NCBI GenBank assembly: GCA_963733095.1
Contig: CAVTBV010000013.1
Coordinates: forward strand, 288,001-352,000
Source of the DNA: Candidatus Bathyarchaeota archaeon
Lineage (GTDB): Archaea; Thermoproteota; Bathyarchaeia; Bathyarchaeales; Bathycorpusculaceae
Length of the DNA stretch: 64,000 bases
Reading direction: 5' to 3'
Shown here: positions 1 through 64,000 of the stretch, piece after piece
Layout of the letters: every line of letters begins with the position of its first letter
Position numbering within the stretch: position 1 is the first letter of the stretch
The notes under the pieces: generated by a model
What the model was told of the DNA's origin: nothing
What the model saw: the letters and a program-made list of their open reading frames with translations, nothing else
The model's database searches: none
Made by a program: the position numbers and the translations under genes

Positions 1-683
1 TACTTTTGTAATATTCACTTTTTGTTAGGTAGGCTGGTAAGCTTTGAATTTCTTTTTTCTGCCTCTCGAAATCACTCGCATATAATGTTGGAAAAGTAGG
101 TTCCACAATTGCTTTCATTTGTAATGGGTTAAAATTAACTAACACTTATATTGGTCAAAATTTTTTTTGGAAAAAAGACACACGATTCAGATGTAGTCCT
201 GAAAAATCTTGGTTCAAATATGTTTTTGTGATTCAGATTCCGGTTTCATAAAGCTTTAGAGTTGTATCTTTGTTATTTATTGAAATGGGTTCAGAGAGAA
301 ATGCAATTGATGGTTCGCCATCACCTTTTGCATCTTCAAGACCACTCTGAACCCACCCTTCTTAACATTTATTTTTTTAGAAATTAGAAATCCAAGTCTC
401 TTTCCATTATCCTACTATTGATTGCATAAGTATCTTTTTGACAACTGAATGTTTTCTTTTGGTGAATAGATTTAGGGTCGTCCTGGTACTGCTTGCCCTT
501 TCAGGGTACATTTGAAAACAACTACGCACAATTCATTCTAATCTTCCATTTGACATCGACAAGTGAAACTTGGGTTTAAACTCAAAAATTTACTTAAAGC
601 GAAAAGAAACGAAAAGAAATTAAAAATTAGTTCTGAACGTCAATTAATATTAAGAATAAACTATTTGTGGATCAACTATTCTT

Positions 684-821
684 TTAGGAATTAGCAACCT
701 CTTCCCCTTTGAGTTCGGGATGATACCACCGCCTAATTGCCTCAGTAACCTTTTCTGAACAACCATGATCAGGTAATTTGCTAAAAACCTGCTCACAATC
801 ATCGCTTTCGTCTGAAACCAT
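684..821 (-). CDS. small hypothetical protein (45 aa, MVSDESDDCEQVFSKLPDHGCSEKVTEAIRRWYHPELKGEEVANS)
   Basis: Translated by hand, below the ORF-track cutoff; ATG start with an AT-rich TATA-like stretch upstream. Confidence 0.5.
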   Translation of the reverse strand: MVSDESDDCEQVFSKLPDHGCSEKVTEAIRRWYHPELKGEEVANS

Positions 822-1006
822 ACTTTTTCTTTAATTCCAATTTTATATAAATGTTCTGTGTTTTTACTTATTTTGTAGATTTGTTTAACACTAATACAGT
901 ATGGTTTCGGTTAAGATGTTTTCAATTTATTTTTTAAAGGCCAACTTATAACATAGTCTCCAAGACTGTTAACTTGAACTCATGAAGTGCGTTCCTAAGA
1001 AGAGAT

Positions 1007-2206
1007 TTAATCAACTCTTTTTCGTTTTTCTCCTTTCCCTTCATTTCTTATTAGGGGTTTTTTGACTTTTATTGCGGCTGTAACTGCAATAGTTGCTATC
1101 ACTGCAATCGTTGCAATGATTGAAGCATTGTATGGGCTTGACGGATTTTGTACTGTAGTTGAGGTTGGGGTGGGTGTAGGATTTGGCGATTCTTGTATCA
1201 AGTTGATGGGTGGTAAACTCAAAGAACTATAGATATTTGAACTGTAGTAACTTGTGGATATTCCGTGTCTGAAGGTGCTCAAAGTATTTGAATCAACAAC
1301 TGTCCAGCTTGCACTTGGCATTTCCCATATGGCAAATGCTTTGATGTATGAAAATTCTGTTGGTAACTCTTTGAAGAAGTTGCTCCACCATGCTGGAGTG
1401 TTGCTTCCTGAGTAGCCAAGTTCTGGCAACATAACAGGTTTGTTTGGGGCAACAGTTCGTATGTTGTTTAGTTCAGGTTGGCATGCTGAAGAAAAAGATT
1501 GTCCTGTAGAACAATAGATATCTGTTCCGACCCAATCTACATAATTGTCTCCTGGATACAAAGATTGCAATGTGCTTACTGAATCGTCGACATCTGCTGG
1601 ACACCAAATCCAACTTATGTTTGTTCCGCCTGCTGCCCTAACTTTGTCAACTATGTATTGCCATGCTTGAACAAATAATGCTGGAGTGTTACCATTCCCC
1701 CAAGGATAATAACCATATCCTGGATTTTGGGCATTGTTATCAGTCCACGGACCAGTGAATTCCCACATTAAACGTACAAAATATGGGTGTCCCCATGCAG
1801 CTGATGCTTGACCCCAAGCTGTCAAATAAGCATCTTCTTTTCCGTCTAGAATACTTTGTAAATTAACAAAGTTCGGGTCGCCATCACTTGCTTCTGGTGC
1901 CCAGCTAACCATTGGGATAGCTCCATGCTGTCTGCATCTGTTCATTAAAGCGGTATCAAATGTTGGAACGTTATCACTGTCCTGCGGTCTATTCCAGAGT
2001 TGAATCCAGTTCCAAATTGAAACACTTTTTCCAACTTGGCTTTCAAAAGTAGTAAGCAAACTGTAGTTACCGATATGCGAATCCCCAACCCATGCTCCCC
2101 AGAAGATCTGGTTTGTGCTAGCTGAAACATTTAAGACCAAAAACGGAGAGAAAACTAAAAGAACAACCAAAGCAACAACTAAGACTTTTCTTTGCATGAT
2201 CTTCAA
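1007..2206 (-). CDS. secreted, membrane-anchored glycoside hydrolase family 26 (beta-mannanase-like)
   Basis: Signal peptide; GH26-like motifs VRLMWEF (acid/base E), YPGDNYVDWVGTDIY and KPVMLPELG (nucleophile E); PT linker and C-terminal TM with basic tail. Confidence 0.85.
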   Translation of the reverse strand: MKIMQRKVLVVALVVLLVFSPFLVLNVSASTNQIFWGAWVGDSHIGNYSLLTTFESQVGKSVSIWNWIQLWNRPQDSDNVPTFDTALMNRCRQHGAIPMVSWAPEASDGDPNFVNLQSILDGKEDAYLTAWGQASAAWGHPYFVRLMWEFTGPWTDNNAQNPGYGYYPWGNGNTPALFVQAWQYIVDKVRAAGGTNISWIWCPADVDDSVSTLQSLYPGDNYVDWVGTDIYCSTGQSFSSACQPELNNIRTVAPNKPVMLPELGYSGSNTPAWWSNFFKELPTEFSYIKAFAIWEMPSASWTVVDSNTLSTFRHGISTSYYSSNIYSSLSLPPINLIQESPNPTPTPTSTTVQNPSSPYNASIIATIAVIATIAVTAAIKVKKPLIRNEGKGEKRKRVD

Positions 2207-2422
2207 GAAACATTACATCGCGCATTCCTTATTGTAGCTTTTTGCAAAAAATAGAGATTCAACCATGAATTGACTTTGTTGACATCGTTTGCCCTTCTGA
2301 AGAAGAAAGGGATAAATTGTCTTAGGGGATACTTGATAAGTGAGTTTTTGGTAGAAGAAAGTGTCTTTCTCAAAAATGATTAATGTAATTAAAATAAATA
2401 GATAGAGGACGATTGAACGATC

Positions 2423-2896
2423 TTGAAACCAAATAAGGAAGAAAATGAGATTATTGTTGAAGTAACAGAACATATCAGAAAGAGGTATTTTAAACATAAA
2501 CCTGTTACATTCGAGGTTTTTGAACCCTTAACTCCTGAGTGGAAAAACGAATTCAAGTATCCTGCTGGAGGATACGCTTGGGGTGACAACTGGTCAAACC
2601 AGGTTATTCACCTAACAAGATGCCAAGACAAAAAAGCATTCTACGAACTTGTATTCCACGAAATTTATCGATTGAACACACCAGAAGGTCATGAAGAGAT
2701 CTTTCCCAAAGAAAGACGCTATATTGAAGAGAAATTCGGAGTCAAATTTGATAAGTGGTTGCCGCTTCAAGACGAAATAATTAGAACCCTCTACAACGTA
2801 GATAGAAAAATGCTAAATGATAGCTTAAAGAATTGTGGGGAACAATCGAGAACAATGGAAGAAATAGAGCAACGAGCAAAAGAGCTGTCGCTTTAA
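2423..2896 (+). CDS. hypothetical protein with degenerate zincin-like motif (FHEIYR...GH)
   Basis: 157-aa ORF; GGYAW...FYELVFHEIYRL...EGH resembles a minimal metallopeptidase motif but lacks the second His. Confidence 0.55.
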   Translation: MKPNKEENEIIVEVTEHIRKRYFKHKPVTFEVFEPLTPEWKNEFKYPAGGYAWGDNWSNQVIHLTRCQDKKAFYELVFHEIYRLNTPEGHEEIFPKERRYIEEKFGVKFDKWLPLQDEIIRTLYNVDRKMLNDSLKNCGEQSRTMEEIEQRAKELSL

Positions 2897-3020
2897 TTTT
2901 TTAAGTTTTTTTATTAGCGTTATCATTCTCCAAGTTAAGCAGGTATTCCGATTAGTGCGGATTGAACCTACCCAAATACCCATTTGATGGTTTTGGCAAA
3001 CTTCAAAAAGCATAATGACG

Positions 3021-3317
3021 TCACGGGATATATTCTGTAACAAGCTTCTCTGTTTGTTCATCAGACAGATAATCTGACAGATACATATGAATGATTTCTC
3101 TCAAAGCGGTCCTTCGCAGTTCCTTGTTGTATTTGTTATTCGATGAATTGTTGATTCCGCTATTTTGGTTGTTGATGTCGCTGCATGGATTGTTGAGGTC
3201 ATAGTTTGGGTTATATAAGTCACTTTTTGGATTATTTAGGTAGCTGTTTGGATTGGTGTCTTGAGTCTTCAATTGTTTGACAATTTGTCTGAATAGATAA
3301 CCAATCGTAATCGGCAT
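3021..3317 (-). CDS. hypothetical protein with Asn-Pro heptad repeats
   Basis: SD-like AGGAG upstream; five NPxSxLN-like repeats. Confidence 0.55.
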   Translation of the reverse strand: MPITIGYLFRQIVKQLKTQDTNPNSYLNNPKSDLYNPNYDLNNPCSDINNQNSGINNSSNNKYNKELRRTALREIIHMYLSDYLSDEQTEKLVTEYIP

Positions 3318-3439
3318 AAAAGTTCTCCTTGTTAATGATTATCTAAGGTGAATCATTCTTATTAGTCTATAATGCTTGATTTTAGGTCCTATTTTTTTAA
3401 GGCAATTTTCTCGTGACAGCGGTTGGTTAGTCCAACCAA

Positions 3440-3640
3440 TTACGTTACCCATTTTATTTTATGATTATATTTCTGTACTAATTGTTTGGGCCCTGGTAGT
3501 GTGTTATTTGCTATCTGGGTTTGAAGGTTAACTATTTGGTCATTCAAGGTTTGGATCTGGTTGTTTTTGCTGTTCATTTCAGAATAATAAGTTATTATTG
3601 AAAAATTTAATGCTCTAAAGTTGCAACGCAGAGTATGCAT
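3440..3640 (-). pseudogene. probable fragment of a coiled-coil membrane protein gene
   Basis: NQIQTLNDQIVNLQTQIAN heptad pattern in a short ORF with non-protein-like ends. Confidence 0.3.
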
Positions 3641-3783
3641 AGAGGTATTGCAACTTTTCCTTTTACTTTGGGTGGTTGCGGCTTAAGAATTTCTCTTTTT
3701 TGTTAATTTTATTTAATTGAGATAAGTGTCTTTTGGAATATTGTTCAATGTAATGTATCTAATGTGGTGGTTAGTTGATTATC

Positions 3784-4911
3784 CTATCCTTTTACTTGGA
3801 TCTTCATTGGTCTACTTGCGTTTATTCCGTTAATGATCCATTCGCCAGGTGCTAGAGTTGGAAGAGTATTCGCTGGTCCTGCCATGTTTGTGAGGTATTC
3901 AATGTCTTCTTTATTGGTTGTTTTTCCAATTATTTGGTAACCCGTTTGAGATAGTATTTTTCCTCCAAGCTCAGCTGGATTGACTGTTAAGAGGCAGACT
4001 GAAATGCCTGTTTTTCTTCCCTCAGCGACCAGTTGGTTTAGTATTTCTCTTTTTAGATTTTCAGCTTCTTCGATAATTAAGAATAGCGGCTTGATTTGTT
4101 CTTCTGATCTCAGTTTAAGCAAAAGCTGCAGAGATTCGAGGTAAAAGGATCGTTTTTCTTCAGTTGTTAATCCGTGAGCGTTTAAAACAGTTAATTGACC
4201 CTTCTTTACTTCTTTATCCAGAGTATCTCGCTGAGTTTTGAGGTTGATTTCTATTTTTTTTGCAGAAGGGTTTGAGATGTCTGAATATTCGTTGTATGGG
4301 TCAAAGATGATTATTTGTGTGGACGTTTTTCCAAGGATTTCTTGTACCAATAACTTGGCAATGTGTGTTTTGCCCGCTCCGGAATTGCCTGTAATTATTG
4401 AGTGTTTAGAAATTAAGTCTTGTGCATCTAAGAAACATTTTATTATTCCTTTGTTTTCTTGGTCTTCGGCTGAAGAATTCTTAAATCCTCCAATTTCAAT
4501 TGGGGTTTTGAAGGTTTCTCCTTTAATGTGTCTGTTTAAAATATCCTCGAGAAATGTTTTAAAGGGTACATAAACGCGGCAGCCAGGCTTAGGTGGGACT
4601 AAAACTTCGCACAACGGTTTGTTGTCATTTCTCAAATCTATGTATCCCTCGATTTCTGCTGTTGCTAACATTTTACCCATTTTGTCGCCCATGGTTGAAC
4701 CGGCAACTTCTTCGTAACTGGTTATTTCTGTGATAACCGCTAAAACTGGGCATGCTTCGCCAAAGAGGGGGTGGTCGATAAGAACATAGTCGTGTTTTTC
4801 AACGCTCCCCCGGTTCTTTGGGGGACTAACTAGAAAACTGAATTGCCCTGTATGAGTATCGTTTGATACTAGTCCATAATGTTCCCTTATGCGAACGCTT
4901 GATAGATCCAT
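3784..4911 (-). CDS. HerA/FtsK-superfamily ATPase (HAS-barrel plus DUF87-type), compact form
   Basis: N-terminal beta-barrel-like region; KHSIITGNSGAGKT Walker A; IIFDPYNEY; IIEEAENL Walker B; EGRKTG. Confidence 0.85.
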   Translation of the reverse strand: MDLSSVRIREHYGLVSNDTHTGQFSFLVSPPKNRGSVEKHDYVLIDHPLFGEACPVLAVITEITSYEEVAGSTMGDKMGKMLATAEIEGYIDLRNDNKPLCEVLVPPKPGCRVYVPFKTFLEDILNRHIKGETFKTPIEIGGFKNSSAEDQENKGIIKCFLDAQDLISKHSIITGNSGAGKTHIAKLLVQEILGKTSTQIIIFDPYNEYSDISNPSAKKIEINLKTQRDTLDKEVKKGQLTVLNAHGLTTEEKRSFYLESLQLLLKLRSEEQIKPLFLIIEEAENLKREILNQLVAEGRKTGISVCLLTVNPAELGGKILSQTGYQIIGKTTNKEDIEYLTNMAGPANTLPTLAPGEWIINGINASRPMKIQVKG

Positions 4912-5048
4912 AGATGTAACCTCTCGCTTGACATCTTATTGAGGCGTAGTGAATTTGAATTTATCGGAAATTCATAGAATGGAATATTCCAACATTTGAA
5001 ATACGCCTTAAAAACCAAACTAACGTAGGTTGCTTGGAAATGACTTAG

Positions 5049-5618
5049 ATGGCGGAGACTCCCGGTTCGAAAGACAAATACTTTGAAGCTTTAGATTTTA
5101 TAATCAACGTTTTGAAGGAGCATGAGCAGATTCTGGACAGGTCGATTCATGAATTGGCAACCGTTACTGAACAGATGGGGAATTCAGACGCATTAGAAGG
5201 CAAAGTGGAAAAGGTTGAGGAAAAAATCAACCTCCTGCAGAAACAGGTAACAAACTTGGCTCGCTACTTCTCAAGTGCATCAAAAGAAGCCCTGCAAACA
5301 GCGGTAAAGAAAATGGAGCCGCCATTTCAGGTGTTACCCACCGTTTCACAGCCGACAGTTCAGCTCGGAGCCTCAGTGGTTTTGAACTGTAAACAGTGGG
5401 TGGATTTTCAGGCCTTGGCGATGCATGCCCAAACGTTATCTTTTAGCTTTAATGAGGTGGAGAAGACGTTCCAGGCTGATGCGCTTAAGGGAAACCAATT
5501 AGTCACTTATACAGGTGCTCTTCCAAGCATTTCAGCGATTCTGAGAACATGGTTATCTATTCATATGGGTATGTCTGAGAGGAATATTTTGGAAGGTTCC
5601 TTGGGTAAACCAAAATAA
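5049..5618 (+). CDS. coiled-coil hypothetical protein, paralog of 45570-46133
   Basis: Shares EALDFI(I/V)NVLKEHE...CKQWxDFQxLA...FQAxALKGNQ with the 45570 ORF. Confidence 0.8.
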   Translation: MAETPGSKDKYFEALDFIINVLKEHEQILDRSIHELATVTEQMGNSDALEGKVEKVEEKINLLQKQVTNLARYFSSASKEALQTAVKKMEPPFQVLPTVSQPTVQLGASVVLNCKQWVDFQALAMHAQTLSFSFNEVEKTFQADALKGNQLVTYTGALPSISAILRTWLSIHMGMSERNILEGSLGKPK

Positions 5619-5741
5619 TTTAACTTTATTTGAAAAATTTTTTTGTGACTATTTCTACATGTTATAAATTTTTATAAAGGTTAGCGCCTGACTCGAAGTT
5701 TAATCAGAGTCAAGAAATCAGACTTAGGTTGGGTATCAAAA

Positions 5742-6035
5742 ATGGAGAAGGCAATCACCACCAAAACAGTCCCTACAGAAGATAACGAAAAACTTCGACA
5801 AATGTACGTGAAGGTAGTTGGCTCAAATCAAATCTACCTCAAAAAAGGCTACATAAAATGCCCCGAATGCGGCGAAGAAATCCTCGTAGTTCCCGCCTTA
5901 AAAAAGATGAATGAAGCAATCGAAAACCACGTCCAACAACACAAAGCGCAAACAGCGCCCAATCTTCTGGTTAAGTACACCAAACCGATCTGCATTCGTT
6001 TGGCTTTAGCGCAGCAGATTCTGTGTAGACTTTAA
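5742..6035 (+). CDS. small C2H2-type zinc-finger protein
   Basis: CPECG-x18-HVQQH. Confidence 0.7.
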   Translation: MEKAITTKTVPTEDNEKLRQMYVKVVGSNQIYLKKGYIKCPECGEEILVVPALKKMNEAIENHVQQHKAQTAPNLLVKYTKPICIRLALAQQILCRL

Positions 6036-6129
6036 TGTGGCTTGAAGCTCTTGAAATAAAATACCTGTTGGGTCTGCGGGGTTTTGAAGCTATTCAGGTA
6101 GCCACAGAGCTACCGGTTGCATGTTTACG

Positions 6130-6160
6130 ATAGAACATTACTCCATGGCTTTTTAAATAA
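6130..6160 (+). promoter_or_regulatory. palindromic operator (ATAGAACATTACTCCAT) plus TATA box of pilin 1
   Basis: Same motif and spacing to a TTAAATA/TTATATA box upstream of all three pilin genes. Confidence 0.6.
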
Positions 6161-6208
6161 CATTACAAGCTAGTTAGCGCCCAGAAAAAATAAACAATAA
6201 AATGAGGG

Positions 6209-7519
6209 ATGGAGACAATTAATTTTAAAAAACCTACCTTTAAAAAAACCAGAATAAATAATTTCCCGCGATCTTTTAAAGCGATATCGCCCGTAATAGC
6301 AACCCTTTTAATGATAACCATTGTGGTTGTTGCCTCCCTTGTAGTCTATGCTTGGGTAAATGGCTACATGGGTTTTCAAACCAGCAAAACAGGAAAAGCC
6401 ATCGATATCCCAAGTGTGGCATTAGCCAGTGATGGTTTGCATGTTTATGTGCAGAATGTAGGGCAATCAGATGTGACTCTTGGCGCAGTATATGTGAACG
6501 GTGAACAGAAAAATTTTACACCTGACCCGAATTACTCCACCAACGTCCTGCCCATAGGCGAGACAGCCAACATTCTTGTAGACAGCTCGTACGCTGACTC
6601 TGCCAAATTAAACATCAAGGTAACAACAACCGACGGCACCTTTATGACAAAAACCGAAACTGTAACTACTGGTTCAGAAAATCCGAACCCCACCAACTCC
6701 GCAGACAACACATCTCCCATACTTTCAGCCATCAGCGACCAAACCGTCGACGAATTAAGCGAGTTATCCTTCACAGCCACTGCAACTGACTCCGACCTAC
6801 CAGCCAATACCTTAACCTACAGCCTAATCAATGCCCCTTCAGGCGCCAGCGTCGACCCCAACTCAGGCGTATTCACATGGATCCCCACCGCAGCTCAAGG
6901 ACCAGGCGACTACTCATTTACCGTAAGAGTTACCGACAACGGCTCTCCTACAATGTATGCTGAACAAACCGTGAATGTACATGTAAACGAAGTAGATAGC
7001 ACACCCCAAACGATTACGCTTCGTCCAAACGCAGCAGGAAGCTCAACCCACCTAGACAGTCAAGGCACTTCTCCAAACTATTCCTGCGTCAACGAAGTTC
7101 CCGACAACACCAACTACTATGTCCGCGGCACCTCCAGCGATAACTGGCAACAAGACAGCTACAACATCCCAGACCAAACCCTATCAGGGAATATAAACTG
7201 CGTAACAGTGCACATAATAGTCCAAAAATCAGGCTCAAGCACCGACAGCCACCTTGACGCATACAGCATAATTAGACTAAATGGCGGAACAATGAAAACT
7301 GGGCAAAGCCATGACCTAACGAGCACGTGGACAGAATACTCCGATTCGTACACAACAAAGCCCACTGAGCTTGGCGGCGGAGCTTGGACATGGAACGACA
7401 TTAACGCTTTGCAGATTGGAGTGGGTTTGAGGTCTCATGATGCTGGATGGGGTTGGTGGCATGATTGGACTTATGCCCGATGCACTCAAGTCTGGGTAGA
7501 AATCAACTATACAAATTAG
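6209..7519 (+). CDS. archaeal type IV pilin-adhesin 1 (class III signal, cadherin/Ig-like domain, beta-rich tip)
   Basis: FKA/ISPVIATLLMI class III signal; YVQNVG and IKVTTTDGT pilin motifs; DQTVDE...ATDSDLP...LTYSL...GVFTW Ig/cadherin repeat. Confidence 0.9.
   Translation: METINFKKPTFKKTRINNFPRSFKAISPVIATLLMITIVVVASLVVYAWVNGYMGFQTSKTGKAIDIPSVALASDGLHVYVQNVGQSDVTLGAVYVNGEQKNFTPDPNYSTNVLPIGETANILVDSSYADSAKLNIKVTTTDGTFMTKTETVTTGSENPNPTNSADNTSPILSAISDQTVDELSELSFTATATDSDLPANTLTYSLINAPSGASVDPNSGVFTWIPTAAQGPGDYSFTVRVTDNGSPTMYAEQTVNVHVNEVDSTPQTITLRPNAAGSSTHLDSQGTSPNYSCVNEVPDNTNYYVRGTSSDNWQQDSYNIPDQTLSGNINCVTVHIIVQKSGSSTDSHLDAYSIIRLNGGTMKTGQSHDLTSTWTEYSDSYTTKPTELGGGAWTWNDINALQIGVGLRSHDAGWGWWHDWTYARCTQVWVEINYTN
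7372..7513 (+). repeat. copy 1 of ~140-bp direct repeat (3' end of pilin 1)
   Basis: Matches 10169-10309 with 4 substitutions and 1 indel; weaker similarity extends over about 7340-7720. Confidence 0.95.
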
Positions 7520-7874
7520 TTAACTACCCTCTGCTCCTTTTTTCTATGCCAATTTTATTTTTTTCAGAGTTAGATGATAGAAATTATTTTTTTACTCAAA
7601 CCTTATCAGTTTTTATTTGGGTTTAAGAACTAGAATATTGTTCCATGATTCTTGTATGACATTTTTATTCTAACTAACCCTAATTGGGTAAACTAGTTAT
7701 AAAATATAAGTGAAATTGTTTGTTTTTAAGAAAATATCCTCGATTCCTACTATATCATATTGAATTTGTCGCTATGATGTTCTGAAATAGAGTGTAGTGA
7801 AAGCATCTTGTCTGTAAATAGGAAGCCAACACACTGTGCTCGTCCTCACGTCTTAACTAAGCATACACAATGCA

Positions 7875-8054
7875 TTATTGTGACTTTTTTACCTTTTTCA
7901 TGAGTTCAAAATCATAGTCTTTCTTCAAATAAGCAATACAATATTCAATGGCATGGCTCATTGAAGCGAACGTTCTCTCCTCAGAGTCCACTTCACCCTT
8001 GAGCCAATCATAGAGTTCTTGGTCTATACTGATTGCGATTTTCTTTTTTGTCAT
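7875..8054 (-). CDS. ribbon-helix-helix (CopG-like) regulator, 59 aa
   Basis: Hand translation MTKKKIAISIDQELYDWLKGEVDSEERTFASMSHAIEYCI...; divergent from the glutamate synthase gene. Confidence 0.75.
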   Translation of the reverse strand: MTKKKIAISIDQELYDWLKGEVDSEERTFASMSHAIEYCIAYLKKDYDFELMKKVKKSQ

Positions 8055-8211
8055 TAACCGTCAAACTACAATATTTAATCAGAACGCACTTAAATGTTTA
8101 TACGACTAGGTAATACTGAGGATTGATAAGGGTTAAATAATCATACTTAGTACTACAATTAACTACGTAGTCGTCAGAAAAAGATGGAGAAAAGAGTGGA
8201 GATAAAACAAA

Positions 8212-9822
8212 ATGAGTGAACGTATACATAAAAACGGTTCGTACCTTAATGGAAAATCAACGGTGGGAACAAACACGCGCCTCAAAGACACAAGCACAAT
8301 CAGCGGCATGTGTCCTATCTGCATTCGAGACTGTCCAGTGGTCTGCGAAATCAGCCTATCAGCGTTCAGAGGAAGAGAAGCACTCTACCCAGAACCAGCA
8401 CAGTTCGGAACAAGTACTGCAGGAGCCCTGAAGGATTTCGGTTTAGATTGGTCACATTTCAATATACAAGCAGGACTTTTTGACGCACAAGGCATACCAG
8501 AAACTTCAGAAGATGCAATATTTCCAAATGCAAACACAGAAACAATTGTAGGTGGAATGCCACTCAAGCTTCCAATACTGACAGGCGCTTTCGGCTCAAC
8601 AGAAGTTGCGCGTGAAAATTGGGATGGACTGGCAATTGGAGCAGCACTCGCGGGTGTATCGGTGACAATAGGTGAAAACATTGCGGGCATGGATGTGGCA
8701 GCTACCTTTACAAATGGAAAAATTACCCATTCGCCCGAGTTGAAAAGAAGGGTTGATTCTTTTAGAAAATTCTGGGACAAAGAATACGGAGATGTCATAG
8801 TACAGACAAACGTTGAAGACCAAAGATTAGGTATAGATTCATATGCTTTATCAAAATTGGAAGTAAACATTATAGAGCGTAAATGGGGTCAAGGTGCCAA
8901 AGCTATAGGCGGCGAAGTGCGCCTTAAAGATCTGCAGAAAGCTATTCTGCTAAAGAAACGTGGCTATATTGTAATCCCCGATCCAGAGGATCCAGTGGTA
9001 CAGCAGGCGTTCCATGAAGGAGTATTTAACACTTTTGAACGTCACAGCAGAGTTGGTATACCAAAAGAGAAACCCTTCATAGAAGACATTGAGTGGCTAC
9101 GCGAACAGGGCGCTAAAAAAGTATTCCTAAAGACAGGGGCGTATAGACCCTCAGCTGTTGCTTATACAATGAAATTTGCTTCTGAAGCCAAAATTGATGC
9201 TTTAAGCTTAGACGGTGCGGGCGGGGGAACAGGCATGAGTCCAGTTCCGATGATGGACGAAATGAGTATTCCAACACTGTATCTACAAACACTGGTGCTA
9301 CAATGCGCACAAGTGCTTAAAAGTAAAGGAAAACATGTTCCAGACTTGATTATGGCAGGTGGTTTCATAGAGGAAACTAGCATATTCAAGACCATCGCAC
9401 TGAGCAACTTCGGCGAAGGACCACTTGTCAAAGCGGTTTTAATGGGGCGCTCGCCGATTACAGCCGCTATGAAGTCAAGCTACTTCAAACAACTCGCAGC
9501 TGAAGGCAAGTTACCTAATCAATTTGCCGCCAAATTTGGTGCAACACCAGACAAGTTCTTTATCGCAACACCAGAACTCAAAACAAAATATGGTCCACGC
9601 TTCAGTGAAATTCCTTTAGAAAGCATTGGCGTTTATACATACTTAACTGACAGAATCGGGGTTGGATTAAAACAGTTGATGGCAGGCAATCGAAAATGGA
9701 ACCTAAACTTGCTAAACCGAGGCGACCTAATGAGCTTAAGCAGCATTGCCCAACAAGTGACAGGTATCCCCTTAGCGCATGAAGTTGAAAACGACGTAGT
9801 CAGAAAAATCCTTGACTACTAG
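8212..9822 (+). CDS. FMN-binding glutamate synthase family protein (stand-alone archaeal type)
   Basis: N-terminal CPICIRDCPVVC cluster; KWGQGAKAIGGE, LKTGAYR, DGAGGGTGMSP and AGG FMN-barrel motifs. Confidence 0.9.
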   Translation: MSERIHKNGSYLNGKSTVGTNTRLKDTSTISGMCPICIRDCPVVCEISLSAFRGREALYPEPAQFGTSTAGALKDFGLDWSHFNIQAGLFDAQGIPETSEDAIFPNANTETIVGGMPLKLPILTGAFGSTEVARENWDGLAIGAALAGVSVTIGENIAGMDVAATFTNGKITHSPELKRRVDSFRKFWDKEYGDVIVQTNVEDQRLGIDSYALSKLEVNIIERKWGQGAKAIGGEVRLKDLQKAILLKKRGYIVIPDPEDPVVQQAFHEGVFNTFERHSRVGIPKEKPFIEDIEWLREQGAKKVFLKTGAYRPSAVAYTMKFASEAKIDALSLDGAGGGTGMSPVPMMDEMSIPTLYLQTLVLQCAQVLKSKGKHVPDLIMAGGFIEETSIFKTIALSNFGEGPLVKAVLMGRSPITAAMKSSYFKQLAAEGKLPNQFAAKFGATPDKFFIATPELKTKYGPRFSEIPLESIGVYTYLTDRIGVGLKQLMAGNRKWNLNLLNRGDLMSLSSIAQQVTGIPLAHEVENDVVRKILDY

Positions 9823-9869
9823 TTCCTTCTCTTCTTCTCTTTTTATCTAAATAAAGGGGGATTATTTGA

Positions 9870-10097
9870 ATGCCTACTGCTTTAGTGTTATTGAATACGA
9901 AGATAGGTTCTGAAGCTGATGTTTTGAGGGAATTAAGAAAAATGGCGAACATAGAAGAAGCCAAACCAGTTTACGGTGCCTATGATATTGTACTGCGCAT
10001 TGAATCAAGTTCAATGAATGATCTCAGGCAAACAGTCACTTGGAAAATAAGAAAAATGGATTATGTTACAGCAACGCAGACAATTATAATAATTTAA
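9870..10097 (+). CDS. Lrp/AsnC ligand-binding (RAM) domain protein without HTH
   Basis: VYGAYDIVLRIE...IRKMDYVTATQT. Confidence 0.85.
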   Translation: MPTALVLLNTKIGSEADVLRELRKMANIEEAKPVYGAYDIVLRIESSSMNDLRQTVTWKIRKMDYVTATQTIIII

Positions 10098-10168
10098 GTT
10101 TCTAACAATGTTGAACTTGCACTTATTAGGATGCTCCGATTCTTAACCAATAAATCCCACGGTGAACC

Positions 10169-10309
10169 TGGCGGCGAGCTTGGACATGGAACGACATTAA
10201 CGCTTTGCAGATTGGAGTGGGTTTGAGGTCTCATGATGCTGGATGGGGTTGGTGGCATGATTGGATTTATGCCCGATTCACTCGAGTCTGGGTAGAAATC
10301 AACAATACA
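10169..10309 (+). repeat. copy 2 of ~140-bp direct repeat; silent partial pilin C-terminal cassette
   Basis: Near-identical to 7372-7513; has no start codon or N-terminal pilin part. Confidence 0.95.
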
Positions 10310-10505
10310 CCATAATTACTCACTCTATCTTTTTCTAACCTTTCTATTTTTTTTAAAGAAAAGTCCTATGTGAAAAATTCTTTTTTATGGATTTTTATTT
10401 ATGTTTTTATTTGATTTTAAGTACAGAATATTATTACATGAATTCTTAATTATCACTTGCTCTATAACTTGCGCTAAGCGGATAAACCAGTTCTTTAAGA
10501 TTCTA

Positions 10506-10535
10506 ATAGAAGATTATTCCACGGTTTTTTATATA
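10506..10535 (+). promoter_or_regulatory. palindromic operator (ATAGAAGATTATTCCAC) plus TATA box of pilin 2; second site at 10423-10439
   Basis: Shared motif, see pilins 1 and 3. Confidence 0.6.
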
Positions 10536-10603
10536 CCTCCTCAAACTACTTAGCGCTTAACGAACGAATAGTTCATATTTTAAAATTAGGAAGGAAAAAA
10601 ACA

Positions 10604-11878
10604 ATGACAAGAATTAGAAATGTAAGGAATACTATTAAATTCAAACGATCAATCAAAGCAATATCTCCAGTCATCGCAACGCTACTCATGATAGCTATCG
10701 CAGTCGTCGCCTCACTAGTAGTCTACGCTTGGGTAACAGGCTACATAGGCGGCACCACATCTACCGCTGGAAAAGCAATACAAATACAAAGTTTTGCTTC
10801 CGACCCAACTACTGGTAACTTGGTTATCTACGTACAAAACGTAGGCCAAGGTGATGTAGAACTTAACCAAGACCAAAGCGTTTACGTCGACAGCAACTTA
10901 GTATCTATAACTACACCTGCCCAGGTAAAAATCCCAATAACAATAGGGCAAACTGTAGAATTATTAACAGACCATCCCTACACTGCAGGCACCAAAGTCA
11001 CAATCAAAGTAACAACAACCGACGGAACATTCATGACAACAACAGGCACAGGCTCAAGCGGCTCAGCCAATCCGACAACTCCAGTTGTTACGTATGCAGT
11101 TGATTTTATGTTGGGTTCGGGTGGTTTATCAATGAATCCTGCTGATGGCCCCCATAATGTTGGTGGCGATACCGCGATTTCTGCGACTCCAAGTACAGGT
11201 TATCACTTTACTTCTTGGACTAGCACTGGGTCTATCACTTTTGCTGATGCTAGCGCTGCTTCCACTACTGCGACGGTTAGTGGTGCGGGTTCAATAACTG
11301 CAAACTTTGAAGCAGATACAGTCTATTATAATATTGTTGTTACTCAAAATGCTAATGGCGCAATTACTCCTGCTGGAACAACTAGTTATGCCGCTGGCTC
11401 TACTCCAAGCTTCACGATTACGCCCGATTCTAGTTATCACATTGCGTCTATAACTGCTAATGGTAATCCAGTGACTGTGACTACTCCTGCTGGTCAATCC
11501 TATCAGTTTGCTGCTCTTTCTGCTGATGGTACTTTAATTGCAACATTTGCACAAGACACCCCAACTATGCATGTGTCTTCAATAACTATGTCGGTGTATA
11601 GTCCATACAACAATCATGAAAGAGGCAGAGGAATAGTGACGATAGTTGACTCAAGTGGAAACCCTGTTTATGGCGCTACAGTTTACGGTACCTGGACCGG
11701 AACTGGAGCCACAACTGTTAGCGGAACTACCGATTCAAATGGTCACGTTACGCTAGAGTCTAATACTGTAAACTCTGGATATAATACATATACATTGACT
11801 ATTACTAACGTCGTCAAAAGTGGCTGGACTTACGATTCAAGCGCAAACATAATTACTACCAAAAGCGTGTCAGGCTAA
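10604..11878 (+). CDS. archaeal type IV pilin-adhesin 2 with InlB-B/Listeria-Bacteroides-like repeats and Ig-like tip
   Basis: IKA/ISPVIATLLMIAI class III signal; GYHFTSW...ITANF repeat; ITPDSSYHI repeat. Confidence 0.9.
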   Translation: MTRIRNVRNTIKFKRSIKAISPVIATLLMIAIAVVASLVVYAWVTGYIGGTTSTAGKAIQIQSFASDPTTGNLVIYVQNVGQGDVELNQDQSVYVDSNLVSITTPAQVKIPITIGQTVELLTDHPYTAGTKVTIKVTTTDGTFMTTTGTGSSGSANPTTPVVTYAVDFMLGSGGLSMNPADGPHNVGGDTAISATPSTGYHFTSWTSTGSITFADASAASTTATVSGAGSITANFEADTVYYNIVVTQNANGAITPAGTTSYAAGSTPSFTITPDSSYHIASITANGNPVTVTTPAGQSYQFAALSADGTLIATFAQDTPTMHVSSITMSVYSPYNNHERGRGIVTIVDSSGNPVYGATVYGTWTGTGATTVSGTTDSNGHVTLESNTVNSGYNTYTLTITNVVKSGWTYDSSANIITTKSVSG

Positions 11879-12323
11879 ACTCTAACCCTTTTTCTTTTTT
11901 TTTAAAAAACAATTGTGCGCACTGTATCTCTCGATTAGTTTTATGCGGTTTTGTTGATTTGTTATTGTAGTTCATTTAGGTTAGTGCTGATGTTTTTCTC
12001 CATGTTTCTATGTCTTCGGTTATTTCATGTGCGGTGTTGTCAGGCTCAGTTGTTGCTGCCTTTAGTGGTGTATATTTGGATCCTAATATCCAATGTTTGC
12101 ACTTCGCCTATAGAGAGGTAGGTTTGTGTGGTCTATTTGGGGTTCTATTGGGGGTTCTATGTTGAATCTGCAGATGGGTAGTCGTATTGGAGGTTTTTGC
12201 GGACATTAGTATGTTGGAAAATTGTGCCTTTGCGAGGTAGGTGAAATGTGTGGTGACTGGTTTGGTGGTTTGTTTTGTATTTTTCTTAAATAGTTTATCT
12301 CTGTACACATGCACATCATAGAT

Positions 12324-12515
12324 ATGGCAACTAAATCAATCTCCATCACAGAAGAAGCATACAAAGCATTAATCCGTGAAAAGAGAAACAGCGAAAGCTT
12401 CACCCAAACCATGCTTCGAATCACCAAAACGGGCAAACTCCCCGATTCATTTGGCACATGTAAAATGACTGACAAAGAAAAACAGTTTATCTTGGGCGAA
12501 CTATCTGAAGGATAG
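12324..12515 (+). CDS. vapB: VapB-family antitoxin, probably truncated by a TGG>TAG change
   Basis: MATKSISITEEAYKAL...ESFTQTMLR; the reading frame continues plausibly past the TAG. Confidence 0.7.
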   Translation: MATKSISITEEAYKALIREKRNSESFTQTMLRITKTGKLPDSFGTCKMTDKEKQFILGELSEG

Positions 12516-12540
12516 CGCGCAACTCAGGAGAGATTCTCTG

Positions 12541-12927
12541 TTGAAGTCCTTAACATTGACATGTTTATTGCAATCCCTTAAGGAAAATAAGATACATTAA
12601 CCCAGCTGTCAAGATATTGCAAGAAACTAAGGCAGTAATTACCGATGTTAATAATTTGAAATCTTTTATGGTTCAAACAAATCCCAAAACAAAAAAGAAA
12701 ACACTAAAGAAACCGACAAATTAATCGATAAACTAGAGGTAACCCCCCTTTAAAGTCTGTTTCTGCAAGAAAGGCCGCGGAAATATCGGCAAATCTAGCT
12801 GAGATAGGTCAACCAATCGGCTACAGGAAGATGATTACTGCAATTGCCATCGAAAATAGCTTAACGCTCCTCACACGCAACACTACACTTCAACAGAATC
12901 ATAAACCTGAAACTTCAAACATGGTAA
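12541..12927 (+). pseudogene. vapC: VapC PIN-domain toxin pseudogene
   Basis: Fragments in shifting frames (IDMFIAI, FEIFYG, ARKAAEISANLAEIGQPIG, ITAIAIENSLTLLTRN, LKLQTW) interrupted by stops and frameshifts. Confidence 0.8.
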
Positions 12928-12988
12928 ACGCTCAAACAAACACCTCAAAAATCAAAGCTAACTTGTAAATAGCGTCATTTCTACTTTA

Positions 12989-13387
12989 TTATAATGGTTC
13001 AATTGTGACTTCGGAAACGTAACCTTCAAGATTTGGTTTGTCATGTTTTATGATAGCCAAGATTAGTTTGGGAACCATTATGCGTCCATCTCTGTTGATT
13101 CTGGCGACAAAGCTCTCTTGGCTACTCCATAGAGCCAAAACGCTAACTCTGACTTTTAGAATCTCGGATGTTTTAAGCTTGAACCGCCAGCGAATCAACT
13201 TGGGTACCTGTAAGCGGTTTCCCTTCTGAAGCTTACTTTTAAAGCTAACTCTTTCAGTTAATGGCAATAAACCGCCCATCCTCCTAATCCGGACGCTTTT
13301 TGACGCATATCGACAAAATAAGACGCATCCTGTAAACAAATTAAGCTTTGCACAAAAAAAGCAACCCAAAATAAGCCTTTTTTGCAC
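12989..13387 (-). CDS. tandem AbrB/MazE/SpoVT-type DNA-binding protein (real start probably ~13262-13280)
   Basis: Duplicated AbrB motifs FKSKLQKGNRLQVPKLIR and FVARINRDGRIMVPKL. Confidence 0.75.
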   Translation of the reverse strand: MQKRLILGCFFCAKLNLFTGCVLFCRYASKSVRIRRMGGLLPLTERVSFKSKLQKGNRLQVPKLIRWRFKLKTSEILKVRVSVLALWSSQESFVARINRDGRIMVPKLILAIIKHDKPNLEGYVSEVTIEPL

Positions 13388-13958
13388 AAAAAACTCATTG
13401 TTGTTCTTTTGAAGACAAAAACAAAACTCAGCCTCTTACTGGCTAAGAAAAAGGAGCATACAACTCTGATGATGCTGTTCTAGGGCGTTTGGGTGCTGGG
13501 GAAGTATACGAAGTGGTCAAAGAAAGTGGTAAATTTTAGGGCGATACCGACATATTTGAAGAAGTCTGTTCCGAAACGCCAAACAAAGGCAACTTTGCAA
13601 AAAGGTCGATAAAACTACCGCATAAGAGAAGAAGAAAGTTGAAAAATTTGCGCTTCTTCTTCTACCAGTTAACTGTTGTCTCGCGGATACATAATTCACT
13701 TAAGTTGAAACAAAAAAATACATTTAGAGAAGATCGATTTTTTCTTCCTTAAACAAAATATCAAAGAGATTTTGCTGTTACTTAAACGTCAGCTAATAAT
13801 CAACAATATTGTTTTGGTTATATTCCAATTAATTGTATGAAAAAATAGCAGCTAACGTTTTCGTTAGTGATTAAATGCAGTCACAATGCTATATGTAGCA
13901 TGACCTTGTTCCTTCACTTGCCATAGTCAAGTCAATAGATTGTAGATGTAAAGGTCGA

Positions 13959-14534
13959 ATGAGAGATACAATTAATACACTTATTGAGGCGGGCTCTTTC
14001 AAGATGCTCGTCTCAGCAGTCCAAGCAACCGAACTAGCAGACCTTCTTAGAGGCGCAGGCAACTTTACGGTTTTTGCTCCGGATGATGAAGCTTTTTCTA
14101 AAATGCCTAAAGACACACTTGACCTTCTAAAAAACGTACCAAAGTTAAGTGCCATTGTAATGTATCATGTTGTTGCAGGAAAGCTGACAACCGACCAAAT
14201 CAGTCAAATGGATGCTGCCAAAACAATCCAAGGCCAAGAAATCAAAATCTGCTCACACAAATGGCGCCTCCATAATAAACCGAAAATCAACGACGCAAAC
14301 ATGACTGATGCTGATATAGAGACAGACAACGGAATGATTCATGCTTTGGACAAAGTTCTTACGCCAAATATAGCGCTAACGTGCTCCGTTTGCGGAATGG
14401 GTTTCGAAACAATGGATGCTTTGACTTTTCACACAAAAAGGATTCACATGGAAGAAAGCACAACGAAGCCAATGTCGATTGTTGAGGCTAAGTCGACTGT
14501 TGAAGGAAACCCGATGCAAATGTCAGCTAGGTGA
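13959..14534 (+). CDS. cytoplasmic fasciclin (FAS1) domain protein with C2H2 zinc finger
   Basis: FTVFAPDDEAF, YHVV and DIETDNGMIHALDKVL motifs; CSVC...HTKRIH; no signal peptide. Confidence 0.9.
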   Translation: MRDTINTLIEAGSFKMLVSAVQATELADLLRGAGNFTVFAPDDEAFSKMPKDTLDLLKNVPKLSAIVMYHVVAGKLTTDQISQMDAAKTIQGQEIKICSHKWRLHNKPKINDANMTDADIETDNGMIHALDKVLTPNIALTCSVCGMGFETMDALTFHTKRIHMEESTTKPMSIVEAKSTVEGNPMQMSAR

Positions 14535-14552
14535 TCTCAAGATATACCGTCA

Positions 14553-14669
14553 ATGGGCGTAGAGCCCAATCAGATTCCCTGTCCAGTTTGCGGAAAAACC
14601 TTCAAGACATCTCCTGAAATGGAGAGACATATGGATGCGGCTCACCATGAATCAAAAGGACACGAATGA
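14553..14669 (+). CDS. small C2H2 zinc-finger ORF in frame with the fasciclin gene beyond its TGA
   Basis: Hand translation MGVEPNQIPCPVCGKTFKTSPEMERHMDAAHHESKGHE. Confidence 0.65.
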   Translation: MGVEPNQIPCPVCGKTFKTSPEMERHMDAAHHESKGHE

Positions 14670-14963
14670 GATGTAGCATACTTAGCTTAGAAGGAAATTA
14701 TTTGTACCTAATTTGAATTGTTCTTTTCCTAATTTTTTTCTTCTTCATTAGCTAATTCTGTTTTTCAATCAGTTGTAGGAAGTTTTCTGGGCGTAGCATG
14801 ATATTGGTTGTTGAAGTAGTCGTCGATTTTCTTGATATGCTTGGCTTCGAAGAGCTAAATGGACCAAAACTAAATTGCTCCAAATGAGACACTAATTAAA
14901 ATATTTGTAACGTAAAAGTCGAAACACATAAAAATCGTTCCCAATAAAAAGAACCTCTTAAAG

Positions 14964-15311
14964 GTGACTAAAATTAACTTCTGTCCGCAATGTGGGGGAT
15001 TGCTCAAATTAGTAAACAAGAATTCTCCTTACCTTAAATGTCCAAAATGCAAACACCAAGAACCGCTGAAAAAGGAACAGCTAAAACAAAAAATAAGACT
15101 ACAAAATAGGAATGGGGCAGAAATCGCTGTGATAGGTAAAGATGAAGAATTATCGTTAAGGTCGTTGCCGACGGTTAACGTGGTTTGTCCATCTTGTGGT
15201 AACAAGGGAAGTGAAGTTTGGAATATTGAAACTGCTGATGAAAACATCCATTCAACAATTACGTTCTTTAGATGCCTAAAATGTAAAACCACCCGAAGAG
15301 AAGTTGGATAA
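14964..15311 (+). CDS. transcription factor S (TFS/RpoM)-like paralog
   Basis: Two Zn ribbons FCPQCG...CPKC and CPSCG...FFRCLKC; acidic hairpin ETADE. Confidence 0.85.
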   Translation: MTKINFCPQCGGLLKLVNKNSPYLKCPKCKHQEPLKKEQLKQKIRLQNRNGAEIAVIGKDEELSLRSLPTVNVVCPSCGNKGSEVWNIETADENIHSTITFFRCLKCKTTRREVG

Positions 15312-15603
15312 ACAAACAACAAACATCGCCTCGTCAGCCCAAAAAACCGCAAGCCAAGAATTGTATTAACGTAAATTTTCGGATTCCAACTAACATGTGC
15401 ACAGTTGAAAAAAGGGCTATTGACGCTGTGTCTCTAAATCCTATCGTTATCGTTTGAATTGCGAAGAAGGGAAGAGAGACAATTGGCCCATTACCAACTC
15501 CAGTTATTGTAGGATCACAAGTTCCTGTAATTGTTGGAGTGTAATATGAGCCAAAGTAAGTCTGCGAGTTCAGTAATCCCTATTACATTTACCGTAAAAA
15601 TGA

Positions 15604-16599
15604 CTAATACATTCTCTGGGGTGAAACAATGTTGAGAAGTGACTGCCCACTAATCAAGCGTTTAATATTTTCAGCGGTAACTTCGATGCCTCTAGCCATT
15701 GATTCTTCTGATACCCCTGATATGTGAGGGGTCAAAATGACATTATTCAATGAAGCAAATGACTTGTTTTGTGATTCGTCAAGAACATCTATTGCTGCTC
15801 CTGAGATTGAACCTCTTTTTAATGCTGACAATAGAGCTTGATCGTCTACAATTCCTCCTCTGGACGAATTAATTAGGTAAGCCGTTGGCTTCATTGCTTC
15901 AAGTTCTTTTTCTCCAAAAAAACCTCGGGTTTCTTTGGTAAGCGGAAGATTGATGCTTACAAAGTCACTTTTTTGCAATATGTCCGGAAGGTCTTTTTGG
16001 GTTCCAATAAATTCAACGTTTAGATCTTGGGTAGTTGGAGTCGTGCGTTTAATTGCTAAAACCTTCATTCCGAAAGCTCTTGCTCGAATAGCTATCTGTT
16101 GTCCTATCGAGCCATACCCTACAATCGATAAGACTTTTCCAGTCAACTCTTTGCCCTGAAAAAATTCATTCTTAAAATTTTCTCCACCCAAAATGTGGTC
16201 ATTCACCCTGCTGAGTAATTTTTTTGGGTTTTGCCTGGTTTTGATGTTATTAGCATATAATTTTCTAGCAAGAAGCAAAATCATGCATAACGTATATTCA
16301 GCAACAGTTGATGAATTATAACTAGCTAAGTTTGAAATCTTTATTCCCCGTTGATACGCAAATGGCACATCAATTTCGTCTATGCCCACTCCCCAGCACT
16401 GAATTAATCTAAGCGCTTTTCCGTTTTCAATAATTTTTCTTGTCGCAAGCCAACTAACAAGAACATCGGCATCTGAAACCTGAGCAAGAATTGACTGTTC
16501 ATTATAATCGGAAAATGCCTTAATTTTGCAATCTGAACTAACTTTCTTTGCAAGAGACGCAGCAATATTTTTTGAACAAAGTATTTTACAAGTCATCAT
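15604..16599 (-). CDS. D-isomer-specific 2-hydroxyacid dehydrogenase
   Basis: IVGYGSIG Rossmann motif, LINSSRG, AAIDV, ILTPHISG. Confidence 0.92.
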   Translation of the reverse strand: MMTCKILCSKNIAASLAKKVSSDCKIKAFSDYNEQSILAQVSDADVLVSWLATRKIIENGKALRLIQCWGVGIDEIDVPFAYQRGIKISNLASYNSSTVAEYTLCMILLLARKLYANNIKTRQNPKKLLSRVNDHILGGENFKNEFFQGKELTGKVLSIVGYGSIGQQIAIRARAFGMKVLAIKRTTPTTQDLNVEFIGTQKDLPDILQKSDFVSINLPLTKETRGFFGEKELEAMKPTAYLINSSRGGIVDDQALLSALKRGSISGAAIDVLDESQNKSFASLNNVILTPHISGVSEESMARGIEVTAENIKRLISGQSLLNIVSPQRMY

Positions 16600-16932
16600 T
16601 ACACTCTAATTTTTACTTTGATATATTAATTTTCATTGCTGGCTTGAAATTAACTAAGCTTGATAAGGGATAGGAAACTATTTTGAACAGCAAGATGGAA
16701 AATAGGTTCTAAAATTTTTCAGTTCGTCGATAATAAAATTATTTGCTGCCCGGGATTAAGAACCACGCTAAAAAGCTTTTTACAATCTACCCTCTAATTT
16801 GTTGCAGATAAAGTTGAAACATGAATTATCGGCGGCATCATCTAATTATTTTTGGTTGTAACATATTTGACTGCCAAAACTTAAATAACAAAAGTAAACG
16901 ATAGGTCGAATATTAAGAGCGCCTGGTAAACT

Positions 16933-18243
16933 GTGAAACCTTCAGAAATGTTAAGGGCAAGTAGTGTAGTAGGTAATGTGCCATTTATAATTCTAAACTG
17001 GAAACACACCCAGCATCTTAATGCTCACCAGATCAAAGATCTTCAAAACAAGAAACTACGCGCAATAATTAAGCACAGCTACAATCATGTTCCATACTAT
17101 CATACACTATTCAAAAAATCAAACCTTTCTCCTGATGACATAAAAACTTCTGAAGACCTGAAAAAAGTGCCAATAACAAAAAAAACCGACATCAGGGGAT
17201 TGCCAATCAATGATATTACGGCAGACAACTTTGTTTTAACCGATTGTGAGAAACGATTTACTTCAGGATCGTCCGGAATTCCCTTAACATGTTACCGTGA
17301 CGGAAAAGGATTCCTCAAAAGGTGTTTTGACGAATACCTCTTTCACAACGGCCACGGAGCAAAATTTAGCGATAACCGCGTCTTAATGGGTGGAATTGTT
17401 CCGCTTCCTCCAAACGTCCTTCAAAGATTTGGGTTGCTCAGGACAAAAGAAGTTTCTCCATTAAAGCCTCCAAGCGAACAACTTAAAATCATAAAAGACA
17501 CAAAAGCCAAGATTCTTCTTACAAACCCGTCAAGTGCATTAGCCATTTCCAAAGAAGCCAAGGAAAAGGATATAAAATGCGTAGAGCTGGCATTAATTTT
17601 TACAGTTGGGGAACGGTTGGACAATAGTTCACGTGGCTTCATAGAAGAAACTTTCAACGCAAAAGTAATTGACCAATATGGAGCAACAGAGGTCGGGAAA
17701 ATAAGCAGGGAGTGCATTGAGCATAATTATCACCTCCACCAAGACGTGTTGGTTCAATCTACCAAAGAAGACGAAACGCTTGTTGCTGGAGAAGAGGGGG
17801 AAATTACCGTAACTAATTTAGTCAATTTCGTTCAGCCATCCATAAGGTATAACCTTGAAGATTCCGGCGTAGTCTTGACTGACGAATGTAGTTGCGATCT
17901 TCATTATCCTTTAATGAGATTGACAGCTGGCAGAGCTATTGATGTCATTAATCTCCCAAATGGCCGCTCCATCTCAGCACTCGAAGTAAACGATTTTCTA
18001 AGTCTTCGACCCATTGAGCTCAGACAGTATCAAGTAATTCAAGAAGCTTTGAACAAGTTAACAGTGAAAGTGGTTAAGGGTAAGGGCTTCGAAGACAATA
18101 CAGTATTAGAAATTGAGCAGACTTATAGACAAAATCTTGGTTCAGAAATGCAAGTTAATGTGTTAATTGTCGATGATATTCCACGTGAAAAATCGGGGAA
18201 ATTCAAACTATTCAAGAACAATTACATAAAAAAAGCAAGCTGA
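16933..18243 (+). CDS. phenylacetate-CoA ligase/CapK-like adenylate-forming enzyme
   Basis: HVPYY, TSGSSG P-loop, YGATEVG, IRYNLED, GR..D, IPREKSGKFK. Confidence 0.88.
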   Translation: MKPSEMLRASSVVGNVPFIILNWKHTQHLNAHQIKDLQNKKLRAIIKHSYNHVPYYHTLFKKSNLSPDDIKTSEDLKKVPITKKTDIRGLPINDITADNFVLTDCEKRFTSGSSGIPLTCYRDGKGFLKRCFDEYLFHNGHGAKFSDNRVLMGGIVPLPPNVLQRFGLLRTKEVSPLKPPSEQLKIIKDTKAKILLTNPSSALAISKEAKEKDIKCVELALIFTVGERLDNSSRGFIEETFNAKVIDQYGATEVGKISRECIEHNYHLHQDVLVQSTKEDETLVAGEEGEITVTNLVNFVQPSIRYNLEDSGVVLTDECSCDLHYPLMRLTAGRAIDVINLPNGRSISALEVNDFLSLRPIELRQYQVIQEALNKLTVKVVKGKGFEDNTVLEIEQTYRQNLGSEMQVNVLIVDDIPREKSGKFKLFKNNYIKKAS

Positions 18244-18284
18244 AAGTTTTTTCAAATATTGAGAATATTACGAATACAGAAATA

Positions 18285-19400
18285 TTGCTTATTAAGAGAT
18301 CTGACAACCCATTTCCTATGAGAGTACTTGAGATTAACAATTATTCAGATTTACTGGATCTTAAGACAGAATGGACGTCTTTACTAGAAAAGTCCCCTCA
18401 TAATATTTTTTCAACTTGGGAATGGAATTCGATTTGGTGGAAGCACTTCGGAGATGATAAAAAACTCCTTGTACTAGTGGCACAGGAAGAAGACAAGGTC
18501 GTTGGCATAGCACCACTTATGTATTCGGTTAAATCTGTTTTCGGTGCAAGACAAGGAAAGATAGAAGCTATAGGAACCCCTCAGGCTGATTACCATAATT
18601 TTTTAATATCGACTAACAAAGAAAAATGCTTTCAATCTTTTCTCGAATATTTGAACGGGGTTCCGGAGAAATGGGATTGCATTGAATTAACAGACGTTCC
18701 CCAAGATGCCGAATGCCTACTTACACTTAGGCAAGTTTCAGAGAAAATTAAAGCCATGGAAAATTGTCCATATTTGGTTTTGCCAAATTCATTCGAAACT
18801 TTTATGGAAAGCCTCAGCTACAAAAAGAGAAAGTATGTAAGAAGAGGTATGCGGAAGCTTGAATCCAGTTTTAACGTCGAATTGAAAGATTGCTCTCAAG
18901 TTGAAAGTTATCGAGAAGGAATGCAGTGTCTGTTTGATCTTCACCAAAAAGAGTGGAAAATGGTAGGTCAAACTGGGGTATTTTTAGAAAATAGTGTTCG
19001 CAATTTTCACTTAGACATTGCTGAGGCTTTCTCGAAGAAAGGTTGGCTTTGCCTACACACTCTCAAACTATCTGATGTTCCTGTAGCGGTCGAATATGGT
19101 TTTAGATATGGCCCTAAATACTATGCATACTTACCTGGTTTAGACCCAGAATATCGACAATATAGTGTAGGAAATATGTTGTTCGTCAAAATAATCCAGA
19201 AACTGATAAAAGACAACGTTGCAGTCTATGATTTCTTAAGGGGCGCAGAGGAATACAAGTATTATTGGAATGCAATATCAAAACTTAACTATAAAATAGT
19301 AATAAATAAACCTGGAGCAACATCAAAAATGCGAAATTGGTATCTCAACAACTATTTCTCTCTTGGAAATAAATTGAATTATCTGATTAACCTAAAATAA
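18285..19400 (+). CDS. GNAT-family CelD/BcsL-like acyltransferase
   Basis: IFSTWEW..WW..F, VGIAPL, YSVGNML, YDFLRGAEEYKYYW. Confidence 0.88.
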   Translation: MLIKRSDNPFPMRVLEINNYSDLLDLKTEWTSLLEKSPHNIFSTWEWNSIWWKHFGDDKKLLVLVAQEEDKVVGIAPLMYSVKSVFGARQGKIEAIGTPQADYHNFLISTNKEKCFQSFLEYLNGVPEKWDCIELTDVPQDAECLLTLRQVSEKIKAMENCPYLVLPNSFETFMESLSYKKRKYVRRGMRKLESSFNVELKDCSQVESYREGMQCLFDLHQKEWKMVGQTGVFLENSVRNFHLDIAEAFSKKGWLCLHTLKLSDVPVAVEYGFRYGPKYYAYLPGLDPEYRQYSVGNMLFVKIIQKLIKDNVAVYDFLRGAEEYKYYWNAISKLNYKIVINKPGATSKMRNWYLNNYFSLGNKLNYLINLK

Positions 19401-19605
19401 CACTTTTGGACAAGGAAAAGCTGTCAAATGTTCTAATCAAAATCGTTGAAACATCACCACCTTATGAATGTACAAGCGCTTCTCACCAGTTTTATTCACA
19501 AAACCTATTATTTTTTAAAAACATACAATTTTGTTTATCCTACATTTACTTGCCTTTCCACTATCAGATATGAAAACCTTGACAACAAATTTTCTTAATT
19601 AAGTT

Positions 19606-20706
19606 CTAAGCGAAAAACCGCGAATGTATATCTCGTATTCGCAACTTCTGGAAAAGGTAATAACCTAAGGAAAAGTTTCTTGCAATTATTTTAAACTTAA
19701 CCCGCGAGAAAGTTAGCGGATGCCAGTTCGCCATAAAAGGGAGATCCGTCAAGAAATCAATCTTTTGAATATCTCCTTGGCCAAAAAGATCTTGAAGTGC
19801 AGCATTCATGATGTAAAATCCAGGACTGAGTTTGCCAAACTCATTAACATAGGAAGTTTTCGCTAAAATCGCGGTTCCCTTATGACACATCGCTAGTGCA
19901 TACGCAACGGGTTCATTGTTTAATTCTAGCATCCAAATCATTGCCCTGAATTCAGGATTTGTTCTTGTCAAAATACGTGAGGCACTCCAAATTGCTTCTA
20001 AATCTTGATCTTTGATGTTTCCAGAGTGTAGTCGCCAACCTTCTTTCCAACTATTTTTCTCTATCTCATGTATCTTGTCTAGAGTTTGGTCTGCAGTTTG
20101 ATCGTCGTCAGTAGTCAGGGTAAATGTTATTTTCCATTCACCTAGAAGACTCAAACGGCGTTCTTTCTTTTTGATGGTATGTCTGTATTTTCGGCTAAGC
20201 GCTTTTTGGTAATCAATCCAGGGGCAATTTACTGGAATAATACAATGATTCATAGTTTGTTCAGTGGATTCAAGAAAAGAGATTCTGCTTGAACGACAAA
20301 TTTGTTTTAGTATTTCCAAGTTTTTTGATTCGGCGGGTAAGGTCAAATTTACCATTTTACAGCGAATTTTCTTTAAGAGAACAAAAAGGACACTTTTTAG
20401 GGCATCCTCTCGGTGTTCCTCTCTGGATATTATATCTGGAGAACCTGTAGGTTTGAGAAGTGAAGTGACTTCTCGAAACCCAAACCGTTGTTTTAACAAT
20501 AGTGGTGCCAAACCTATTATTTCGTCACTATGCTTGACCACCAAAATCAACGGACTTGAATCATTAGGAATATTTTTCATTTTGTTTTTAAGGAACGGGT
20601 ATAGCAGAAACGGAGTCGACGTGTAGTTATCTAAGAAAGCAGTCAAGTCATTTTCTAAAGACTCCATTCTTTCTACGCGTGTAATCAATTCTGTTGTTGT
20701 CCTCAC
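19606..20706 (-). CDS. GNAT-family CelD/BcsL-like acyltransferase (second copy)
   Basis: IIGLAPL, IEKNSWK, KTSYVNEFGKLSPG, KIDFL. Confidence 0.82.
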   Translation of the reverse strand: MRTTTELITRVERMESLENDLTAFLDNYTSTPFLLYPFLKNKMKNIPNDSSPLILVVKHSDEIIGLAPLLLKQRFGFREVTSLLKPTGSPDIISREEHREDALKSVLFVLLKKIRCKMVNLTLPAESKNLEILKQICRSSRISFLESTEQTMNHCIIPVNCPWIDYQKALSRKYRHTIKKKERRLSLLGEWKITFTLTTDDDQTADQTLDKIHEIEKNSWKEGWRLHSGNIKDQDLEAIWSASRILTRTNPEFRAMIWMLELNNEPVAYALAMCHKGTAILAKTSYVNEFGKLSPGFYIMNAALQDLFGQGDIQKIDFLTDLPFMANWHPLTFSRVKFKIIARNFSLGYYLFQKLRIRDIHSRFFA

Positions 20707-21211
20707 TCTGATATCCCACTAAATTTGATAATAAAATAATCTTATGTCAATGCTTAAGAAAGAACTTGCCAAAATTGATATATTCCAGATTTAACAGCAA
20801 AAATTTTTTCTGGACAATGTAAGACTGATTTACTAATTTCTTCTTTCAGGCGGTGAAAATTGAGTGAAAAGAGTCCTTTTCGAGTCTTAGGTTGAAATGA
20901 TCTTTAAGATTGAGTTTTCTATTTAACAAATTTAAACAACAATTCTACACCTAAGCGTCTAAAGGGTTACAGGTACGCTGATTGATTTGTTGTAACTTTG
21001 AAGTGGTGGTGACATTTTTTACAATTGTAGGCTTCAATAGTGAAGCTATAGTTTGTCAGTACCCGTGAAGGCTTGTTAACTTCTTTGCCGCAACTAGGAC
21101 AATGAACCATTTAGCATCATCTTGTTTTTAGATTCCTGCTAAGAATATGAATGTTATGAACTCAAAATATGAAGCGTGGAAACACTTCAATCTTCTCTGA
21201 ACACAAGCGAT

Positions 21212-21616
21212 CTATGTATTATCAGTTGACGAAAATTTAGAATTTTTCTGTTGCTCTTCTATCGCATCAAGGCGATTAGAAATTGTTTGAAAATTTCTGT
21301 CAATTGTATTTTCCAGAATTTCAAATCGTGCATTAATGCTTTCTTGATTAGTTGAGAGTTTAACTGTATTTTTGTTTCTTCCAAGAAATAATCCTACGCC
21401 GCCGACAACGAATAGCACACATGAAAGTACCATCCAAGAAGCAATAGCTGATAAGAATAGTGAAAAGAAAGAGTCAATCGATGGATTCGACGAACCCGTA
21501 AACAGGGCAGCCGGGTTAATTGTTTCTGTTATCCCAACGAAAAATCCGTAAATAAAGCAGAGTGTCCCCAGACAGACGAAGATGTATCCGACTACCCTCC
21601 ACGCTTTCATAGACAA
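21212..21616 (-). CDS. two-TM membrane protein with C-terminal coiled coil
   Basis: Two hydrophobic segments and a heptad-like tail. Confidence 0.7.
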   Translation of the reverse strand: MSMKAWRVVGYIFVCLGTLCFIYGFFVGITETINPAALFTGSSNPSIDSFFSLFLSAIASWMVLSCVLFVVGGVGLFLGRNKNTVKLSTNQESINARFEILENTIDRNFQTISNRLDAIEEQQKNSKFSSTDNT

Positions 21617-21915
21617 GCAGCATGCCCCCGGTTTGTTTTTAAAATTTGCCCACGTCCTTCACGAAGCCAATCACCTGCAGAACTCAAGTAGTCGCAAAAA
21701 CATGCACATTTCACTTCATTTAATATTCACCGACCTCAATCAAGCGTTAATGGAATGTGGTGGTTGATTTTCTGTTGCTGAGAAGGCAAACGAAGAAAAA
21801 ATGGGGTTGATATTTCCTTAAAGCAGACTGATTCGACGCAATTGCTTGGACGTTTTTAAATCTCATTATATATAGCGAATCGTAATATTGTTGGTATTAG
21901 CCTAAGCCAGTTATA

Positions 21916-22569
21916 TTGCGTTGCGGAAGAGAAATTCATAACGCTCGGAGAAGATTGAACGCTATGACTGTAACAGAAAGAATGCTTTCCGCAAAGTTGA
22001 CGGAAGCTGAACCAACCTTGGATTTGCTTGGTGCAGATCGAAAAGTGCTAAAGATTGCTTACGAGGACTTTAAGAACTATGAAAATTTTCTCGCTTTTAT
22101 GTCAGATAAAGCTGTTGAAAGTCAAGTCAAGATGCAGCTTTCTGAGAAGGAAAACCAGGAAGAGACTGGAGCATTTTTAAGCGCTTGGACCAGTTTATGG
22201 CTTAAAAAGTGGAAACAACGATTTAATCTCATCATAGGACAAACCAACCTTAAACAACAAAATTCAAACCCAGCAGCAACAGCTAAAGCACAAACTGCAT
22301 CGACAAATCTTGCAGCCAGAGAAGAAATGATAGAAATGATCGCTGTTACGTTAATTAAAAACTCTGAGATTTGCGGAACAACAATAGTTGCAGAAAATAT
22401 TCTTAGAAGCGAATTACTTAGAAATCCTGATTTAGACAGCGGCTGCTCTAAACAAGTCTTGACTCTTCTAAATTCAACATTAAATAAGGCTTATGAGACT
22501 TCAAAACGAACGGGTCCGTTGGTACACATCAAGGTTGAGAAGAACTACTATTGCGAATCCTGTCAATAA
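21916..22569 (+). CDS. hypothetical protein (likely start ATG ~21964)
   Basis: Long ORF with normal composition, co-oriented upstream of pilin 3. Confidence 0.7.
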   Translation: MRCGREIHNARRRLNAMTVTERMLSAKLTEAEPTLDLLGADRKVLKIAYEDFKNYENFLAFMSDKAVESQVKMQLSEKENQEETGAFLSAWTSLWLKKWKQRFNLIIGQTNLKQQNSNPAATAKAQTASTNLAAREEMIEMIAVTLIKNSEICGTTIVAENILRSELLRNPDLDSGCSKQVLTLLNSTLNKAYETSKRTGPLVHIKVEKNYYCESCQ

Positions 22570-22731
22570 AGAATTGTGATCAAATTTTTCCATTTATTTT
22601 ATAAATCTTTTCGGGTCTGGCTCAAAACAATTGAAATTTCATTTTGATGGAGTGATCCACAAAAGAAGCACTGTTAGAAAGGTTGCCAAACAAAAATAAC
22701 CCTTTGGTTACTTATTCTTGGAATATTCAGC

Positions 22732-22760
22732 ATGGAATATTATTCCATCCCTCTTAAATA
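22732..22760 (+). promoter_or_regulatory. perfect palindrome ATGGAATA-T-TATTCCAT plus TATA box of pilin 3
   Basis: 8-bp perfect inverted repeat 5 bp before TTAAATA. Confidence 0.7.
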
Positions 22761-22837
22761 CGACTTCTATTAAGAATAGCTTTGGACTTAACGCTAAATT
22801 AACAAATTAAACAAGTGGTAAAGGGAGAAGAGAAGAA

Positions 22838-25675
22838 ATGAGAAAAATAACTAAATTTAAACGTTCAATTCGCGCAGTATCTCCAGTTGTTGCAACTTTG
22901 CTGATGATTGCGATTGCTGTTATTGCAGGACTGGTTGTTTATGCTTGGGTAACAGGCTATATCGGTGTCACTACAAATAAAGCTGGAAATGCGATACAAA
23001 TCCAAAGTCTAACGACAGATCAGGACAGTAATCTAGTTGCATATGTTCAAAATGTTGGTCAAGGCGATGTAATTCTTGATTCTGGGTACGTAAACGGTGA
23101 ATTGGCCGCTCAATCTTTGAGCATTTCATTAGTTCAAGGTTCTACGGCAGCTGTCGCTACAACTTACCTCGTGACATCGGATTCATCATTGACGATAAAA
23201 ATAGTGACCACGGACGGCACTTTTACTCAATTTACAGGGTCTCCTAACTTCAATAGTGGACCTACCACCACTTATCAAGTAGCCTTCAATTTAGGTTCCG
23301 GCGGCGCTTCTATGGTTCCTTCAGGAACCCATTCATATGCATCAGGAACAGGGGTGGCCGTGTACACACTGTCTAGTTCGGGCTACCAGTTTTCATCCTG
23401 GACAAGCACAGGAAGCATCACTTTTGATTCTGGAAGTTCAGCTTCTACAATTGCCCATATTGATGGGGCAGGAGCAGTGACTTCTAACTTCGTTTCTGTG
23501 CAGCCATCTCAAAACTATCAAGTAACATTCAACTTGGGCCAAGGAGGATCATCGATGACACCAACGGGTACCCAAACATACTCTGGTGGTTCATCCGTCC
23601 CTGTTTCAGCCATAGCTTCATCGGGTTACCAGTTTTCATCCTGGACAAGCACTGACACAATTTCTTTTGACTCAGCAACTTCTGTCTCCACAGTAGCTCA
23701 CGTAAACAGTGCAGGCTCAATTACCGCCAATTTCATAGCCACTCAACCAACACAGAACTACCAAGTGAGTTGGGTCTTAGGTGCTGGCGGATCCTCAATG
23801 AATCCCACTGGAACCCAAAGCTACGCAGGAGGTTCAATCGTGACAATTAATGCTATTCCTTCTTCAGGATACCAGTTCTTATATTGGGTCAGCGCAGCTA
23901 CATCTGGTTCTATCACATTTGGCTCTGTTACCTCAGCTGTCACGACCGCGCAAATCAACGGCGCCGGCTTCGTCACAGCTAACTTTGTCCAAGTTCAAAC
24001 TGGCCAAAACTATCAAGTAACTTTCAGCACAAATGGCGGCGGAAGCAGCTCCACTACAAACCCAACTGGCACTCAAACATACGCAGCTGGAACAATAGTT
24101 CCAATTACCGCTACTGCCGGTTCAGGCTACCAATTTTCATCGTGGAGCAGTACGGGCGCAATTTCCTTTGGAACTTCAACTTCAGCTTCAACAAATGCAC
24201 AAATTAACGGAGACGGATCAATCATAGCTAACTTTATAACCCCACAAGCAGGCCAGAACTATCAAGTAACCTTCAACTTAGGCACTGGTGGAGCATCCAT
24301 GAACCCCACCGGTATTCAGACTTACGCAGGAGGCTCCGCCGTACAAGTTTCCACTGTTGCTGCATCAGGATACCAATTCTCCTCTTGGACAAGCACAGGC
24401 TCGATTTCATTTGACTCCACAACATCAAGCTCTACAATCGCTCATATCAACAGCGCTGGTTCCATTACTGCCAATTTCGCATCTATCACAACAGGTCAAA
24501 ACTACCAAGTTACATTCACCTTGGGCAACGGAGGCGCATCCATGAGTCCAACCGGAACCAACAGTTATGCAGCAGGATCAACAATACCTATCAGCGCAAC
24601 TGTAGCTTCTGGCTACAGATTTTCCAGCTGGACAAGCTCAGGCATTATTTCTTTTGATGGAGCAACCTCAGCATCTACCAATGCGCATATTGGTAGCGAC
24701 GGCGCCATAACAGCTAACTTTGTTACGAACCAACATACCATTACTGTTACTCAGGGTTCTAATGGCGTTATTACTCCTGGAACAATTGCTGTCAACGAAG
24801 GGGCTAGCCAGACTTTCACAATCACTCCCAACACCGGCTATCATGTCCTCAATGTAGTTGTTGACGGTTCATCGAAAGGCGCCCTTACCTCATGGACTTT
24901 CACTAACGTCATAGTTGACCATACTATAACTGCGACGTTTGCAAGCGGAGCATATCACACTATAACAGCTATCGCAGGCGCAAATGGGCAAATAAACCCT
25001 TCAGGCTCAGTACAAGTCACAGACGGTGCAAGCCAAACATTCACAATCACACCTAACAACGGATATGTAATAGCTAGTCTAACGGTTGACGGCCAATCTG
25101 CAGGCTATGGACAATCATACACATTCACAAACGTTAGGGCGGACCATTCGATAACAGCCACCTTCACTGCAGGCTCAACACTGATCAACACAGGTTATGA
25201 TGGAAACCCGTGGGATAGCAATTGGATGGCAGGAGGAAATCCACCATGGCGTGCAGCCCCCGGTGAAGGCGTATTAGGGAGCACTGCTGCAAAATCTGAT
25301 TCAATAGTCGGAGACTCTGGACCATTCACATCCAACTATGTGAATACTCAGGGAGCCACTACCATACGAATAACCTTCATGTACAAGGTACAAAACACAA
25401 ACTCAGCAAATGATCTCAAGATAGAATATTGCGCGACCAACTCCGCAACAACTCCTAACCTAAACCCCGGAAGCAGAGACTTCACTACAATTGCAAACAT
25501 AGGCCAAACCAATCCAACCGACACTTGGACTGTTGGAAGTGTCACATTTACGAGTGCAGCAAACCCCGAAGCCTTCAGATCACACTTCTACTTCAGATTC
25601 GAGAGCACCCTTCAAACACATAACGGCCTTGCAGAAACCGCGTGGATCGACAACGTAATAATCACAATCTCTTAG
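22838..25675 (+). CDS. large archaeal type IV pilin-adhesin 3 with 6+2 tandem beta repeats and a jelly-roll-like tip
   Basis: IRA/VSPVVATLLMIAI class III signal; six YQV..GYQFSSW..ITANF repeats, two HTIT..ITPN.GY..ITATF repeats; C-terminal AWIDNVII. Confidence 0.92.
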   Translation: MRKITKFKRSIRAVSPVVATLLMIAIAVIAGLVVYAWVTGYIGVTTNKAGNAIQIQSLTTDQDSNLVAYVQNVGQGDVILDSGYVNGELAAQSLSISLVQGSTAAVATTYLVTSDSSLTIKIVTTDGTFTQFTGSPNFNSGPTTTYQVAFNLGSGGASMVPSGTHSYASGTGVAVYTLSSSGYQFSSWTSTGSITFDSGSSASTIAHIDGAGAVTSNFVSVQPSQNYQVTFNLGQGGSSMTPTGTQTYSGGSSVPVSAIASSGYQFSSWTSTDTISFDSATSVSTVAHVNSAGSITANFIATQPTQNYQVSWVLGAGGSSMNPTGTQSYAGGSIVTINAIPSSGYQFLYWVSAATSGSITFGSVTSAVTTAQINGAGFVTANFVQVQTGQNYQVTFSTNGGGSSSTTNPTGTQTYAAGTIVPITATAGSGYQFSSWSSTGAISFGTSTSASTNAQINGDGSIIANFITPQAGQNYQVTFNLGTGGASMNPTGIQTYAGGSAVQVSTVAASGYQFSSWTSTGSISFDSTTSSSTIAHINSAGSITANFASITTGQNYQVTFTLGNGGASMSPTGTNSYAAGSTIPISATVASGYRFSSWTSSGIISFDGATSASTNAHIGSDGAITANFVTNQHTITVTQGSNGVITPGTIAVNEGASQTFTITPNTGYHVLNVVVDGSSKGALTSWTFTNVIVDHTITATFASGAYHTITAIAGANGQINPSGSVQVTDGASQTFTITPNNGYVIASLTVDGQSAGYGQSYTFTNVRADHSITATFTAGSTLINTGYDGNPWDSNWMAGGNPPWRAAPGEGVLGSTAAKSDSIVGDSGPFTSNYVNTQGATTIRITFMYKVQNTNSANDLKIEYCATNSATTPNLNPGSRDFTTIANIGQTNPTDTWTVGSVTFTSAANPEAFRSHFYFRFESTLQTHNGLAETAWIDNVIITIS

Positions 25676-25780
25676 TTTGCTGACAATAAACAAAAATCCC
25701 CCCTCATTTTTGTTTTTAAATTACATACAAAGGCTTAAAAGAAATTTAAAAGCAATAAGGGCTATTAGGACTGAGAAAAC

Positions 25781-26512
25781 ATGAGAATTAAATTGGCGTC
25801 AATAGTTGTTCTTTTAATTCTGCTAACTCTTGCTTCAACCCAACTAGTTTTAGGTCAAACTACTATAGTTGGAGTTAAATCTGGAGACACGTTCAACTAT
25901 ACCTACAAAATTAGTTGGGACTCAACTGATCCCACTGCAACCGTTCCAGAATTATATGAAGAACTAAATACCACTCAATTCATCCGAATTACTGTAATCG
26001 AAATTACGGGGTCATTGATTAATGTGGACTTCACAAGGCACTTCAACAACGGGACTGAACAAACACAAAATGGAGACATAGATGTCAACACACAGCTTCT
26101 TGGAATCCCTTATAGTGTACTAATAATACGTGCAAATGCAAACCCAGGAGAAAAGATTTATCCCGCTGGTGGACACGCAGTACTGACCGACACCGCGACA
26201 AGAAGCTATGAGATTGGTCAAATCGATGCAATTCGATATATTTCACCGGATACAAGCGGCGCCAACTCCGAAAAAACAGAAATTTACTACACTAGTGACG
26301 GAGTAGGACTTGAATATAACTCCATTAGTCAAGAGACCTCTGGATCTTATGTCACAACTACTAGGGAAACACTTGCAATCAACTCTTGGGTTATTCCAGA
26401 GTTTCCGCTCACGGCAATCCTTATGATATTATTAATTGCAATTCCTATACTGTTGATAGCTTACAAGAAAATGAACCTGTCTAACCACAAAATTGCAGTG
26501 CTCCTAAAATAA
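25781..26512 (+). CDS. secreted protein with PEF-CTERM-like sorting tail
   Basis: Signal peptide; VGVKSGDTFNY; IPEFP followed by TM and basic residues. Confidence 0.8.
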   Translation: MRIKLASIVVLLILLTLASTQLVLGQTTIVGVKSGDTFNYTYKISWDSTDPTATVPELYEELNTTQFIRITVIEITGSLINVDFTRHFNNGTEQTQNGDIDVNTQLLGIPYSVLIIRANANPGEKIYPAGGHAVLTDTATRSYEIGQIDAIRYISPDTSGANSEKTEIYYTSDGVGLEYNSISQETSGSYVTTTRETLAINSWVIPEFPLTAILMILLIAIPILLIAYKKMNLSNHKIAVLLK

Positions 26513-26547
26513 TAATCTCTTTTTTAGGGCTAAACTCACCTTTAAGG

Positions 26548-26793
26548 CTAGCAAGCTGCCGCTTTTAGGTTTGCCCTATCCAACTGTCTCTTCTTATGCA
26601 AGATATATCCGAAGAAGTATGATGATCCAGCGATCAAAAATGCGCTATCTATAGAATTTGGAAAAGAGGGAAAATAAACCCAGTGGTTAAAGAACGTTAC
26701 AAACTTCAATGCGATTCCAATGGTTCCGAAGAAAAAGCCTACTAGTAATCCGTTGGAGAGGACCTCTTTCCAGCTTTTATCTGAAGCCTTCAA
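26548..26793 (-). CDS. small two-TM membrane protein
   Basis: Two hydrophobic helices with basic tail. Confidence 0.55.
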   Translation of the reverse strand: MKASDKSWKEVLSNGLLVGFFFGTIGIALKFVTFFNHWVYFPSFPNSIDSAFLIAGSSYFFGYILHKKRQLDRANLKAAAC

Positions 26794-26962
26794 ACTTCCA
26801 CTTCCGTGCCAAGTATTAAGCCTAATGGATTCAAGGCGAACCGCTAGAAATAATTGAATGGCTTCAACAAAAGTGTGTGTGGCTTCATTGTGTAATCACA
26901 AACGAGCTAGAATCTGTAAAAACTTCAAATTCGTTGGATGAACATCGCTTGTATTTAGTAAT

Positions 26963-27133
26963 TTATGCTTTAGCTTTGCAACCTTTTCTGAGGTAGCAGG
27001 CAGGGCAGTTTTTCTCTTCGCCTGTATTCCAGCAGATTCTGATTGGGGTGGGGGTGTCCTCTACTGTTGATCCGATGACTATTGAACCTTGGAATACTTG
27101 TGTTTCTTGAGTCTTGACCTTTGAGTGTGGCAT
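26963..27133 (-). CDS. small Cys-rich protein (56 aa; C-x8-CPAC-x5-C)
   Basis: Hand translation MPHSKVKTQETQVFQGSIVIGSTVEDTPTPIRICWNTGEEKNCPACYLRKGCKAKA; more protein-like than the overlapping track ORF. Confidence 0.5.
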   Translation of the reverse strand: MPHSKVKTQETQVFQGSIVIGSTVEDTPTPIRICWNTGEEKNCPACYLRKGCKAKA

Positions 27134-27359
27134 GGTGTCTCTGTATAATCATGTTGAATATAAATTTTTTGTTTATTAAGAATCAAGATTGCGGATTAAG
27201 ATTGAAACTCTATGCATTCTTGTACCTCAACCAAAAACGCTGCAAGATACCAATACCACAATTTCATCAACAGCTTGCGCTTAAATAATGTGTGCCGAAC
27301 AAGTCTTAGCAAACTGATTCAAAATGTAGTAGCGCCAATGGCCCATACAAAGAAACTGT

Positions 27360-27743
27360 TTAAAATCGTGGTACTTTTCGGATTGAGCACATAAAGGGTT
27401 TCCTATTTTGAGAAGTCTTGAAGGCTAATGTAGATATCTTTACACAACTTGGATATTCGCTGGAATCATCACTTAACAAATCTAGTACCTGCTGTTGGCG
27501 CTCCATGAACTCGAGACCCTTGGGTGTTGACTGAAAAATCACTTTTTCGTTGTTTGAAGATTTCTTAAGCATACCGCTGTTCGACAGGAAAAATAAATAC
27601 TGGTTTAGTTGGGCGAAGCTAAGGTTGGCTTTGAACATGATGTTAGTTTTGGAGGTGCCTTTTTTGGCTATGTCTATGATTTCTGCCATGATTATGAGTT
27701 TATCTCGTCTTTTCGGGGATGTTTCGATTAGTTCTGTGGTCAT
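27360..27743 (-). CDS. winged-helix transcriptional regulator (archaeal type)
   Basis: KRRDKLIIMAEII...KTNIMFKANLSFAQLNQYL...TPKGLEF. Confidence 0.88.
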   Translation of the reverse strand: MTTELIETSPKRRDKLIIMAEIIDIAKKGTSKTNIMFKANLSFAQLNQYLFFLSNSGMLKKSSNNEKVIFQSTPKGLEFMERQQQVLDLLSDDSSEYPSCVKISTLAFKTSQNRKPFMCSIRKVPRF

Positions 27744-27939
27744 GTTGGTTCCTTTTCTAGAGTTATGATCTATACTTGAATCATGCGACTTGTGTTATAA
27801 GTCATGTTTCAAGCCGATTAGTATATCGGGCTTCGTAATATAACGCTTAAAGTTTTAGCTAAAATTAGCTAAGAGGCATATACCCTAAATCTAAAATTTA
27901 AGATAGTTCCTTAGAATCCTCAGAATTAAGATACTTCGA

Positions 27940-28071
27940 ATAACGCTAAGGGCGATAGATACGTTGAAAAAAGTCTGTAGACCTTTGGAAGTTGGCTTTG
28001 AAAGCGTTAAGCAAGTAGAAAGCATTAAGATATTGATTAGCCAAAAGAATAATGGAAAGAAAAACGAGTAA
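27940..28071 (+). pseudogene. possible decayed C-terminus of a tyrosine integrase
   Basis: TLKKVCRPLEVGFESVKQVESIKIL resembles the GFEFV...IYRKRK tail of the integrase relic at 58989-59270. Confidence 0.35.
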
Positions 28072-28104
28072 AGTACCTTAGAATAGTCAAGTTTTCAGAG
28101 AAAA

Positions 28105-28120
28105 ATGTATATCAAGGTAT
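28105..28120 (+). repeat. attL core ATGTATATCAAGGTAT
   Basis: Exact match to 42072-42087; ends 62 bp before the integrase ATG. Confidence 0.8.
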
Positions 28121-28182
28121 AAGTAAGCTTCAACTTACTAAAATACCAAAACTTAAATAGTTAAAAAACATCTATTGAATAC

Positions 28183-29532
28183 ATGGCAAGAAAAATAGGG
28201 CAACGAGGAACACAAGGCAACGTATACGGCACAGAATTACTAGATTATAAAAGTGTCAAAAAATGGATGAACAGCTTAGAGCAATCTGCAGTTAGCAAGG
28301 GAAAGTTGCTTACTCATAACGCAAAGAGGCAGCGGCTTGGAAGACTCATGGAATATACTGGGGATGGCGAGATTAACCCCGATTTTCTGCTTGATGAGGC
28401 TAGACAAAACATTGAAGCAGCCGGCACTCGACTGCAAAATTTTTTTACCGCTAAACTGAAAAGCGGCGTTGAATGGAACGGTGCTGTAACCGCTCTTTGT
28501 TTTCTAAGAGGCTTCTACAGCCACAACGACATAGTTTTCCCTAAAAGAATGAAAGTGCCAAAACGCCATATATCCACGGTAAAAAAAACAGATAAGAAAA
28601 CAGAGATTTACGGCTACGACGAATCCACAGACGAAACCATCTTTCGAAACGGCTTGCTGCAGCACTTCTTTGATAATCTAAATTTCCGGGACCAAACAAT
28701 CGGTTTAAGCATCTTCTCATCAGGTGCAGATGCAGCCGACATTTTGAAGCTCAAAATAGGATTCGTTAAAGATGCCAGGGGCAATCTATCAACTGCAAAA
28801 CGGTTCTTCCTGCACGATAACCGATTGAAAGACGGCGTTGAATATAAAACATTTTTCAGCGCTGAAGCCACCGAGTATATAAGACGATATGTTCAGCAAG
28901 AGAGAAGTAAAGCCGAGAACGATGAATTTCTATTTGTTAAAGAGGACGGCGAACAAATTCCCGTTCACGCACTAACAATGAATTTTAGGACAGCCGCCGA
29001 GAAAATGGGTTACCTTATCGATGATGAAAGTAACCCGTTTCGACCTAAAAGATTCCGCTCACTTTTCCGTACTGCCTGTGGAATCGCAAACGTTGACGCT
29101 GGGATGATCATGGCTTTTATGGGTCATTCAAGCGATATGTCAGCTACCTACCTTGAAAAGTCAGATGGGCTTTTCCTAAAGGAATACATCAAAGTTGAAC
29201 CTTATCTAACCGTTTACGGCTTAGATAAATCTCAGATTATAGCGGTTAACGAAAACGTCGACGAACTAAAACAGGAAATTCAAACACTCAAAGAAGAATT
29301 ACTAGATTTAAGAACAGTTGTTACTCCATTAATAGGAATAGCCGAGAGACAACTAAGAGTTTACAGTCGAACTCGAGACCTACATGCAGAGACAGCGCCA
29401 AAACTTGAAGCCATCGATTCACCACTCGCCAAGCAAGCGCGGGAATCGGAACAATACCTAACGGCTGAAGCCGACAAGCTGCAGAAAGAGCTTGATTTAG
29501 CAAAACAAATACTCAACAAAAAACAAGCTTAA
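28183..29532 (+). CDS. int: tyrosine recombinase/integrase with C-terminal coiled coil
   Basis: FRDQTI..SSGADAAD, NRLKDG, FRPKRFRSLF, FMGHSSDMSATY (catalytic Tyr). Confidence 0.88.
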   Translation: MARKIGQRGTQGNVYGTELLDYKSVKKWMNSLEQSAVSKGKLLTHNAKRQRLGRLMEYTGDGEINPDFLLDEARQNIEAAGTRLQNFFTAKLKSGVEWNGAVTALCFLRGFYSHNDIVFPKRMKVPKRHISTVKKTDKKTEIYGYDESTDETIFRNGLLQHFFDNLNFRDQTIGLSIFSSGADAADILKLKIGFVKDARGNLSTAKRFFLHDNRLKDGVEYKTFFSAEATEYIRRYVQQERSKAENDEFLFVKEDGEQIPVHALTMNFRTAAEKMGYLIDDESNPFRPKRFRSLFRTACGIANVDAGMIMAFMGHSSDMSATYLEKSDGLFLKEYIKVEPYLTVYGLDKSQIIAVNENVDELKQEIQTLKEELLDLRTVVTPLIGIAERQLRVYSRTRDLHAETAPKLEAIDSPLAKQARESEQYLTAEADKLQKELDLAKQILNKKQA

Positions 29533-29564
29533 ACCATGAAACGCAAACCCAAACTAAAAAACAG

Positions 29565-29996
29565 CTAACTTTTATTTTCCATGTTTTTCAGAATTTCTTT
29601 TAATGTTTGCCTAAGATCCGTTGTTTGAAGAATCATTTCAATTGCTTGTTGTTTGTTTTGTAAATTAGTAAGCTTTTTGCGGCCCGTTTCAGTTACTTGA
29701 TAAACAGGCTTGTTTGTTTCTTTGTTAATTGCTTTTTCAATTATGTCTTCTTTCATCAGTTCTTTGATGTAGCGCAAAAGCGTTTGTCGTGCGATTCGAT
29801 TTCCAGAAAACACAACTTTTCCACAGTCGACGCAAACAAGTTCTCTCGTATCTTTGTCTACAATGATATGTGAAGAATTGCATATTGGGCATGGACTTTT
29901 GAAAGTTGTTGGTCCAACAAATTGTCTTTCAAGTTCGCTCCAACTTGCCTTTTTCTTTTCAACGATGAAAGATGCTATTTCAAGATCATCAACCAT
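29565..29996 (-). CDS. winged-helix regulator with inserted TFIIB-type zinc ribbon
   Basis: ASWSELE..[CPICNSSHIIVDKDTRELVCVDCG]..ARQTLLRYIKEL...VYQVTETG. Confidence 0.8.
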   Translation of the reverse strand: MVDDLEIASFIVEKKKASWSELERQFVGPTTFKSPCPICNSSHIIVDKDTRELVCVDCGKVVFSGNRIARQTLLRYIKELMKEDIIEKAINKETNKPVYQVTETGRKKLTNLQNKQQAIEMILQTTDLRQTLKEILKNMENKS

Positions 29997-29999
29997 TTT

Positions 30000-30065
30000 A
30001 GTCTACTCCGTTAGACTTTACTCTGTCACATAAGACTTATTAATGTTGTTATCTACTATAGTAGA
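30000..30065. promoter_or_regulatory. divergent promoter with palindromes AGTCTA-N6-TAGACT (30000-30017) and TCTACTATAGTAGA (30052-30065)
   Basis: Inverted repeats between the wHTH regulator and the replication operon. Confidence 0.5.
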
Positions 30066-30203
30066 GTACACTCTAAAGATGCAGATAAACTCGTCCGTGG
30101 ATTATTCGAGACCAATGAAAAATCACCCAAACAAAAGCACGAAGAAACACCATCAAAACCACCGTTAAAAAGAGCCAAGTCAGAGCCTCTTGAAATTGAG
30201 TGT

Positions 30204-30482
30204 TTGCAGGAAAAAACCTACAAGGTTGTCCGAAAGGACAAAGAACAACAGGAGAACAAACCAGAAATGGAACCAGAATACACATTTAACTCAGATTCTC
30301 AATCACAAAGTAAACCCCTTGAAAAACAACCTTATGCTGCATTTGTAGTAAAAGGCGACCCTGAAGAAATAGCTAAACTAAAAGAACACATACTTGAAGA
30401 AACAACCCTTCGCCTAATTTACCAACATAGGGACAGCCGATACCTCAAAGTTTCCCCAGCTACCGAAAAAGACAATTTCTAA
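30204..30482 (+). CDS. hypothetical protein upstream of the replication gene
   Basis: 92-aa ORF co-oriented with and 24 bp before rep. Confidence 0.65.
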   Translation: MQEKTYKVVRKDKEQQENKPEMEPEYTFNSDSQSQSKPLEKQPYAAFVVKGDPEEIAKLKEHILEETTLRLIYQHRDSRYLKVSPATEKDNF

Positions 30483-30506
30483 TCAGACTTTCAGGAACCG
30501 CAAACC

Positions 30507-33350
30507 ATGACCCAAACAGAGCAAATACAGCCAATCATAACCAACAGCACAGCCACAACAAACCTAAACGAGCAACAAAGAATTTTAACACGGCGACTAC
30601 AGGAAGCTGGTGTTTCAACTAAATGTTTCTTGAAAACTGGTTATCAAGGTTGCGACGTTGAAGGCGACAAGAAAGCCTTTGAAAAAGAATGGCCGAACAA
30701 ACTTTACGGACCCGAAGACTTGGAAACTTATCCAAGATGGGGAATCTGTGGGAGATCTCCCTTAGTACCTATCGATTCAGACGACCCAGTAATTTATGAT
30801 GTGTTAAGCCGTGTTCTCCCAGAAACATTTGAAGTCACCAGCCCACGCCGAGGACTACCACACAAATACTTTATCGTTGAAGGACCTCAAGTACCTAACA
30901 AGAAACTACATTACCCAGAAATCTTTGACGAAAAAGGAAACCTAAAAGACTTAGGCGAAATCAGAGCAAACAATCAGTATTTAGTGGCACCCGGCACAAC
31001 CATAAGATATATTGACAAGCAAACAGGCGAACAAAAAACTGGAATGTACACAATAACAAAAGACGTTCCCATTGCAAGAATGACATACCACGACTTCATG
31101 ACAGCGATAAAAACATACATCACCGAAGCCAACGGCAGCACAACACAGACCATAACACAGAAAGAAATGACGGAAGGCGTAACAGAAGGTGCAAGGCATA
31201 CAAAAGCCGTGAGTTACGCTGGAAAGCTAGTCCACCGCTTAAAATTTGACTATGAAACAGCACTAATTCACCTAAAAACATGGAACAACAGCTTATGTAA
31301 ACCACCATTACCCGATGAAGAAATAACACGAATACTCAAAGATGTTTACGGCTATGCAGCAAAAGAAAAAGGTGTATCCTACGAGGAAGCGTTAAAAGGT
31401 GAAAACGAACAAAGCTTTTCAGAACAAATACTACAAATAGAAGCCGAAGCAACAGCCACAATAAAAGAAGATTCGGTCACTTTAGACCATATTAACGACA
31501 TAGAAAACCCAGAATATGCAGGAAAACCCATCATAGTTGAAGCCGTTATCTCAAGTAACAGCTTAAGTTATACAATACCCTCAGAAGTTGAAGCCATAAT
31601 CAAAGAGGAAGACACCGATGAAACTCGAGAAGAAAACAAAAGCATCAAAATAAACGATCCGCTAAACTTGAATTTTATAACAGTTACAACCGACCAACAG
31701 AAACGACAACTTAGAAAAATGTTCAAGGACAAAGCATTTGCACTAAACATAACGAAATATCGAGCTGCCTACATGGTCCGCATAAGACCACAAGTACAAA
31801 CTCTAACACAGAAAAACGGAAAAACCATTGATGACAAAGACAGAGAATACAAACATTTAGATATTCTCATAGTAAGTGACAAACCGTTAGCCTTCCAATC
31901 AAGTACCCGAATAAAACTTACTGCATTACCTCTTCCACACCCAAAAACACAACGAACAACTCTGCTTGCTTACAAAGTATCTTTTCCAGAATCAACAGAA
32001 AAATTCAGCACTGAAAAACTTGATTGCTTGAAATCAAAGTTCGAAGGCAAAACAGTAAAAGAACGCTGGAACTGGATACTTGACAACACTGAATTATACA
32101 CTCAAATCATTGGCAGACGCAACATAGCCGCGGAAACATTTCTAATAAGCTTCACTCCAACAACTAACATTGAATTATACGGCAAACTCGGCCATGGCTG
32201 GGGATTAGGCGACATAATTGGCGACACAACCACTGGCAAAAGCGAAACAGTAAAAAAAATATTAGCTCTACTTTCTGCAGGCATGTTCATTAGCGCGGAA
32301 ACTGCGAGCATAACAGGATTAACTGGCACAGCAACACAAATGGAAAATGGCACTTGGTTCGTTGACTGGGGCTTTTTACCACTCATGGACCGGAAACTTT
32401 TAGCGATGGATGGATGCCACAAAATAAGCCCCAGTGATTGGGCGCGTACAGCAGAGGCAGAACGCGAAGGTAAATTAGACATAAACAAAGCTGCAAAAGC
32501 CATAGCACCAGCCCGAACCAGACAAATAAAAATTTACAATGCCGTAGACAAAGAAGCATATGGGTTTCCAACCAAACCATTAAGTGAATTCCTTTATCCA
32601 GCTCAAGCATTACAAACTGTGGCAGATCAAACAACCATAGCACGTCGAGACATCGCTGTCTTCGTAAACAGTAGAGACGTCACAGCCGAACAAGTCAACC
32701 AAAAACCAACAACTCAACCAGAACCAGAACTTACAATATTAAGCGAATGTCTACGATGGGCATGGAGCAACACGGCAAAAATAACATTCACTGACGAAGC
32801 CTTAACTCATCTGCTTTCAAAATCTACAGAAATGTACAACACTTTCTATTATGCGCCAATTCCACTCGTTTCAATCGACATGAAATTTAAACTTGCACGA
32901 CTTAGCATCTCAGCGGCTTATGCTACATTATCAACCAACGATTACACAGACCTAATAGTGACAAAGGAACACGTTGAATTAGTCAGTGATATTCTCATAG
33001 ATGAGTACAGCAAAGCAGGATTAAACATGTTAGCTCAAACACAGAAATTCAACAAAATAACAGTTGAAGACGTGCAAACACTCATAACAAAAATTGAGAC
33101 AGCTATTCCCAAAGAACCTATAGAACAAACTAAAATCATTGAAATCCTAACCTTCATACTACATGCTGGAAGAGTCACACAGGACCAAATCAAAACCTGT
33201 TTTGAACTAACAGAGAAAAGCCAACTTAGACCGTTAATGGCGACACTGCAAACATTAGACTTAGTTAAAATGAACAGAGGATACTACGCAACCACAAAAC
33301 TCATAGAAGCCTACAAAGCAACAGAGAATTTTGCGTCCTTGCGTTCTTGA
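30507..33350 (+). CDS. primase-polymerase (primpol + PriCT) fused to MCM-like AAA+ helicase
   Basis: WGICG..LVPIDSD, TSPRRGLPHKYF, GEIRANNQYLVAPG (primpol); EGARH...WNNSLCKPPLPDEE (PriCT); GDTTTGKS, ASITGLTGTA..WFVDWGFL..MD, EREGKLDINKA (MCM-like); C-terminal wHTH. Confidence 0.85.
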   Translation: MTQTEQIQPIITNSTATTNLNEQQRILTRRLQEAGVSTKCFLKTGYQGCDVEGDKKAFEKEWPNKLYGPEDLETYPRWGICGRSPLVPIDSDDPVIYDVLSRVLPETFEVTSPRRGLPHKYFIVEGPQVPNKKLHYPEIFDEKGNLKDLGEIRANNQYLVAPGTTIRYIDKQTGEQKTGMYTITKDVPIARMTYHDFMTAIKTYITEANGSTTQTITQKEMTEGVTEGARHTKAVSYAGKLVHRLKFDYETALIHLKTWNNSLCKPPLPDEEITRILKDVYGYAAKEKGVSYEEALKGENEQSFSEQILQIEAEATATIKEDSVTLDHINDIENPEYAGKPIIVEAVISSNSLSYTIPSEVEAIIKEEDTDETREENKSIKINDPLNLNFITVTTDQQKRQLRKMFKDKAFALNITKYRAAYMVRIRPQVQTLTQKNGKTIDDKDREYKHLDILIVSDKPLAFQSSTRIKLTALPLPHPKTQRTTLLAYKVSFPESTEKFSTEKLDCLKSKFEGKTVKERWNWILDNTELYTQIIGRRNIAAETFLISFTPTTNIELYGKLGHGWGLGDIIGDTTTGKSETVKKILALLSAGMFISAETASITGLTGTATQMENGTWFVDWGFLPLMDRKLLAMDGCHKISPSDWARTAEAEREGKLDINKAAKAIAPARTRQIKIYNAVDKEAYGFPTKPLSEFLYPAQALQTVADQTTIARRDIAVFVNSRDVTAEQVNQKPTTQPEPELTILSECLRWAWSNTAKITFTDEALTHLLSKSTEMYNTFYYAPIPLVSIDMKFKLARLSISAAYATLSTNDYTDLIVTKEHVELVSDILIDEYSKAGLNMLAQTQKFNKITVEDVQTLITKIETAIPKEPIEQTKIIEILTFILHAGRVTQDQIKTCFELTEKSQLRPLMATLQTLDLVKMNRGYYATTKLIEAYKATENFASLRS

Positions 33351-33900
33351 CACGTCAAAAAAGAACCCCTATACAAAAAATCCTAACAGTGACTGAAAAA
33401 CAAGCAATAAAACCTTATTGAAAAAGAAAAAGTTCCAGATATAGTTTCTATTCAGAAAAATAAAGAGGGGGGTTTCAATTCTGAGGCGGGCAAAGACGGC
33501 ACAAACGGCAAAAATAAAAAACAAAGATATTGTTCTGAAGAATGTATCAATTTCGATAAGTCTTCTTGTAAGAATAGAAGCGGTCACTGGGGAGACCTAA
33601 ACATGAAATCATTATTACCGTTGAATTGTGTTGGTTTCGAAGCGCTTAATCTAGGCGCCTAACTATTTTTATCTTTTCAATGCCTTGTCTTTTTTAAGGC
33701 TGTAGACGCTAACAAACGTTAAGTTTTCAATAGTTTTCATTTTTTTATGCTACAAATATGGCATTTTTGAAAGTTTATTAAACTTCACTTTTTACCGACA
33801 AAAGCTGACAAAAACTGACACCTACAGAAAAAACGCCACATAATGCTACAGTTTTAGGTTTTTGATTGGTTGTTGTTTGCTCTGTTTGTTGCAGAATAAA
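33325..33900. other. candidate replication origin (short direct and inverted repeats after rep)
   Basis: TTTGCGTCCTTGCGTTCTTG with imperfect inverted partner CAAAGACGGCACAAACGGCAAAA; CCGACAAAA-GCTGACAAAA-ACTGACA iteron-like run near 33796-33820; AT-rich. Confidence 0.4.
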
Positions 33901-34029
33901 ACCAAATTGATTAAGGAAAACTGAAAGAAATTGCAATAATTTGCAACTTTGAGAGGTATAGAAATTGACTGAAGCAAACAAGCCCCGGAAGAAATCTGCA
34001 AGTTTTAAAGTGCAGCGTCACGCCAACGA

Positions 34030-34257
34030 TTGATTGCGCTCTATAATACTGTTAACCGTTTTAGTGTTGGGAAAGCAGCTGAAAGCCTCGGGGTTAGCCG
34101 CTGGTCCGTTGCCCGTGACTTGTCTTTTTTACGCGAGCATTCATTGTTAAGTCCCAAACGGAATCAAACAGTGCCTTACATAGTTGTTGAGTCTGGAGCC
34201 GAGTTTATGCAGCGATTCAACGCAGCACATCAAAGTAACAGTGGAAAGAAAGTTTAG
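34030..34257 (+). CDS. small HTH DNA-binding protein
   Basis: SVGKAAESLGVSRWSVARDLSFL. Confidence 0.75.
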   Translation: MIALYNTVNRFSVGKAAESLGVSRWSVARDLSFLREHSLLSPKRNQTVPYIVVESGAEFMQRFNAAHQSNSGKKV

Positions 34258-34321
34258 AGGATAAAACAAAAGAAGCGAATGTGGGGAGAGGGAAATATGC
34301 AAAAATTCAAAGTGTTCAACT

Positions 34322-34699
34322 ATGACCACCAAAACACAGCAAAACACAACCAATCAAGGAATCCAAAACCAAAAACCACAATATGTAATCTATACAGGCT
34401 CGCAAGAATTTAACTGTCACTTCCATCTATGTAGACGGCGTGAAATTCCATTTTTAGCCGTAAGCAGAAGGGGCGATATATACAGCGTTGAGTTTGATTT
34501 AATCACGTCTGAATCTCTTTTAAATGCCTTCGGATATGAAGACCTTTTAGCTTTTAGGGATGATTTGTTTGAGCGTAAGCTGTGTAGTGATGCTTTGACG
34601 AGTAGAGGCGTCGGCGTGTTTAAGGTTAAGAGACAATGTGAAGCTGAAGTGATTGAGAGACTTTGGCAAATAATAACATCAAATCTTGGGGTTGCTTAA
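34322..34699 (+). CDS. hypothetical protein
   Basis: 125-aa ORF co-oriented with the HTH gene. Confidence 0.6.
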   Translation: MTTKTQQNTTNQGIQNQKPQYVIYTGSQEFNCHFHLCRRREIPFLAVSRRGDIYSVEFDLITSESLLNAFGYEDLLAFRDDLFERKLCSDALTSRGVGVFKVKRQCEAEVIERLWQIITSNLGVA

Positions 34700-34925
34700 T
34701 TCGTCTCTTAAGGTTACTACATACAACATCCTTCTATCTTTTTGAAACAGTGAAGGCTAAGGCTCGAGATAGAGTTAGTAAATACTTAGCTCAGTTGTCA
34801 GAGTGAGAATAAGAAAATTCAACTCTTTTTTTTACAGTCAATTCAATAAAGCAACAAGTTTTCTCAATTTTAGTTAAAACCGAGAGATAACGAGGGAGCT
34901 GTTTGAGGGATAACAAGTTTGCTGA

Positions 34926-35537
34926 TTGTTGGGGTTGGTTATGTTAACCTATTCACTAGCAGTTTTTATATTGTTACTCATCGCTATTTTGTTACTGAAA
35001 AAGAGAAGAAAAGGGATACCTTTGGAAAGGGAAGATAGGATTTTAACATATGTGGGGTTGATTAGCGCAATAATTCTGGGATTTCTTCAGGCAATCTTTC
35101 AAGTTAATCCATCAATCTTGGGACCATATACGCAAACTTTTTCCTGGATTTTATTCTTATCAATGTTTGTCATCATTGCCGGAATCATCGCGTTATATTT
35201 TAAAAATAAGGGTATTACTGCTAAGGATGTGGAAAAAACAGATTTTTATTCTCCAATACATGCGATGATTGTAAAAGTAAATATAGAAACACCTCGCAAA
35301 CAAGCTCTAGCGTTCAGCGGAATTGGAAAGTGGGTTAACGTGAAACAGTTAAGAATAGACTATCAAAACGTATCTTCAGCCTTTACTCAACACGCAACCA
35401 AGTTTAAAGATGAAGATTTGACAAAGTGGGATGAAATAGAGAAACAAATTAAAGCTTATTCAAACGGCGGCGGTTTCTACATTAACAAAGATGTCCAGAA
35501 ATGGTTTGATGATTTAGAAACCAGATATAATCACTAA
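34926..35537 (+). CDS. three-TM membrane protein with soluble C-terminal domain
   Basis: Three hydrophobic segments. Confidence 0.7.
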   Translation: MLGLVMLTYSLAVFILLLIAILLLKKRRKGIPLEREDRILTYVGLISAIILGFLQAIFQVNPSILGPYTQTFSWILFLSMFVIIAGIIALYFKNKGITAKDVEKTDFYSPIHAMIVKVNIETPRKQALAFSGIGKWVNVKQLRIDYQNVSSAFTQHATKFKDEDLTKWDEIEKQIKAYSNGGGFYINKDVQKWFDDLETRYNH

Positions 35538-35621
35538 GCCTCGCGTTTGGAGTTACTCAGTTCTGGGATGTCCAAGAGAATAGCCGTTTGAAGAGTTAAG
35601 TTGGTTATATTAAAATAAAAT

Positions 35622-36083
35622 TTAGGGAAGTTGTTTTCCGCAGGAAGAACAAAACTTCACATCTGTATTTGCTAACCCTTTCCCACAGAAAGAGCAATAT
35701 CTCGGCGCATTTGAAAACGCTTGTAATGTACTCCATAACCGCTCCATGGCACTCCAACCTTCACGTCTAGGTATTCCAGCTCCTAGGGAAGTTGGAGAAA
35801 AATCTTGATCCTTCAATCCATATATTGTTATCCAACCTTCAGTTTTAGCCAATATGCCGTCTTCCGACGGTTGAAAAGAGACTTGGAAATATTTTGGCGC
35901 TGTTAGAAAGCCTACTCCCCAACGTCCTTTAATGTGGTTAGGGCTGCTTTCAGTTACGCTTACGCTATTTTTTGCGAACCAGTCTGTTACTGTACTTTTT
36001 ACTTCTTCTTTAGTTCTGCCTAAAATCAAAATATCTTTTCTTGTTCTATCCATCGCGACCCCTAAAAATGATATAGCAATCAA
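35622..36083 (-). CDS. protein with C-terminal zinc ribbon (likely start ~36053)
   Basis: YCSFCG...FCSSCG. Confidence 0.75.
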   Translation of the reverse strand: MIAISFLGVAMDRTRKDILILGRTKEEVKSTVTDWFAKNSVSVTESSPNHIKGRWGVGFLTAPKYFQVSFQPSEDGILAKTEGWITIYGLKDQDFSPTSLGAGIPRREGWSAMERLWSTLQAFSNAPRYCSFCGKGLANTDVKFCSSCGKQLP

Positions 36084-36113
36084 GCGCTTATAACATTATT
36101 TATCTCTCCATTA

Positions 36114-36275
36114 TTACTGGAGTTTGTCACCGCATAAGGGGCACTCTGAAGGCTCTTTCTTTTGAGTGTTAATTAATTTGTATGAACAGAAATAGCAGAA
36201 GGAAACTTGGCATTTAGGGCAAAAGCAAGAGCCCTCATCAATCATTTTTCCGCAAGTGCTACAAGACTTAATCAA
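36114..36275 (-). CDS. small protein with four CxxC motifs (RING/double-ribbon-like, 53 aa)
   Basis: Hand translation (M)IKSCSTCGKMIDEGSCFCPKCQVSFCYFCSYKLINTQKKEPSECPLCGDKLQ. Confidence 0.75.
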   Translation of the reverse strand: MIKSCSTCGKMIDEGSCFCPKCQVSFCYFCSYKLINTQKKEPSECPLCGDKLQ

Positions 36276-36618
36276 ATTGTGATCTATCGTTTTTAGGTTT
36301 GGATTGCTTTATAAAATTATTTATTGAAACTGAAAAATTTGTTACTGTAGAACAGGTTTTTTTATTCCTAGCAACCTTTGCATTATTTTTATTTTTCTTT
36401 TGGGTTATAATTGAAACCCAAAACAAGTTTGACCTTAAAAATCAATGTTTTAGGAGTTAGTGTCGAAATTCGATACAAGAAACGGTAAAGGCATGTCTGT
36501 TAATGACTGCCTCCTCTTTTTTTGTTCAATTATCCACCGGTTGATATTTCAACATAATAACCTGGTTATAACTCAGTGGGCGGTTGTTTTTTTACACCAC
36601 CATAAAACCTAAAGTTTT

Positions 36619-37140
36619 GTGAAACAAGCAGATTTTCGTCAAATCCGCAAACTCAAAAGAAAAGGCACCATAATAAATGGTGTCTCAGTTGACCGCGTAG
36701 AACATAATTTCAACCTTGTACTTTCACACCTAAGACAGGTTGGCACATATGAACGGACCCTCAAAAAACACAATGTTTTAGTTATTTACCAACTCGTGCG
36801 TCGCTGCCTTGAAAACTCAGAATCAGATAAGCTTGATTTAGCCGTTGAATTTGAGCATCTACACGACTTTGACAACACCGACGATTTCATAGATTATTTA
36901 GAGAAACAACATTCTATTTCTAAAACTTACAGAGACGCCGTTCTTAAAGACATGGCTTTAACCGAGCTTGAAGAACATGCAGACATTTTAAATAAAAAAA
37001 TAGTCAACAAACACGCTGTAGTGCTCGGAGAAAACGAGGTAGCTATCCCAGAAATTGACTATTATTATTTTAAGCGTAGAGATGCTCAACTGAAAAAGCT
37101 TGAAGTCGCCGCTTGTGGATGGCCGCTGAGTCTCTGTTAG
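36619..37140 (+). CDS. hypothetical protein
   Basis: 173-aa ORF, first of a four-gene run. Confidence 0.65.
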   Translation: MKQADFRQIRKLKRKGTIINGVSVDRVEHNFNLVLSHLRQVGTYERTLKKHNVLVIYQLVRRCLENSESDKLDLAVEFEHLHDFDNTDDFIDYLEKQHSISKTYRDAVLKDMALTELEEHADILNKKIVNKHAVVLGENEVAIPEIDYYYFKRRDAQLKKLEVAACGWPLSLC

Positions 37141-37165
37141 TATTTTCCAAACCCCTTGAGGACCC

Positions 37166-37594
37166 TTGCAAACATACCAAACCGTCTTAATCAGTTTTCA
37201 AAGCAGCCAAACCGTACCCGCCGGAACCATAAAGAAAAAGCGTAAAGGCCGCCCCTTCGAAATGTTCAGTGAGCAAGAACTAAAAGAAATCTTTGAAGGC
37301 ATATTAAGCGTTAACCAGGAAAAGCGGCGACAAGCCTTCAAGAGTTTTGGAAAAGTCAAAATAAGAAAAGCCATCAACATTTTTAAAACAGACTTTGGGA
37401 AGCAAGGAATTATTTTTAGAAAGGAATGTAGAATCCATAAGAGAGCTAAACTTTTTTACGGTTGGAGCGGCTACTCGGAGGGCGTTCGGGTTAAATGTTT
37501 ATTTGAAGGCTGTACGTCTTTGAATTCTCATTTTGAACCAATGATTTACGGCGCCACTAACGAATTTAATGAAGAGTCAGAGTTTTACGGATAA
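37166..37594 (+). CDS. hypothetical basic protein with possible C/H metal site
   Basis: KKKRKGRP...; CRIH...CLFEGC. Confidence 0.6.
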   Translation: MQTYQTVLISFQSSQTVPAGTIKKKRKGRPFEMFSEQELKEIFEGILSVNQEKRRQAFKSFGKVKIRKAINIFKTDFGKQGIIFRKECRIHKRAKLFYGWSGYSEGVRVKCLFEGCTSLNSHFEPMIYGATNEFNEESEFYG

Positions 37595-37649
37595 TGAATA
37601 ACTCTTTTTTAGACATATTAGCTGTAGCGGATAATCACCAAATTTATTA

Positions 37650-37901
37650 GTGAAACCAATGAGCCAAAATGATGTATATTGCGAATCTCGAAAAACAGCC
37701 CTAATTCAGCAAATCAACAAACTCACGGGAGAAAACGAATCCTACTCAGACTGGACCCTAAGCCAACTTGACGTTTTCCACGATAAACTTGTAACAAGAT
37801 ACCAAACGTTTCAAGAAAAGCATGAAGCTGAACTCAAAGGCGAAAAGTTGACGGTTGGCAACAGTCTCCTAGGCTTAAAAATGCATGAGCTGCCAAAATA
37901 A
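37650..37901 (+). CDS. hypothetical protein
   Basis: TAATG overlap with the next ORF. Confidence 0.65.
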   Translation: MKPMSQNDVYCESRKTALIQQINKLTGENESYSDWTLSQLDVFHDKLVTRYQTFQEKHEAELKGEKLTVGNSLLGLKMHELPK

Positions 37902-38236
37902 TGACTCAAAAAGTAGGTGAAAACAAAACTATGTCACAAACACAAGAAATCGAGCTGCCAACCATACAGACCGGGACAGGATTCAGTTCAGCCCCAGACT
38001 ATACGCTACAATTCAAGAACGCGGAATCTTTAGAGTTATGGGCTAAACAAGTAAAAGCTATTCCTTTTGCTAAAAGCCATTTCTTAGTTGAAGGCCATAT
38101 TTGCCTCTGTCAAATTGAGCAGCCAGAACCGCCAGCAAAAGAAATACAGAAGAAGCCCTCTGTCAGCGCCTCGGTTGGAAAATCTCAATCGTTTTACTAC
38201 GACCCAGCTTCAGGCAGTATGAAGAAGTACTTTTAA
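37901..38236 (+). CDS. hypothetical protein
   Basis: Translationally coupled to the preceding ORF; T-rich tract follows. Confidence 0.65.
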   Translation: MTQKVGENKTMSQTQEIELPTIQTGTGFSSAPDYTLQFKNAESLELWAKQVKAIPFAKSHFLVEGHICLCQIEQPEPPAKEIQKKPSVSASVGKSQSFYYDPASGSMKKYF

Positions 38237-38559
38237 ACTTCAAACTTTTTTCTTTTTTTGTTATCCTTTATTTTACAATCAAATGTACTTTTTACATAAC
38301 AATAAATTTTAGTGTGGACTCGGCGCCGAAACCAAGAGAGAGGGTGACTTGGGGTAGAAAAAATAAACGCCGAGTCACGCACCAATAAATTCGGAGTTTT
38401 GAAAAAGGATGCCAAACCTCGACAATACCCTAAAAAAGAAAAAGAAAAGTGTTAAACACTTGCTAATTTCTGCAATGCTTCTTCAGCCCATGAAAAAAAC
38501 CAAAAAAAGAAATACGATAAAAATTTAAAATTCAAGTAACCAAGTTTGCTGTTTTTGAA

Positions 38560-38952
38560 TCATTTAGTTATTTCTTTGCTTCTGCTTATAGCCCTAAGGA
38601 TTAATTCATTCTGTCGAATCATTATCTTGTTTTGGTCAATAATTGCTTTCAATCCAGAAGCTAAGATTTGGTCGGTTGAATTTAAAGTCAATATACTTCC
38701 TATATACATCCACTTTGTGCCAGCCTCATGTGATCGAAGATTAGTCATATCCTCAACAATCTTTTTCTTTACTTCTTCATCACTCATTTCGTCCGAAATG
38801 AGGAGTTCTACTACCTTCTTCATTGGTTGTTGTTCTATCGGTGGCTCCTCTTTGATGCCTTTCACGTGTACTTTATCATGATGGTCAAACATTTCATCTT
38901 CAGAACTAAATAGTTTACCACATTCAGGACAATATACCTCTAATTTTCCCAT
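38560..38952 (-). CDS. C2H2 zinc-finger protein
   Basis: CPECGKLFSSEDEMFDHHDKVH; C-terminal LKAIIDQNKIMIRQNELIL. Confidence 0.8.
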   Translation of the reverse strand: MGKLEVYCPECGKLFSSEDEMFDHHDKVHVKGIKEEPPIEQQPMKKVVELLISDEMSDEEVKKKIVEDMTNLRSHEAGTKWMYIGSILTLNSTDQILASGLKAIIDQNKIMIRQNELILRAISRSKEITK

Positions 38953-39037
38953 GAAGTCCCTCTCACTTTAGATGCAATGGTTCTATTTCTCTTTTTGTGC
39001 TAACTATTGATTAACCTTAAAAGGCAAATCAGCTCTA

Positions 39038-39211
39038 ATGGCAAGCATGCAGGCGAGAGCTAAAAAACGTAAAATCAGCGTAACACTAGACGAAAACTTA
39101 ATCGCGTGGCTAGATCAACAAACAAAAACCTATGTTTTTCACAGTCGTAGCGAAGGAATAGAAAGAAGTGTTTTAGCACTCAAACGAGAAATGGAAAAAG
39201 AGGAAACTTAG
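39038..39211 (+). CDS. ribbon-helix-helix (CopG-like) regulator, 57 aa
   Basis: Hand translation ..KKRKISVTLDENLIAWLDQQTKTYVFHSRSEGIERSV.. Confidence 0.8.
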   Translation: MASMQARAKKRKISVTLDENLIAWLDQQTKTYVFHSRSEGIERSVLALKREMEKEET

Positions 39212-39236
39212 TTGTTTTCCGTTTTGTTTTGGCAGT

Positions 39237-40037
39237 TTAGTATAGTTTGAACCATATTCCGCCTGTGCCATCATAGTTTCTTCCGAACGTCAATAGTGGG
39301 TGGGTGTCAGTAAGAGAAACTTGGTAAGCTTCCCAGCCTTCATGTGATGCACCTGGATATAGCGAAGTTGATAATGCGGGGTCTGGAGGAACAATTGAGT
39401 GATAATCGTATTCTACTCCGTTTTCTGATATGGCATCGAAGTATACTGGAGATACATTGTATACGGTGTCTGCGGTTGGTCCTGTGAGGTATTCAAATTG
39501 TATTTTGACAAGGATGTATTCGTAACCTGAGTTTGGTGCAGAGTTGAACATGTTGGCTGCATGGATGCGGTTCCATGCTTCTGCGCCTCTCACGGTTTCT
39601 AGAAGTGTTATTCTGGCGCTGTATTTTCCGCTTAACCAATCATATTGGATAGTTAAGGGTGTTGCTGCTGGCGCGGGGTTAGATCGTGCATATCCTGTCG
39701 GTATGGAAGTTGAGCTTGGAGTGGGTGACGGTGAAGCTGTAGGTGTTGGAGATGGAGTTGGTGAAGGGGTTGGTGAGGGTGTAGGTGAAGCTGTTGGCAT
39801 TGGAGTAGATGTGGGTTCAACATTATCTGTTGGGTCCGATGTTGGCATAATCTCGGGCTGGATGGACTGGGTAATCGTGGGTGAAACAGTGGGATTAGAT
39901 GTTGGCGTGGGAGTTGGCGTAGGGCTTGACATATAGCTTGAGTCTAATATGTTTGGGAGTAAATATGCTCCAGCTCCTGAGGATATTGCGAGTATGACAA
40001 TTATTACAATTATTGATAGAGTTTTTCGAGTTTTCAT
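39237..40037 (-). CDS. membrane-anchored surface protein with P/T/S linker and DUF4352-like Ig domain
   Basis: N-terminal TM, PTPS repeats, ARSNPAP...RGAEAW..I..AN.FN..P..GYEYILVK...LYPGASHEGW. Confidence 0.8.
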   Translation of the reverse strand: MKTRKTLSIIVIIVILAISSGAGAYLLPNILDSSYMSSPTPTPTPTSNPTVSPTITQSIQPEIMPTSDPTDNVEPTSTPMPTASPTPSPTPSPTPSPTPTASPSPTPSSTSIPTGYARSNPAPAATPLTIQYDWLSGKYSARITLLETVRGAEAWNRIHAANMFNSAPNSGYEYILVKIQFEYLTGPTADTVYNVSPVYFDAISENGVEYDYHSIVPPDPALSTSLYPGASHEGWEAYQVSLTDTHPLLTFGRNYDGTGGIWFKLY

Positions 40038-40309
40038 TCACTTTCATCTTATTTTTTTGACTAATGCTCTATTTTTGGTTTATCCTATCGGGTTTATGCT
40101 ATCTTGACGTTTGAATTAATTGCGGATGATAACATTTTATCTGTCAGCATTCGTTAATCGTTTTATTTTTCGCCGTGTGACTTTGCAGATTGCGTCGAAG
40201 GCTGCCAAGACCCTTTGACAGAACGTTTGCTGTGATATTTTGCATCATTATTATTTCATCGAGAGACATCGTTGACGTTTGAAAGAACAAGTTCAATTTG
40301 CTTGCAATA

Positions 40310-40489
40310 CTATTTGGTGCTTGCTTTAGCTATAAATTGTTTAAGAAGCTCTTGGTCGTCTGAGATTTGTTTTGGGTCCTGTTTTCTGGCCCTGCAAAGC
40401 AAAGTGCGGAATCCTTCAAGTTTTCTCCCAGTTTCTAAATAATCTTTTATGATTTGTCGTTCGCTGGGTGTCAAGATATAATCGCGCAT
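40310..40489 (-). CDS. small hypothetical protein, possible repressor (59 aa)
   Basis: Hand translation MRDYILTPSERQIIKDYLETGRKLEGFRTLLCRARK...; AAGGAG SD upstream. Confidence 0.7.
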   Translation of the reverse strand: MRDYILTPSERQIIKDYLETGRKLEGFRTLLCRARKQDPKQISDDQELLKQFIAKASTK

Positions 40490-40505
40490 TTTAGTGTCTC
40501 CTTTT

Positions 40506-40613
40506 GTTACTATGATTGAATCAGTATTTTAAATGTTTTCTTATTTGCTACAGCACAATTGCTACAACAATAGTAACGCTTAAATAATTGCTGTGTGTTA
40601 CAGTGATTGTAGC
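40506..40613. promoter_or_regulatory. three 17-bp operator-like sites GYTAC-N7-GTARC in a divergent promoter
   Basis: 40506-40522 (degenerate), 40561-40577 and 40597-40613, interleaved with two TATA-like boxes. Confidence 0.6.
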
Positions 40614-40626
40614 AAGGTGAAATAAG

Positions 40627-40770
40627 GTGGAAGCAACAACTCAAACCAAAAAAATGTTTTATTGCCACACCGCAAAAAAAGAGATCCTCGAAGAATGGTG
40701 CCCACAAGCCTGCTATATCTGCACTCAAGCAAACCGTGAAGGAAACGAAACCTACCATTGGAGCGGCTAA
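40627..40770 (+). CDS. small Cys-rich protein (47 aa)
   Basis: GTG start after AGGTGA SD; FYCHT...WCPQACYIC. Confidence 0.5.
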   Translation: MEATTQTKKMFYCHTAKKEILEEWCPQACYICTQANREGNETYHWSG

Positions 40771-40772
40771 AA

Positions 40773-40907
40773 ATGCCCTCAGTTTTTATTTGTCCAAAAT
40801 GTGGCCGCACAAACAGCTACATCCGCGACAACCGCCGAATTGAACATTGCAGCGAATGCGGCACACCCCAAACATCCAGCCCAATCACCTCAGGAAGGAT
40901 GTTTTGA
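40773..40907 (+). CDS. small zinc-ribbon protein (44 aa)
   Basis: MPSVFICPKCGRTNSYIRDNRRIEHCSECG. Confidence 0.65.
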   Translation: MPSVFICPKCGRTNSYIRDNRRIEHCSECGTPQTSSPITSGRMF

Positions 40908-41105
40908 AATGAAGTGTACGCTTGAATGGTTAACCGGCGAGAAGACCTGGCGAACATCCAAGTGCTAGTTGTGGTCTTTGTGGTTGCAGAGATATATTTC
41001 AAGAGTGAATCATTTTTAAAAATTAGTGTTAAAAAACTTTTTAAGTTATCAAGTAAAACGATGTTATAACGGTGCTATTATGAGCAAACTTTAGGAGGGA
41101 AAACT

Positions 41106-41351
41106 TTGAAAAAATCCACATTCAGGCGATATAGAGTAGCCATCATTTTTTTATTTGCTCTAGCAGCGGTTTCAATCTATATTCTTGTCTCAATTAGCGG
41201 TAAACTACCACAACCAATGGATCTAACGATTGAAGGTCCTAATGGTGTATTCACCGTGACAGCTACCGGAATTGCAGAACAGATTATAGCGCCTATTCTT
41301 GGAATCTGTACAGGTGTCTCTTTCATAATAGCCACTATAAGAAAAAAGTAA
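41106..41351 (+). CDS. small two-TM protein
   Basis: AGGAGG SD; two hydrophobic helices; basic termini. Confidence 0.65.
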   Translation: MKKSTFRRYRVAIIFLFALAAVSIYILVSISGKLPQPMDLTIEGPNGVFTVTATGIAEQIIAPILGICTGVSFIIATIRKK

Positions 41352-41431
41352 ACAAGAGATTACAAAATTAACTTCCTTTTTTTTGAGTAACAATCTATCT
41401 TAGCCAAAATAAGTGAGAAAACTTAGAATTA

Positions 41432-41761
41432 TTAAGTTGCATAATCGATTTTTCTGTTTCTTTCAGCCTCTTGTTGCTGCTTAAGTATTTCATTACGGTT
41501 CAACCTTAAATCATAAAAGTACACTGGAAGCCCAACTGAAAATAATAATGTGCCGGACATTAAAACAATTAAATTTTTGAAGGTGCCAAAAAAGATATAA
41601 TTCATAGCACCATAAGGCAAAAAGAAACAACCAATTGTGAACATAATTAACGCTAAAATTCCTATTTCGTCTATTCTGTCTTTTCCCAACTTCAAAAACA
41701 AAGTTATCCCTGTATTGTTGAGGGTGCTTCTATTATGAACTATTTTTGGCTCAAACAACAA
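41432..41761 (-). CDS. small two-TM protein
   Basis: Two hydrophobic helices; start uncertain. Confidence 0.5.
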   Translation of the reverse strand: MLFEPKIVHNRSTLNNTGITLFLKLGKDRIDEIGILALIMFTIGCFFLPYGAMNYIFFGTFKNLIVLMSGTLLFSVGLPVYFYDLRLNRNEILKQQQEAERNRKIDYAT

Positions 41762-41781
41762 ACGGCAGCTGTAATGTAGAG

Positions 41782-41851
41782 AGTTGAGGGGTTGCAGCTG
41801 TCCAATCAGAACTCCCTTTTCCCCCCTAAATACTTGTGCAACCCCTCAACT
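41782..41851. repeat. 15-bp perfect inverted repeat with 40-nt loop
   Basis: AGTTGAGGGGTTGCA (41782-41796) / TGCAACCCCTCAACT (41837-41851). Confidence 0.85.
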
Positions 41852-42071
41852 TAACCAATAATCAGCCAAGTTAGCATAGAAGCTTTTAGCCAAAATCACT
41901 ATTCGCGAACTTTTCCGAGTAATTATTACAGAAATAAGGGGTTAATTTATTAGAATGACAACCTTTCACTTCTTAAAGTAAATAGGTGAGTAATTGAGAA
42001 TACAAATGCAAACTGTGTACTTGCTATCTCCCATGACAAAAAAGTATACAAGCTTTAGTAAGCTCGGAGCT

Positions 42072-42087
42072 ATGTATATCAAGGTAT
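42072..42087 (+). repeat. attR core ATGTATATCAAGGTAT, overlapping the putative por TATA box
   Basis: Exact match to 28105-28120; ends 40 bp before the porG start. Confidence 0.8.
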
Positions 42088-42127
42088 TCGCCATTTTACT
42101 GACGAAAGACTTAGTGAAGGGATTGCT

Positions 42128-42691
42128 TTGAAAAGTATGGTAGAGTTTAGATGGCATGGTAGAGGTGGACAAGGCGCTTGGACAGCCAGCGAACTTTTGG
42201 CAAGAACAGCTCTTGACGAGGGCAAGTACATTCAATCTTTCCCAGAGTTCGGGCCCGAACGAATGGGTGCGCCAGTGACTGCATTTACAAGAATCAGCAC
42301 TGAACCAATACGGTTACATTGTGCAATCTATGATCCAGATGTTGTGGTAGTTTTAGACAGCACACTGCTAAAAACTGTTCCAGTAACCGCTGGATTAAAT
42401 CGCGACGAAGATTTATTAATCATTAATTCCAGTGAGAATCCAGCGGTTTTGAAAGAAAACCTGCGAGTAACCAAGGGCAAAGTTTGGACGGTTCCAGCAA
42501 CCGAAATTGCTCTTAGGATTTTAGGTGCTCCAATCACAAACACAGCGCTGTTAGGCGTCGTTGCCAAAGCAACTGGAATCGTGTCTTTAGAGGGCATAGA
42601 GAAAACTCTGAAAGGACGTTTCAGACGTGATTTAGCTGAGAAAAACTTTGCAGTTATACAAGAAGCGTACCAAGAGGCAAAAGTTGAATGA
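42128..42691 (+). CDS. porG: pyruvate/2-ketoisovalerate:ferredoxin oxidoreductase gamma subunit
   Basis: EFRWHGRGGQG, FPEFGPERMGAPV. Confidence 0.95.
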   Translation: MKSMVEFRWHGRGGQGAWTASELLARTALDEGKYIQSFPEFGPERMGAPVTAFTRISTEPIRLHCAIYDPDVVVVLDSTLLKTVPVTAGLNRDEDLLIINSSENPAVLKENLRVTKGKVWTVPATEIALRILGAPITNTALLGVVAKATGIVSLEGIEKTLKGRFRRDLAEKNFAVIQEAYQEAKVE

Positions 42692-42972
42692 GTAGTAAAG
42701 AAAAAACTTGGAAAGAAATCTCCATTGCAGGAGTCTGCCCTAAATCAAGCGTTGGATTTATGACTGGCGACTGGAAAACTTACATGCCTGTGCGTGACCT
42801 CGAAAAATGCACAGTTTGCTTAACTTGCACTATGTTTTGTCCAGAAGGCGCAATCGACTGGAGACCTGAACTTGGAAAAATCGATTTTAACTTCAGCTTC
42901 TGCAAAGGCTGCGGAATATGCGCCAACGAATGCCCGACTAAAGCAATAACGATGAAAATACCTGAGGAATAA
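42688..42972 (+). CDS. porD: POR delta subunit (2x[4Fe-4S])
   Basis: TGDWKTYMP, CTVCLTCTMFCP, CKGCGICANECP. Confidence 0.95.
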   Translation: MSSKEKTWKEISIAGVCPKSSVGFMTGDWKTYMPVRDLEKCTVCLTCTMFCPEGAIDWRPELGKIDFNFSFCKGCGICANECPTKAITMKIPEE

Positions 42973-42976
42973 GAAA

Positions 42977-44212
42977 ATGGCAAACACCCAAGTTAAACAA
43001 GAAACCATGGGATTGAACGGCGATGAAGCAGTTGCGTTAGCTGCCAAACAATGTAACGTTGATGTGGTAGCCGCTTACCCAATTACACCTCAAACAATAA
43101 TAGTGGAAAAATTCAGTGAATATGTCGCAAACGGAGAAGTCCAAACAGAGTTTGTCTGCACCGAATCCGAACACAGCGCCCTGACTGCATGCATAGCGGC
43201 CGGTGCAACAGGTGCACGAACCTTCACCGCAAGTGCTTCAGCAGGATTAGCCTTGATGCACGAAATGCTCTTCGTCACTTCAGGCTCTCGAGTGCCCGTT
43301 GTGATGGCAGTTGCAAACCGTGCTTTATCTTCCCCGCTAAACATTCACGGTGACCAATCAGACAGCATGGCTGCACGGGATAGTGGATGGATACAGGTTT
43401 ACGTCGAAAATGCGCAGGAAGCCTACGACTCCATTATTCAAGCCTTTAAAATCGCGGAGGATTTTGGCGTATCTTTGCCGTTGATTGTAGGCTTAGACGG
43501 CTTCACTCTTAGTCATTCGCTTGAAAAAGTAAGTGTTCTTCCCGACGAGTTAGTTACCCAGTTTGTCGGTGAACGGCAACTGCCAAATGTCCTAACTCAC
43601 GAAGGCAAAACTGCACCATTCAAGTTAGACCCCGCCAACCCCATGACCATGGGGCCAGTAGCTTTCCAAAACTACTATTTTGAGTTCAAACGTCAACAGG
43701 AAGAAGGCATGAAAAACGCGTTGAAGAGGATACAGGAAGTCAACAGTGAATACGCCAAAATCAGCGGAAGAAGCTACGGAAACGGCTTAATAGATGGCTA
43801 CAAAATCTCTGACGCAGAACTCATTGTAGTTTGCGTTGGTTCAACATCAGGAACGCTTAAGGTAATCGTTGATGAACTACGCTCTGAAGGTGTAAAAGCG
43901 GGACTTTTGCGGTTACGTACCTTCAGACCCCTTCCAGTTGAAGAATTGCAGAATGCATTAAAGAATTCTAAAGCTGTTGCAGTCATGGACAAAAGCATGA
44001 GTTTCGGAGGTTATGGTGGCGCAGTTTTTCATGAAGTTCGCCATGCACTCTACGATACAAAGCCGCATCCGCCAATCATAAACTACATCTACGGTTTAGG
44101 CGGAAGAGACCATAGCCCCAGTGAACTTCGCAAAGTATTCAATGACCTGATGTCCATCATCAAAACCGGGAACGTAGATACCCAAGTGCGCTATTTGGGA
44201 TTGAGGGAGTAA
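42977..44212 (+). CDS. porA: POR alpha subunit
   Basis: AAYPITPQT, ESEHSA, GLALMHE, NRALSSPLNIHGDQSD. Confidence 0.95.
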   Translation: MANTQVKQETMGLNGDEAVALAAKQCNVDVVAAYPITPQTIIVEKFSEYVANGEVQTEFVCTESEHSALTACIAAGATGARTFTASASAGLALMHEMLFVTSGSRVPVVMAVANRALSSPLNIHGDQSDSMAARDSGWIQVYVENAQEAYDSIIQAFKIAEDFGVSLPLIVGLDGFTLSHSLEKVSVLPDELVTQFVGERQLPNVLTHEGKTAPFKLDPANPMTMGPVAFQNYYFEFKRQQEEGMKNALKRIQEVNSEYAKISGRSYGNGLIDGYKISDAELIVVCVGSTSGTLKVIVDELRSEGVKAGLLRLRTFRPLPVEELQNALKNSKAVAVMDKSMSFGGYGGAVFHEVRHALYDTKPHPPIINYIYGLGGRDHSPSELRKVFNDLMSIIKTGNVDTQVRYLGLRE

Positions 44213-44225
44213 GGAGGAAAACAAG

Positions 44226-45188
44226 TTGACTACACAAGAATGGAGATTTACAGCAAAGGACATCGCTTCAAAACCTGACCTGTTCTTATCAGGACATCGT
44301 GCCTGTGCAGGCTGTGGACCCGCAGCTGCCCTGCGTTTGATAATGAAGGCTACCCGTGGACCTACAATCGTAACTCAAGCAACAGGTTGCATGGAGGTAG
44401 TTTCTTCAATCTACCCCTACACCTCTTGGGCTGTACCGTGGTTACATACGGCTTTCGAGAACGCTGCCGCAAACGCTTCAGGTATCGACGCCGCCCTAAA
44501 AGCCCTGCGTAGGAAAGGTCAAATCAAAGAACATATCGACATTATTGCGTTTGCAGGCGATGGCGGAACCTACGACATTGGCTTGCAAGCATTGTCGGGC
44601 GCGGTGGAACGTGGACATGACTTTCTCTTTATACTCTATGACAACGAAGGCTACATGAACACTGGCATCCAACGTAGCAGTTCAACCCCCCTCGGCGCCG
44701 CAACAACCACGACCCCTGCAGGCTCCGTGATTCCAGGCAAACTGGAGAAGAAAAAACCGATAACTGAAATCATGCTCGCCCACGAAATGGAATACGTCGC
44801 AACCGCAACCCCCTACTACTGGAAAGACATGCTCACCAAAGTCCGCAAAGGACTAGAAGTCGAAGGCCCCGCATTCCTTCACGTGTTTGCTCCTTGCCCC
44901 CGTGGCTGGAGAAGCGAACCCGCAAAAACAATGGAATACAGCAAACTAGCGGTTGAGTCATGTGTGTTTCCAATCTGGGAAGCCGTCAACGGCAAACGAA
45001 CCCTCTCAATACCCAGCAAACTCATCGCATTAGCACCGCAGAAAAAAAAACCTGTCAAAGCATACCTTGAAGGACAAGGCAGATTCCGCCACCTCTTCAC
45101 ACCAAAGAACTCACAAATAATCGACCAAATCCAACAAACCACTGACGAACGCTGGCAACGTCTCCTCAAAAAATGCGAGTTCCCCTAA
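44226..45188 (+). CDS. porB: POR beta subunit (TPP-binding)
   Basis: GHRACAGCG, GDGGTYDIG...YDNEGYMNTGIQRS, APCPRGW. Confidence 0.95.
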   Translation: MTTQEWRFTAKDIASKPDLFLSGHRACAGCGPAAALRLIMKATRGPTIVTQATGCMEVVSSIYPYTSWAVPWLHTAFENAAANASGIDAALKALRRKGQIKEHIDIIAFAGDGGTYDIGLQALSGAVERGHDFLFILYDNEGYMNTGIQRSSSTPLGAATTTTPAGSVIPGKLEKKKPITEIMLAHEMEYVATATPYYWKDMLTKVRKGLEVEGPAFLHVFAPCPRGWRSEPAKTMEYSKLAVESCVFPIWEAVNGKRTLSIPSKLIALAPQKKKPVKAYLEGQGRFRHLFTPKNSQIIDQIQQTTDERWQRLLKKCEFP

Positions 45189-45569
45189 CTTTCCTTTATT
45201 TTTGTATAGTTTTATATTAAATATGGACTTTAGGTCTTTTTAGTTTTTTTAGAGCATGTTAACCCTTGGAAAACGACGTGCTAATGGGTTGGTTTAATGC
45301 CTAGATTAAGTGGGAACATAGTATTTTCAGTAAGTTGTATTTGCAAAAGTTTTTTGTTAGTGTTGGGTTTTTTGGTTGGTTATGTGTGTTGGCTGTCCAC
45401 TTGCCATCCGTATCGAGGAGAAAGGAGAAGGCTTCGAAAACGGAAAATTGTTTTGGCGTGGTGGTGTAGCCTTCAACCCTAACCAATCCTCCAATCACTA
45501 ACAAGACTTAAGATAATGTGATTAAAATATATGGCTTATGAAAAGAGAATCAGGAGTACAAATACTGAT

Positions 45570-46133
45570 TTAGCCTACAGCCAACGCGCCTTCGAGAATG
45601 CTTCGTTCAGAAACTTCAAGCTGCTTTGAGAGCCATGTCTTGAGTATTGCTGAGAACTCTGGAAGTGCTCCGCTGTAGATGATTATTTGGTTGCCTTTGA
45701 GGGCATTGGCTTGGAAGACTTTTTCGTATTCTTTGAAGCTAAAGGAGAGGGTTTGGGCTCTGAAGGCTAGATTTTGGAAGTCTTCCCATTGTTTGCACCT
45801 TAAAACTATGGACTGAGTGCCCGCCACCAACTCGGTAACTGCAGGTGCTTCAGGACTTTGTTGTTCCTTAACAGCAATTGCACATAGTTGTGCTTCTTTG
45901 GGGGCGTTGGATAACTGTCCGATTAGGCTTGTGACTTCTTTTTGTAAGGCATCTATTTTTCCTTCCACTTTCTCGACTTTGCCGGTTAATTCGCTGGTGT
46001 CTCCCATCTGTTCGGTAACGGTTGCCAGCTCGCTTATGAGTTTGTCGAGGTCTTTTTCGTGCTCTTTGAGGACGTTTACTATGAAGTCTAAGGCCTCTAA
46101 GGCATCGTCTTTTGATTGTGGACTTTTTGCCAA
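45570..46133 (-). CDS. coiled-coil hypothetical protein, paralog of 5049-5618
   Basis: End-to-end similarity with the 5049 ORF. Confidence 0.8.
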   Translation of the reverse strand: MAKSPQSKDDALEALDFIVNVLKEHEKDLDKLISELATVTEQMGDTSELTGKVEKVEGKIDALQKEVTSLIGQLSNAPKEAQLCAIAVKEQQSPEAPAVTELVAGTQSIVLRCKQWEDFQNLAFRAQTLSFSFKEYEKVFQANALKGNQIIIYSGALPEFSAILKTWLSKQLEVSERSILEGALAVG

Positions 46134-46293
46134 GTTATTCTACCCCACCGTTTAGTACTTTGTTGTGGTTGTTGATAGATAAAGCTAGCGAATTGTCAAA
46201 TAGTATCGTTGCAACGCTTCGACCGTATTGATTGGCAATACTTAATACTTAATAGGGTTGTGGATGCGCTCAACAACAAAACACAAAAACAAC

Positions 46294-47088
46294 CTAAATC
46301 CTAACTCTCCTACGAGCAAACACCCCAAAACCAACCACAACCGCCACCAAACAAACCCCAACCAAAACCCACCAAACATTTCCCAACGAAAAACCAGAAA
46401 CTGACGCCCCAGACACCTGCTGATCACTCTCCGGCAAAGTAACATTGGTTGGCGCAACAGTCGGCTCAACAATTGTCGAGTTGATTGTTGGGTCGGGAGT
46501 TGAGGTTAGTTGCTGTTGAGTTGGCTGTGGGGAAGGCTGGGTTATCGGGATATCTGTTGATGGCCGAAACTGCTGGAACGCGCTTAGACTTGGGGTTCCA
46601 GCTATGGCGACGCTGAGGATTTGGGTGCCCAGGGCTATTTGGGTAATCATGGATATCCATAGGTTGCCGTTAGAGTCGGGAACAACCAAACGCAGCGTCT
46701 CAGAAAGCGGTAAGCCACCTAAGTCGTAGGCAACTATCACATCTGGGCGCAGTGCCATTTCTATCGGGATGCTGACAGAGTATCCGTCTTGGGCTTTAAA
46801 ATCAACCAATGTTGCAGAGGGATCCAAGCCCGCCACGTTTAGTAGGTCGGAGAGTTTTACGCCTTCCCATTCCCCACTTGAAATTGGGACGCCGTAGCAT
46901 TTGAGATCGGCGTAGACGGTGGTTTTGGGCATGGCTAGTAGGTCTTGGTAGGTGAGGCTGGTGGTTGATGAGGTGAGGTTTGTTATTTGCAAGGTCCACT
47001 GGGTTTGTGCGGAGGCTACTGCTGTGGTTGCGAGTGGGATGGTTAGTAGGGCTAAAATGAGGCTTGTTGCGGGAATTTTGTTTTTCGT
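46294..47088 (-). CDS. secreted, C-terminally anchored sulfite-oxidase-family molybdopterin oxidoreductase domain; apparent ACG start
   Basis: DLKCYG (Mo-ligand Cys), WEGVKLSDLL, AQDGYSVSI, LRLVVP..G..W; in-frame signal peptide extends upstream of the track start to ACG at 47088 behind GGAGG. Confidence 0.8.
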   Translation of the reverse strand, partial: TKNKIPATSLILALLTIPLATTAVASAQTQWTLQITNLTSSTTSLTYQDLLAMPKTTVYADLKCYGVPISSGEWEGVKLSDLLNVAGLDPSATLVDFKAQDGYSVSIPIEMALRPDVIVAYDLGGLPLSETLRLVVPDSNGNLWISMITQIALGTQILSVAIAGTPSLSAFQQFRPSTDIPITQPSPQPTQQQLTSTPDPTINSTIVEPTVAPTNVTLPESDQQVSGASVSGFSLGNVWWVLVGVCLVAVVVGFGVFARRRVRI

Positions 47089-47186
47089 TTGTTTTCCTCC
47101 CTAAATATGACGCGCGTCATACCTTTTATACCTTTACTAAAACCCCGAAAAACCAACTGAAAACCAAAAAACACAAACCCAGCTAA

Positions 47187-48197
47187 TCAAACCAGCTTTA
47201 ACTTTTCCTTAAAAACTGTCCGCACATCCTCAACAGCATTCCCACCCTCAATCAGCCCAAACCTATCCAAAAAAGCCAAAACATCCTCAAAACTAACCTT
47301 AACACTTGAACTATTAGCTAAACCCAGCAAGAAACCCTCAAGCGCCAAACGCTCCCTCCCACTGTCCTTCTCATCGATAACCCTAGCAAACAACAGATCA
47401 TTCAACGTGTAATAAGCACCAATCACAGTCTTCGCAATATCAAAATCACCCTTTCCATTATCCTCGGGTTTTAGGTTGTCAAAGTACTCATAGATCGTTT
47501 TTAGGATGGCGTAGGCTTCTTTGGAGGTTTCTTTGGGAACCTGTCGTTTGATGGCTGCGGAGAGGTTGGAGAAGTCTACATTCAGGGGCGCAAGGGTTTG
47601 TTCATCAAAGCTCAGGATGCCGCCTAAACCTTCCGCGGCGCTTTCGAGGCTTGCCCAATCAATCCGTTTCCCATGCAGCCTCATCAAAACATCGAAGCAC
47701 AAATCCACAGCGCCCATTGAAGCGTCAATTGCGGTGGTGAGGTCGCTTTTTCTTTGCCTGGCTTTTTCGGTTCCCTCATCTGTTTTGGTCTGATCTACAA
47801 GTAAAGCTTGAATCTGTTCACGCAGTGAATCAAATGACTCAGACTTCTTCTTTAGAACAAAAGCGTAAACCACACCATTCCAAGTTACGCTTAAGTCGTT
47901 GCTGCCGAAGCTTTCAACGCTCCCTATATCCGCTATGGGTATTTCTTTGAGGAGCACCCAACGTTTTTTTGGGAAGCCTTTTGCAGCAAAAAACTTGATG
48001 ATGTTGTCGGTAAGTTCGTATTTGTCTATGGCGAGTCCTTTGGGTTTTGGTTTGGGCTTGGCTGTTTTCTCTTGGATTGGCTGGGTTTCTTTCCGGCGTC
48101 CAAACATCAACGGGAACGCTATGGTGGTGATTGCTGGAGCAAAAGTGAAATCAGTGCTTTTTGATTGAAAGTCGATTGGGTGCTGTTTATTTTTCAT
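47187..48197 (-). CDS. hypothetical protein (PH-like N-terminus, helical C-terminus); start uncertain
   Basis: 336-aa ORF co-oriented with the redox cluster. Confidence 0.7.
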   Translation of the reverse strand: MKNKQHPIDFQSKSTDFTFAPAITTIAFPLMFGRRKETQPIQEKTAKPKPKPKGLAIDKYELTDNIIKFFAAKGFPKKRWVLLKEIPIADIGSVESFGSNDLSVTWNGVVYAFVLKKKSESFDSLREQIQALLVDQTKTDEGTEKARQRKSDLTTAIDASMGAVDLCFDVLMRLHGKRIDWASLESAAEGLGGILSFDEQTLAPLNVDFSNLSAAIKRQVPKETSKEAYAILKTIYEYFDNLKPEDNGKGDFDIAKTVIGAYYTLNDLLFARVIDEKDSGRERLALEGFLLGLANSSSVKVSFEDVLAFLDRFGLIEGGNAVEDVRTVFKEKLKLV

Positions 48198-48283
48198 AAC
48201 TATCTATTCTTTCTTAGGGCTCTTTTGTTTATAAATTGATGCATAGATTAACCGATGCGTCCAATCGGGCTGTTGCTGAGAAA

Positions 48284-48571
48284 TTAACGTGGGTTCCAAA
48301 CACATTTGATGGCTTTTGCTTCACAAGCCAAAATGCAGGGGGTGTTGTTGGTTACGGGTTTGCAGGCGGCGCAGGTGTACTTTATTTTTTTTCGGTGTTC
48401 CTCTGCGATGGCTGCAACGGTTTTGTCTTCAAGGTCGATGAATTCGGTTTGCAGTTTAAGGGCTGTTTGGGGACATTTTTGTGTGCATTTACCACAGCCG
48501 CTGCATTTGTCAGAGTCTATTACGATGAAGTATTCGCCTGAACCGTCACTATAGCCATAGTACGTAATCAC
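48284..48571 (-). CDS. ferredoxin of the type accompanying bzd-type benzoyl-CoA reductase clusters
   Basis: GTG start 4 bp after the activator stop; YYGYSDGSGEYFIVIDSDKCSGCGKCTQKCP; CAACKP...PCILAC. Confidence 0.85.
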   Translation of the reverse strand: MITYYGYSDGSGEYFIVIDSDKCSGCGKCTQKCPQTALKLQTEFIDLEDKTVAAIAEEHRKKIKYTCAACKPVTNNTPCILACEAKAIKCVWNPR

Positions 48572-48575
48572 GGTA

Positions 48576-49481
48576 TCAGCTGCCCTTTTGTGCCTTATCA
48601 TAGAGCGCTTTGGCCAACAACGCTGCGCCCAATGCTCCCGCGACCATGGGGTCTAAAGCTCCTTCCTCCCGCCAATTGGGCGTTGGAAGACACTTTACGC
48701 CAAGAATAACTTCAATTCTGCTCACGATACCGATGTTCTTTGATTGCCCGCCCGTGACAACCAATTCCCGCTCCAAGCCTACCCGGTTGATTAAGTTAGC
48801 CATACGAACCGCCATCGCCCGGGTGTAGGCAGCTAAAACTTTTTCTCTTGTCCAACCCTTACGTAGCAAACCCATGGCTTCCGTCTTTGCGAAGGCGACA
48901 CATGTGCAACTAACTGGTTCAGGTTCTTTTTCCACTTTTAAGGATATGTCGCCGATTTCTTCGATGGGAATCTGCAGTAAATCTGCGAAGACTTCCATGC
49001 CTCTGCCTGTTCCAGCTGCGCATTTGTCGTTCATAAGGAAGGAGACAACTCTGCCTGTTTCGTCGATGCGGATGGCTTTGATGTCTTGTCCGCCGACGTC
49101 AAGGACTGTTCGGACGGTGGGTCCCCAAATGTAGTTGGCGCCTTTTGCGTGGCAAGCGATTTCGGTTATGGCTTTATTTGCCATGGGCACGTTTACGCGT
49201 CCATATCCTGTGCCAACTATGTATTTGAGGTCGCTGACTTTGAGCCCTGTGCCTTCGAGGGCATAGTTGAGTGCTTTTGTTGCGCTTTCAGGACTGTTGG
49301 CGCCTGTGCGGGTAATCCCCCAACTGTAAGCTTCGCCGTTAACCATTACGGCAGCTTTAGAGCCCACTGAACCCACATCGACACCTGCAGTGATTATGTC
49401 TTTGTTGGTCCATTTCTTGTTCGGCATTATGCGATGGTATTCTTTCCAACGCCAGAATTCTGCTGGTTTTGTGCTGCTCAT
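48576..49481 (-). CDS. bzdQ: ATP-dependent activator subunit (ASKHA), BzdQ-like
   Basis: N-terminal EFWRWKE extension, GVDVGS, TGYGR, EIACHAKG, DVGGQDIKAI, NDKCAAGTG, CVAFAKTE. Confidence 0.75.
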   Translation of the reverse strand: MSSTKPAEFWRWKEYHRIMPNKKWTNKDIITAGVDVGSVGSKAAVMVNGEAYSWGITRTGANSPESATKALNYALEGTGLKVSDLKYIVGTGYGRVNVPMANKAITEIACHAKGANYIWGPTVRTVLDVGGQDIKAIRIDETGRVVSFLMNDKCAAGTGRGMEVFADLLQIPIEEIGDISLKVEKEPEPVSCTCVAFAKTEAMGLLRKGWTREKVLAAYTRAMAVRMANLINRVGLERELVVTGGQSKNIGIVSRIEVILGVKCLPTPNWREEGALDPMVAGALGAALLAKALYDKAQKGS

Positions 49482-50263
49482 TTCTGTGCCCCCTTTGCGC
49501 GTGTAGCAGCAATTAAAGCGGCGCCCAATGCTCCCGTGTATTCGGGGTTTTCTGGAATTGTAACGTTCATGCCTAATTTGCGGTTTAATGATGCTATAAA
49601 ACCGGGGTCTTTAGCAACGCCGCCGACCAATACGACTTCTGGGTTTATTCCTAAGCGGTGAATCATGGAGGAAATGCGGTCTGCCATTGCGTCGTAGACT
49701 GCACGGGCGATTTCGGGTTTGGATTCTTGGCGATGGATAAGAGAAACCACGTCTGATTCTCCGAATATGACGCAGGAAGCGTTGATGGGGCTTGCACGCT
49801 CCGCCTTGAGTGATAGTGGACCCATATCTTCCGTTTTGACTTCTAATGCTCTTGCCATGGCTTCGATGAATGCTCCTGCACCGGCGGCGCAGCGTTCGTT
49901 GACGACGAAGTCAGCCATGATGCCTTTTTCGTCGCATTTTACTGCTCTTGCCTCTTCGGCGCCGACATCTATGATTGTTCGGGCATTTGGGACGAGATAT
50001 ACGCCTGCTTTTGCGTCTGCGCTCATCATGCTTACAGTGCCGTTTGCGTAGGGCGCCATATCCATGGCTGAACCGGTCGCCGCAAAATACGATATGTCGG
50101 ATAATTGGAGGTTGGCTTTGTTTAAGGCTTCTTCCACTGCTTGTTCAGCAGCTTTGGTTGGGTCAAACCCGCAGAAGGCTTGTCCCCTTCCTGAAACAAC
50201 GCCGTCTTTGAGGATTACTGCTTTAACTCTTTGCGTTCCTAAATCCATACCAACAGTGTTCAT
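49478..50263 (-). CDS. bzdP: ATP-dependent activator subunit (ASKHA), BzdP-like
   Basis: GMDLG, DVGAEEARAVK, NERCAAGAGAFIEAMARALE, NASCVIFGESDVVSLIH. Confidence 0.75.
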   Translation of the reverse strand: MNTVGMDLGTQRVKAVILKDGVVSGRGQAFCGFDPTKAAEQAVEEALNKANLQLSDISYFAATGSAMDMAPYANGTVSMMSADAKAGVYLVPNARTIIDVGAEEARAVKCDEKGIMADFVVNERCAAGAGAFIEAMARALEVKTEDMGPLSLKAERASPINASCVIFGESDVVSLIHRQESKPEIARAVYDAMADRISSMIHRLGINPEVVLVGGVAKDPGFIASLNRKLGMNVTIPENPEYTGALGAALIAATRAKGAQK

Positions 50264-50272
50264 ACATTCACC

Positions 50273-51622
50273 TTAGATGTCTACTCTTGCAGTTAACATT
50301 TCAAGGAAAGCTTCCACGCGGGTTTTCATCTGTCCTACGTCTTCCCTTGTATATTCGGTGTCAAGGTAGTATACTGGGATGTTTATTTTGTCTAGCGCTT
50401 TTTTAACGCGGGAGTATTCCATCGCGTATAGCATGCAGCCGCGAACCACGTAGTAGATGACACCTTGAACATTCCAGTCTTTGACTTTATTTAGGAGCCA
50501 GTTGATGCGGTCTTGATTGCCGTCTTTGCTGGTAAAACAAGGGCAAGTAGAAGCCATTAGATATCGCTCGCCAATCGCGTTTAGCATATCATCCATCGAC
50601 CATTCGTCGACGCCGACTGGGTCGTTGAGAATTCTCTCGCCCGAGCATAATTCGTCGGCAACGATAATTCCCAATGGATTACTTTCTTCAACTAGCGTGG
50701 GCAGTTTCCAGTTGTCAGGCCAGAACATCGGCGTGCCAGTTATCATAACTCTTGGAGTGTCCGGAGGACAAACCCACTCTTTCCGCTGCAACCTCTTCTC
50801 AAGCTCATCGCATAACGCCTCAGTTTTCTCTGTCCACCGCTTTTTGTCATCCCAAAGGAACGTTTGGTTAACAAGCATGGCGTCTCTGCCCATGATTACG
50901 GGTGGACCCTTTCGTAGTTCCTGTAGACGTCGGAACGCTTTGGTGGCTCTGTGGCTTGTTTCAATGGCTTCTTTTAGGTTTTTGCGTGTAATCTTGTTGC
51001 CTGTGAACTTCTCAATCTGGGACTTCATCTGTTTTATCTCATCGTTCCAGAAACGCAACGATTGTTTGGAATCCTTTATTCTGGGTACGTTCATGCCCCA
51101 AATGGTTTTGTAGTCGCTGAGGATTTCGCTAAGTTTAGTCATGCCATCGCAGGTTAATACGCTTATGAGAGCGTCGCTTTGTTCGAGGAAGGGTGAGAGT
51201 TCAATCATTTTAGCGCCAATGGTTGAACGGAGAACTGGACAGACTTCAACTGGAACAACTCTATCGCCGAGCTTTGATGTGTCATACCAACCTGAATTCA
51301 CACGGACAGGAATTGCATCGGCGGCTAAAATTAGTTCCGTAGGGGCAAATAGACACATGTAACCGATTACTTTTTTGCCCTTTTCTTTTTCTGCCTGAAT
51401 TTCTTCTTGGCGTTTGCCGAATAGGTTTGACATTTCGTCGAAGTACTTCATTGCTTCGGGTCTTTTAGGGTCAGCTTTTTTCATACGTTCGATGTTGTCA
51501 GCTATTACTTTTAGGGAAGCCGTTTTCATAGTGTTTTTGAGTTCATCCATTTCTTTTCGGGATACTTCAGGCATGTACCTTTTTCCAACGGTTTCGTTTG
51601 TCATTCTATTTTCCTCATTCAC
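50273..51622 (-). CDS. double-cubane-cluster-type reductase (2-hydroxyacyl-CoA dehydratase fold)
   Basis: Cys set YMCLF, EVCP, TCDG, ELCSG, TCPCF, RGC; C-terminal GQMKTRVEAFLEM. Confidence 0.8.
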   Translation of the reverse strand: MNEENRMTNETVGKRYMPEVSRKEMDELKNTMKTASLKVIADNIERMKKADPKRPEAMKYFDEMSNLFGKRQEEIQAEKEKGKKVIGYMCLFAPTELILAADAIPVRVNSGWYDTSKLGDRVVPVEVCPVLRSTIGAKMIELSPFLEQSDALISVLTCDGMTKLSEILSDYKTIWGMNVPRIKDSKQSLRFWNDEIKQMKSQIEKFTGNKITRKNLKEAIETSHRATKAFRRLQELRKGPPVIMGRDAMLVNQTFLWDDKKRWTEKTEALCDELEKRLQRKEWVCPPDTPRVMITGTPMFWPDNWKLPTLVEESNPLGIIVADELCSGERILNDPVGVDEWSMDDMLNAIGERYLMASTCPCFTSKDGNQDRINWLLNKVKDWNVQGVIYYVVRGCMLYAMEYSRVKKALDKINIPVYYLDTEYTREDVGQMKTRVEAFLEMLTARVDI

Positions 51623-52598
51623 TCTTTGATTCTTCCAACCAATTTCTTGACTTGAACATTGTCTTGTTACCTAACTTTACTTTTAGTGTTCCTTCGTATG
51701 GGCACATTTCTACGCATCGTGCACATACCATGCATTGGGAGGTTTGTATTTTTCCGCCTTTCTGCTCGTACACTTCGTTAACTTGTACCGGGCAAACTCG
51801 TTTGCAGACGCCGCATTTTGTGCATTTTTCTTCTTCTTTGTTAATGTGAAGCAGTGGAGCCCACTTAAAACCCTTGAACCTGTTTAGAACTCCAAAGGAA
51901 GCTCCTGTTGGACAGAAACGGCACCAAACGCGGCGGACAAGGAAGGAGCCAACGAGGGTTAATCCGACGAATATGATGCTTATTATTTGACCGGGGTTTG
52001 TTCCTGCCCAGGTTATGATATCTTGTACATATGGGTAGCTGAAGTTAATTCCGTTTACAATAAGGGGTGCAGTTGTCCAGGATACGATTAACGGTATCAT
52101 GGGTGCTAATAGTATGCTGTATGGGCGGAATGGACCTGCCAAGAGTTGTGCTTCCAAAACGGCGAAATCGATGTTTGGCGGCGGCTCCAAAATCCACAAT
52201 GCTATTGGCAAGAAGAGGAAGAACAATAGTATTATGTAGCGTGATTTGTGGAGGGCTTTATTGAGTCGTTCAGGGATTATTCGGTGGCGTATTTTGAGGG
52301 CTTTTCTTAGCAAGCTTTCTAAATCCATGATGAAGGCGAATGGACATAGCCAGCCGCAGAAGAATCTGCCTATGAAAAGTGACATGACGAATAGGGTGAT
52401 TAACACGTATAGGAGTGGGATTGTGTAGGAGAATATGTAGAATATGCTGGCGAAGGCGACTGCTTGGATGACAAACCTGACAAAGGTGACGCGTGTGGCT
52501 AGATTCTTTTTCCAAATCAGAATAGCAATTATCCCTGCTATTCCAAGGCCAGCTAGCACAGTCAGCCTCAATGCATCTCCCAAGATTTGTAAACTCAT
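51615..52598 (-). CDS. NapH/MauN/RdxA-like polytopic 4Fe-4S membrane protein
   Basis: GRFFCGWLCP, VWCRFCP, CTKCGVCKRVCP, CMVCARCVEMCP; 5-6 TMs. Confidence 0.9.
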   Translation of the reverse strand: MSLQILGDALRLTVLAGLGIAGIIAILIWKKNLATRVTFVRFVIQAVAFASIFYIFSYTIPLLYVLITLFVMSLFIGRFFCGWLCPFAFIMDLESLLRKALKIRHRIIPERLNKALHKSRYIILLFFLFLPIALWILEPPPNIDFAVLEAQLLAGPFRPYSILLAPMIPLIVSWTTAPLIVNGINFSYPYVQDIITWAGTNPGQIISIIFVGLTLVGSFLVRRVWCRFCPTGASFGVLNRFKGFKWAPLLHINKEEEKCTKCGVCKRVCPVQVNEVYEQKGGKIQTSQCMVCARCVEMCPYEGTLKVKLGNKTMFKSRNWLEESKSE

Positions 52599-52610
52599 AT
52601 TTTCTCCCCA

Positions 52611-53312
52611 TTACTGCAATTGAATTGCTGAACTTACTATTGTAATTATTCCAAGTGCTACCAACACAGTGGCGCCTGCTATTGAAATCCACATCCGAAA
52701 CAACGGCGCCTTGTTTAACAGCCAACCCGTAACCCCTCCCAACAAAAGAATGGGTGAAATGGCTGTTCCTAACCCGAACAAGACTGCGATTCCGACGCTG
52801 CCAAGCGGATTAGCGAAAGGCAACGAATAAATCAGAAGCGCAATCAATGGCGGGCAAACGATTAGTCCTCTGCTTAAACCCAAAGAAAAGGCGCCTACGT
52901 CAAACCCAAACCGCCCTATTTTCGGGGCTGCAATAATGCTTTTGGTGTCTTGTCCACTGCAGTCGCAGGGTTTTCGAGCTTTAAGAAAGATGCTTACCCC
53001 AATAACTATCGTTACTATCCCGAAGGCAAACGACGAATAAACTTGGAAGGGTGAAATCGCCGTGTCTGAAACAAATAACCTGAACAACCCGCTAAACAAC
53101 CCTATCAACCCGCCTATCAAAGCGTAAGCGAGAACTCTTCCGGAATTAAAAATCAACGTTATCTTGACGCCTTTGCCGAACCCGGCGCCCACGCCTGCGA
53201 TGTAACCGGTCACTATCGGAAGGCACGACGCGGTACAAACAACCAATCCGTACAGCAAGCCGCCTGAAAACGCTCCAAGATACGGATTAGATATGTCAGG
53301 TATCAACGACAT
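52611..53312 (-). CDS. DsbD/CcdA-like (DsbD_2, TauE-annotated) membrane protein
   Basis: GLVVCTASCLP, FNSGRVLAYALIG, PCDC, GLIVCPP, FGLGT; ~6 TMs. Confidence 0.82.
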   Translation of the reverse strand: MSLIPDISNPYLGAFSGGLLYGLVVCTASCLPIVTGYIAGVGAGFGKGVKITLIFNSGRVLAYALIGGLIGLFSGLFRLFVSDTAISPFQVYSSFAFGIVTIVIGVSIFLKARKPCDCSGQDTKSIIAAPKIGRFGFDVGAFSLGLSRGLIVCPPLIALLIYSLPFANPLGSVGIAVLFGLGTAISPILLLGGVTGWLLNKAPLFRMWISIAGATVLVALGIITIVSSAIQLQ

Positions 53313-53432
53313 GCTATGGTCTCGTTGGAAGTTTATTGTAGCAAATAACAGGGGAAAGAATTTAAATCTTACATAAATTTGGGCTAACGCTCAAGTTTGG
53401 CTACGTTAGCTGTTCCTAAAAAAGGAAGATGG

Positions 53433-55661
53433 TTATGGCGCTGGTATTACGCGCGTATTGTATTCTTGGATGTATGCTAAGTGTGCTGCGTCGTAGTGGT
53501 AGGTTTCATTTGCTGGGTAGGGGAATCCGGTCATAGCCATGAAAGGCATCGGGTTTACGGTAAAGTTAAATCCGTAACCCCAGGCTCCTGGCGGGTCCTT
53601 AAACCAGCAGGCTACAACAAAGAAGTAGTCGCGTACCATTCCTGGTGCTGGGTCAGTGAGGTTGGTGGTTGAAAATTGCATGTCGACTTGGTCGCCTTGT
53701 CTTCCAATCACGAACATGTCATCAGCGCTTTGCACGAGCGGGGTTACGTCGCCGTATCGTGTGAAAGCTCCGGAAGCGTTAGAGGAAGTATCCCACATTT
53801 GACTAAGAGTTGCTGAGGTCGGCGTAAGTGTTGTTATGGTAGTGGGTTGATCTATAGACGTGTCAATTCCGATGTAGTCATAAGTTACGTTCCAGAAGTT
53901 GGTGAACCTGACTTGATAATCGCGCACATCTGCTGGGAACAGTCCTGTTAAGTCAACCGTAAAGGTTCGGGCATTGTAGTCTGAGGGCAAAGGTATTTGT
54001 CTATTCTGAGGCGCTGGAATCCAGTTGCCGTTTGCATCTTTGATTTCCATAGTGGGTGCAGGCATTATCTGATTTGTGCCGTTTGGGATAAGTCCTTGTG
54101 CCGCTGCATCTTGGAATTGGCTTATCCAAGCATAATACGCGTCTGCAGCGCCCCAGTCAACCATCCCAGTGATTACAAGTTTTATCTCTGGAGCAACTGA
54201 CAGGTTGCCTAAGTCTAAAGTTAGTTGATTTTGAGTTATGTTATTCCATGTGCTATCGTCACCGTTGATGCCAGGTGTAAAAACTCCGTCTTTCTGCATG
54301 ATTTGAGGTAGAACGTTTTGACCTTGCTCGTTTGTGGCACTAACAGGTGACAGGAGGTTGCTGCTGTTTACTGTGTAGATTTGGCCTGTTGATCCTTTGT
54401 TGAGGTAGTTGGTCATGGATGTGTAGGCGTCGGTTCCGTTTTGGTGGTCAACAACCATCAAGTAGGCTGAATCCAAATAGAAGAGTTCGTCCCATTGCTG
54501 GGCAAGAGTCATGTCAAAGTAGCCGTTGTTAGATGCCACCAAGTTCCCGTCGAGTTTCACGTAGTCCCAAGGGTTTCCTCCACTGTTCACGATGTTGCCG
54601 TTCGAATCCATGGAGCCGACGTATCCAAGCCAACCGGGGTTTGAAACGTCAGTTACATAAGAGTATCCGGTGCCGTTCCAAACATACAGGGAAGGACACG
54701 ACGCGTACCCGCTGATTAACGTATAAGTAACTACCAGAATTAGGCGGCTTTCCAAATCGATGGTTCTCGACGGGTTTGTGTTTCCGTCGTTCCAATATGA
54801 AAATTCCAGCACTCCTGTTCCAACATTGAATGGGTTAGGCATCGATATGCTGTATTGTCCGACGGGCAGCAATTTTTGGTAGACTGTCTGGACATTTTCG
54901 CCATTTATGGTGAAGGTTAAGGCTTTGGAGCCGCCGCCTGACCGGTTGATGATGAGTGTGTGGTAGCCTGTCTGGACTACAACAAATGAACCCGTAAGTG
55001 TGTTGAGTTTAGCTGAATGTTTTCCTTCTGTTACATCGGATGCATTAACCGTGATTTGTACAGTTTGTTTTGCTCCCGCATCTAACGAGATAACTTGGGT
55101 GCCCACGATTACATCATCGATCATTGCTTTCACCGTTAACTTGTCAGGTTGATCTGATGGGTTCACTGCGTTAGCGGTAAAGGTTATGTTGTCGTAAGCC
55201 CAAATTTCGTAGGGGTCACTGATAAAGTTTGACAAAATAATTTTGCTTGATTCTGGCGGAGCGGGATTAAGGGTGAATGATCCAGTTAAATCGCCGATTT
55301 TAACGGTGTAAGTCCCTTCCACAAGTTCAATGTCGGTAAACTCTACGAGTTGTGATGAATTGCCTGCCAGCGTCACGTTCATCGTGTCTTTTACGGCATC
55401 GTTGATTTCAAGGTTTATTGTTTGGTTGCCTTCTAAGTCGCCTATATTTGTTAAGTTGACTGAAATTTGAATTGCTTCGCCCACGTAGGCTTCAGGCGGG
55501 GTTATAGAAAGATCTGTGAGGGTAAACTTTGCGGGCTTAGATCCGGTTGCAAGAGCCCCTTGGTCTTGAAGATAAAAATAGACCCCTGCGGCTGCACCGA
55601 TAATGAGCACATCAATTATTAGAATTGCTTTAAGTTTAACTAAGGCTGAGCGAGACAACAT
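53433..55661 (-). CDS. membrane-anchored extracellular protein with two CARDB/Ig domains and a large uncharacterised SCP-motif domain
   Basis: N-terminal TM; VNLTNIGDLEG CARDB; SCPSLYVWNG..YVTD, ELFYLD..LMVVDH, FTRYGDV, WFKD, PMPFMAM..FPY, EYNTR. Confidence 0.85.
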   Translation of the reverse strand: MLSRSALVKLKAILIIDVLIIGAAAGVYFYLQDQGALATGSKPAKFTLTDLSITPPEAYVGEAIQISVNLTNIGDLEGNQTINLEINDAVKDTMNVTLAGNSSQLVEFTDIELVEGTYTVKIGDLTGSFTLNPAPPESSKIILSNFISDPYEIWAYDNITFTANAVNPSDQPDKLTVKAMIDDVIVGTQVISLDAGAKQTVQITVNASDVTEGKHSAKLNTLTGSFVVVQTGYHTLIINRSGGGSKALTFTINGENVQTVYQKLLPVGQYSISMPNPFNVGTGVLEFSYWNDGNTNPSRTIDLESRLILVVTYTLISGYASCPSLYVWNGTGYSYVTDVSNPGWLGYVGSMDSNGNIVNSGGNPWDYVKLDGNLVASNNGYFDMTLAQQWDELFYLDSAYLMVVDHQNGTDAYTSMTNYLNKGSTGQIYTVNSSNLLSPVSATNEQGQNVLPQIMQKDGVFTPGINGDDSTWNNITQNQLTLDLGNLSVAPEIKLVITGMVDWGAADAYYAWISQFQDAAAQGLIPNGTNQIMPAPTMEIKDANGNWIPAPQNRQIPLPSDYNARTFTVDLTGLFPADVRDYQVRFTNFWNVTYDYIGIDTSIDQPTTITTLTPTSATLSQMWDTSSNASGAFTRYGDVTPLVQSADDMFVIGRQGDQVDMQFSTTNLTDPAPGMVRDYFFVVACWFKDPPGAWGYGFNFTVNPMPFMAMTGFPYPANETYHYDAAHLAYIQEYNTRVIPAP

Positions 55662-55869
55662 TAAACTCTACACCCTAAATTTTCCTACCATAATAAACAA
55701 GGATGAAGATTAAAGCTTTGCGCGGAAAAGCTTTCAGAGAAAAAACTGTTAACTCAAACAGTTTTCGGTGTTTGCGGCTTGGAAAAGCGGTGATTAACTG
55801 TATCTGCAAAGAATTAGGCGTTTACTTGTTGCTGTATTGGCACAATCACAAAGTTAAATATAACAATTT

Positions 55870-56661
55870 TTGGTTACTTTGAAACAAGCAAGCATGCTAT
55901 ATTTTGGAGAAATAAAAATGAAATCAAAAAAAATATTTGCTTTGACTCTGCTAACTTCACTATTAGTTTTCGCAGCGCTAAGTGCAATGAGCGTTCAAGC
56001 ACAATCTACTGCCACAGTCACAGTTTTGCAATCCATAGGCGGAACAACTGATCCCTCTGGAACTACTACCCCTGCTGACGGCACACAAGTAACATTCAAA
56101 GCGACCCCAGACGATGTCGATGTTTTCCAATACTGGGTAATAACAACTGACGCAGGATCCAGCGTAAATACCGAAAACCCCTTTACAATTCCAGTTGTTG
56201 GAGGAACCACTTACACTGTGCAAGCAGTCTTCCAACCATTGTTACCACCCCCAGGAGTTACAATTCTTCCAACTAACATGGCGACAGCAGCAATAGTCGT
56301 GGTCTTAGCTGGCGCAGGAGGAACAACAACCCCCACCCCAGGCACTTACGCTTTAGCCGATGCAACAGCACTTGATCTAACAGCCACCCCAGACAGCGGA
56401 TGGACATTCTCACACTGGGTTATTTACGGACCAAACCTAAGCCATGGTGGTTACCCCTTCACCGCAACCCCAACAGATAACCCCTACAACGTTAACCACG
56501 GCTATGGAAACACATTCAGCTACCAACCAGTATTTACTCCCGAAGGCACAACTGAACCAACCCCAACAGTGCCCGAATTTTCTGCTTTAGCTACGATTGC
56601 CATAGCTTTGGTTCTCGTAGCGATTGCATTCGGAACAATTGCGTATAGACGCAAAAAATAA
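55870..56661 (+). CDS. secreted two-repeat surface protein with PEF-CTERM-like tail (likely start ATG 55918)
   Basis: Signal peptide; two GGTT.P...ATPD...F..W repeats; VPEFS followed by TM and RRKK. Confidence 0.82.
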   Translation: MVTLKQASMLYFGEIKMKSKKIFALTLLTSLLVFAALSAMSVQAQSTATVTVLQSIGGTTDPSGTTTPADGTQVTFKATPDDVDVFQYWVITTDAGSSVNTENPFTIPVVGGTTYTVQAVFQPLLPPPGVTILPTNMATAAIVVVLAGAGGTTTPTPGTYALADATALDLTATPDSGWTFSHWVIYGPNLSHGGYPFTATPTDNPYNVNHGYGNTFSYQPVFTPEGTTEPTPTVPEFSALATIAIALVLVAIAFGTIAYRRKK

Positions 56662-56860
56662 AATAATCCCTTTTTATTTTTTTATTTTAGCTATACTTAT
56701 TTTTTTTAGCTATATTTTACTTAATCTCCCTCTTGGGTACCTTCTATAAGCAAATTTTTTGCATTAATTTTTGGGCAGTTCGAAATCTGCTTTTTGACGT
56801 TATCAGCTGCAAAAAATGCATTAGACACCGTGTTTTTAGGGTCAAATTTTGCTTTTGATT

Positions 56861-58231
56861 TTAGGGGCATTCAGGCTCCATATGAACCGTAACCACAGCG
56901 TTGGCAAAGCGCTCTTTAATTTCCTTCTCAATCTGTGAGGCTATCCTATGCGCATCCTTCACCTGAACCTTTTTGGTGAAGCAACAGTCAATGTTGATGT
57001 AACGTTTGTCACCTCCGGTGTAAGTTATAACTCTCTTAATTCGCAGATCACTTGCAATGTTTTTTGCAACATCGTTTACGACTTTTCTTAGTTGCGCCTC
57101 ACTTACCTCTTGAGCGGGAATAGCCACTCCTGCAGGTTCAACATGCACAGTGACGTTTTCAAGTGACTTAATCTCAGCATGCATTCTGTCTTCTATGTTT
57201 TCAGCGATTTTATGAGACTCTTCCACCGATAACTCAGGGTTAACATATGCATGTAGCGTAATGTACAGTTTGCCCCCGACGTAGATTGTTGAGATTTCAT
57301 GTACTTCTTTTACGCCGTCCACTGTTGCCAACTTTTCCACTAACTGGTCCATTTTTCTCTCTTTATCTGAGGGTTCAATGTGAATGGTTGCGTCCACGTT
57401 AACAAAGTAGCCTTTTAAGCAGGTTTCAATCTTTGAGGCTAACGAGTGCGCCTCTTCTAAACTCATGAGACTTGGAACTTGAACCGAGGCTTCAACAAAT
57501 ATCTTCGAACTTACCTTGCGCACTTTCAGGTTTTCGGTTTTTACCACGCCTTCACATGAGAGAATAGCTTTTCTTGTCTTTTCTACAAGGTCCTTTGACG
57601 CAGAGTCGCTTAGCTCCATCACACTGAACTTTACAAGTTTAAAGCTCAAGTAGGTAAGCATGGCTCCAAGGAAGATTGATGCAAAAGCGTCTGCTCCTGT
57701 AAAGCCAGCTAAAGCCAAGCCAAAACCTATGAGGGCAATTACAGTTGAACCTAAATCTGAAACAGCATCATAAAAACCTGCTTTCATAGATGCGCTTTGA
57801 ACATGCTGGAAACTCTTGAAAACGGTAACTCGTAACGAAGCAATGAAAATTGCATAGCCTATTGCTACGAAACCTGAGAATTCTATACCTCCATTAAGCT
57901 GTGGGGGACTTGCAAGGCGCATCACAGCTTCATAGAAAATTAAGAGTGCAACAGCAATCAACACAATACCCCCAATCAATCCGCCTATAGTCTCAAACTT
58001 TTCATGACCGTAAGTGTGCTCTTCGTCGGCGGGCTTCATTGCAGCTCGAACCGCAAAGAACAACATAACACTCGATAATGCATCTAGCAGGGCATGTAAG
58101 CCGTCACTCATTATCGCTAAGCTGTTAACCAAAAAACCTACCGTAACCTCGACTAATACAACACTAAAGATTGCAACAGCTGAAATCTTAAGTGCCTTAA
58201 GCTTGTTTTTTCCATCGAGTTGAACTTGCAT
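56861..58231 (-). CDS. cation diffusion facilitator with three C-terminal dimerisation/metal-binding domains
   Basis: SLAIMSDGLHALLD, KPADEEHTYGHEKFE; three IHIEP/VHVEP/VHMEP domain ends. Confidence 0.92.
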   Translation of the reverse strand: MQVQLDGKNKLKALKISAVAIFSVVLVEVTVGFLVNSLAIMSDGLHALLDALSSVMLFFAVRAAMKPADEEHTYGHEKFETIGGLIGGIVLIAVALLIFYEAVMRLASPPQLNGGIEFSGFVAIGYAIFIASLRVTVFKSFQHVQSASMKAGFYDAVSDLGSTVIALIGFGLALAGFTGADAFASIFLGAMLTYLSFKLVKFSVMELSDSASKDLVEKTRKAILSCEGVVKTENLKVRKVSSKIFVEASVQVPSLMSLEEAHSLASKIETCLKGYFVNVDATIHIEPSDKERKMDQLVEKLATVDGVKEVHEISTIYVGGKLYITLHAYVNPELSVEESHKIAENIEDRMHAEIKSLENVTVHVEPAGVAIPAQEVSEAQLRKVVNDVAKNIASDLRIKRVITYTGGDKRYINIDCCFTKKVQVKDAHRIASQIEKEIKERFANAVVTVHMEPECP

Positions 58232-58959
58232 TTTGCTATTCTAATTATTGCTCTCTGCAAGGGCGATTTAAGAATTGTGGGCTTAAATGCGCCAATTGAC
58301 TTTAAAAGAAGAATTTTTTAAAATTTTGCTCTTAATTTAAATAAATTGTATGTTTCGGGTGACAATCACCCACGCAATCCCTTTTTCTTTTTTTGGAGGC
58401 TTCTTAGTTGTCTAGTGAGGCGGAGTTTACGGTTTAAGGTTTTAAGCGGCGTAAACGTGAACACCGCGCCGACAAAGGAAAAAAACACAACTATCCAGAG
58501 CAAAGAGCAGCGCCTTACACCTACTGCAAGCGGCGATTAGGGAAGCGGAACGATAAGAAACAAATTCCTATTTACTATTTTATTTAGCGTGTTACTCTGC
58601 GGAAAGGGTTTGGTGAGGCTCTGGCTCATTCTTCAGGAAGAAGGGAGAAGAAACAATAGACGCAAATCTCACTCACAGACCCAATCAGTATTGTGAGTTT
58701 GAACCAGAGCCTCAAATATTCTACCTGTTCTTTTTTCTTAAACATTTGTGGTTGCATTCTAACAGCAACAAACTATCTAGCGCGCGGCTAAGTTTTGCTT
58801 AGGGATATGGGAATTTAGGTTTAAACCCTAATCTTGGGGAATAGGTATCAGGTTAACTCAATGATGGATGATACACCGCAACAAAAAGACAGTCAAGCCC
58901 AAAACCCAACGGCGACTTTATCTTTAGTCAAAAGTGTATTTCTGTAACCTCAGCCTTTA

Positions 58960-59270
58960 GAACGACACGCAAAAACTTTGCCACCAAAATGCAGAACCCA
59001 AGACTTCTAAAAATCCATTTCCTCACTCTAAGACATTGGCTAGCAAGACGGGAATATGAAATAACAGGTAACATTTACGCTGTCAAATACCTACTAGGTC
59101 ACAAATCTATAACCAATACTGACTTCTACCAACATAGCTGCTACGTTTGTGACGACTACATAGTTAAAAGACCTAAGACCACCGAAGAAGATTCACTGAT
59201 TATCTCAGGTTTTGAATTTGTGCGGTTTGACGAAAGAGAGCAAGTGCCAATCTACAGGAAAAGGAAGTAG
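58960..59270 (+). pseudogene. C-terminal remnant of a tyrosine integrase
   Basis: QNPRLLKIHFLTLRHW (HxxR degenerate), LLGHKSITNTDFY, GFEFV...IYRKRK; N-terminal part missing. Confidence 0.8.
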
Positions 59271-59344
59271 CCATGACCCAAAAACATACGAGAATAATTA
59301 AAATTAGTCAGAATTTAAATAATTCTTAACTGATTTTATGCACA

Positions 59345-60589
59345 ATGAAGTTGTCAGCGCTTTTCCGTGGAGACTCGGCAGTTCTAAGAGGCAACTTTCT
59401 ACTTATCACCGTAAGCTGGATAATTCTGTTTTCCGCACAACCAATTCCAGATACATACGCAAGCCTTTTTTACCTGCATTTAGGCGCTGACACGTTTATG
59501 CTATCAATCATTGGCTTTGCAGGCTCGATAGCTGTTGCACTTGTCCAGTTTCCCGGCGGCTACTTAGCAGATAAACATGGCAGAAGAGGGCTAATAGTTA
59601 CAATGACTTTTGGGTTAGCCATCGGCAGCTTATTCTTCATTTTTGCGCCCTCATGGCAATTCATCCTAATAGGGCTGCTTATACAGAACGTTTGTTCCAT
59701 TTATGGTCCAGCCTTGATGTCTATGGTTATTGATTCGTTGCCACCGCAAAATCGAGGCGCAGGTTTTAGTTTTCAATCCGTAGTGACAACGCTTGTTTTG
59801 TTGCCTGCTCCCCTTATCGCACAGTATTTGGTTGCTACTTTCCATTTCGATTTAGGCATGCGCATAGCCTACACCATAGTAGCTGCCGCATATTTTACAA
59901 TAGCCATCCTAAGACTAAGGTTAAAAGAAACATTACCCCCGACCGAAAAAAGTGAAAAACCCAGTTTCATCAACGCCTTACGTTTCTATTCTAAATCGGT
60001 AAAAGAAGGCATCTACGTTTGGCGGAAAGTTCCCAAATCAGCTTTCAATCTTTTCTTAGCCATCATAATCATAAACGGGTTGGTGGTTAGTTGCCAAACC
60101 TACTTTGTTGTTTATGCTACTTCAATTCTGAAAATTTCTTTGGAACAATGGGCAATCGTTGTCGCGTTTAGATACTTCAGCATTGCAATTCCCGGCATAC
60201 TTGCGGGGTTAAGCATGGATGTGATGGGCAGAAAACGCTTTCTTATACTGGGTTATTTACTGTACGTTCCTGGCATGCTTCTATTTATCAACGCTAATTT
60301 TAACATGTTGTTGATGTCCTCTTTCTTCTTCGGTTTGGGAAATTTGCTGCAACTGAACAGTTACACAGTTTTAATGGGTGATTTGGTTCCCAGAGGCCTA
60401 AGAGGAACAGTCACGGGTTGCCTGCAGTTTTTCATGTTTCTAATGCAAGCAATTCTGCAGATTTTTGTGGGTTTGCTCTACGCTTTTGTTTTTCCTCAAC
60501 TTCCCTTCCTTCTTTTGGCTGTAACAGCAATCCCTCTCTCAATGTTTATTTTCTGGAAAGTTTACGAGCCCAGCATAAAAGAAGAATGA
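59345..60589 (+). CDS. MFS transporter
   Basis: GGYLADKHGRR and MDVMGRK motif A; about 12 TMs. Confidence 0.93.
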   Translation: MKLSALFRGDSAVLRGNFLLITVSWIILFSAQPIPDTYASLFYLHLGADTFMLSIIGFAGSIAVALVQFPGGYLADKHGRRGLIVTMTFGLAIGSLFFIFAPSWQFILIGLLIQNVCSIYGPALMSMVIDSLPPQNRGAGFSFQSVVTTLVLLPAPLIAQYLVATFHFDLGMRIAYTIVAAAYFTIAILRLRLKETLPPTEKSEKPSFINALRFYSKSVKEGIYVWRKVPKSAFNLFLAIIIINGLVVSCQTYFVVYATSILKISLEQWAIVVAFRYFSIAIPGILAGLSMDVMGRKRFLILGYLLYVPGMLLFINANFNMLLMSSFFFGLGNLLQLNSYTVLMGDLVPRGLRGTVTGCLQFFMFLMQAILQIFVGLLYAFVFPQLPFLLLAVTAIPLSMFIFWKVYEPSIKEE

Positions 60590-60605
60590 TGTGGAGTTAA
60601 TTTAC

Positions 60606-61499
60606 TTAGTTAAATAACTCCAGAAAAGATAAAGCTATGCAGGTTATTGATGAAACCGTTAAGCTCATCGCTACTGTTGATTTTGCACGGCTCCAAGCTT
60701 TTTTGAAGTTTTCTCTATAGACATCAATAATGTTCCGGTCATTTGTCCAAAGCATGCATGAGTTGCCCGTTTCAGTATTTTGCTCGGTGGCAATCCATAT
60801 CTCTTTGTTGTCAATAATCTGGTAGTTTTTGCATGTGGTTCTATCTATTGTTTTAACTGTGAATTTGCTTGTGTTTGGCGCTGTTTTTTCAACAGCTTCT
60901 CTAACAGTATTCTCATCTTCGCTGGTAACTATTATTAGTCGCGTTTTTACGTTGCTATCTGCAATTGTTTGGAGAAAGTCGCGGAAATAATTCACAGATG
61001 ACGTTTGGAGATTCTCAATATTGGTGACTAATAGGCATTCTTTTTTTAGTTTTCTAAAAGTAAAGCGTCCTCGGTTTTTTATTGCTTCATCAGTCGTAAG
61101 AAGAGTAAATCGTGTTTCCTCTCTAACCCGCGGTTGCTCCTGTAACGAGTTAACAACGTCTTTGAGGTTATTTTCTAAGTGAGAAATTCTTTCGTGCGCT
61201 TTTTTTCTTTCTTTTGAAACCAAATTGTCCAATGCTTTTTCAATAGGGATTGCTTCAATCATGAATGGCTTGTCGATAGTTTTTGTTATTAACCCCATTC
61301 TTTCAAGTTTTGGTAATAACTTGTAGATGTCCTGTCTGTGTAGTTGTGTGCTCTTTGAGATTCTTCCCACACGAGTTGACCCAGATTGAACTATGCTCAA
61401 ATATACTTTGGCTTGATTGACGGTAAAACCGAATTTCTCTAATTTTACAACTAAGTCTTCTTGCATCATGTCCAATCTCTCCGAGAGCCTGCCCGACAT
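60606..61499 (-). CDS. TrmB-family transcriptional regulator (start reassigned to MSGRLSE or a nearby Met)
   Basis: LEKFGFTVNQAKVY...LHRQDIYKLLPKLERMGL HTH; PLD-like IIDNKE..LWTND tail. Confidence 0.88.
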   Translation of the reverse strand: MSGRLSERLDMMQEDLVVKLEKFGFTVNQAKVYLSIVQSGSTRVGRISKSTQLHRQDIYKLLPKLERMGLITKTIDKPFMIEAIPIEKALDNLVSKERKKAHERISHLENNLKDVVNSLQEQPRVREETRFTLLTTDEAIKNRGRFTFRKLKKECLLVTNIENLQTSSVNYFRDFLQTIADSNVKTRLIIVTSEDENTVREAVEKTAPNTSKFTVKTIDRTTCKNYQIIDNKEIWIATEQNTETGNSCMLWTNDRNIIDVYRENFKKAWSRAKSTVAMSLTVSSITCIALSFLELFN

Positions 61500-61687
61500 A
61501 TATTTTAGGCCAAAGTATAGATAAAACTTTCTGTATTCCCTCTTATTTTTTTCAATTTTAATGTCAGTGCCCACTTGCCAATCAGTCTTATAAGCTAAAA
61601 ACTTGAACAATAGGGGGCATTGACAAAAACAGATGTCCAATAAGATTTCGTTTTTGTTCAATAAAATTAAATGGAGAAAAAAGAAAA

Positions 61688-64000
61688 ATGCAAATAAGGA
61701 AAAACAAAACAATAGCCACTATTATCGCAATAATACTAGTAACATCAATGGCGATAATGTTAGTACCTCAACCAACCGCTACTGCGGAAGTAATTAACGG
61801 AATTAATTACAATCAAGCAACCGCAGACGCAATCAAAGCAGGCATGCACTGGGACCTCAACACAAACGCTTCAACCATAAGGCTAACTCTTTGGGACCGA
61901 TTCCATGACGCAATCCCAACATGGGTATTCAGCACAATTTCGCCGAACCCAGTAGGTGTTGGTCAGGAATTTAGTATGGTCGTATTCAACCCTCAAGTTC
62001 CATACCAAGCACAAGACACCAACAGCATCCGATACAAATACCACGTAGTAATTACCAAACCTGATGGAACAACCGAAACACTTCCTTCAACAGGTTCGTT
62101 AACTTCTGACTCTACAGGTACAACATATACCAAGTACTCACCAACCCAAGTCGGCAATTACTCTGTAATGGTCGTATTCGAGCAACTTAACTGGCTCTTT
62201 AGCGAAGCCATAGCAGGGAACACCAGCAGCACTTCAGGTGTTGCAGGCCGAGACTACTACGGAGTTACTTTCTTGTCAAGCAACCGCACCTACACTGTGA
62301 CAGTCCAGCAAGACCCTGTGACCTCAAACGCTATAACATACTATCCACTTCCAACTGAATACTGGTCTAGACCCATCGAAGGACAGGACAATACTTGGGG
62401 CGCAGTTTCCTCAAACTGGCTTAACAGCGCTGCTGACCGTGACAATGGAAGTCCTGACAACAGAGTTCAAACTCAAGGAACTGCACCAAACAGCGGACAC
62501 ATTCTTTGGACTAAACCAACTGAAGACGGCGGAGTTGTTGGCGGAGAAGCAGACGCGTTTTTGGGAGATCGCGAAGGGCAGGTTTTCAATGCAGGACACC
62601 AGTACCAAACCAGGATGCAGGACACTTCGATCATCATGTACGGCAGACTCTACTACCAAGAACCAATATCTTGGGCTGGTACTGGAGGCGCCTGGGTATG
62701 TGTTGATCTAAAGACTGGGCAGGAAGTCTGGCGAAACCAAACCATGAGTGCGGCACCCTCCTTTGGCTACTACCGTGAGTATGATGACATGAACCAACAT
62801 GGAGTCATTAACCCAGGCTACATATTCTCAAACAACTTTGGCGCAGTAATACACCCACGTTACGGAACAACCCTTCCTGACTCTGTTAATCCATTCTCAG
62901 GTCAAACCACGCCGGCACTAAAAATCACTGATGTACCGTCAGGCACTATCGTTGCTGGTCCAAAAGGTGAGCAATTACGCTACATAATACAGCGAGAAGG
63001 CACTGACTGGAGACTATTTGAATGGAACTCCTCTAGAGTCTTCGAATACCAGACCACTGGAACATATAATGCAAGCCTTGCAAGCCGCATCCAAGTACCA
63101 TCTACAGCGCCCAACCAACCCTTCTTACCAACTTGGGACTTTAACGTTTCAATATCCACAACTCTGCCAACAAACTGGAACCCAACTATTCTACAAGTTG
63201 TACGCGGCGATTATCTTCTAGGAAGCAACGGCACACTACCAAGAGCAGGCACAAGCTCACTTTACTACCACAACCAGGACGTATCAACTCTATTTGCCCT
63301 CAGCTTAAAGCCGGGCGAAGAAGGAAAATTGCTCTGGATGAAGAACTTTGACATGACCTTTGTTAACAGCAACAAAGAAACCATACAGAGACTCTTTATC
63401 CGCTCTGGCGAAGGTGTTTTCGTCATGCAGGAGATGCCCTCACTTACTTGGCTGGGATTTGATGTTTACACCGGAAATCTAATGTGGACCTCTGAACCGC
63501 AGGCTGATGTTAACCCATTCGGCTACTACAGTTGGGTCAGTCTCATGAACGTCTATGGATCATCGATCTATGATGGAACACTGATTACTGCTGGCTACAC
63601 TGGACATGTATTCTGCTATAACCTTACTACGGGAGAATTGCTCTGGAAGCAAGCAGCCTTAACTGGCGGTGAGATCTTTAAGTACTACACTGTATTCCAC
63701 GGCTTAACTGCTGATGGCAAAGTCTTCATCGGAACCCACGAACACTCGGCAGATACCCCGCTTCTAAAGGGCGCGCAGGTTAGAGTCTTTAACCTTACTA
63801 CTGGCGAAGTTGTCTGGAGTATGCTTGGCTGGGCTAACCCATCGACATTCACTCTTGGAGATGGAGTACTGACCTACTGGAACAACTATGATCACCAAGT
63901 CTACGCCGTCGGCAAAGGTCCAAGCAGCACGACTGTTTCAATCACCAACGACGTTGTCCCATCGGGCAGCAGTGTGATGATAAAGGGCACTGTAACTGAT
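61688..64000 (+). CDS. large secreted PQQ-like beta-propeller surface protein, runs off the window
   Basis: Hand translation MQIRKNKTIATIIAIIL..SPNPVGVGQ..ITKPDGT..TSDSTG..PLPTEYWSRPI..HILWTKP..CVDLKTGQEVW; absent from the ORF track because there is no stop in the window. Confidence 0.88.
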   Translation, partial: MQIRKNKTIATIIAIILVTSMAIMLVPQPTATAEVINGINYNQATADAIKAGMHWDLNTNASTIRLTLWDRFHDAIPTWVFSTISPNPVGVGQEFSMVVFNPQVPYQAQDTNSIRYKYHVVITKPDGTTETLPSTGSLTSDSTGTTYTKYSPTQVGNYSVMVVFEQLNWLFSEAIAGNTSSTSGVAGRDYYGVTFLSSNRTYTVTVQQDPVTSNAITYYPLPTEYWSRPIEGQDNTWGAVSSNWLNSAADRDNGSPDNRVQTQGTAPNSGHILWTKPTEDGGVVGGEADAFLGDREGQVFNAGHQYQTRMQDTSIIMYGRLYYQEPISWAGTGGAWVCVDLKTGQEVWRNQTMSAAPSFGYYREYDDMNQHGVINPGYIFSNNFGAVIHPRYGTTLPDSVNPFSGQTTPALKITDVPSGTIVAGPKGEQLRYIIQREGTDWRLFEWNSSRVFEYQTTGTYNASLASRIQVPSTAPNQPFLPTWDFNVSISTTLPTNWNPTILQVVRGDYLLGSNGTLPRAGTSSLYYHNQDVSTLFALSLKPGEEGKLLWMKNFDMTFVNSNKETIQRLFIRSGEGVFVMQEMPSLTWLGFDVYTGNLMWTSEPQADVNPFGYYSWVSLMNVYGSSIYDGTLITAGYTGHVFCYNLTTGELLWKQAALTGGEIFKYYTVFHGLTADGKVFIGTHEHSADTPLLKGAQVRVFNLTTGEVVWSMLGWANPSTFTLGDGVLTYWNNYDHQVYAVGKGPSSTTVSITNDVVPSGSSVMIKGTVTD

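Follow-up and report, generated by a model that had tools for sequence, protein, structure and literature searches.

A 64,000-nucleotide stretch of a Candidatus Bathyarchaeota genome (the window) contains a 13,967-bp element, inserted in the promoter region of an operon of central metabolism, which is probably of the integrative plasmid type and belongs to the class of "cryptic integrated elements" (CIE). The element carries an integrase and is bounded by att direct repeats, its site is empty in related genomes, and the libraries used revealed no viral or conjugation genes, which is the set of characters by which a CIE or integrative plasmid is recognised. That it is an integrated mobile element, as first proposed, is borne out by its borders, by the empty sites in relatives and by the patchy distribution of its genes across the genus. 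The preliminary description had inferred an integrative plasmid, a satellite or a provirus; the evidence favours the first, and we rate the other two lower. Site, borders, gene content and family relations are matters of direct observation, and the element, though real, is a rather ordinary representative of the archaeal integrative plasmids, which have been little studied.

The features of the element, in window coordinates, are the following.

28105-28120 (+), attL core (16 bp), identical to attR
28121-28182 (+), P' arm between core and integrase start, homologous to the P' arm of the G223 element
28183-29532 (+), tyrosine integrase, 449 aa (PF00589)
29565-29996 (-), TFIIB-type Zn-ribbon and winged-helix protein, 143 aa (PF08271, 31.9 bits; cutoff 29)
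30204-30482 (+), orf92, small conserved protein encoded upstream of the replicase gene, with homologues in the G114, G223 and G277 elements
30507-33350 (+), replicase, 947 aa: PrimPol, PriCT-1, MCM-like AAA+ helicase, C-terminal winged-helix region
33351-33660 (+), remnant of the C-terminal tail of the replicase, in the replicase frame but cut off by four stop codons
33467-33512 (+), conserved DNA motif GGGGGGTTTCAATTCTGA-n4-(GGCAAAGAC)(GGCACAAAC)(GGCAAA)
34030-34257 (+), HTH protein, 75 aa, with a weak DeoR-like HTH match
34322-36275, cargo block: orf125 (+), 3-TM protein of 203 aa (+), Zn-ribbon protein of 153 aa (-), double Zn-ribbon protein of 53 aa (-)
36619-38236 (+), backbone operon orf173, orf142, orf83, orf111, with collinear homologues in G277
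38560-39211, divergent pair: C2H2 Zn-finger protein of 130 aa (-) and ribbon-helix-helix-like (RHH) protein of 57 aa (+)
39237-40037 (-), secreted protein, 266 aa: signal/TM segment, Pro/Thr-rich linker, DUF4352-like C-terminal domain
40310-40489 (-), orf59, with 61-74% identical homologues in G114, G277 and G223
40801-40968 (+), orf55, whose G223 counterpart has 120 aa
41106-41761, two small membrane proteins of 81 aa (+) and 109 aa (-), each with two predicted TM segments
41762-42071 (+), P arm, non-coding, with homology to the right end of the G223 element and to the solo remnants of G011, G261 and G269
42072-42087 (+), attR core (16 bp), where conserved host sequence begins

The element measures 13,967 bp from start to start between two exact 16-bp direct repeats, ATGTATATCAAGGTAT. 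The preliminary description had named both the repeats, at these coordinates, and a circle of this length, and a search of both strands of the 2,835,923-bp genome found the two copies and no other. Chance readily yields a 16-bp direct repeat in the window: 50% of 200 Markov shuffles contained at least one. A position no more than 150 bp upstream of the integrase start, by contrast, was seen in only 9 of 2000 shuffles. In all eight same-genus relatives that were fetched, a single copy of the core, the empty attB, is found between a radical-SAM gene and the gamma gene of the pyruvate:ferredoxin oxidoreductase (POR) operon, which has the order gamma-delta-alpha-beta. BLAST homology to the present genome starts exactly at 42072 in five of the eight and 3 bp later in one more; the empty sites end at the 16-bp repeat, as had been anticipated. 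The attR core lies 41-50 bp upstream of the POR gamma start, and the insertion site is the promoter region of the POR operon; no tRNA gene is present in the window. To the left of the attL core the ancestral host arm is reduced to about 14 bp (gttttcagagaaaa), with 11 of 14 positions, counted by eye, matching the attB of relatives. The P' arm contains the palindrome AGTAAG-n6-CTTACT, and the P arm a perfect 15-nt inverted repeat (41782-41796 and 41837-41851), with GTAAGC adjoining the core.

The same site has been used independently by a related 6.9-kb element in G223, which is bordered by an attL and an attR copy of that core and has intact host flanks. Its integrase is 82% identical to the present one and has an in-frame stop, and it has no MCM-like replicase. 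In G011, G261 and G269 the site holds a solo right-arm remnant, consisting of a 160-bp P-arm and the core. The locus is a cleanly delimited example, with attL, attR, empty attB sites, a second occupant and scars at one site. A hot spot of integration within the promoter of an operon of central metabolism is one lead that it offers. On the left, host sequence has been rearranged up to a point about 14 bp from attL, and the radical-SAM gene is found 65 kb away and inverted. We rejected a simple inversion as the cause of this displacement because the genus is heavily rearranged. A second, tandem element on the left was also rejected: no additional att copy is present in the left flank, and a winged-helix (wHTH) gene there has a DNA homologue (74%) in G003 that lies in host context. 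When 120 genomes of the genus were searched at the DNA level, no other genome contained the whole element, and its modules turned up only scattered; the genes are patchy across the genus and do not form a stable syntenic core. The GC content of the element is 38.7%, as compared with 43.1% for the genome, which places it in the lowest 3.5% of 14-kb windows.

The integrase ORF is intact (PF00589, 40.1 bits; cutoff 27.1), and the profile of its family matches XerA at 2.1e-39. An AF2 model (pLDDT 76.4), for which the best Foldseek matches were XerA (3e-6), XerH and Cre, predicts a two-domain fold like that of these proteins. The TM-scores are low (0.28-0.5) because of the domain orientation and of an extra coiled coil, which occupies the C-terminal residues 349-448. 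The catalytic residues K216, K289xxR292, H315 and Y335 are present, and the column of the first catalytic arginine (Arg-I) holds D183 (GADAAD versus the consensus GxRxGE). Judged from the alignment, the protein appears to lack Arg-I and thereby the full catalytic set. Arg-I is absent from 10 of the 57 aligned family members; six of the 57, from different sources, have Asp there, and the substitution is thus not a one-off lesion. This integrase subgroup without the canonical first arginine is a lead in itself. SSV1-type integrases have the consensus R...KxxR...Y (PMC8371274), of which KxxR and Y are found here and the first R is absent. The suicidal arrangement of that type is not seen, as the gene is whole and the core is found outside it, 62 bp before the start. 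In the pNOB8 type, with the consensus R...YxxR...Y, the gene stays whole on integration (PMC8371274); the present gene is also whole, but its motif is KxxR rather than YxxR.

The replicase matches the MCM domain at 35.8 bits (cutoff 23.3) and PriCT_1 at 24.0 bits (cutoff 21.1). The Prim-Pol match (PF09250) of 22.5 bits falls just under the cutoff of 22.8; full-length relatives carry precomputed PF09250, and the present protein has an IDSDD motif and a conserved His. Residues G572, D573, T575, K578, D635, N678, R713 and D715 are invariant in 21 aligned sequences, and the present protein lacks none of the helicase residues that are invariant across the family alignment. The first four belong to the Walker A segment GDTTTGKS; those beyond the Walker A Lys may, in our reading, represent Walker B, sensor or arginine-finger positions. 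The preliminary description had regarded both the integrase and the rep ORFs as intact-looking. This holds for the integrase, and the replicase is open, but its conserved C-terminal tail, which relatives keep, is gone. The conserved motif at 33467-33512 is followed by an AT-rich non-coding stretch that extends to about 34029; the motif is a candidate replicase-binding site or origin, and as such a further lead.

The replicase falls far short of a full-length match to the archaeal MCM model (NF040949, 18.4 bits; cutoff 940), and the host's own MCM is encoded elsewhere (C1:24423) and shows 26% identity to it over about 100 residues. In the phage collection, the match with the best coverage is an MCM-domain protein from Bacillus phage phBC6A51, which is 23.9% identical to the replicase across 65% of the latter and has the same order of AEP primase, PriCT-1, AAA+ MCM-family helicase and winged helix. 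This order also recurs among the replicases of mobile elements described by Kazlauskas et al. 2018, MCM-like variants included (PMC5862659). The replicase family is archaeal, and its helicase part, which forms a family of at least 175 clusters, is joined to several unrelated N-terminal primase modules.

We counted 20 plausible ORFs in the element, of which about 17 are small ORFs other than those for the integrase, the replicase and the Zn-ribbon/wHTH protein. The preliminary description had "about 20 small orphans"; the ORFs without any family match number 12. Zn binding is clearly predicted for four ORFs (29565-29996, 35622-36083, 36114-36275 and 38560-38952) and is possible, but no more than that, for two (37166-37594 and 34322-34699), so that the earlier "at least six" is the upper end of the count. 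The divergent regions, which may hold operators and were put at two before, number at least three (29997-30203, 36276-36618 and 38953-37), two of which hold short palindromes. The Zn-ribbon/wHTH protein, whose gene is divergent from the replicase operon, has a 71% identical homologue in the G277 element and is a candidate regulator; the 75-aa HTH protein has a 55% identical homologue in the G114 element. No homologues of the cargo block were found in the G114 or G277 elements, and orf173 and orf142 have homologues in G114 as well as G277. The most widely conserved small backbone protein is orf59, and orf55 is probably a truncated remnant of the longer gene found in G223. Two distant homologues of orf173 carry Gins51_C at 25.7 and 27.2 bits (cutoff 27). 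A possible role as a GINS-like replication accessory was not borne out by the further searches: the profile found no GINS in the PDB, and the predicted model of orf173 is a helical bundle without a clear fold match (no Foldseek match at E<=0.001; best VIA Z 5.9). A protein atlas search gave no usable match.

The helicase and integrase families occur together in 51 of 106 fetched related loci, mostly from Bathyarchaeia, and the locus described here anchors this large family of integrase-plus-replicase modules. Among the cargo genes at such loci are restriction-modification and ParB genes. A circular contig of 9,832 bp (about 9.8 kb; 63-bp terminal overlap) is one of these relatives and encodes an integrase, a replicase and a methyltransferase. 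Relatives range from 6.9 to 14.5 kb, and the small size of the present element is similar; at 8.2 kb, the G277 element has the backbone but encodes no membrane protein.

Integrative plasmids and MCM-bearing integrated elements are familiar from Sulfolobales, Thermococcales and Methanococcales, and include pSSVi/pXZ1, pTN3, pT26-2 and the TKV type. Elements of this kind are small circular replicons that integrate through a tyrosine recombinase and carry an MCM or a primase-helicase, as the present element would be, and they use SSV-type integrases, whose gene is disrupted on integration and whose targets are tRNA genes (PMC8371274, PMC6563490). In the present element, in contrast to the SSV-type systems, the integrase is whole and the target is a promoter region. 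The element also resembles the CIE of Thaumarchaeota, which combine an integrase with an element-type replication protein (MCM or primpol fusions), are mostly below 20 kb, and carry wHTH and RHH regulators and variable cargo, as here (PMC6563490). In the class description, they also have no viral or conjugative hallmark genes, and some are inserted in intergenic regions, as here (PMC6563490). The differences lie in the host (homologues of the present element are labelled Bathyarchaeia, in keeping with the earlier assignment), in the helicase, which is MCM-like here as opposed to the superfamily 3 fusions described for CIE, and in the specific target, the POR-operon promoter (Krupovic et al. 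2019, PMC6563490). As this comparison is with the class description, individual elements of that study may overlap with the present family.

As an integrative plasmid, the element would have entered the chromosome when the integrase recombined the 16-bp attP core on a circle with the identical host attB, forming attL and attR and leaving the integrase gene whole, 62 bp from attL. The free circle would be replicated by its own PrimPol-PriCT-MCM-like protein, probably from the iteron-like motif and the AT-rich stretch just downstream of the replicase gene. The Zn-ribbon/wHTH, HTH, C2H2 and RHH proteins are likely to be the regulators of the element, and the membrane and secreted proteins would be variable cargo. 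We infer excision, replication from the proposed origin and the mode of cell-to-cell transfer. Parts of the replicon could, we suggest, seed genetic tools for a class that has none.

The present copy may be partly decayed, and the loss of the replicase tail, the integrase without Arg-I and the rearranged left flank make its present mobility uncertain. These same lesions, together with the apparently truncated orf55 and the state of the sister element in G223, with its integrase stop and no MCM-like replicase, would also fit a defective, immobile remnant fixed in the chromosome. We consider this unlikely, as the att cores are still identical over all 16 bp, the integrase and the 947-aa replicase are open with every invariant helicase residue in place, and the Asp variant of the integrase recurs in other family members.

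No capsid, packaging, conjugation or defence genes were found with Pfam, PHROGs, NCBIfam and PADLOC, in line with the earlier view that capsid, conjugation and defence genes were not recognisable. PHROGs gave no structural match for the 20 ORFs, only two weak non-structural ones, to phrog_6394 (E 0.0045) and to a transcriptional repressor family (E 0.0015), and no AAA+ packaging or DnaA-like ATPase was found in the element. Single-protein locus searches of genome contigs and of viral contigs found nothing, and an alignment-based scan of the viral contig collection found no relative. CRISPR spacers had been put forward as a check, with a negative outcome: the genome has one array of 30 repeats (C1:190710-192934), and its 29 spacers gave no match of 23 nt or more to the element, to other parts of the genome or to the loci that were fetched; nor did the genus DNA search show a spacer-like perfect short match.

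These results make a provirus quite improbable; it would belong to an undescribed group of archaeal viruses, such as spindle-shaped or pleomorphic ones, and its capsid and membrane proteins would be among the small orphans. What speaks for a provirus is that the 12 ORFs without assignment could hide structural proteins, and that the element encodes a 3-TM protein, a secreted protein and the 81- and 109-aa proteins with two hydrophobic segments each. The closest relative, the G114 element, moreover encodes a 1032-aa protein that matches phage fibre families (phrog_3890, 2.4e-22, and Laminin_G_3) and hints at a viral lifestyle in the family. A 321-aa protein of the same element was considered as a prohead protease and rejected, having no Pfam or PHROG match and only unnamed homologues. 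The membrane proteins are not conserved in the G114 and G277 elements, however. Viruses of Bathyarchaeia are already catalogued, and our literature search found no description of integrative plasmids from this class. Huangdivirus, a spindle-shaped provirus from the same host class, is likewise integrated and has a tyrosine integrase, and the major capsid proteins of spindle-shaped viruses consist of two hydrophobic helices; it also has, in the published description, VP1-3 homologues and an AAA+ ATPase, for none of which a family match was found here (Duan et al. 2024, PMC10848311).

A self-replicating satellite that needs a helper virus for packaging and transfer is very unlikely. In Sulfolobus, pSSVx and pSSVi depend on SSV in this way. 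That the element encodes both an integrase and a replicase, that no gene for transfer or capsid was found in it, and that it is small, as its relatives are, would all suit a satellite, but no helper, packaging signal or helper-derived gene was recognised, and nothing here separates a satellite from a plain integrative plasmid. Equally unlikely is the proposal that this element and its G114, G277 and G223 relatives form a new lineage of small temperate Bathyarchaeia viruses or virus satellites, in which the small membrane proteins would be structural, the tyrosine recombinase would belong to an unusual subgroup working without Arg-I, and integration would be directed to the TATA-like core of the POR promoter, with the outcome that host promoter elements stand before the integrase.

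The DUF4352-like domain of the secreted protein is a lead only, and a weak PADLOC match (E 1e-4) was discounted, as it falls in the low-complexity Pro/Thr linker. Similarly, window positions 39694-39816 match many other genomes; this segment is a repetitive Pro/Thr-coding stretch, and the matches do not mark related elements.

Positions 28105-42087 hold a genuine integrated mobile element, and its borders are those predicted. The att core, ATGTATATCAAGGTAT, occurs in exact copies at 28105-28120 and 42072-42087, 13,967 bp apart from start to start, which agrees with the circle size predicted in the preliminary description. No third copy was found on either strand of the 2.84-Mb genome (16 contigs). 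A 16-bp direct repeat in a 64-kb window is by itself unremarkable, since at least one turned up in half of 200 Markov shuffles of the window, and 259 pairs of this kind, 2-40 kb apart, exist in the genome. Only 9 of 2000 shuffles, however, gave a match to the 150 bp that directly precede the start of the integrase gene. The GC content of the element is 38.7%, compared with 43.1% for the genome, which places it in the lowest 3.5% of 1,313 14-kb windows. A tRNA scan of the window with ARAGORN came back empty.

The right flank is the pyruvate:ferredoxin oxidoreductase (POR) operon, with the gene order gamma, delta, alpha, beta, and was matched in 22 of the 24 same-genus genomes searched (69-80% DNA identity). 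We retrieved the 15 kb upstream of POR from eight of the matching genomes. A radical-SAM gene is divergent from POR in all eight, and within a few hundred bp of it in seven. BLAST homology to the genome studied (G000) starts exactly at 42072 in five of the eight relatives and 3 bp later in one; the pieces retrieved from the remaining two overlapped POR too little for a match of at least 200 bp. The core is single-copy in the aligned intergenic regions of all relatives, and in most of them ...gtttttgcgttttactaGAAAA precedes it and tcg..aattta follows. In G000, attR retains the host right arm; attL has gttttcagaGAAAA on its left, which matches the host left arm at 11 of 14 positions (counted by eye). 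Judged from these alignments, the single-core intergenic sites are empty attB sites. Their borders coincide with the 16-bp repeat, and the element genes are not a stable syntenic core in the genus, so the preliminary description of an insertion stood on both points. In the closed relative G003, the radical-SAM gene and the attB core are about 3 kb apart (G003:C1:1128665-1131697), with a left arm unlike that of the other relatives; this interval may represent a further insertion into the hot spot.

GTAAGC half-sites lie on both sides of the core, and the P arm, at the right end of the element, contains a perfect 15-nt inverted repeat. A TATA-like TATAT is part of the core, which precedes the POR gamma start by 41-50 bp and the integrase start by 62 bp. 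Because of the position of the core, integration puts the host upstream arm before the integrase and the element arm before POR, and we infer that this exchange could affect the transcription of either.

When compared with 120 genomes of the genus, the element DNA gave only scattered modular matches; genome G223 was more informative. Here, a 6.9-kb element with the ends ATGTATATCGAGGTAT and ATGTACATCAAGGTAT lies between the radical-SAM gene and POR, with the host arms intact on both sides. Its integrase, interrupted by an in-frame stop, is 82% identical to that of the G000 element, and its P' (left) and P arms are homologous to those of the latter. In three further genomes, the radical-SAM gene is followed by about 95 bp, a 160-bp homologue of the element right arm, the core and then POR:

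Solo right arm plus core in three relatives
G011:C3:92888-93071
G261:C1:32509-32692
G269:C15:21877-22059

We read these solo arms, from their arrangement, as what look like scars of lost elements. Together, the G223 element and the scars make the site a recurrent target.

To the left of attL, the ancestral intergenic sequence is gone beyond about 14 bp, and no more than about 20 bp separate the breakpoint from attL (28090-28104 compared with G000:C13:395000-397253). The radical-SAM gene, the ancestral neighbour of POR, is found at C13:395.5-397.2 kb, 65 kb to the right and inverted. Comparison with 200-kb stretches of two closed relatives showed many rearrangements in the genus; no single inversion accounts for the displaced radical-SAM gene. 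The left breakpoint may reflect a recombination event or an assembly error. A second element to the left of attL was rejected: the HTH_45 gene that adjoins attL has in G003 a homologue of 74% DNA identity that stands in host context, and the left flank therefore looks like chromosome. The 28 kb left of the element is also GC-poor (39.3%) and carries surface-type genes. Within it, positions 1-26500 (GC 33-42%) are probably a variable cell-surface island, with genes for GNAT/FemAB-like acetyltransferases, an enzyme of AMP-binding-like type and a pilin-like protein of 945 aa that contains InlB B-repeats.

The element has 20 plausible ORFs, which cover 76% of it.

Features of the element and its left border (window positions)
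27360-27743: winged-helix (HTH_45) protein, adjoins attL
28183-29532: tyrosine integrase, 449 aa (PF00589, 40.1 bits)
29565-29996: TFIIB Zn-ribbon plus winged helix (domain match)
30507-33350: replicase, PrimPol-PriCT-MCM-like, 947 aa (MCM P-loop 35.8 bits, PriCT_1 24.0, Prim-Pol 22.5, just missing the cutoff of 22.8)
33467-33512: candidate origin motif, about 45 nt, DNA conservation exceeding coding need
34030-34257: HTH (weak or motif-level)
35622-36083 and 36114-36275: Zn-ribbons (weak or motif-level)
38560-38952: C2H2 finger (weak or motif-level)
39038-39211: RHH-like protein (weak or motif-level)

The C-terminus of the replicase gave weak winged-helix-type matches, and 12 ORFs had no match in Pfam, PHROGs, NCBIfam or PADLOC. 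As the preliminary description had it, capsid, conjugation and defence genes are not recognisable: the same four collections returned no capsid, terminase, portal, conjugation ATPase or defence family among the element ORFs. Transmembrane (TM) segments are predicted in three ORFs, one of which encodes a secreted protein with a Pro/Thr linker; a protein atlas offers, as a lead only, a DUF4352-like C-terminal domain. The linker is encoded by repeats with a 12-nt period (39694-39816), and similar linkers match in dozens of genomes of the genus, so that searching with the element DNA yields an inflated number of matches. The best-conserved backbone protein, orf173 (173 aa), was modelled from a 27-sequence alignment as a helical bundle (pLDDT 83.4). 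The model had no convincing fold match, with nothing at E<=0.001 in Foldseek and a best VIA Z of 5.9, which lies under the chance level for helical bundles.

The integrase-family profile matched XerA (2.1e-39), and the AF2 model of the integrase (pLDDT 76.4) is like XerA, XerH and Cre, plus a C-terminal coiled coil. K216, R292, H315 and Y335 are conserved, and the second box is KxxR, matching the SSV1-type consensus as given in PMC8371274. The column of the first catalytic Arg is occupied by D183. In a 57-sequence alignment this column holds Arg in 47 and another residue in 10 (6 Asp, 3 Gly, 1 Glu), the latter including the integrases of the G000, G223, G277 and G114 elements. Elements with the Asp-form integrase show site-specific insertions that look fresh.

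Relatives of the helicase part, which makes up two-thirds of the replicase (about aa 310-945), fall into at least 175 clusters (E<=0.001), those with names being mostly labelled Bathyarchaeota or Bathyarchaeia. The N-terminal primase module is exchangeable, and close helicase relatives have other N-termini. The same genome carries two paralogous primase modules (51-53% identity) in other elements, at G000:C5:~3000-12400 and G000:C13:~458000-464200 (L074, L075), which have only this module in common with the replicase studied here. Both encode a Zn-ribbon protein of 376-377 aa, possibly their integrase, and the C5 replicase has a TAA stop. The match of widest coverage in curated collections, with 23.9% identity across 65% of the protein, was to the MCM-domain protein of Bacillus phage phBC6A51, and only three plasmid records matched.

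The relatives' replicases run past residue 947 into a tail with FSE(V/A)GKDGTNGK, which in the G000 element is still in frame, behind four stops. Eight fetched loci, which by their flanks form four distinct variants, agree at 24 of 24 nt in the DNA for the tail peptide (33489-33512); elsewhere in the replicase, codons at conserved residues are only 42-51% identical. In three more distant loci (L175-L177) the motif is intergenic and forms an inverted pair, with arms of about 65 bp, directly after the replicase gene. The conserved unit, its 5' part included, reads GGGGGGTTnCnATTCTGA-n3-4-(GGCAnAnAC)x3, with three 9-bp units; the bare pattern GGCA-N5-GGCA-N5-GGCA occurs only three times in the genome. 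From this conservation we infer that 33467-33512 is a candidate replicase-binding site or origin.

An alignment-based scan for the helicase family found 26 loci in species-representative genomes (mostly Bathyarchaeia, some Nitrososphaeria), 80 in metagenomes and none in the viral collection. ORF clustering of these 106 loci singled out a tyrosine integrase cluster, which contains the element's own integrase, as the one partner that recurs (51 of 106 loci). The remaining clusters consist of small proteins or of cargo (for example an Eco57I-type restriction-modification gene, ParB and an ABC ATPase), and the element proteins other than the replicase had only six matches across the 106 loci. One locus, L131, is a 9,832-bp contig encoding an integrase, a replicase and a DNA methyltransferase, and its 63-bp terminal overlap indicates a circle.

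The G000 element has a backbone in common with elements of three genus-mates, G114, G277 and G223. The closest, in G114 (~14.5 kb), shares the replicase C-part, the 75-aa HTH protein, orf173, orf142, the C2H2 protein, orf59 and orf92, and has a different integrase. The collinear 8.2-kb element of G277 shares the integrase, the Zn-ribbon/winged-helix protein, orf92, orf173, orf142, orf83, orf111 and orf59; it has a 607-aa P-loop protein in place of the replicase and no membrane proteins.

We conclude that the element fits best as an integrative plasmid or cryptic integrated element, possibly one that is no longer mobile. The searches recognised no viral family in it and its family is absent from the viral collection, related loci have plasmid-type cargo (restriction-modification, ParB), a small circular contig is among the relatives, and the minimal G277 backbone lacks a membrane protein. 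A virus or satellite is a less likely alternative, for which the many orphan ORFs, the 2-TM proteins without family match and a fibre-like protein in G114 leave room. The fibre-like protein (1032 aa; G114:C5:190002-193100, L068:10002-13100) matches Laminin_G_3 and the phage straight-fibre family phrog_3890 (2.4e-22) and has no counterpart in the G000 element. The only CRISPR array found in G000 by a simple repeat scan (G000:C1:190710-192934; 30 repeats of 37 nt) has 29 spacers, none of which matched the element or any fetched locus.

A literature search, supplementary tables not covered, returned no description of this family in Bathyarchaeia. The viruses known from Bathyarchaeia are head-tailed or filamentous, apart from one spindle provirus with VP1-3 (PMC10848311). 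The best-fitting class is that of the cryptic integrated elements of Thaumarchaeota; according to PMC6563490, their median size is 17 kb, their mode of transfer is not known, and they pair an integrase with element-type replication proteins of diverse kinds, MCM and primpol fusions among them. An AEP-PriCT-helicase-wH architecture, MCM-family helicases included, has been reported (PMC5862659). According to PMC11529989, Asgard archaea have elements, both integrated and circular, whose tyrosine integrases are described as close to bathyarchaeial ones.

Follow-up and report, generated by a model that had tools for sequence, protein, structure and literature searches.

A Bathyarchaeial integrative element at a conserved, probable promoter core upstream of the por operon

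An integrative element upstream of porG

The window analysed here (the whole 64-kb stretch; its genome is G000, and the other G and L numbers label compared genomes and loci) contains a porG-porD-porA-porB operon (42137..45188, + strand) for a four-subunit 2-oxoacid:ferredoxin oxidoreductase of the pyruvate/2-ketoisovalerate family, recognised by the Pfam families POR, Fer4, POR_N/PFOR_II and TPP_enzyme_C. The operon scored 220 bits with TIGR02175 and 499.5 bits with PorA_Arch, the latter below its cutoff of 550, and no close second copy of the four-subunit operon was found in the genome. Directly upstream lies an element whose body (28121..42071, no strand assigned) is bounded by two copies of a 16-bp att core, ATGTATATCAAGGTAT, and which spans 13,967 bp with one core copy included. 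The attL core (28105..28120, + strand) has the host's BRE-like GAGAAAA on its 5′ side and the integrase-side arm of the element on its 3′ side; the attR core (42072..42087, + strand) follows the element's right arm and precedes the por leader and porG. These are the only two copies in the whole 2,835,923-bp genome, and a search of the window allowing up to two mismatches returned 2 matches against 0.04 expected. The repeat is exactly 16 bp long, because the bases flanking the two copies differ on both sides. On the host side of attL lies a gene for an Sso10a-family wHTH chromatin protein (27360..27743, − strand; NF053610, 66.9 bits against a cutoff of 60), which is divergent from por in the empty site. 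The window holds no tRNA gene.

Profile searches identified three element proteins. The first is an intact tyrosine integrase of 449 amino acids (28183..29532, + strand), which matches PF00589 over residues 167–320 (40.1 bits against a cutoff of 27.1) and PHROG 216 integrase (E = 2.3e-11). Tyrosine recombinases share the catalytic motif R ... [H/K]xxR ... H/W ... Y. R169, K289-R290-F291-R292, H315 and Y323 are invariant in an alignment of five integrases (49–69% identity) and would supply this catalytic set, their roles being assigned by motif pattern rather than by structure. The second is a candidate transcription regulator with a TFIIB-type zinc ribbon and a wHTH (29565..29996, − strand; PF08271, 31.9 bits against a cutoff of 29; HTH_45, 20.1 bits, below its cutoff). 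The third is a replication protein combining primase-polymerase, PriCT and MCM-like P-loop helicase domains (30507..33350, + strand; PF00493, PF08708 and PF09250; PHROGs 18685, 10371 and 695). Integrative elements carrying MCM or primase genes are described as common in Thaumarchaeota (PMC6563490). Searches with Pfam and PHROG profiles recognised no virion genes in the element, which we class as an integrated plasmid or provirus.

Two other assignments of the integrase were rejected. A XerA chromosome-dimer resolvase (NCBIfam NF040815) would have to reach 220 bits; the protein scores 38, and it is encoded within a mobile element. An SSV-type 'suicidal' integrase does not fit an undivided open reading frame (28183–29532) with the core ending 62 nt before its ATG. 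Environmental data contain many members of the family: of the proteins scored, 166 reach E ≤ 1e-10, and their only names are 'integrase' or 'XerC/D'. Homologues were also found at 79 loci. No relative was found among viral contigs, and PDB sequences gave nothing meaningful (Csy4, E = 0.96). We scored upstream regions with two promoter matrices, one derived from 32 tRNA upstream regions and one mRNA-trained (self-reinforced). The best regional match of both (9.6 bits, at the 99.98th percentile, and 12.6 bits) is ATACCAAAACTTAAAT (28143..28158, + strand), a candidate integrase promoter whose TATA-like part lies about 30 nt before ATG 28183. Homologous int genes have an equivalent ..CTTAAAT.. box upstream, and from the spacing of ATACCAAAACTTAAAT we infer a leaderless integrase mRNA.

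Empty sites and repeated use of the por site

A contig from metagenome run X1 (record 4) joins positions 27739–28104 directly to 42072–42396 with 0 mismatches and 0 gaps over 691 nt, skipping exactly 13,967 bases; the 16 letters at the joint fit either side. The interior of the element is uncovered in run X1, and 100%-identical interior pieces are present in run X2. Element-free and element-bearing forms thus both occur in metagenomes, which represents a presence/absence polymorphism and not excision. Comparison of porG upstream regions from relatives lacking the element, a check that the earlier note had proposed, revealed the box AGAAAAATGTATAT[C/G]AAGG in 16 of the 19 sampled congeners, within a full block AG[A/C]AAAA(TG)TATAT[C/G]AAGG before porG. 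The three exceptions are L008 (arm present), L020 (contig too short) and L022 (tRNA in place). Terminal direct repeats, an adjacent integrase gene and a precise empty site in related DNA together identify a site-specifically integrated element of 13,967 bp at the por site with exact borders. The att site, the borders and the non-tRNA nature proposed in the earlier note are all confirmed by the empty-site joint, the congeners and the tRNA-free window.

The por site has been used repeatedly. In a second species, a related, decaying element of 6,903 bp (G048:C1) occupies the same site; its integrase is 82% identical and contains an in-frame TAG. Its two att cores differ (attL, ATGTATATCGAGGTAT; attR, ATGTACATCAAGGTAT), which fits strand exchange between core positions 6 and 10. 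The por gene tree had too little support to tell several integrations from one old one among the five arm-bearing genomes. A search for a 15-nt core with 2 mismatches across 120 genomes matched as often as a reversed control, and a degenerate arm-plus-core pattern gave 0 matches against metagenome contigs.

The earlier note was right that most archaeal integrases target tRNA genes, and intergenic targets are already known (PMC8371274, PMC6563490), site-specific integration at non-tRNA intergenic sites being documented in archaea. Among 68 integrated elements of Thaumarchaeota, 39 occupy tRNA genes, 15 intergenic sites and 14 the 3′ ends of protein genes, so that non-tRNA targets are established in related archaea (PMC6563490). 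The main text of that survey does not use the word 'promoter' and describes no BRE/TATA core as an att site.

The att core as a candidate promoter

AG[A/C]AAAA followed by (TG)TATAT[C/G] is near-invariant in a 17-row alignment of empty sites and is the longest such stretch in the 200 bp upstream. In the window its A/G-rich part is the BRE-like GAGAAAA at 28098..28104 (+ strand). No other part of the por upstream region is as well conserved as the box, whose 3′ end lies 49 nt from ATG 42137. An earlier spacing of 40 bp does not hold, because porG has its conserved start at this ATG; the alternative, TTG 42128, is CTG in two relatives. An archaeal BRE/TATA promoter is expected to show an A-rich stretch followed by TATAT, the TATA box being centred about 26 nt before the transcription start. 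Here an A/G-rich stretch lies directly 5′ of an AT-rich box, conserved and upstream of a start codon, and the 16-bp core with the adjoining AGAAAA is probably the BRE/TATA core promoter of por. That reading is plausible from conservation, position and analogy with a TATA-box site at ileS.

The ileS site belongs to a sister integrase. In G094, a mini-element of 2,804 bp, whose integrase is 68% identical over a full-length alignment, is flanked by an exact 16-bp repeat, TAATACTTTTATATAG, the attR copy ending 26 nt before the ileS ATG. Empty ileS sites exist in G000 and G019, and the G019 flanks match both junctions of G094. A TATA-like box occupies this position in 20 of 21 congeners (G009 was uninformative), and the same type of core precedes four more integrase homologues (G048:C3, L058, L060 and L062). 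As the sister clade uses the canonical ileS TATA box in the same orientation, targeting of promoter cores looks like a trait of the subfamily. It was seen for two specificities only, por and ileS, because the att sites of more distant homologues gave no clear repeat: for the G014-type and G068-type integrases (50–53% identical) we found only 12–14-bp repeats of doubtful meaning. The G014 integrase gene abuts the start of an MFS-like gene, that of G068 follows the 3′ end of a gene, and one distant homologue sits close to the 3′ end of a tRNA.

The integration could be real and the 16-bp box some other conserved signal, such as an operator or leader element, with por transcribed from elsewhere and the integrase using the box only for its conservation. 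One argument for this is a weak score: with the tRNA-derived matrix the host box reaches 2.0 bits against a genome 99th percentile of 3.0. With the mRNA-derived matrix it reaches 5.9 bits against a median best match per gene of 6.9. Both matrices also under-score the canonical ileS TATA box, and neither can be relied on to decide. With its start 72 nt from the ATG, the box lies outside the −60 to −40 peak of the best motif matches genome-wide, and a leader of about 35 nt would be needed, with a Shine–Dalgarno-like GAAGGGA. Most relatives also share a second conserved block, TTTTACATTAA, some 45 nt 5′ of the core, but it is absent from G000, G003 and G015, which keep the box. Calling the core the only TATA-like box at a normal distance was also too strong, as the left flank of G000 scores higher at −48 and −67 from the core; neither match is conserved among the relatives. 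G017 lacks the box at por and has a tRNA in its place, so por can be expressed otherwise. Against a non-promoter signal stand the A-rich stretch plus TATAT, which has the general form of an archaeal BRE/TATA element, and the core of the sister element, clearly a TATA box, which lies 26 nt from the ileS ATG. We consider a non-promoter signal the less likely reading.

The right arm and the effect of integration

The right arm (41911..42071, + strand) is a conserved, non-coding sequence of about 160 bp that occurs in 5 of 120 genomes of the genus, always directly upstream of core and porG. It carries an A-rich/TATAC box, AAAAAAGTATACAAG (42038..42052, + strand), first noticed as a degenerate copy of the core, which is indeed a conserved feature of the element end: all seven related arms keep it (G000, G048, G011, G091, G101, L061 and L113). 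It scores 5.0 bits with the tRNA-derived and 9.4 bits with the mRNA-derived matrix; the ileS-type arm of G094 has an analogous TTTAATTATAC in its place. It may be a promoter or an accessory site for the integrase. A second TATA-like box, AGGGGTTAATTTATTA (41937..41952, + strand), is shared by all of the five genomic arms, and L113 has a similar TTAATTTATTAGAA. Nearer the core, AGTAAGCT (42057..42064, + strand) lies 8–15 nt before it, and TTAGTAAG is conserved in the arms of G048, G011, G091 and G094. On the integrase side (28122..28140, + strand), AGTAAGCT recurs at 28122–28129 with an inverted CTTACT at 28135–28140, and CTTAC(C/T) lies 11–14 nt after the core in G048, G094, G048:C3, L058 and L062. 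The placement of AGTAAGCT just inside both ends, reported from the first inspection, was confirmed, and AGTAAG recurs in related elements with the inverted CTTACT on the integrase side; the count of the 8-mer is not significant (4 in the window against 2.24 expected, with 17 of 100 shuffles reaching 4). We infer that AGTAAG/CTTACT is bound by the integrase. The combination TATAC(N5-6)TTAGTAAG is common to por-type and ileS-type arms, and its presence in the ileS-type element assigns these motifs to the element rather than the por locus. A small-protein gene in the arm was rejected, since inspection by eye showed that the frame opened by ATG 41946 closes after 8 codons in both G000 and G091. 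A search of 41400–42300 against Rfam gave only SNORD28 (23.3 bits against a gathering score of 50; E = 0.34), which we took as chance.

We propose that the integrases target promoter cores while preserving expression of the target gene, a reading to which we give a probability of about 60%. The element has entered the chromosome by means of its own tyrosine integrase, through the 16-bp identity segment ATGTATATCAAGGTAT. Recombination inside the core restores the TATA-like box and all downstream sequence at attR and swaps only the upstream half, BRE and beyond, for the conserved right arm of about 160 bp. The arm supplies its own A-rich/TATAC box 20–34 bp upstream of the core, with presumed promoter activity, and at attL the complete host box faces the integrase gene. 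The target was probably picked as tRNA genes usually are, as a short sequence constant across the genus. Integration would then preserve expression rather than act as an on/off switch, the predicted effect on por and int expression following from sequence.

A bolder version of this mechanism, which we hold doubtful, is that recombination inside BRE/TATA cores of essential operons (por, ileS) is an evolved property of the integrase subfamily and works as a reciprocal promoter swap. Integration would place a host metabolic promoter before the integrase gene and tie the integrase, and hence excision, to por or ileS promoter activity; the arm boxes, possibly with the TFIIB-ribbon/wHTH protein, would take over transcription of the host operon. 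If true, regulation would run both ways between the mobile element of an archaeon and its central carbon metabolism.

The earlier note had gone further, proposing that integration and excision switch por expression and hence carbon metabolism. The flank change on which it built is there to see: host GAGAAAA (28098–28104) gives way to CGGAGCT (42065–42071) at attR, so that the BRE-like AGAAAA becomes GGAGCT. The box falls from 2.0 to −1.7 bits with the tRNA matrix and from 5.9 to −7.7 bits with the mRNA matrix, a drop of 3.7 to 13.6 bits across the two. Forms with and without the element both occur naturally, and a bacterial precedent is described in which prophage HK022 drives host torS from a phage promoter (PMC6814406). 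However, core, leader and open reading frames are restored intact at attR, and with no close second por copy silencing would be costly. Behind the arm, por is intact in G048, G011, G091 and G101. The last three of these species have fixed the arm, core and por with intact porG/porD and without the element, and such copies cannot switch. The G048 integrase has a stop codon. A metabolic switch is therefore improbable.

In G011, G091 and G101 the arm precedes porG/porD, with no integrase or other element genes within 20 kb. The earlier note had named a sequence like 42030–42071 before porG without the element as evidence against its reading, and these genomes literally contain one. Their arms are better read as deletion remnants, because the attL sides of G000 and G048 carry host-type upstream sequence, the X1 contig has a host-type empty site and the arm motifs also occur in the ileS-type element. 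We regard as very improbable the converse, that the arm of about 160 bp is ancestral host sequence captured by imprecise excision and that these three are true empty sites. In its favour, host genes lie directly upstream of the three arms, and arm divergence (72–80% identity) is similar to that of por. It is opposed by TATAC(N5-6)TTAGTAAG at the unrelated ileS locus and by arm-like sequence joined to core and integrase in L061 and L113. G091 and G101 have the same left neighbour as G048 and share its intergenic region over the initial ~150 bp; beyond that, another ~90 bp and the arm take the place of the genus-typical block GTCAAC...TTTTACAT...TAGAAAA. Finally, a chance AT-rich repeat with the island's borders elsewhere gains from the 10 exact direct repeats of at least 15 bp in the 64-kb window, several of them plainly chance 16-mers (the earlier note had rightly cautioned that a 16-bp AT-rich match is weak alone), but is refuted by the X1 joint and opposed by the empty sites in 16 congeners and the same junctions in a second element.

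Expression-preserving integration has partial counterparts elsewhere. In phage lambda, int is regulated by sib, a 3′ RNA processing site that is separated from int by att recombination; by analogy, an int-adjacent regulatory sequence differs here between the free and integrated states with att in between, and would consist of 5′ promoter-like boxes. The pTN3-like integrases of Thermococcales, as described in a recombinase review, likewise replace the promoter-proximal side of an essential host gene, which, once rebuilt, is expressed from upstream sequence supplied by the element (PMC8371274); the comparison made here is one of mechanism. Those integrases enter the 5′ half of a tRNA gene and have a split ('suicidal') gene (PMC8371274), whereas the integrases studied here use the box upstream of protein-coding operons, and the por-site one keeps its gene whole, with the core 63 bp ahead of it. 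In the account given there of psiM100, a prophage of Methanothermobacter wolfeii, the site is not described as a promoter core; psiM100 is a tailed virus, whereas the element here has no recognised virion genes (PMC8371274). HK022, inserted beside torS of E. coli, resembles the arrangement proposed here in that an element-supplied promoter transcribes the adjacent host gene, but it is bacterial and its up-regulation was measured (PMC6814406); in our case the promoter element would be the att core itself, an assignment made from sequence. We found no description of an att core coinciding with a BRE/TATA promoter core in the parts drawn on here of the archaeal integrase and attB literature and of the recombinase review (PMC8371274).

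If the box is a promoter, the cores of essential-gene promoters can serve as landing pads conserved across the genus, as tRNA genes do. Between attB, attL, attR and attP only the BRE side of a single TATA box would vary, and this series would amount to a natural experiment on BRE function in Bathyarchaeia. Host promoters could then owe their upstream halves to mobile elements and retain them as fixed sequence, and the solo arms of three species would exemplify a route for promoter turnover in archaea.

Empty and occupied sites upstream of the por operon

The 16-bp core ATGTATATCAAGGTAT occurs at 28105–28120 (attL) and 42072–42087 (attR), bracketing a 13,967-bp integrated element, and because the flanking bases of the two copies differ on either side, the identity is exactly 16 bp. 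The window contains only these two matches even with two mismatches allowed (0.04 expected), and the 2,835,923-bp assembly holds exactly two copies. The earlier note's observation of an att repeat bracketing an element at por is thus confirmed, and all the strings it quoted lie where it placed them; its caution that a 16-bp AT-rich match is weak on its own was fair, because the window contains ten exact direct repeats (≥15 bp), some of them plainly chance 16-mers. No tRNA gene was found in the window. Well away from the por att site, a 90-bp exact direct repeat (7380–7469 and 10176–10265) has extra 17–19-bp matches close by and is presumably a repeat between paralogous genes.

To the right of the element lie porG, porD, porA and porB (conserved porG ATG at 42137), which encode a 2-oxoacid:ferredoxin oxidoreductase with four subunits, from the pyruvate/ketoisovalerate family; the genome has no second close copy, its one alpha-subunit paralogue being 25% identical. 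An Sso10a-family gene (minus strand) lies to the left. Directly inside the left core copy is a tyrosine integrase gene (28183–29532; 449 aa) with a Phage_integrase domain (40.1 bits; cutoff 27.1) and a PHROG integrase match; identity as XerA was rejected (38 bits against a cutoff of 220). It is followed by a gene for a 143-aa TFIIB-type zinc ribbon/wHTH protein (29565–29996, minus strand; ribbon 31.9 bits, cutoff 29; wHTH match weak), an intriguing partner for an element landing on a presumed BRE/TATA box, and then by a 947-aa primase-polymerase/PriCT/MCM-like helicase. About 12 remaining element open reading frames (ORFs) had no match in family-profile and PHROG searches. Among them, a 266-aa ORF without a family match (39237–40037, minus strand) has 12-nt periodic G/T-rich repeats at 39716–39918, which form seven copies of a 47-nt family.

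We mapped Logan contigs of four sequencing runs onto positions 26000–44000. One 691-nt contig from a wetland metagenome (X1) reads 27739–28104 and then 42072–42396 with no other letters and no gaps, skipping 13,967 bases, and 16 letters fit either side of the joint. This exact 28104/42072 joint demonstrates that an element-free chromosome with identical flanks exists. The X1 contigs gave no cover of the element interior, and a second run (X2) yielded interior pieces that were 100% identical. Another, low-depth X1 contig joins 28120 to 42126 through an unknown stretch (shorter side, 22 letters), and is probably the empty site of another strain with a diverged leader.

Comparison with 19 congeners fetched by the 5′ end of por revealed AG[A/C]AAAA(TG)TATAT[C/G]AAGG upstream of porG, with nothing element-like, in 16. 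The remaining three comprise one locus with an element arm (L008), one contig too short to tell (L020) and one locus, L022 (genome G017, contig C79), that lacks the core box and instead has a tRNA gene (anticodon loop CTGTTAA) ending about 45 nt before the por Shine–Dalgarno-like sequence, indicating a different replacement of the por upstream region in this congener. Of the window's two core flanks, attL (CAGAGAAAA plus core) agrees with the congener empty sites and attR (CGGAGCT plus core) does not.

The same site is occupied in a second genome (G048, contig C1) by a related 6,903-bp element with an 82% identical integrase. This looks like a decaying copy: the integrase gene (locus L037, 4778–6121) is interrupted by one in-frame TAG, and no ORF within it exceeds 329 aa. 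The left junction reads ...TTTTACTAGAAAA ATGTATATCGAGGTAT and the right junction TTTAGTAAGCTCAGAGCT ATGTACATCAAGGTAT followed by porG. The two core copies differ from each other at positions 6 and 10, suggesting strand exchange between these positions, with later mutation as an alternative. Taken together, this 16-mer is the exact point at which a tyrosine-recombinase element is either inserted or missing; the por site has been used by two or more related elements; and integration exchanges the host half-site upstream of the core for element sequence while conserving the core and everything downstream.

The core as a promoter-like box

We aligned the 200 bp upstream of por from the 16 empty sites and the empty form of the window's genome (G000). 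The longest near-invariant stretch in these 17 rows was AGAAAAATGTATAT[C/G]AAGG. Other conserved pieces were a Shine–Dalgarno-like GAAGGGA/GGAGAAG, TTGAAAA just before the ATG and a TTTTACATTAA block about 45 nt upstream of the core, which is missing in G000, G003 and G015. An archaeal TATA box lies about 26 nt upstream of the start site, and the por box ends 49 nt before the porG ATG, which would give a leader of about 35 nt.

Both forms of the box were scored with two promoter matrices. One matrix, derived from sequences upstream of 32 tRNA genes in the same genome (consensus ..GAAA-SS-TTTAWW, 44–56 nt before the mature 5′ end), gave 2.0 bits only for the host form (AGAAAA-side flank plus core) and −1.7 for the attR form, against a background contig 99th percentile of 3.0. 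A second matrix, self-reinforcing and re-trained on 1,464 crudely defined regions upstream of genes, gave 5.9 and −7.7; the best hit per gene had a median of 6.9. Both under-score the canonical ileS TATA box. On the basis of conservation, form, position and the ileS analogy, we infer that the por promoter has its TATA-like part in this core.

That analogy comes from a sister integrase; integrase relatives (E ≤ 1e-10) are present in 9 of the 119 other genomes of the genus. A 2,804-bp mini-element in G094 (contig C3), with an integrase 68% identical over a full-length alignment and two small ORFs, is flanked by the exact 16-bp repeat TAATACTTTTATATAG, the right copy of which stops 26 nt short of the ATG in a 1,015-aa gene that we named isoleucyl-tRNA-synthetase-like (ileS) by reading its sequence. 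Empty counterparts are found in G000, whose own ileS has TGTTACTTTTATATAG and the same downstream sequence without an element, and in G019, which has the core joined to both G094 flanks, left and right, without interruption. A TATA-like box occupies the ileS position in 20 of 21 congeners; the contig of the other, G009, ends there. The ileS-type core also lies upstream of the integrase in G048 (contig C3) and in metagenome loci L058, L060 and L062. In both specificities the integrase is co-directional with the target gene, and the core stays with that gene.

Outside the window, contig C7 of G000 carries (about 150,285–150,535) a degenerate 5′ fragment of a G014-type integrase adjoining the start of an MFS-like gene, with the same junction as in G014, where the integrase is intact and 53% identical to that of the window; this site may represent a third att specificity, located directly at the beginning of a gene. 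In at least 14 metagenome loci among L074–L118 (integrases about 50% identical), GCTGTTTTCAACAAT lies about 90 nt upstream of the integrase and is preceded by unrelated sequence, and may be the att core of another integrase clade. L073 has a tRNA 3′ end upstream of its integrase and no GCTGTTTTCAACAAT. In 26 of 57 inspected loci, including contigs of 9–26 kb, fewer than 450 bp of contig remain upstream of the integrase start; presence/absence polymorphism could have broken the assemblies at att sites.

Element arms with and without an element

The last ~160 bp of the element (41911–42071) form a non-coding right arm. An A-rich/TATAC box ends about 20 nt before the core in all seven arms (five genomic plus metagenome loci L061 and L113), reading AAAAAAGTATACAAG in G000 and AAATAAA[C/A]TATACGGG or AAAAA[A/G]ACTATACC in the others; GGTTAATTTATTAGAA, about 135 nt before the core, is common to the five genomic arms. 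AGTAAG 10–15 nt before the core and inverted CTTACT 15–20 nt after it are candidate integrase binding sites, CTTAC(C/T) being kept at that position in por-type and ileS-type elements; the arm 8-mer count alone was not significant. Between core and integrase ATG, ATACCAAAACTTAAAT is the region's best promoter-like match in both matrices; the integrase mRNA may be leaderless, since the TATA-like part of this site begins some 30 nt ahead of the ATG. L061 and L113 (integrases 77% and 74% identical to that of the window) contain arm-like sequence, the core TGTATATCAAGGTAT, an integrase-side arm and the integrase in one piece, with no host AGAAAA, and may represent the free attP form, on contigs of only 2.5 and 1.4 kb.

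An arm upstream of core and porG is present in 5 of 120 genus genomes (G000, G048, G011, G091 and G101). The last three have no integrase relative (E ≤ 1e-10), and neither a second core copy nor element genes within 20 kb upstream of the arm. The earlier note had named arm-like sequence upstream of porG in element-free relatives as evidence against its interpretation, and literally these genomes have it. We read their arms as remnants after deletion of the rest of the element, because attL in G000 and G048 carries genus-typical host sequence, the X1 empty site has the same host-type sequence, and the arm motifs recur in the ileS-type arm at an unrelated locus. The order common to both arm types (A/T-rich run plus TATAC, 5–6 nt, TTAGTAAG) indicates that these motifs belong to the element family. 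Upstream of the arm, G011 has sugar-metabolism genes; G091 and G101 share the 487-aa left neighbour of G048 and retain the initial ~150 bp of the G048 intergenic region, followed by about 90 bp of unknown origin and the arm. In the por gene tree, arm-bearing genomes fall among empty ones, with weak support.

Possible consequences for por transcription

We propose that genus-wide conservation is what makes such boxes useful targets for the integrase family. In the integrated state, one of two boxes would drive por transcription (the rebuilt core, now with a foreign BRE side, or the arm's A-rich/TATAC box), and the complete host box at attL would read towards the integrase, besides the integrase's own promoter. 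The interpretation in the earlier note is partly borne out: the att site is precise and lies upstream of por, but the metabolic switch that it suggested, in the sense of an on/off control, is unlikely, given that the core and all downstream sequence are conserved and that each of the four foreign arms (G048, G011, G091 and G101) is followed by intact porG and porD. The arm–core–por arrangement is thus compatible with long-term function. A quantitative change in por or integrase expression is possible.

Most archaeal att sites lie in tRNA genes, with intergenic and intragenic exceptions that include the AT-rich intergenic site of psiM100 (PMC8371274); in Thaumarchaeota, 15 of 68 integrated elements are intergenic (PMC6563490). 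The nearest functional parallel is provided by pTN3-like elements, in which the rebuilt tRNA gene is then expressed from the integrase promoter (PMC8371274). In bacteria, HK022 integration at torS leaves the host gene driven from a prophage promoter (PMC6814406). For SNJ2, the term 'TATA box' is used solely for the integrase operon's own promoter. A literature search for an archaeal integrase attB at a TATA box turned up no direct precedent, although supplementary tables could list similar sites. Site-specific integration itself is known; the presumed promoter-box target class and its reuse by an integrase subfamily appear to be new.

Follow-up and report, generated by a model that had tools for sequence, protein, structure and literature searches.

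A conserved bathyarchaeal operon encoding a putative membrane-associated double-cubane reductase, with a linked surface-protein gene

Organisation of the locus

In a 64,000-nucleotide stretch of a Candidatus Bathyarchaeota genome (contig CAVTBV010000013.1, positions 288,001 to 352,000; hereafter the window), a cluster of seven genes raises the question of whether its usual label, benzoate-ring reductase, is right and, if not, what the encoded proteins might build. The reading that we favour, to which we give roughly an even chance, is that a six-gene operon and the adjacent surface gene build a membrane-associated, ATP-driven double-cubane reductase. As described in a first-pass annotation of this DNA, all seven ORFs were found co-oriented on the minus strand between 48284 and 55661, and the features considered here are as follows:

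53433..55661, minus strand: surface-protein gene, 742 aa
53313..53432, minus strand: spacer of 120 bp separating the surface gene from the six-gene operon, read directly
52611..53312, minus strand: DsbD_2 family membrane protein, 233 aa (PF13386, 71 bits)
51615..52598, minus strand: NapH-like membrane polyferredoxin, 327 aa (Fer4_5, 52.9 bits, two stretches)
50273..51622, minus strand: putative six-Cys double-cubane cluster protein (DCCP)-type catalytic subunit, 449 aa (HGD-D, 321.5 bits)
49478..50263, minus strand: P-like activator subunit, ASKHA ATPase, 261 aa (TIGR00241, 191.8 bits)
48576..49481, minus strand: Q-like activator subunit, ASKHA ATPase, 301 aa (TIGR03192 BzdQ, 362 bits)
48284..48601, minus strand: ferredoxin, 2x[4Fe-4S], 105 aa (Fer4 family matches)
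45570..46133, minus strand: protein of 187 aa without known family, candidate accessory gene (weak coiled-coil Pfam matches only)

The earlier domain calls were borne out by matches to CARDB (34.1 bits), DsbD_2, HGD-D, two Fer4_5 stretches and a 2x[4Fe-4S] ferredoxin, and the two activators are indeed unlike each other, both being ATPases of the BcrAD_BadFG family (153.9 and 174.2 bits). Close packing of six genes also held, as the measured gaps were -26 (ferredoxin/Q), -4 (Q/P), 9 (P/DCCP), -8 (DCCP/NapH) and 12 bp (NapH/DsbD_2) versus 120 bp between DsbD_2 and the surface gene, which therefore stands apart upstream. Within the spacer are a T-run right behind the stop codon of the surface gene, an inverted repeat (GCTAACG...CGTTAGC) and TTTAAAT ~58 nt ahead of the DsbD_2 start. 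The T-run and repeat may form an archaeal terminator and TTTAAAT a TATA box, and the T-run and TATA-like box suggest that the surface gene is probably transcribed separately, which counts against our favoured explanation.

The gene set is conserved in Bathyarchaeia, archaea of peat and sediment, and we found no description of this operon in the literature. In 49 of 63 loci the gene for the 187-aa protein follows downstream in the same orientation, often immediately behind the ferredoxin gene; its product is predicted to be soluble, has an invariant Cys113 (49/49) and in the Atlas matches Bathyarchaeota hypothetical proteins only, making it a lead only.

The catalytic subunit and its electron donors

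On the DCCP model NF040772 the catalytic protein scored 341.3 bits, just below the equivalog threshold of 350, compared with 95.9 bits on BzdN (cut-off 453.8) and 34.2 bits on BzdO (cut-off 448.6), so that DCCP is its best-scoring family by about 240 bits. Likewise, phmmer comparison with solved relatives gave 273 bits for PDB 6ENO/7YYL over residues 51-443 versus 86.6 bits for BzdN. Judged by these scores, the gene encodes a DCCP, though a divergent one, and not BzdN/O. The seven-Cys double-cubane pattern first described for it stands for the six cluster Cys (C90, C128, C158, C326, C360 and C396), which are invariant in 79/79 orthologue rows including the window's own, and fails at the seventh motif Cys, where Asn109 takes its place; at this position the same 79 rows carry N in 71, S in 6, Y in 2 and Cys in none. 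In the phmmer alignment to 6ENO/7YYL, Asn109 aligns with the second motif Cys of DCCP, which we take to be the non-ligand Cys94 of review PMC7317905 (chain count gives 95). As this alignment begins at residue 36 of DCCP, the N-terminal extension, which closes the CoA channel according to section 7 of that review, has a counterpart here. The operon gene is the one HGD-D gene in a genome that is 95% complete. Canonical DCCP paralogues of sister genomes, which adjoin SelD-like, DsrE-like and Se/S-carrier genes, form a separate clade, and the selenium-linked paralogue, which retains the seventh Cys, was absent from the window's genome.

Alignments to HadI, HgdC, DCCP-R, MbdQ and MbdP showed that in the P-like activator, as in MbdP, Ala stands in place of the first cluster Cys, while the P-like C125 is kept (77/77). 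Both cluster Cys are present in the Q-like activator (C110 in 75/76, C154 in 76/76), which at 362 bits falls just below the BzdQ threshold of 380.2 (TIGR03192) and matches MbdQ at 195.3 bits. The pair thus resembles solved MbdPQ, with a P-like chain that lacks the first cluster Cys. No other activators were found in the genome and, as there is one HGD-D gene, both unlike chains therefore serve the operon DCCP; the earlier statement that the characterised DCCP has a homodimeric activator is correct according to an excerpt of PMC9351452. The ferredoxin carries the motifs CX2CX2CX3CP and CX2CX8CX3C, with all eight Cys invariant (71/71). The CX2CX8CX3C second motif resembles that of the low-potential donors of benzoyl-CoA reductases.

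Automatic annotation, like several papers, would label this operon a class I (Bzd-type) benzoyl-CoA reductase, a reading that draws on the near-threshold BzdQ score, the missing cluster Cys common to the P-like chain and MbdP, the [8Fe-9S] cluster that BzdN also holds (excerpt of PMC11971306) and the benzoyl-CoA reductase genes listed in Bathyarchaeia papers. Set against this are BzdN and BzdO scores far below their cut-offs and the lack of any BzdO or second HGD-D gene elsewhere in the 95% complete genome, whose sole BzdO signal (24.8 bits) lies within the operon DCCP gene. Nor did we find a match to the dearomatising ring hydrolase TIGR03200, and the top benzoate-CoA ligase score, 273 bits, fell short of the cut-off of 375; as first claimed, none of the eight flanking ORFs scanned (42977-60589) belongs to a CoA ligase or beta-oxidation family. 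In an excerpt of PMC10477458, a cultured relative reported, by gene name, to have 'BcrACD' without BcrB was inhibited by benzoate. The initial view that this is not ordinary ring reduction is upheld, because the enzyme scores as DCCP and neither BzdO nor a second HGD-D gene is present: the operon is not the benzoate-ring reductase of its usual label, and a Bzd-type enzyme is extremely improbable.

The membrane proteins

The NapH-like protein has the Cys motifs CX3CP, CX2CP and two CX2CX2CX3CP, correcting an earlier reading of the second membrane motif as CX3CP, and scores 91.2 bits on TIGR02163 NapH/MauN (cut-off 213) and 86.2 on another NapH model (cut-off 234). The genome encodes three Fer4_5 proteins, this one included. 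All 12 of its Cys are invariant (62/62) and, from hydropathy and the positive-inside rule, are predicted to lie on the cytoplasmic side, with K/R-rich loops bearing the motifs, which counts against our favoured explanation. Two further observations do so as well: none of 31 longer relatives joins a NapH-like domain to DsbD_2 or HGD-D, and a long NapH paralogue family is DCCP-linked in only 1/71 loci. Structure prediction of DCCP with the NapH-like protein gave a score of 0.59 (best of three controls 0.00) against a mark that is passed by 116/157 solved complexes and 2/215 mismatches, although those passing at ≤0.60 comprise 18/157 solved complexes and both mismatches; runs agreed in at least 95% of contacts and partner pLDDT was at least 72. 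This model weakly supports a pairing of DCCP with the NapH-like protein.

The only DsbD_2 gene of the genome encodes a protein whose first hydrophobic segment contains CX3C and whose fourth contains C-P-P, together with a CxC loop predicted to be cytoplasmic, with C26 and C30 kept in 53/54, C116 in 42/54, C118 in 49/54 and C153 in 54/54 sequences. Close relatives are variously labelled TauE/SafE, DsbD or cytochrome c biogenesis, and some match DsbD_TM (PF02683) as well.

Synteny and co-occurrence

We compared 80 species-level loci, the best 80 of 174. Wherever these Bathyarchaeia loci reach far enough (74-78 loci), DCCP is accompanied by the P-like (78/78) and Q-like activators (76/76) and the ferredoxin (74/74). 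Directly upstream of DCCP, in the same best 80 of 174, lie the NapH-like gene in 66/77 and DsbD_2 in 59/77, with either in 76/77 and both in 49/77. One locus (L047) has neither, and another (L032) retains only a NapH remnant of 38 aa. DsbD_2 was scored without an adjoining NapH-like gene in 10 loci, including L081, which has a second NapH-like gene beside its DCCP; NapH-like genes occur without DsbD_2 in 17, so the parts are separable, which counts against our favoured explanation. Flanks of 14 diverse loci carry unrelated housekeeping genes, and the proposed synteny of the membrane genes with the reductase is thus confirmed, as they are kept while the flanks change. The first-pass annotation had named a BzdN/O-type reductase, or membrane genes not syntenic with it, as findings contrary to its proposal; neither was found, because the enzyme scores as DCCP, BzdO is lacking and the membrane genes stay.

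At two loci (L070 and L071) the surface gene and DsbD_2 share a 4-bp overlap, in favour of a link. The surface gene lies within 5.3 kb upstream in only 49/71 loci, however, which counts against our favoured explanation. Among the 76 genomes of family f1, 49 have both this DCCP type and the surface protein, one has DCCP alone, one the surface protein alone and 25 neither, counts that come from kin and so overstate independence. In the sister family f5, 7/7 genomes examined (drawn from 10 with both genes) have the surface gene immediately behind a NapH-like gene; this NapH-like protein is 53-56% identical to that of the window, and the pair lies 17-100 kb or a contig away from the DCCP operon. 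Two genomes have the surface gene elsewhere with no NapH-like gene within ~575 bp upstream, a further point against. In favour of our explanation, no surface-protein match came from three genomes in which the DCCP operon contains DsbD_2 but lacks a NapH-like gene. The nine most distant NapH-like metagenome loci include five with a DCCP-like gene directly downstream (three confirmed by Pfam HGD-D, two by tblastn alone), and two of the distant loci are probably bacterial because TonB receptors are present. Loci L140 and L141 carry NapH-like, NosD-like and DsbD_2 genes without any DCCP.

These data also bear on a somewhat unlikely alternative, in which DCCP would be cytoplasmic and reduce a small soluble substrate, with the NapH-like protein feeding it pool electrons or anchoring it, and DsbD_2 and the surface protein would do a separate envelope job and be neighbours through shared regulation or inheritance. 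The cytoplasmic prediction for the NapH-like Fe-S motifs, the separable surface gene with perhaps its own promoter, the independent f5 pair, L140 and L141, and the soluble two-component nature of the characterised DCCP (PMC7317905, section 7) all speak for it; in the opposite direction, a membrane gene adjoins DCCP in 76/77 loci despite changing flanks, f1 gained or lost DCCP type and surface protein jointly (two discordant genomes) and, with a soluble ferredoxin encoded in the operon itself, there is no obvious need for another source of electrons. The gene link between reductase, membrane and surface proteins is well supported.

The surface protein

The surface protein consists of an N-terminal membrane anchor, two CARDB/Ig-like domains, a third beta domain and a ~420-aa all-beta module that begins at Cys322 (SCPSLYxWNG). 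Its earlier description as an extracellular Cys protein is only partly apt: C322 is invariant in 36/36 aligned sequences, but there are only two Cys in 742 residues and C686 is missing from several orthologues. Models of the whole protein (pLDDT 77.2) and of the module alone (pLDDT 85.7, pTM 0.86) indicate beta-sandwich domains without a recognisable redox fold, and the middle of the module resembles a CBM32/galactose-binding-like jelly roll (best match 9efk_M, Z 11.2, rmsd 3.0, 125 aligned; many CBM32/35 structures at Z 8-9.3). The module family is large, lacks a Pfam match and is often fused to multihaem cytochromes: its profile found 2941 cluster representatives at E≤1e-3, and C-P-x-L-Y-x-W is kept in 132/150 representatives. 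CRTAC1-like FG-GAP/TPR proteins make up most of the relatives, and a NapH-like domain is fused to only 1/150 of those listed (1/120 in a second listing); this breadth counts against our favoured explanation. In its favour is one natural fusion (P0093), in which a signal peptide and the module are combined with a membrane segment and a NapH-like polyferredoxin. The tie of the surface protein to the system thus rests on co-occurrence, NapH-like adjacency and one fusion protein.

It is decidedly unlikely that the locus serves metal, metalloid or chalcogen handling, where a thiophilic species (a sulfur, selenium or soft-metal compound) would be channelled by DsbD_2, captured by the surface module and reduced on the cytoplasmic side by DCCP together with the NapH-like protein, so that the cell could take up, assimilate or detoxify it. 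Such a role would suit the conserved Cys lining the DsbD_2 membrane segments and its CxC loop, the single invariant Cys of the module with its conserved motif, the TonB-dependent receptors adjoining distant NapH/DCCP-like loci and the selenium-linked neighbours of canonical DCCP paralogues. CcoG, which is NapH-like, is a cupric reductase. A DCCP-SelD correlation is also reported in an excerpt of preprint 10.1101/2022.07.06.499078. However, the operon lacks the binding protein, chaperone or efflux pump of known metal systems, the selenium-linked paralogue is of the other, seven-Cys clade and missing from this genome, and the mixed labels of DsbD_2 relatives give no specific clue.

A membrane-associated reductase and its closest known systems

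For the membrane-associated reductase that we favour, the observed gene content, cluster ligands, synteny and co-occurrence lead us to infer the following contacts, electron flow and kind of substrate. Reduced ferredoxin would pass electrons to a heterodimeric P/Q activator, two ASKHA ATPases with one bridging [4Fe-4S] held by three canonical Cys, and ATP hydrolysis would push an electron onto the [8Fe-9S] cluster of the six-Cys DCCP. DCCP would act at the membrane together with the NapH-like polyferredoxin, its Cys motifs facing the cytoplasm, which would double as membrane partner of the single-Cys surface protein. DsbD_2, likened to CcdA because its first and fourth hydrophobic segments contain Cys, would carry either reducing power of the thiol type or a thiophilic ion through the membrane. 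The system would thus use ATP to generate very low-potential reducing power and spend it not on benzoyl-CoA but on a small substrate without CoA, or on a site, located at the membrane or beyond it. Of the machine first proposed, the departure from ring reduction stands, while a trans-membrane conduit, like any passage of electrons, sulfur or metal to the surface protein, would be speculative, the NapH-like Cys being predicted cytoplasmic and the surface protein having no recognisable redox fold.

The closest known system is DCCP/DCCP-R of Carboxydothermus hydrogenoformans (PDB 6ENO, 7YYL), the best sequence match of the operon DCCP (273 bits), which likewise has six [8Fe-9S] ligand Cys, the N-terminal extension and an ATP-dependent ASKHA activator encoded beside it. 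Unlike that system, the operon enzyme has Asn for the seventh motif Cys, its activator has two unlike chains instead of a homodimer, and ferredoxin, NapH-like and DsbD_2 proteins are added. With BzdNOPQ/MbdONQP (PDB 8S02, 9GAI) the operon shares a heterodimeric P/Q activator with Ala at the first cluster-Cys site of P, a Q-like chain similar to BzdQ (362 bits) and a double-cubane cluster in one HGD-D subunit (excerpt of PMC11971306). It differs in having a DCCP-like HGD-D protein and membrane partners, in a genome without a BzdO-type subunit or the pathway genes.

Like NapH/NosR/CcoG (Fer4_5), the NapH-like protein has Cys-Pro motifs beside membrane segments and two C-terminal [4Fe-4S] motifs, and the NapH clusters are cytoplasmic, as predicted here. 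It is nevertheless far below NapH cut-offs, its second motif is CX2CP and, in place of a NapA/G, NosZ or cbb3 oxidase context, its partners are the DCCP system and a beta-sandwich surface protein. DsbD_2 resembles CcdA/DsbD in its Pfam match and in the conserved Cys of its first and fourth hydrophobic segments, the redox pair of CcdA being located in TM1 and TM4. In contrast to CcdA/DsbD, TM1 has CX3C rather than a single Cys, a cytoplasmic CxC loop is added, none of the nearby genes encodes a thioredoxin-like partner, and the sole conserved extracytoplasmic Cys nearby is the single one in the surface protein.

Organisation of the operon

The gene cluster lies in a Bathyarchaeia genome of 2.84 Mb (16 contigs, 95.02% complete) and comprises seven co-oriented genes, listed here in order of transcription.

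Features of the operon
48284-55661, minus strand: seven ORFs, separated, from the ferredoxin gene to the surface gene, by -26, -4, 9, -8, 12 and 120 bp
First, minus strand: 742-aa surface protein with a membrane anchor and CARDB domain
53433-54710, minus strand: the module, the C-terminal ~420 aa of the surface protein
Second, minus strand: DsbD_2 membrane protein (domain search)
Third, minus strand: NapH-like Fer4_5 polyferredoxin (domain search)
Fourth, minus strand: single HGD-D protein (domain search)
Fifth and sixth, minus strand: two unlike BcrAD_BadFG ATPases, the P-like and Q-like activators (domain search)
Seventh, minus strand: 2x[4Fe-4S] ferredoxin (domain search)

Six of the seven genes are tightly packed (gaps of -26 to 12 bp), as the first-pass annotation had described, with the surface gene standing 120 bp apart. 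This spacer, which precedes the DsbD_2 gene, holds a T-run and a TATA-like box, and this suggests that the surface gene may be transcribed separately from the six-gene operon. For region 48200-55900 no RNA sequencing run was listed, and the best of five DNA runs had a 0.36 share of words. The flanking genes encode 2-oxoacid:ferredoxin oxidoreductase subunits, a small anchored Oxidored_molyb protein, two family-less proteins, a Flg_new_2 surface protein, a cation-efflux protein and an MFS transporter, while a family scan of the neighbouring ORFs found no CoA ligase or beta-oxidation genes in the operon flanks, in agreement with the first-pass annotation.

Several other features of the region were recorded. 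G+C content is 0.43-0.49 across 42001-58000 of the window, compared with 0.36-0.42 for most of the initial 42 kb. The gene at 45570-46133 (minus strand) encodes a family-less 187-aa protein, predicted to be soluble, whose N-terminal part resembles a coiled coil and whose Cys113 is invariant, and its Protein Atlas matches were all Bathyarchaeota hypothetical proteins. At 46294-46992 (minus strand) a short Oxidored_molyb domain (74 bits) precedes a Pro/Thr-rich linker, and a membrane anchor forms the C terminus; the start of this gene may be miscalled, since the orthologues found close to the operon elsewhere measure 266-276 aa.

The catalytic protein and the benzoyl-CoA reductase reading

The HGD-D protein scored best on NF040772 (double-cubane anaerobic reductase), with 341.3 bits against an equivalog cut-off of 350 and a margin of ~240 bits over other families, including HadC (102.4), BzdN (95.9), BcrC (62.2) and BzdO (34.2). 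Its closest solved relative was the double-cubane protein (DCCP) of Carboxydothermus hydrogenoformans (PDB 6ENO/7YYL), at 273 bits vs 86.6 for BzdN. Residues C90, C128, C158, C326, C360 and C396 align with cysteines of this structure and are invariant in 79/79 rows, after exclusion of rows with stops or outside 0.85-1.25 of query length, and the same six columns are Cys in 5/5 canonical DCCP paralogues, a second and higher-scoring type; their assignment as [8Fe-9S] ligands follows the 7-Cys motif of review PMC7317905. At the second Cys position of the motif, 5/5 canonical Bathyarchaeia paralogues have Cys and the window has Asn109 (N in 71, S in 6 and Y in 2 of the 79 rows). The 7-Cys double-cubane pattern of the first-pass annotation therefore stands for six cysteines and fails for the seventh. 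After PMC7317905, the Asn109 column is taken to be that of the non-ligand Cys94 of the C. hydrogenoformans DCCP.

Across 301 Bathyarchaeia genomes, NF040772 scores were 318-362 bits for the window's DCCP type and 478-509 bits for the second type. A 23-row tree separated the window's type, as a distinct clade with 99/99 support, from the canonical paralogues and placed it next to NapH-linked DCCP-like metagenome genes (86/84), although long branches make this latter placement uncertain. The window genome has no canonical paralogue. Where we inspected the canonical DCCP of sister genomes (loci L172-L176, from genomes G201, G270, G285, G141 and G091; 478-509 bits, seventh Cys present), it adjoined DsrE-like, SelD-like (AIRS/AIRS_C) and Se/S-carrier genes, with an archaeal SelB/KTI12-like gene beside it in L176, and an adjoining activator gene in L172 and L176 only. 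These neighbourhoods agree with the DCCP-SelD correlation described in preprint 10.1101/2022.07.06.499078.

Bathyarchaeota and benzoyl-CoA reductase occur together in published literature. A 2025 review (PMC12694404) counts the enzyme among the aromatic-degradation genes of Bathyarchaeia, and the cultured Bathyarchaeum tardum is described as having 'BcrACD' without BcrB and as inhibited in growth by benzoate (PMC10477458). We ruled against a Bzd-type class I benzoyl-CoA reductase: there is a single HGD-D gene and no BzdN/BzdO pair, and its BzdN and BzdO scores compare with cut-offs of 453.8 and 448.6 (95.9 and 34.2, respectively). The first-pass annotation had raised the possibility of bzdNO lying elsewhere and using these activators, and we looked for such genes and did not find them. 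The genome-wide search (95.02% complete) returned one HGD-D gene and only two activator genes, and the sole BzdO match, of 24.8 bits, lay inside the same HGD-D gene; the P/Q pair therefore cannot serve a BzdNO encoded elsewhere. The TIGR03200 ring hydrolase had no match in this 95% complete genome, and the best match to TIGR02262 benzoate-CoA ligase reached 273.3 bits vs a cut-off of 375.25. The DCCP-type scores, single HGD-D gene and missing TIGR03200 match uphold the earlier view that this is not ordinary aromatic ring reduction, and the sequence does not support a benzoyl-CoA reductase label for the window's genes. This corrects a common reading, as genes of this kind are listed as benzoyl-CoA reductase and cited as evidence of Bathyarchaeia aromatic degradation.

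Membrane partners and synteny

The NapH-like protein scored 91.2 on TIGR02163 (cut-off 213.05) and 86.2 on NF007013 (cut-off 234), and no Nap or Mau families were present among 15 neighbouring ORFs scanned. Hydropathy and charge predict that its CX3CP, CX2CP and both [4Fe-4S] motifs are cytoplasmic, with an outward loop of ~65 residues. The DsbD_2 protein, with a topology taken from hydropathy alone, has conserved C26 and C30 (CX3C) in the first hydrophobic segment and C153 (CPP) in the fourth, and an additional CxC on the predicted cytoplasmic side. Cysteines in the first and fourth segments would resemble the CcdA redox pair; no thioredoxin-like partner was found near the DsbD_2 gene.

A synteny scan using one genome per species gave 174 loci with a relative, and we analysed the best 80 (69-95% identity).

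Gene conservation, counted over loci reaching far enough among the best 80 of 174
P activator: 78/78
Q activator: 76/76
Ferredoxin: 74/74
NapH-like gene directly upstream: 66/77
DsbD_2 gene upstream: 59/77
NapH-like or DsbD_2: 76/77, one of them a 38-aa remnant
NapH-like and DsbD_2 both: 49/77
Neither NapH-like nor DsbD_2: 1 (L047)
Surface gene, same strand, at most 5.3 kb upstream: 49/71
187-aa protein (45570-46133) downstream of the operon: 49/63

In 14 diverse loci the genes beyond the core were unrelated housekeeping genes, which argues that the core is held together by more than regional shared ancestry. With a NapH-like or DsbD_2 gene in 76/77 loci and differing flanks, the membrane genes proved syntenic with the reductase in other genomes, as the first-pass annotation had required. 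Even in the most distant loci (L070 and L071; DCCP 69% identical) the seven genes are packed, with a 4-bp overlap between the surface and DsbD_2 genes. Two loci with the same gene order carry other labels, Methanocella sp. (L034; DCCP 84% identical) and Candidatus Sulfotelmatobacter sp. (L081; 76%), and are probably misbinned Bathyarchaeia contigs.

Variant arrangements were also observed. In L048, L056 and L064 DsbD_2 immediately precedes the DCCP; the NapH-like gene (405-413 aa, 37-42% identical) is found downstream of the ferredoxin in reverse orientation, and a family-less protein of 215-230 aa follows it. In L177 (5227-8152; genome G082) a DsbD_2 gene (188 aa) overlaps the start of an HGD-D pair (385 and 400 aa), and DsbD_2 is therefore tied also to a heterodimeric HGD-D member in another Bathyarchaeia lineage. 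Loci L140 (1026-5005) and L141 (3129-8199) lack DCCP and are Nos-accessory-like: a long NapH-like protein (544 aa) precedes a NosD-like one, and the opposite strand encodes DsbD_2 and an ABC ATPase, joined in L141 by an FtsX/MacB permease.

The closest of the long NapH paralogues, P0009, served as metagenome bait and rejected as a system member, because among its 71 close loci, many of them short, only L106 held DCCP genes. Among the nine most distant loci a DCCP-like gene (27-37% identical) directly followed the NapH-like gene in five, of which Pfam HGD-D confirmed three. Two such loci adjoin TonB-dependent receptors and are for this reason probably bacterial. Among 31 matches in a search for longer, fused NapH-like forms, none had DsbD_2, HGD-D or activator domains.

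The surface protein and its module

Predicted models of the surface protein comprise an anchor helix, three Ig-like domains and the ~420-aa all-beta module beginning at the invariant Cys322, with a pLDDT of 77.2 for the whole protein and 85.7 for the module alone; the alignments used for folding held 36 of 47 full-length orthologues, with the L024 row removed for a stop codon. Structure comparison identified a CBM32-like jelly roll in the module's central part (Z from 11.2 to about 8), a common fold that says little about function. Foldseek returned only generic multi-Ig arrays for the whole protein (TM about 0.1) and weak matches for the module (best E 3e-4, TM at most 0.22), and in the Pfam copy searched, 36 module sequences gave nothing below 9.9e-4. 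The Protein Atlas contributed leads only, to unnamed Acidobacteriota clusters (score 0.88) and to UnbV_ASPIC (0.80).

A module profile search recovered 2941 cluster representatives (787 at E<=1e-30), mostly within proteins of 500-4500 aa. Among the top 150, 132 had a C-P-x-L-Y-x-W module start and 31 contained at least four CXXCH haem motifs (up to 19). Pfam analysis of 34 of these 150 identified multihaem cytochrome families in seven, NosD/beta-helix in six, FG-GAP/TPR (CRTAC1-like) in four and CARDB in four, and one, P0093, joins the module through a membrane segment to a NapH-like polyferredoxin. This fusion is a single cluster (six member sequences, one contig), because among 120 listed of 197 relatives around it only P0093 itself carries Fer4_5. 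Precomputed tables list PF27237 on some module relatives (representatives P0034-P0183). By hhalign, the module profile showed no relation (probability 0.4%) to exported proteins beside probably bacterial NapH/DCCP-like genes. The module family, with 2941 representatives, multihaem cytochrome fusions in 31 of the top 150 and no Pfam match in the copy searched, is a lead for extracellular redox biology.

In 301 Bathyarchaeia genomes the module protein and the window's DCCP type were nearly identically distributed, in counts that were compared across two tables and include kin that are not independent. Within family f1, 49 genomes had both, one the DCCP type alone, one the surface protein alone and 25 neither; within family f5 the same ten genomes carry both. 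Genus g9 is split, with two genomes having both and four having neither. The surface gene in f5 lies outside the DCCP operon, directly behind a NapH-like gene in 7/7 genomes fetched (of 10). This NapH-like protein is 53-56% identical to the window's, and the f5 DCCP operon has its own, more distant one (44%). Three genomes whose DCCP operon has DsbD_2 and lacks NapH-like gave no module match, and in two genomes the surface gene is elsewhere, with no NapH-like gene in roughly 575 bp upstream. On the basis of the synteny, the f5 NapH-like/surface pairs and the matching absences, DCCP is most firmly paired with NapH-like and/or DsbD_2, and the surface protein with NapH-like.

A proposed electron path

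The predicted complex of DCCP and the NapH-like protein scored 0.59 (best control 0.00), with at least 95% contact agreement between runs and a partner pLDDT of at least 72. The mark applied was reached by 116/157 solved complexes and 2/215 mismatches; at scores of 0.60 or lower it was reached by 18/157 solved complexes and by both passing mismatches. The model thus lends weak support to docking of DCCP with the NapH-like protein. From this prediction and the predicted topology we propose that electrons would pass from ferredoxin to P/Q with ATP, from P/Q to the [8Fe-9S] cluster of DCCP and from this cluster to the NapH-like protein at the membrane, with DsbD_2 and the surface module acting on the outer side. 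We infer the electron direction, the protein contacts and the substrate of this chain.

The same module ends giant multihaem cytochromes in other microbes. An ambitious version, which we consider improbable, is that ATP-boosted ferredoxin electrons pass through NapH-like and DsbD_2 proteins to a cytochrome-free surface module at a potential far below the normal biological range. If true, this would permit ATP-driven reduction or activation of an extracellular target, e.g. a mineral, humic matter or a refractory polymer, and would be a route in an archaeal group that ranks among the most abundant in anoxic soils and sediments.

Comparison with known systems

The natural role of DCCPs is given as unknown in PMC7317905 (2020), PMC9351452 (2022) and PMC11971306 (2025), and the conserved tie to two membrane proteins and a surface protein provides a concrete, testable context for it. 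In open-access literature and preprints we found no publication tying double-cubane proteins to NapH, polyferredoxin or a Bathyarchaeia operon; one paper that mentions both double-cubane proteins and Bathyarchaeia concerns methyl-coenzyme M reductase activation. New here are the co-occurrence counts of DCCP type and surface protein, the pairing of NapH-like and surface-protein genes in family f5, the size of the module family and its fusions to cytochromes, and an Ala common to the P-like chain and MbdP.

Judged by its sequences, the system is a putative six-Cys DCCP with a P/Q-type activator and membrane partners. The class is defined by ATP-dependent reduction of acetylene, azide or hydrazine and by an [8Fe-9S] cluster observed structurally or spectroscopically, and the window's protein is a candidate member assigned by sequence likeness. 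Both activator genes lie directly downstream of the DCCP gene and are kept in every locus scored. Against the BzdQ cut-off of 380.2 the Q-like chain reached 362 bits, and both of its cluster Cys are retained. In the P-like chain the first cluster-Cys position is occupied by Ala, a feature shared with MbdP of the solved 3-methylbenzoyl-CoA reductase, although the chain scores nearer HadI and MbdQ (172.7 and 167.5, vs 108.1 for MbdP). The characterised DCCP reductase is described as a homodimer (PMC9351452), as the first-pass annotation had stated, whereas the window's activator, with two unlike chains, appears heterodimeric in kind. Because the Q-like chain resembles BzdQ, the P-like chain shares its Ala with MbdP and the HGD-D protein is DCCP-like, the system is predicted to combine a benzoyl-CoA reductase-style asymmetric activator with a DCCP-style catalytic protein.
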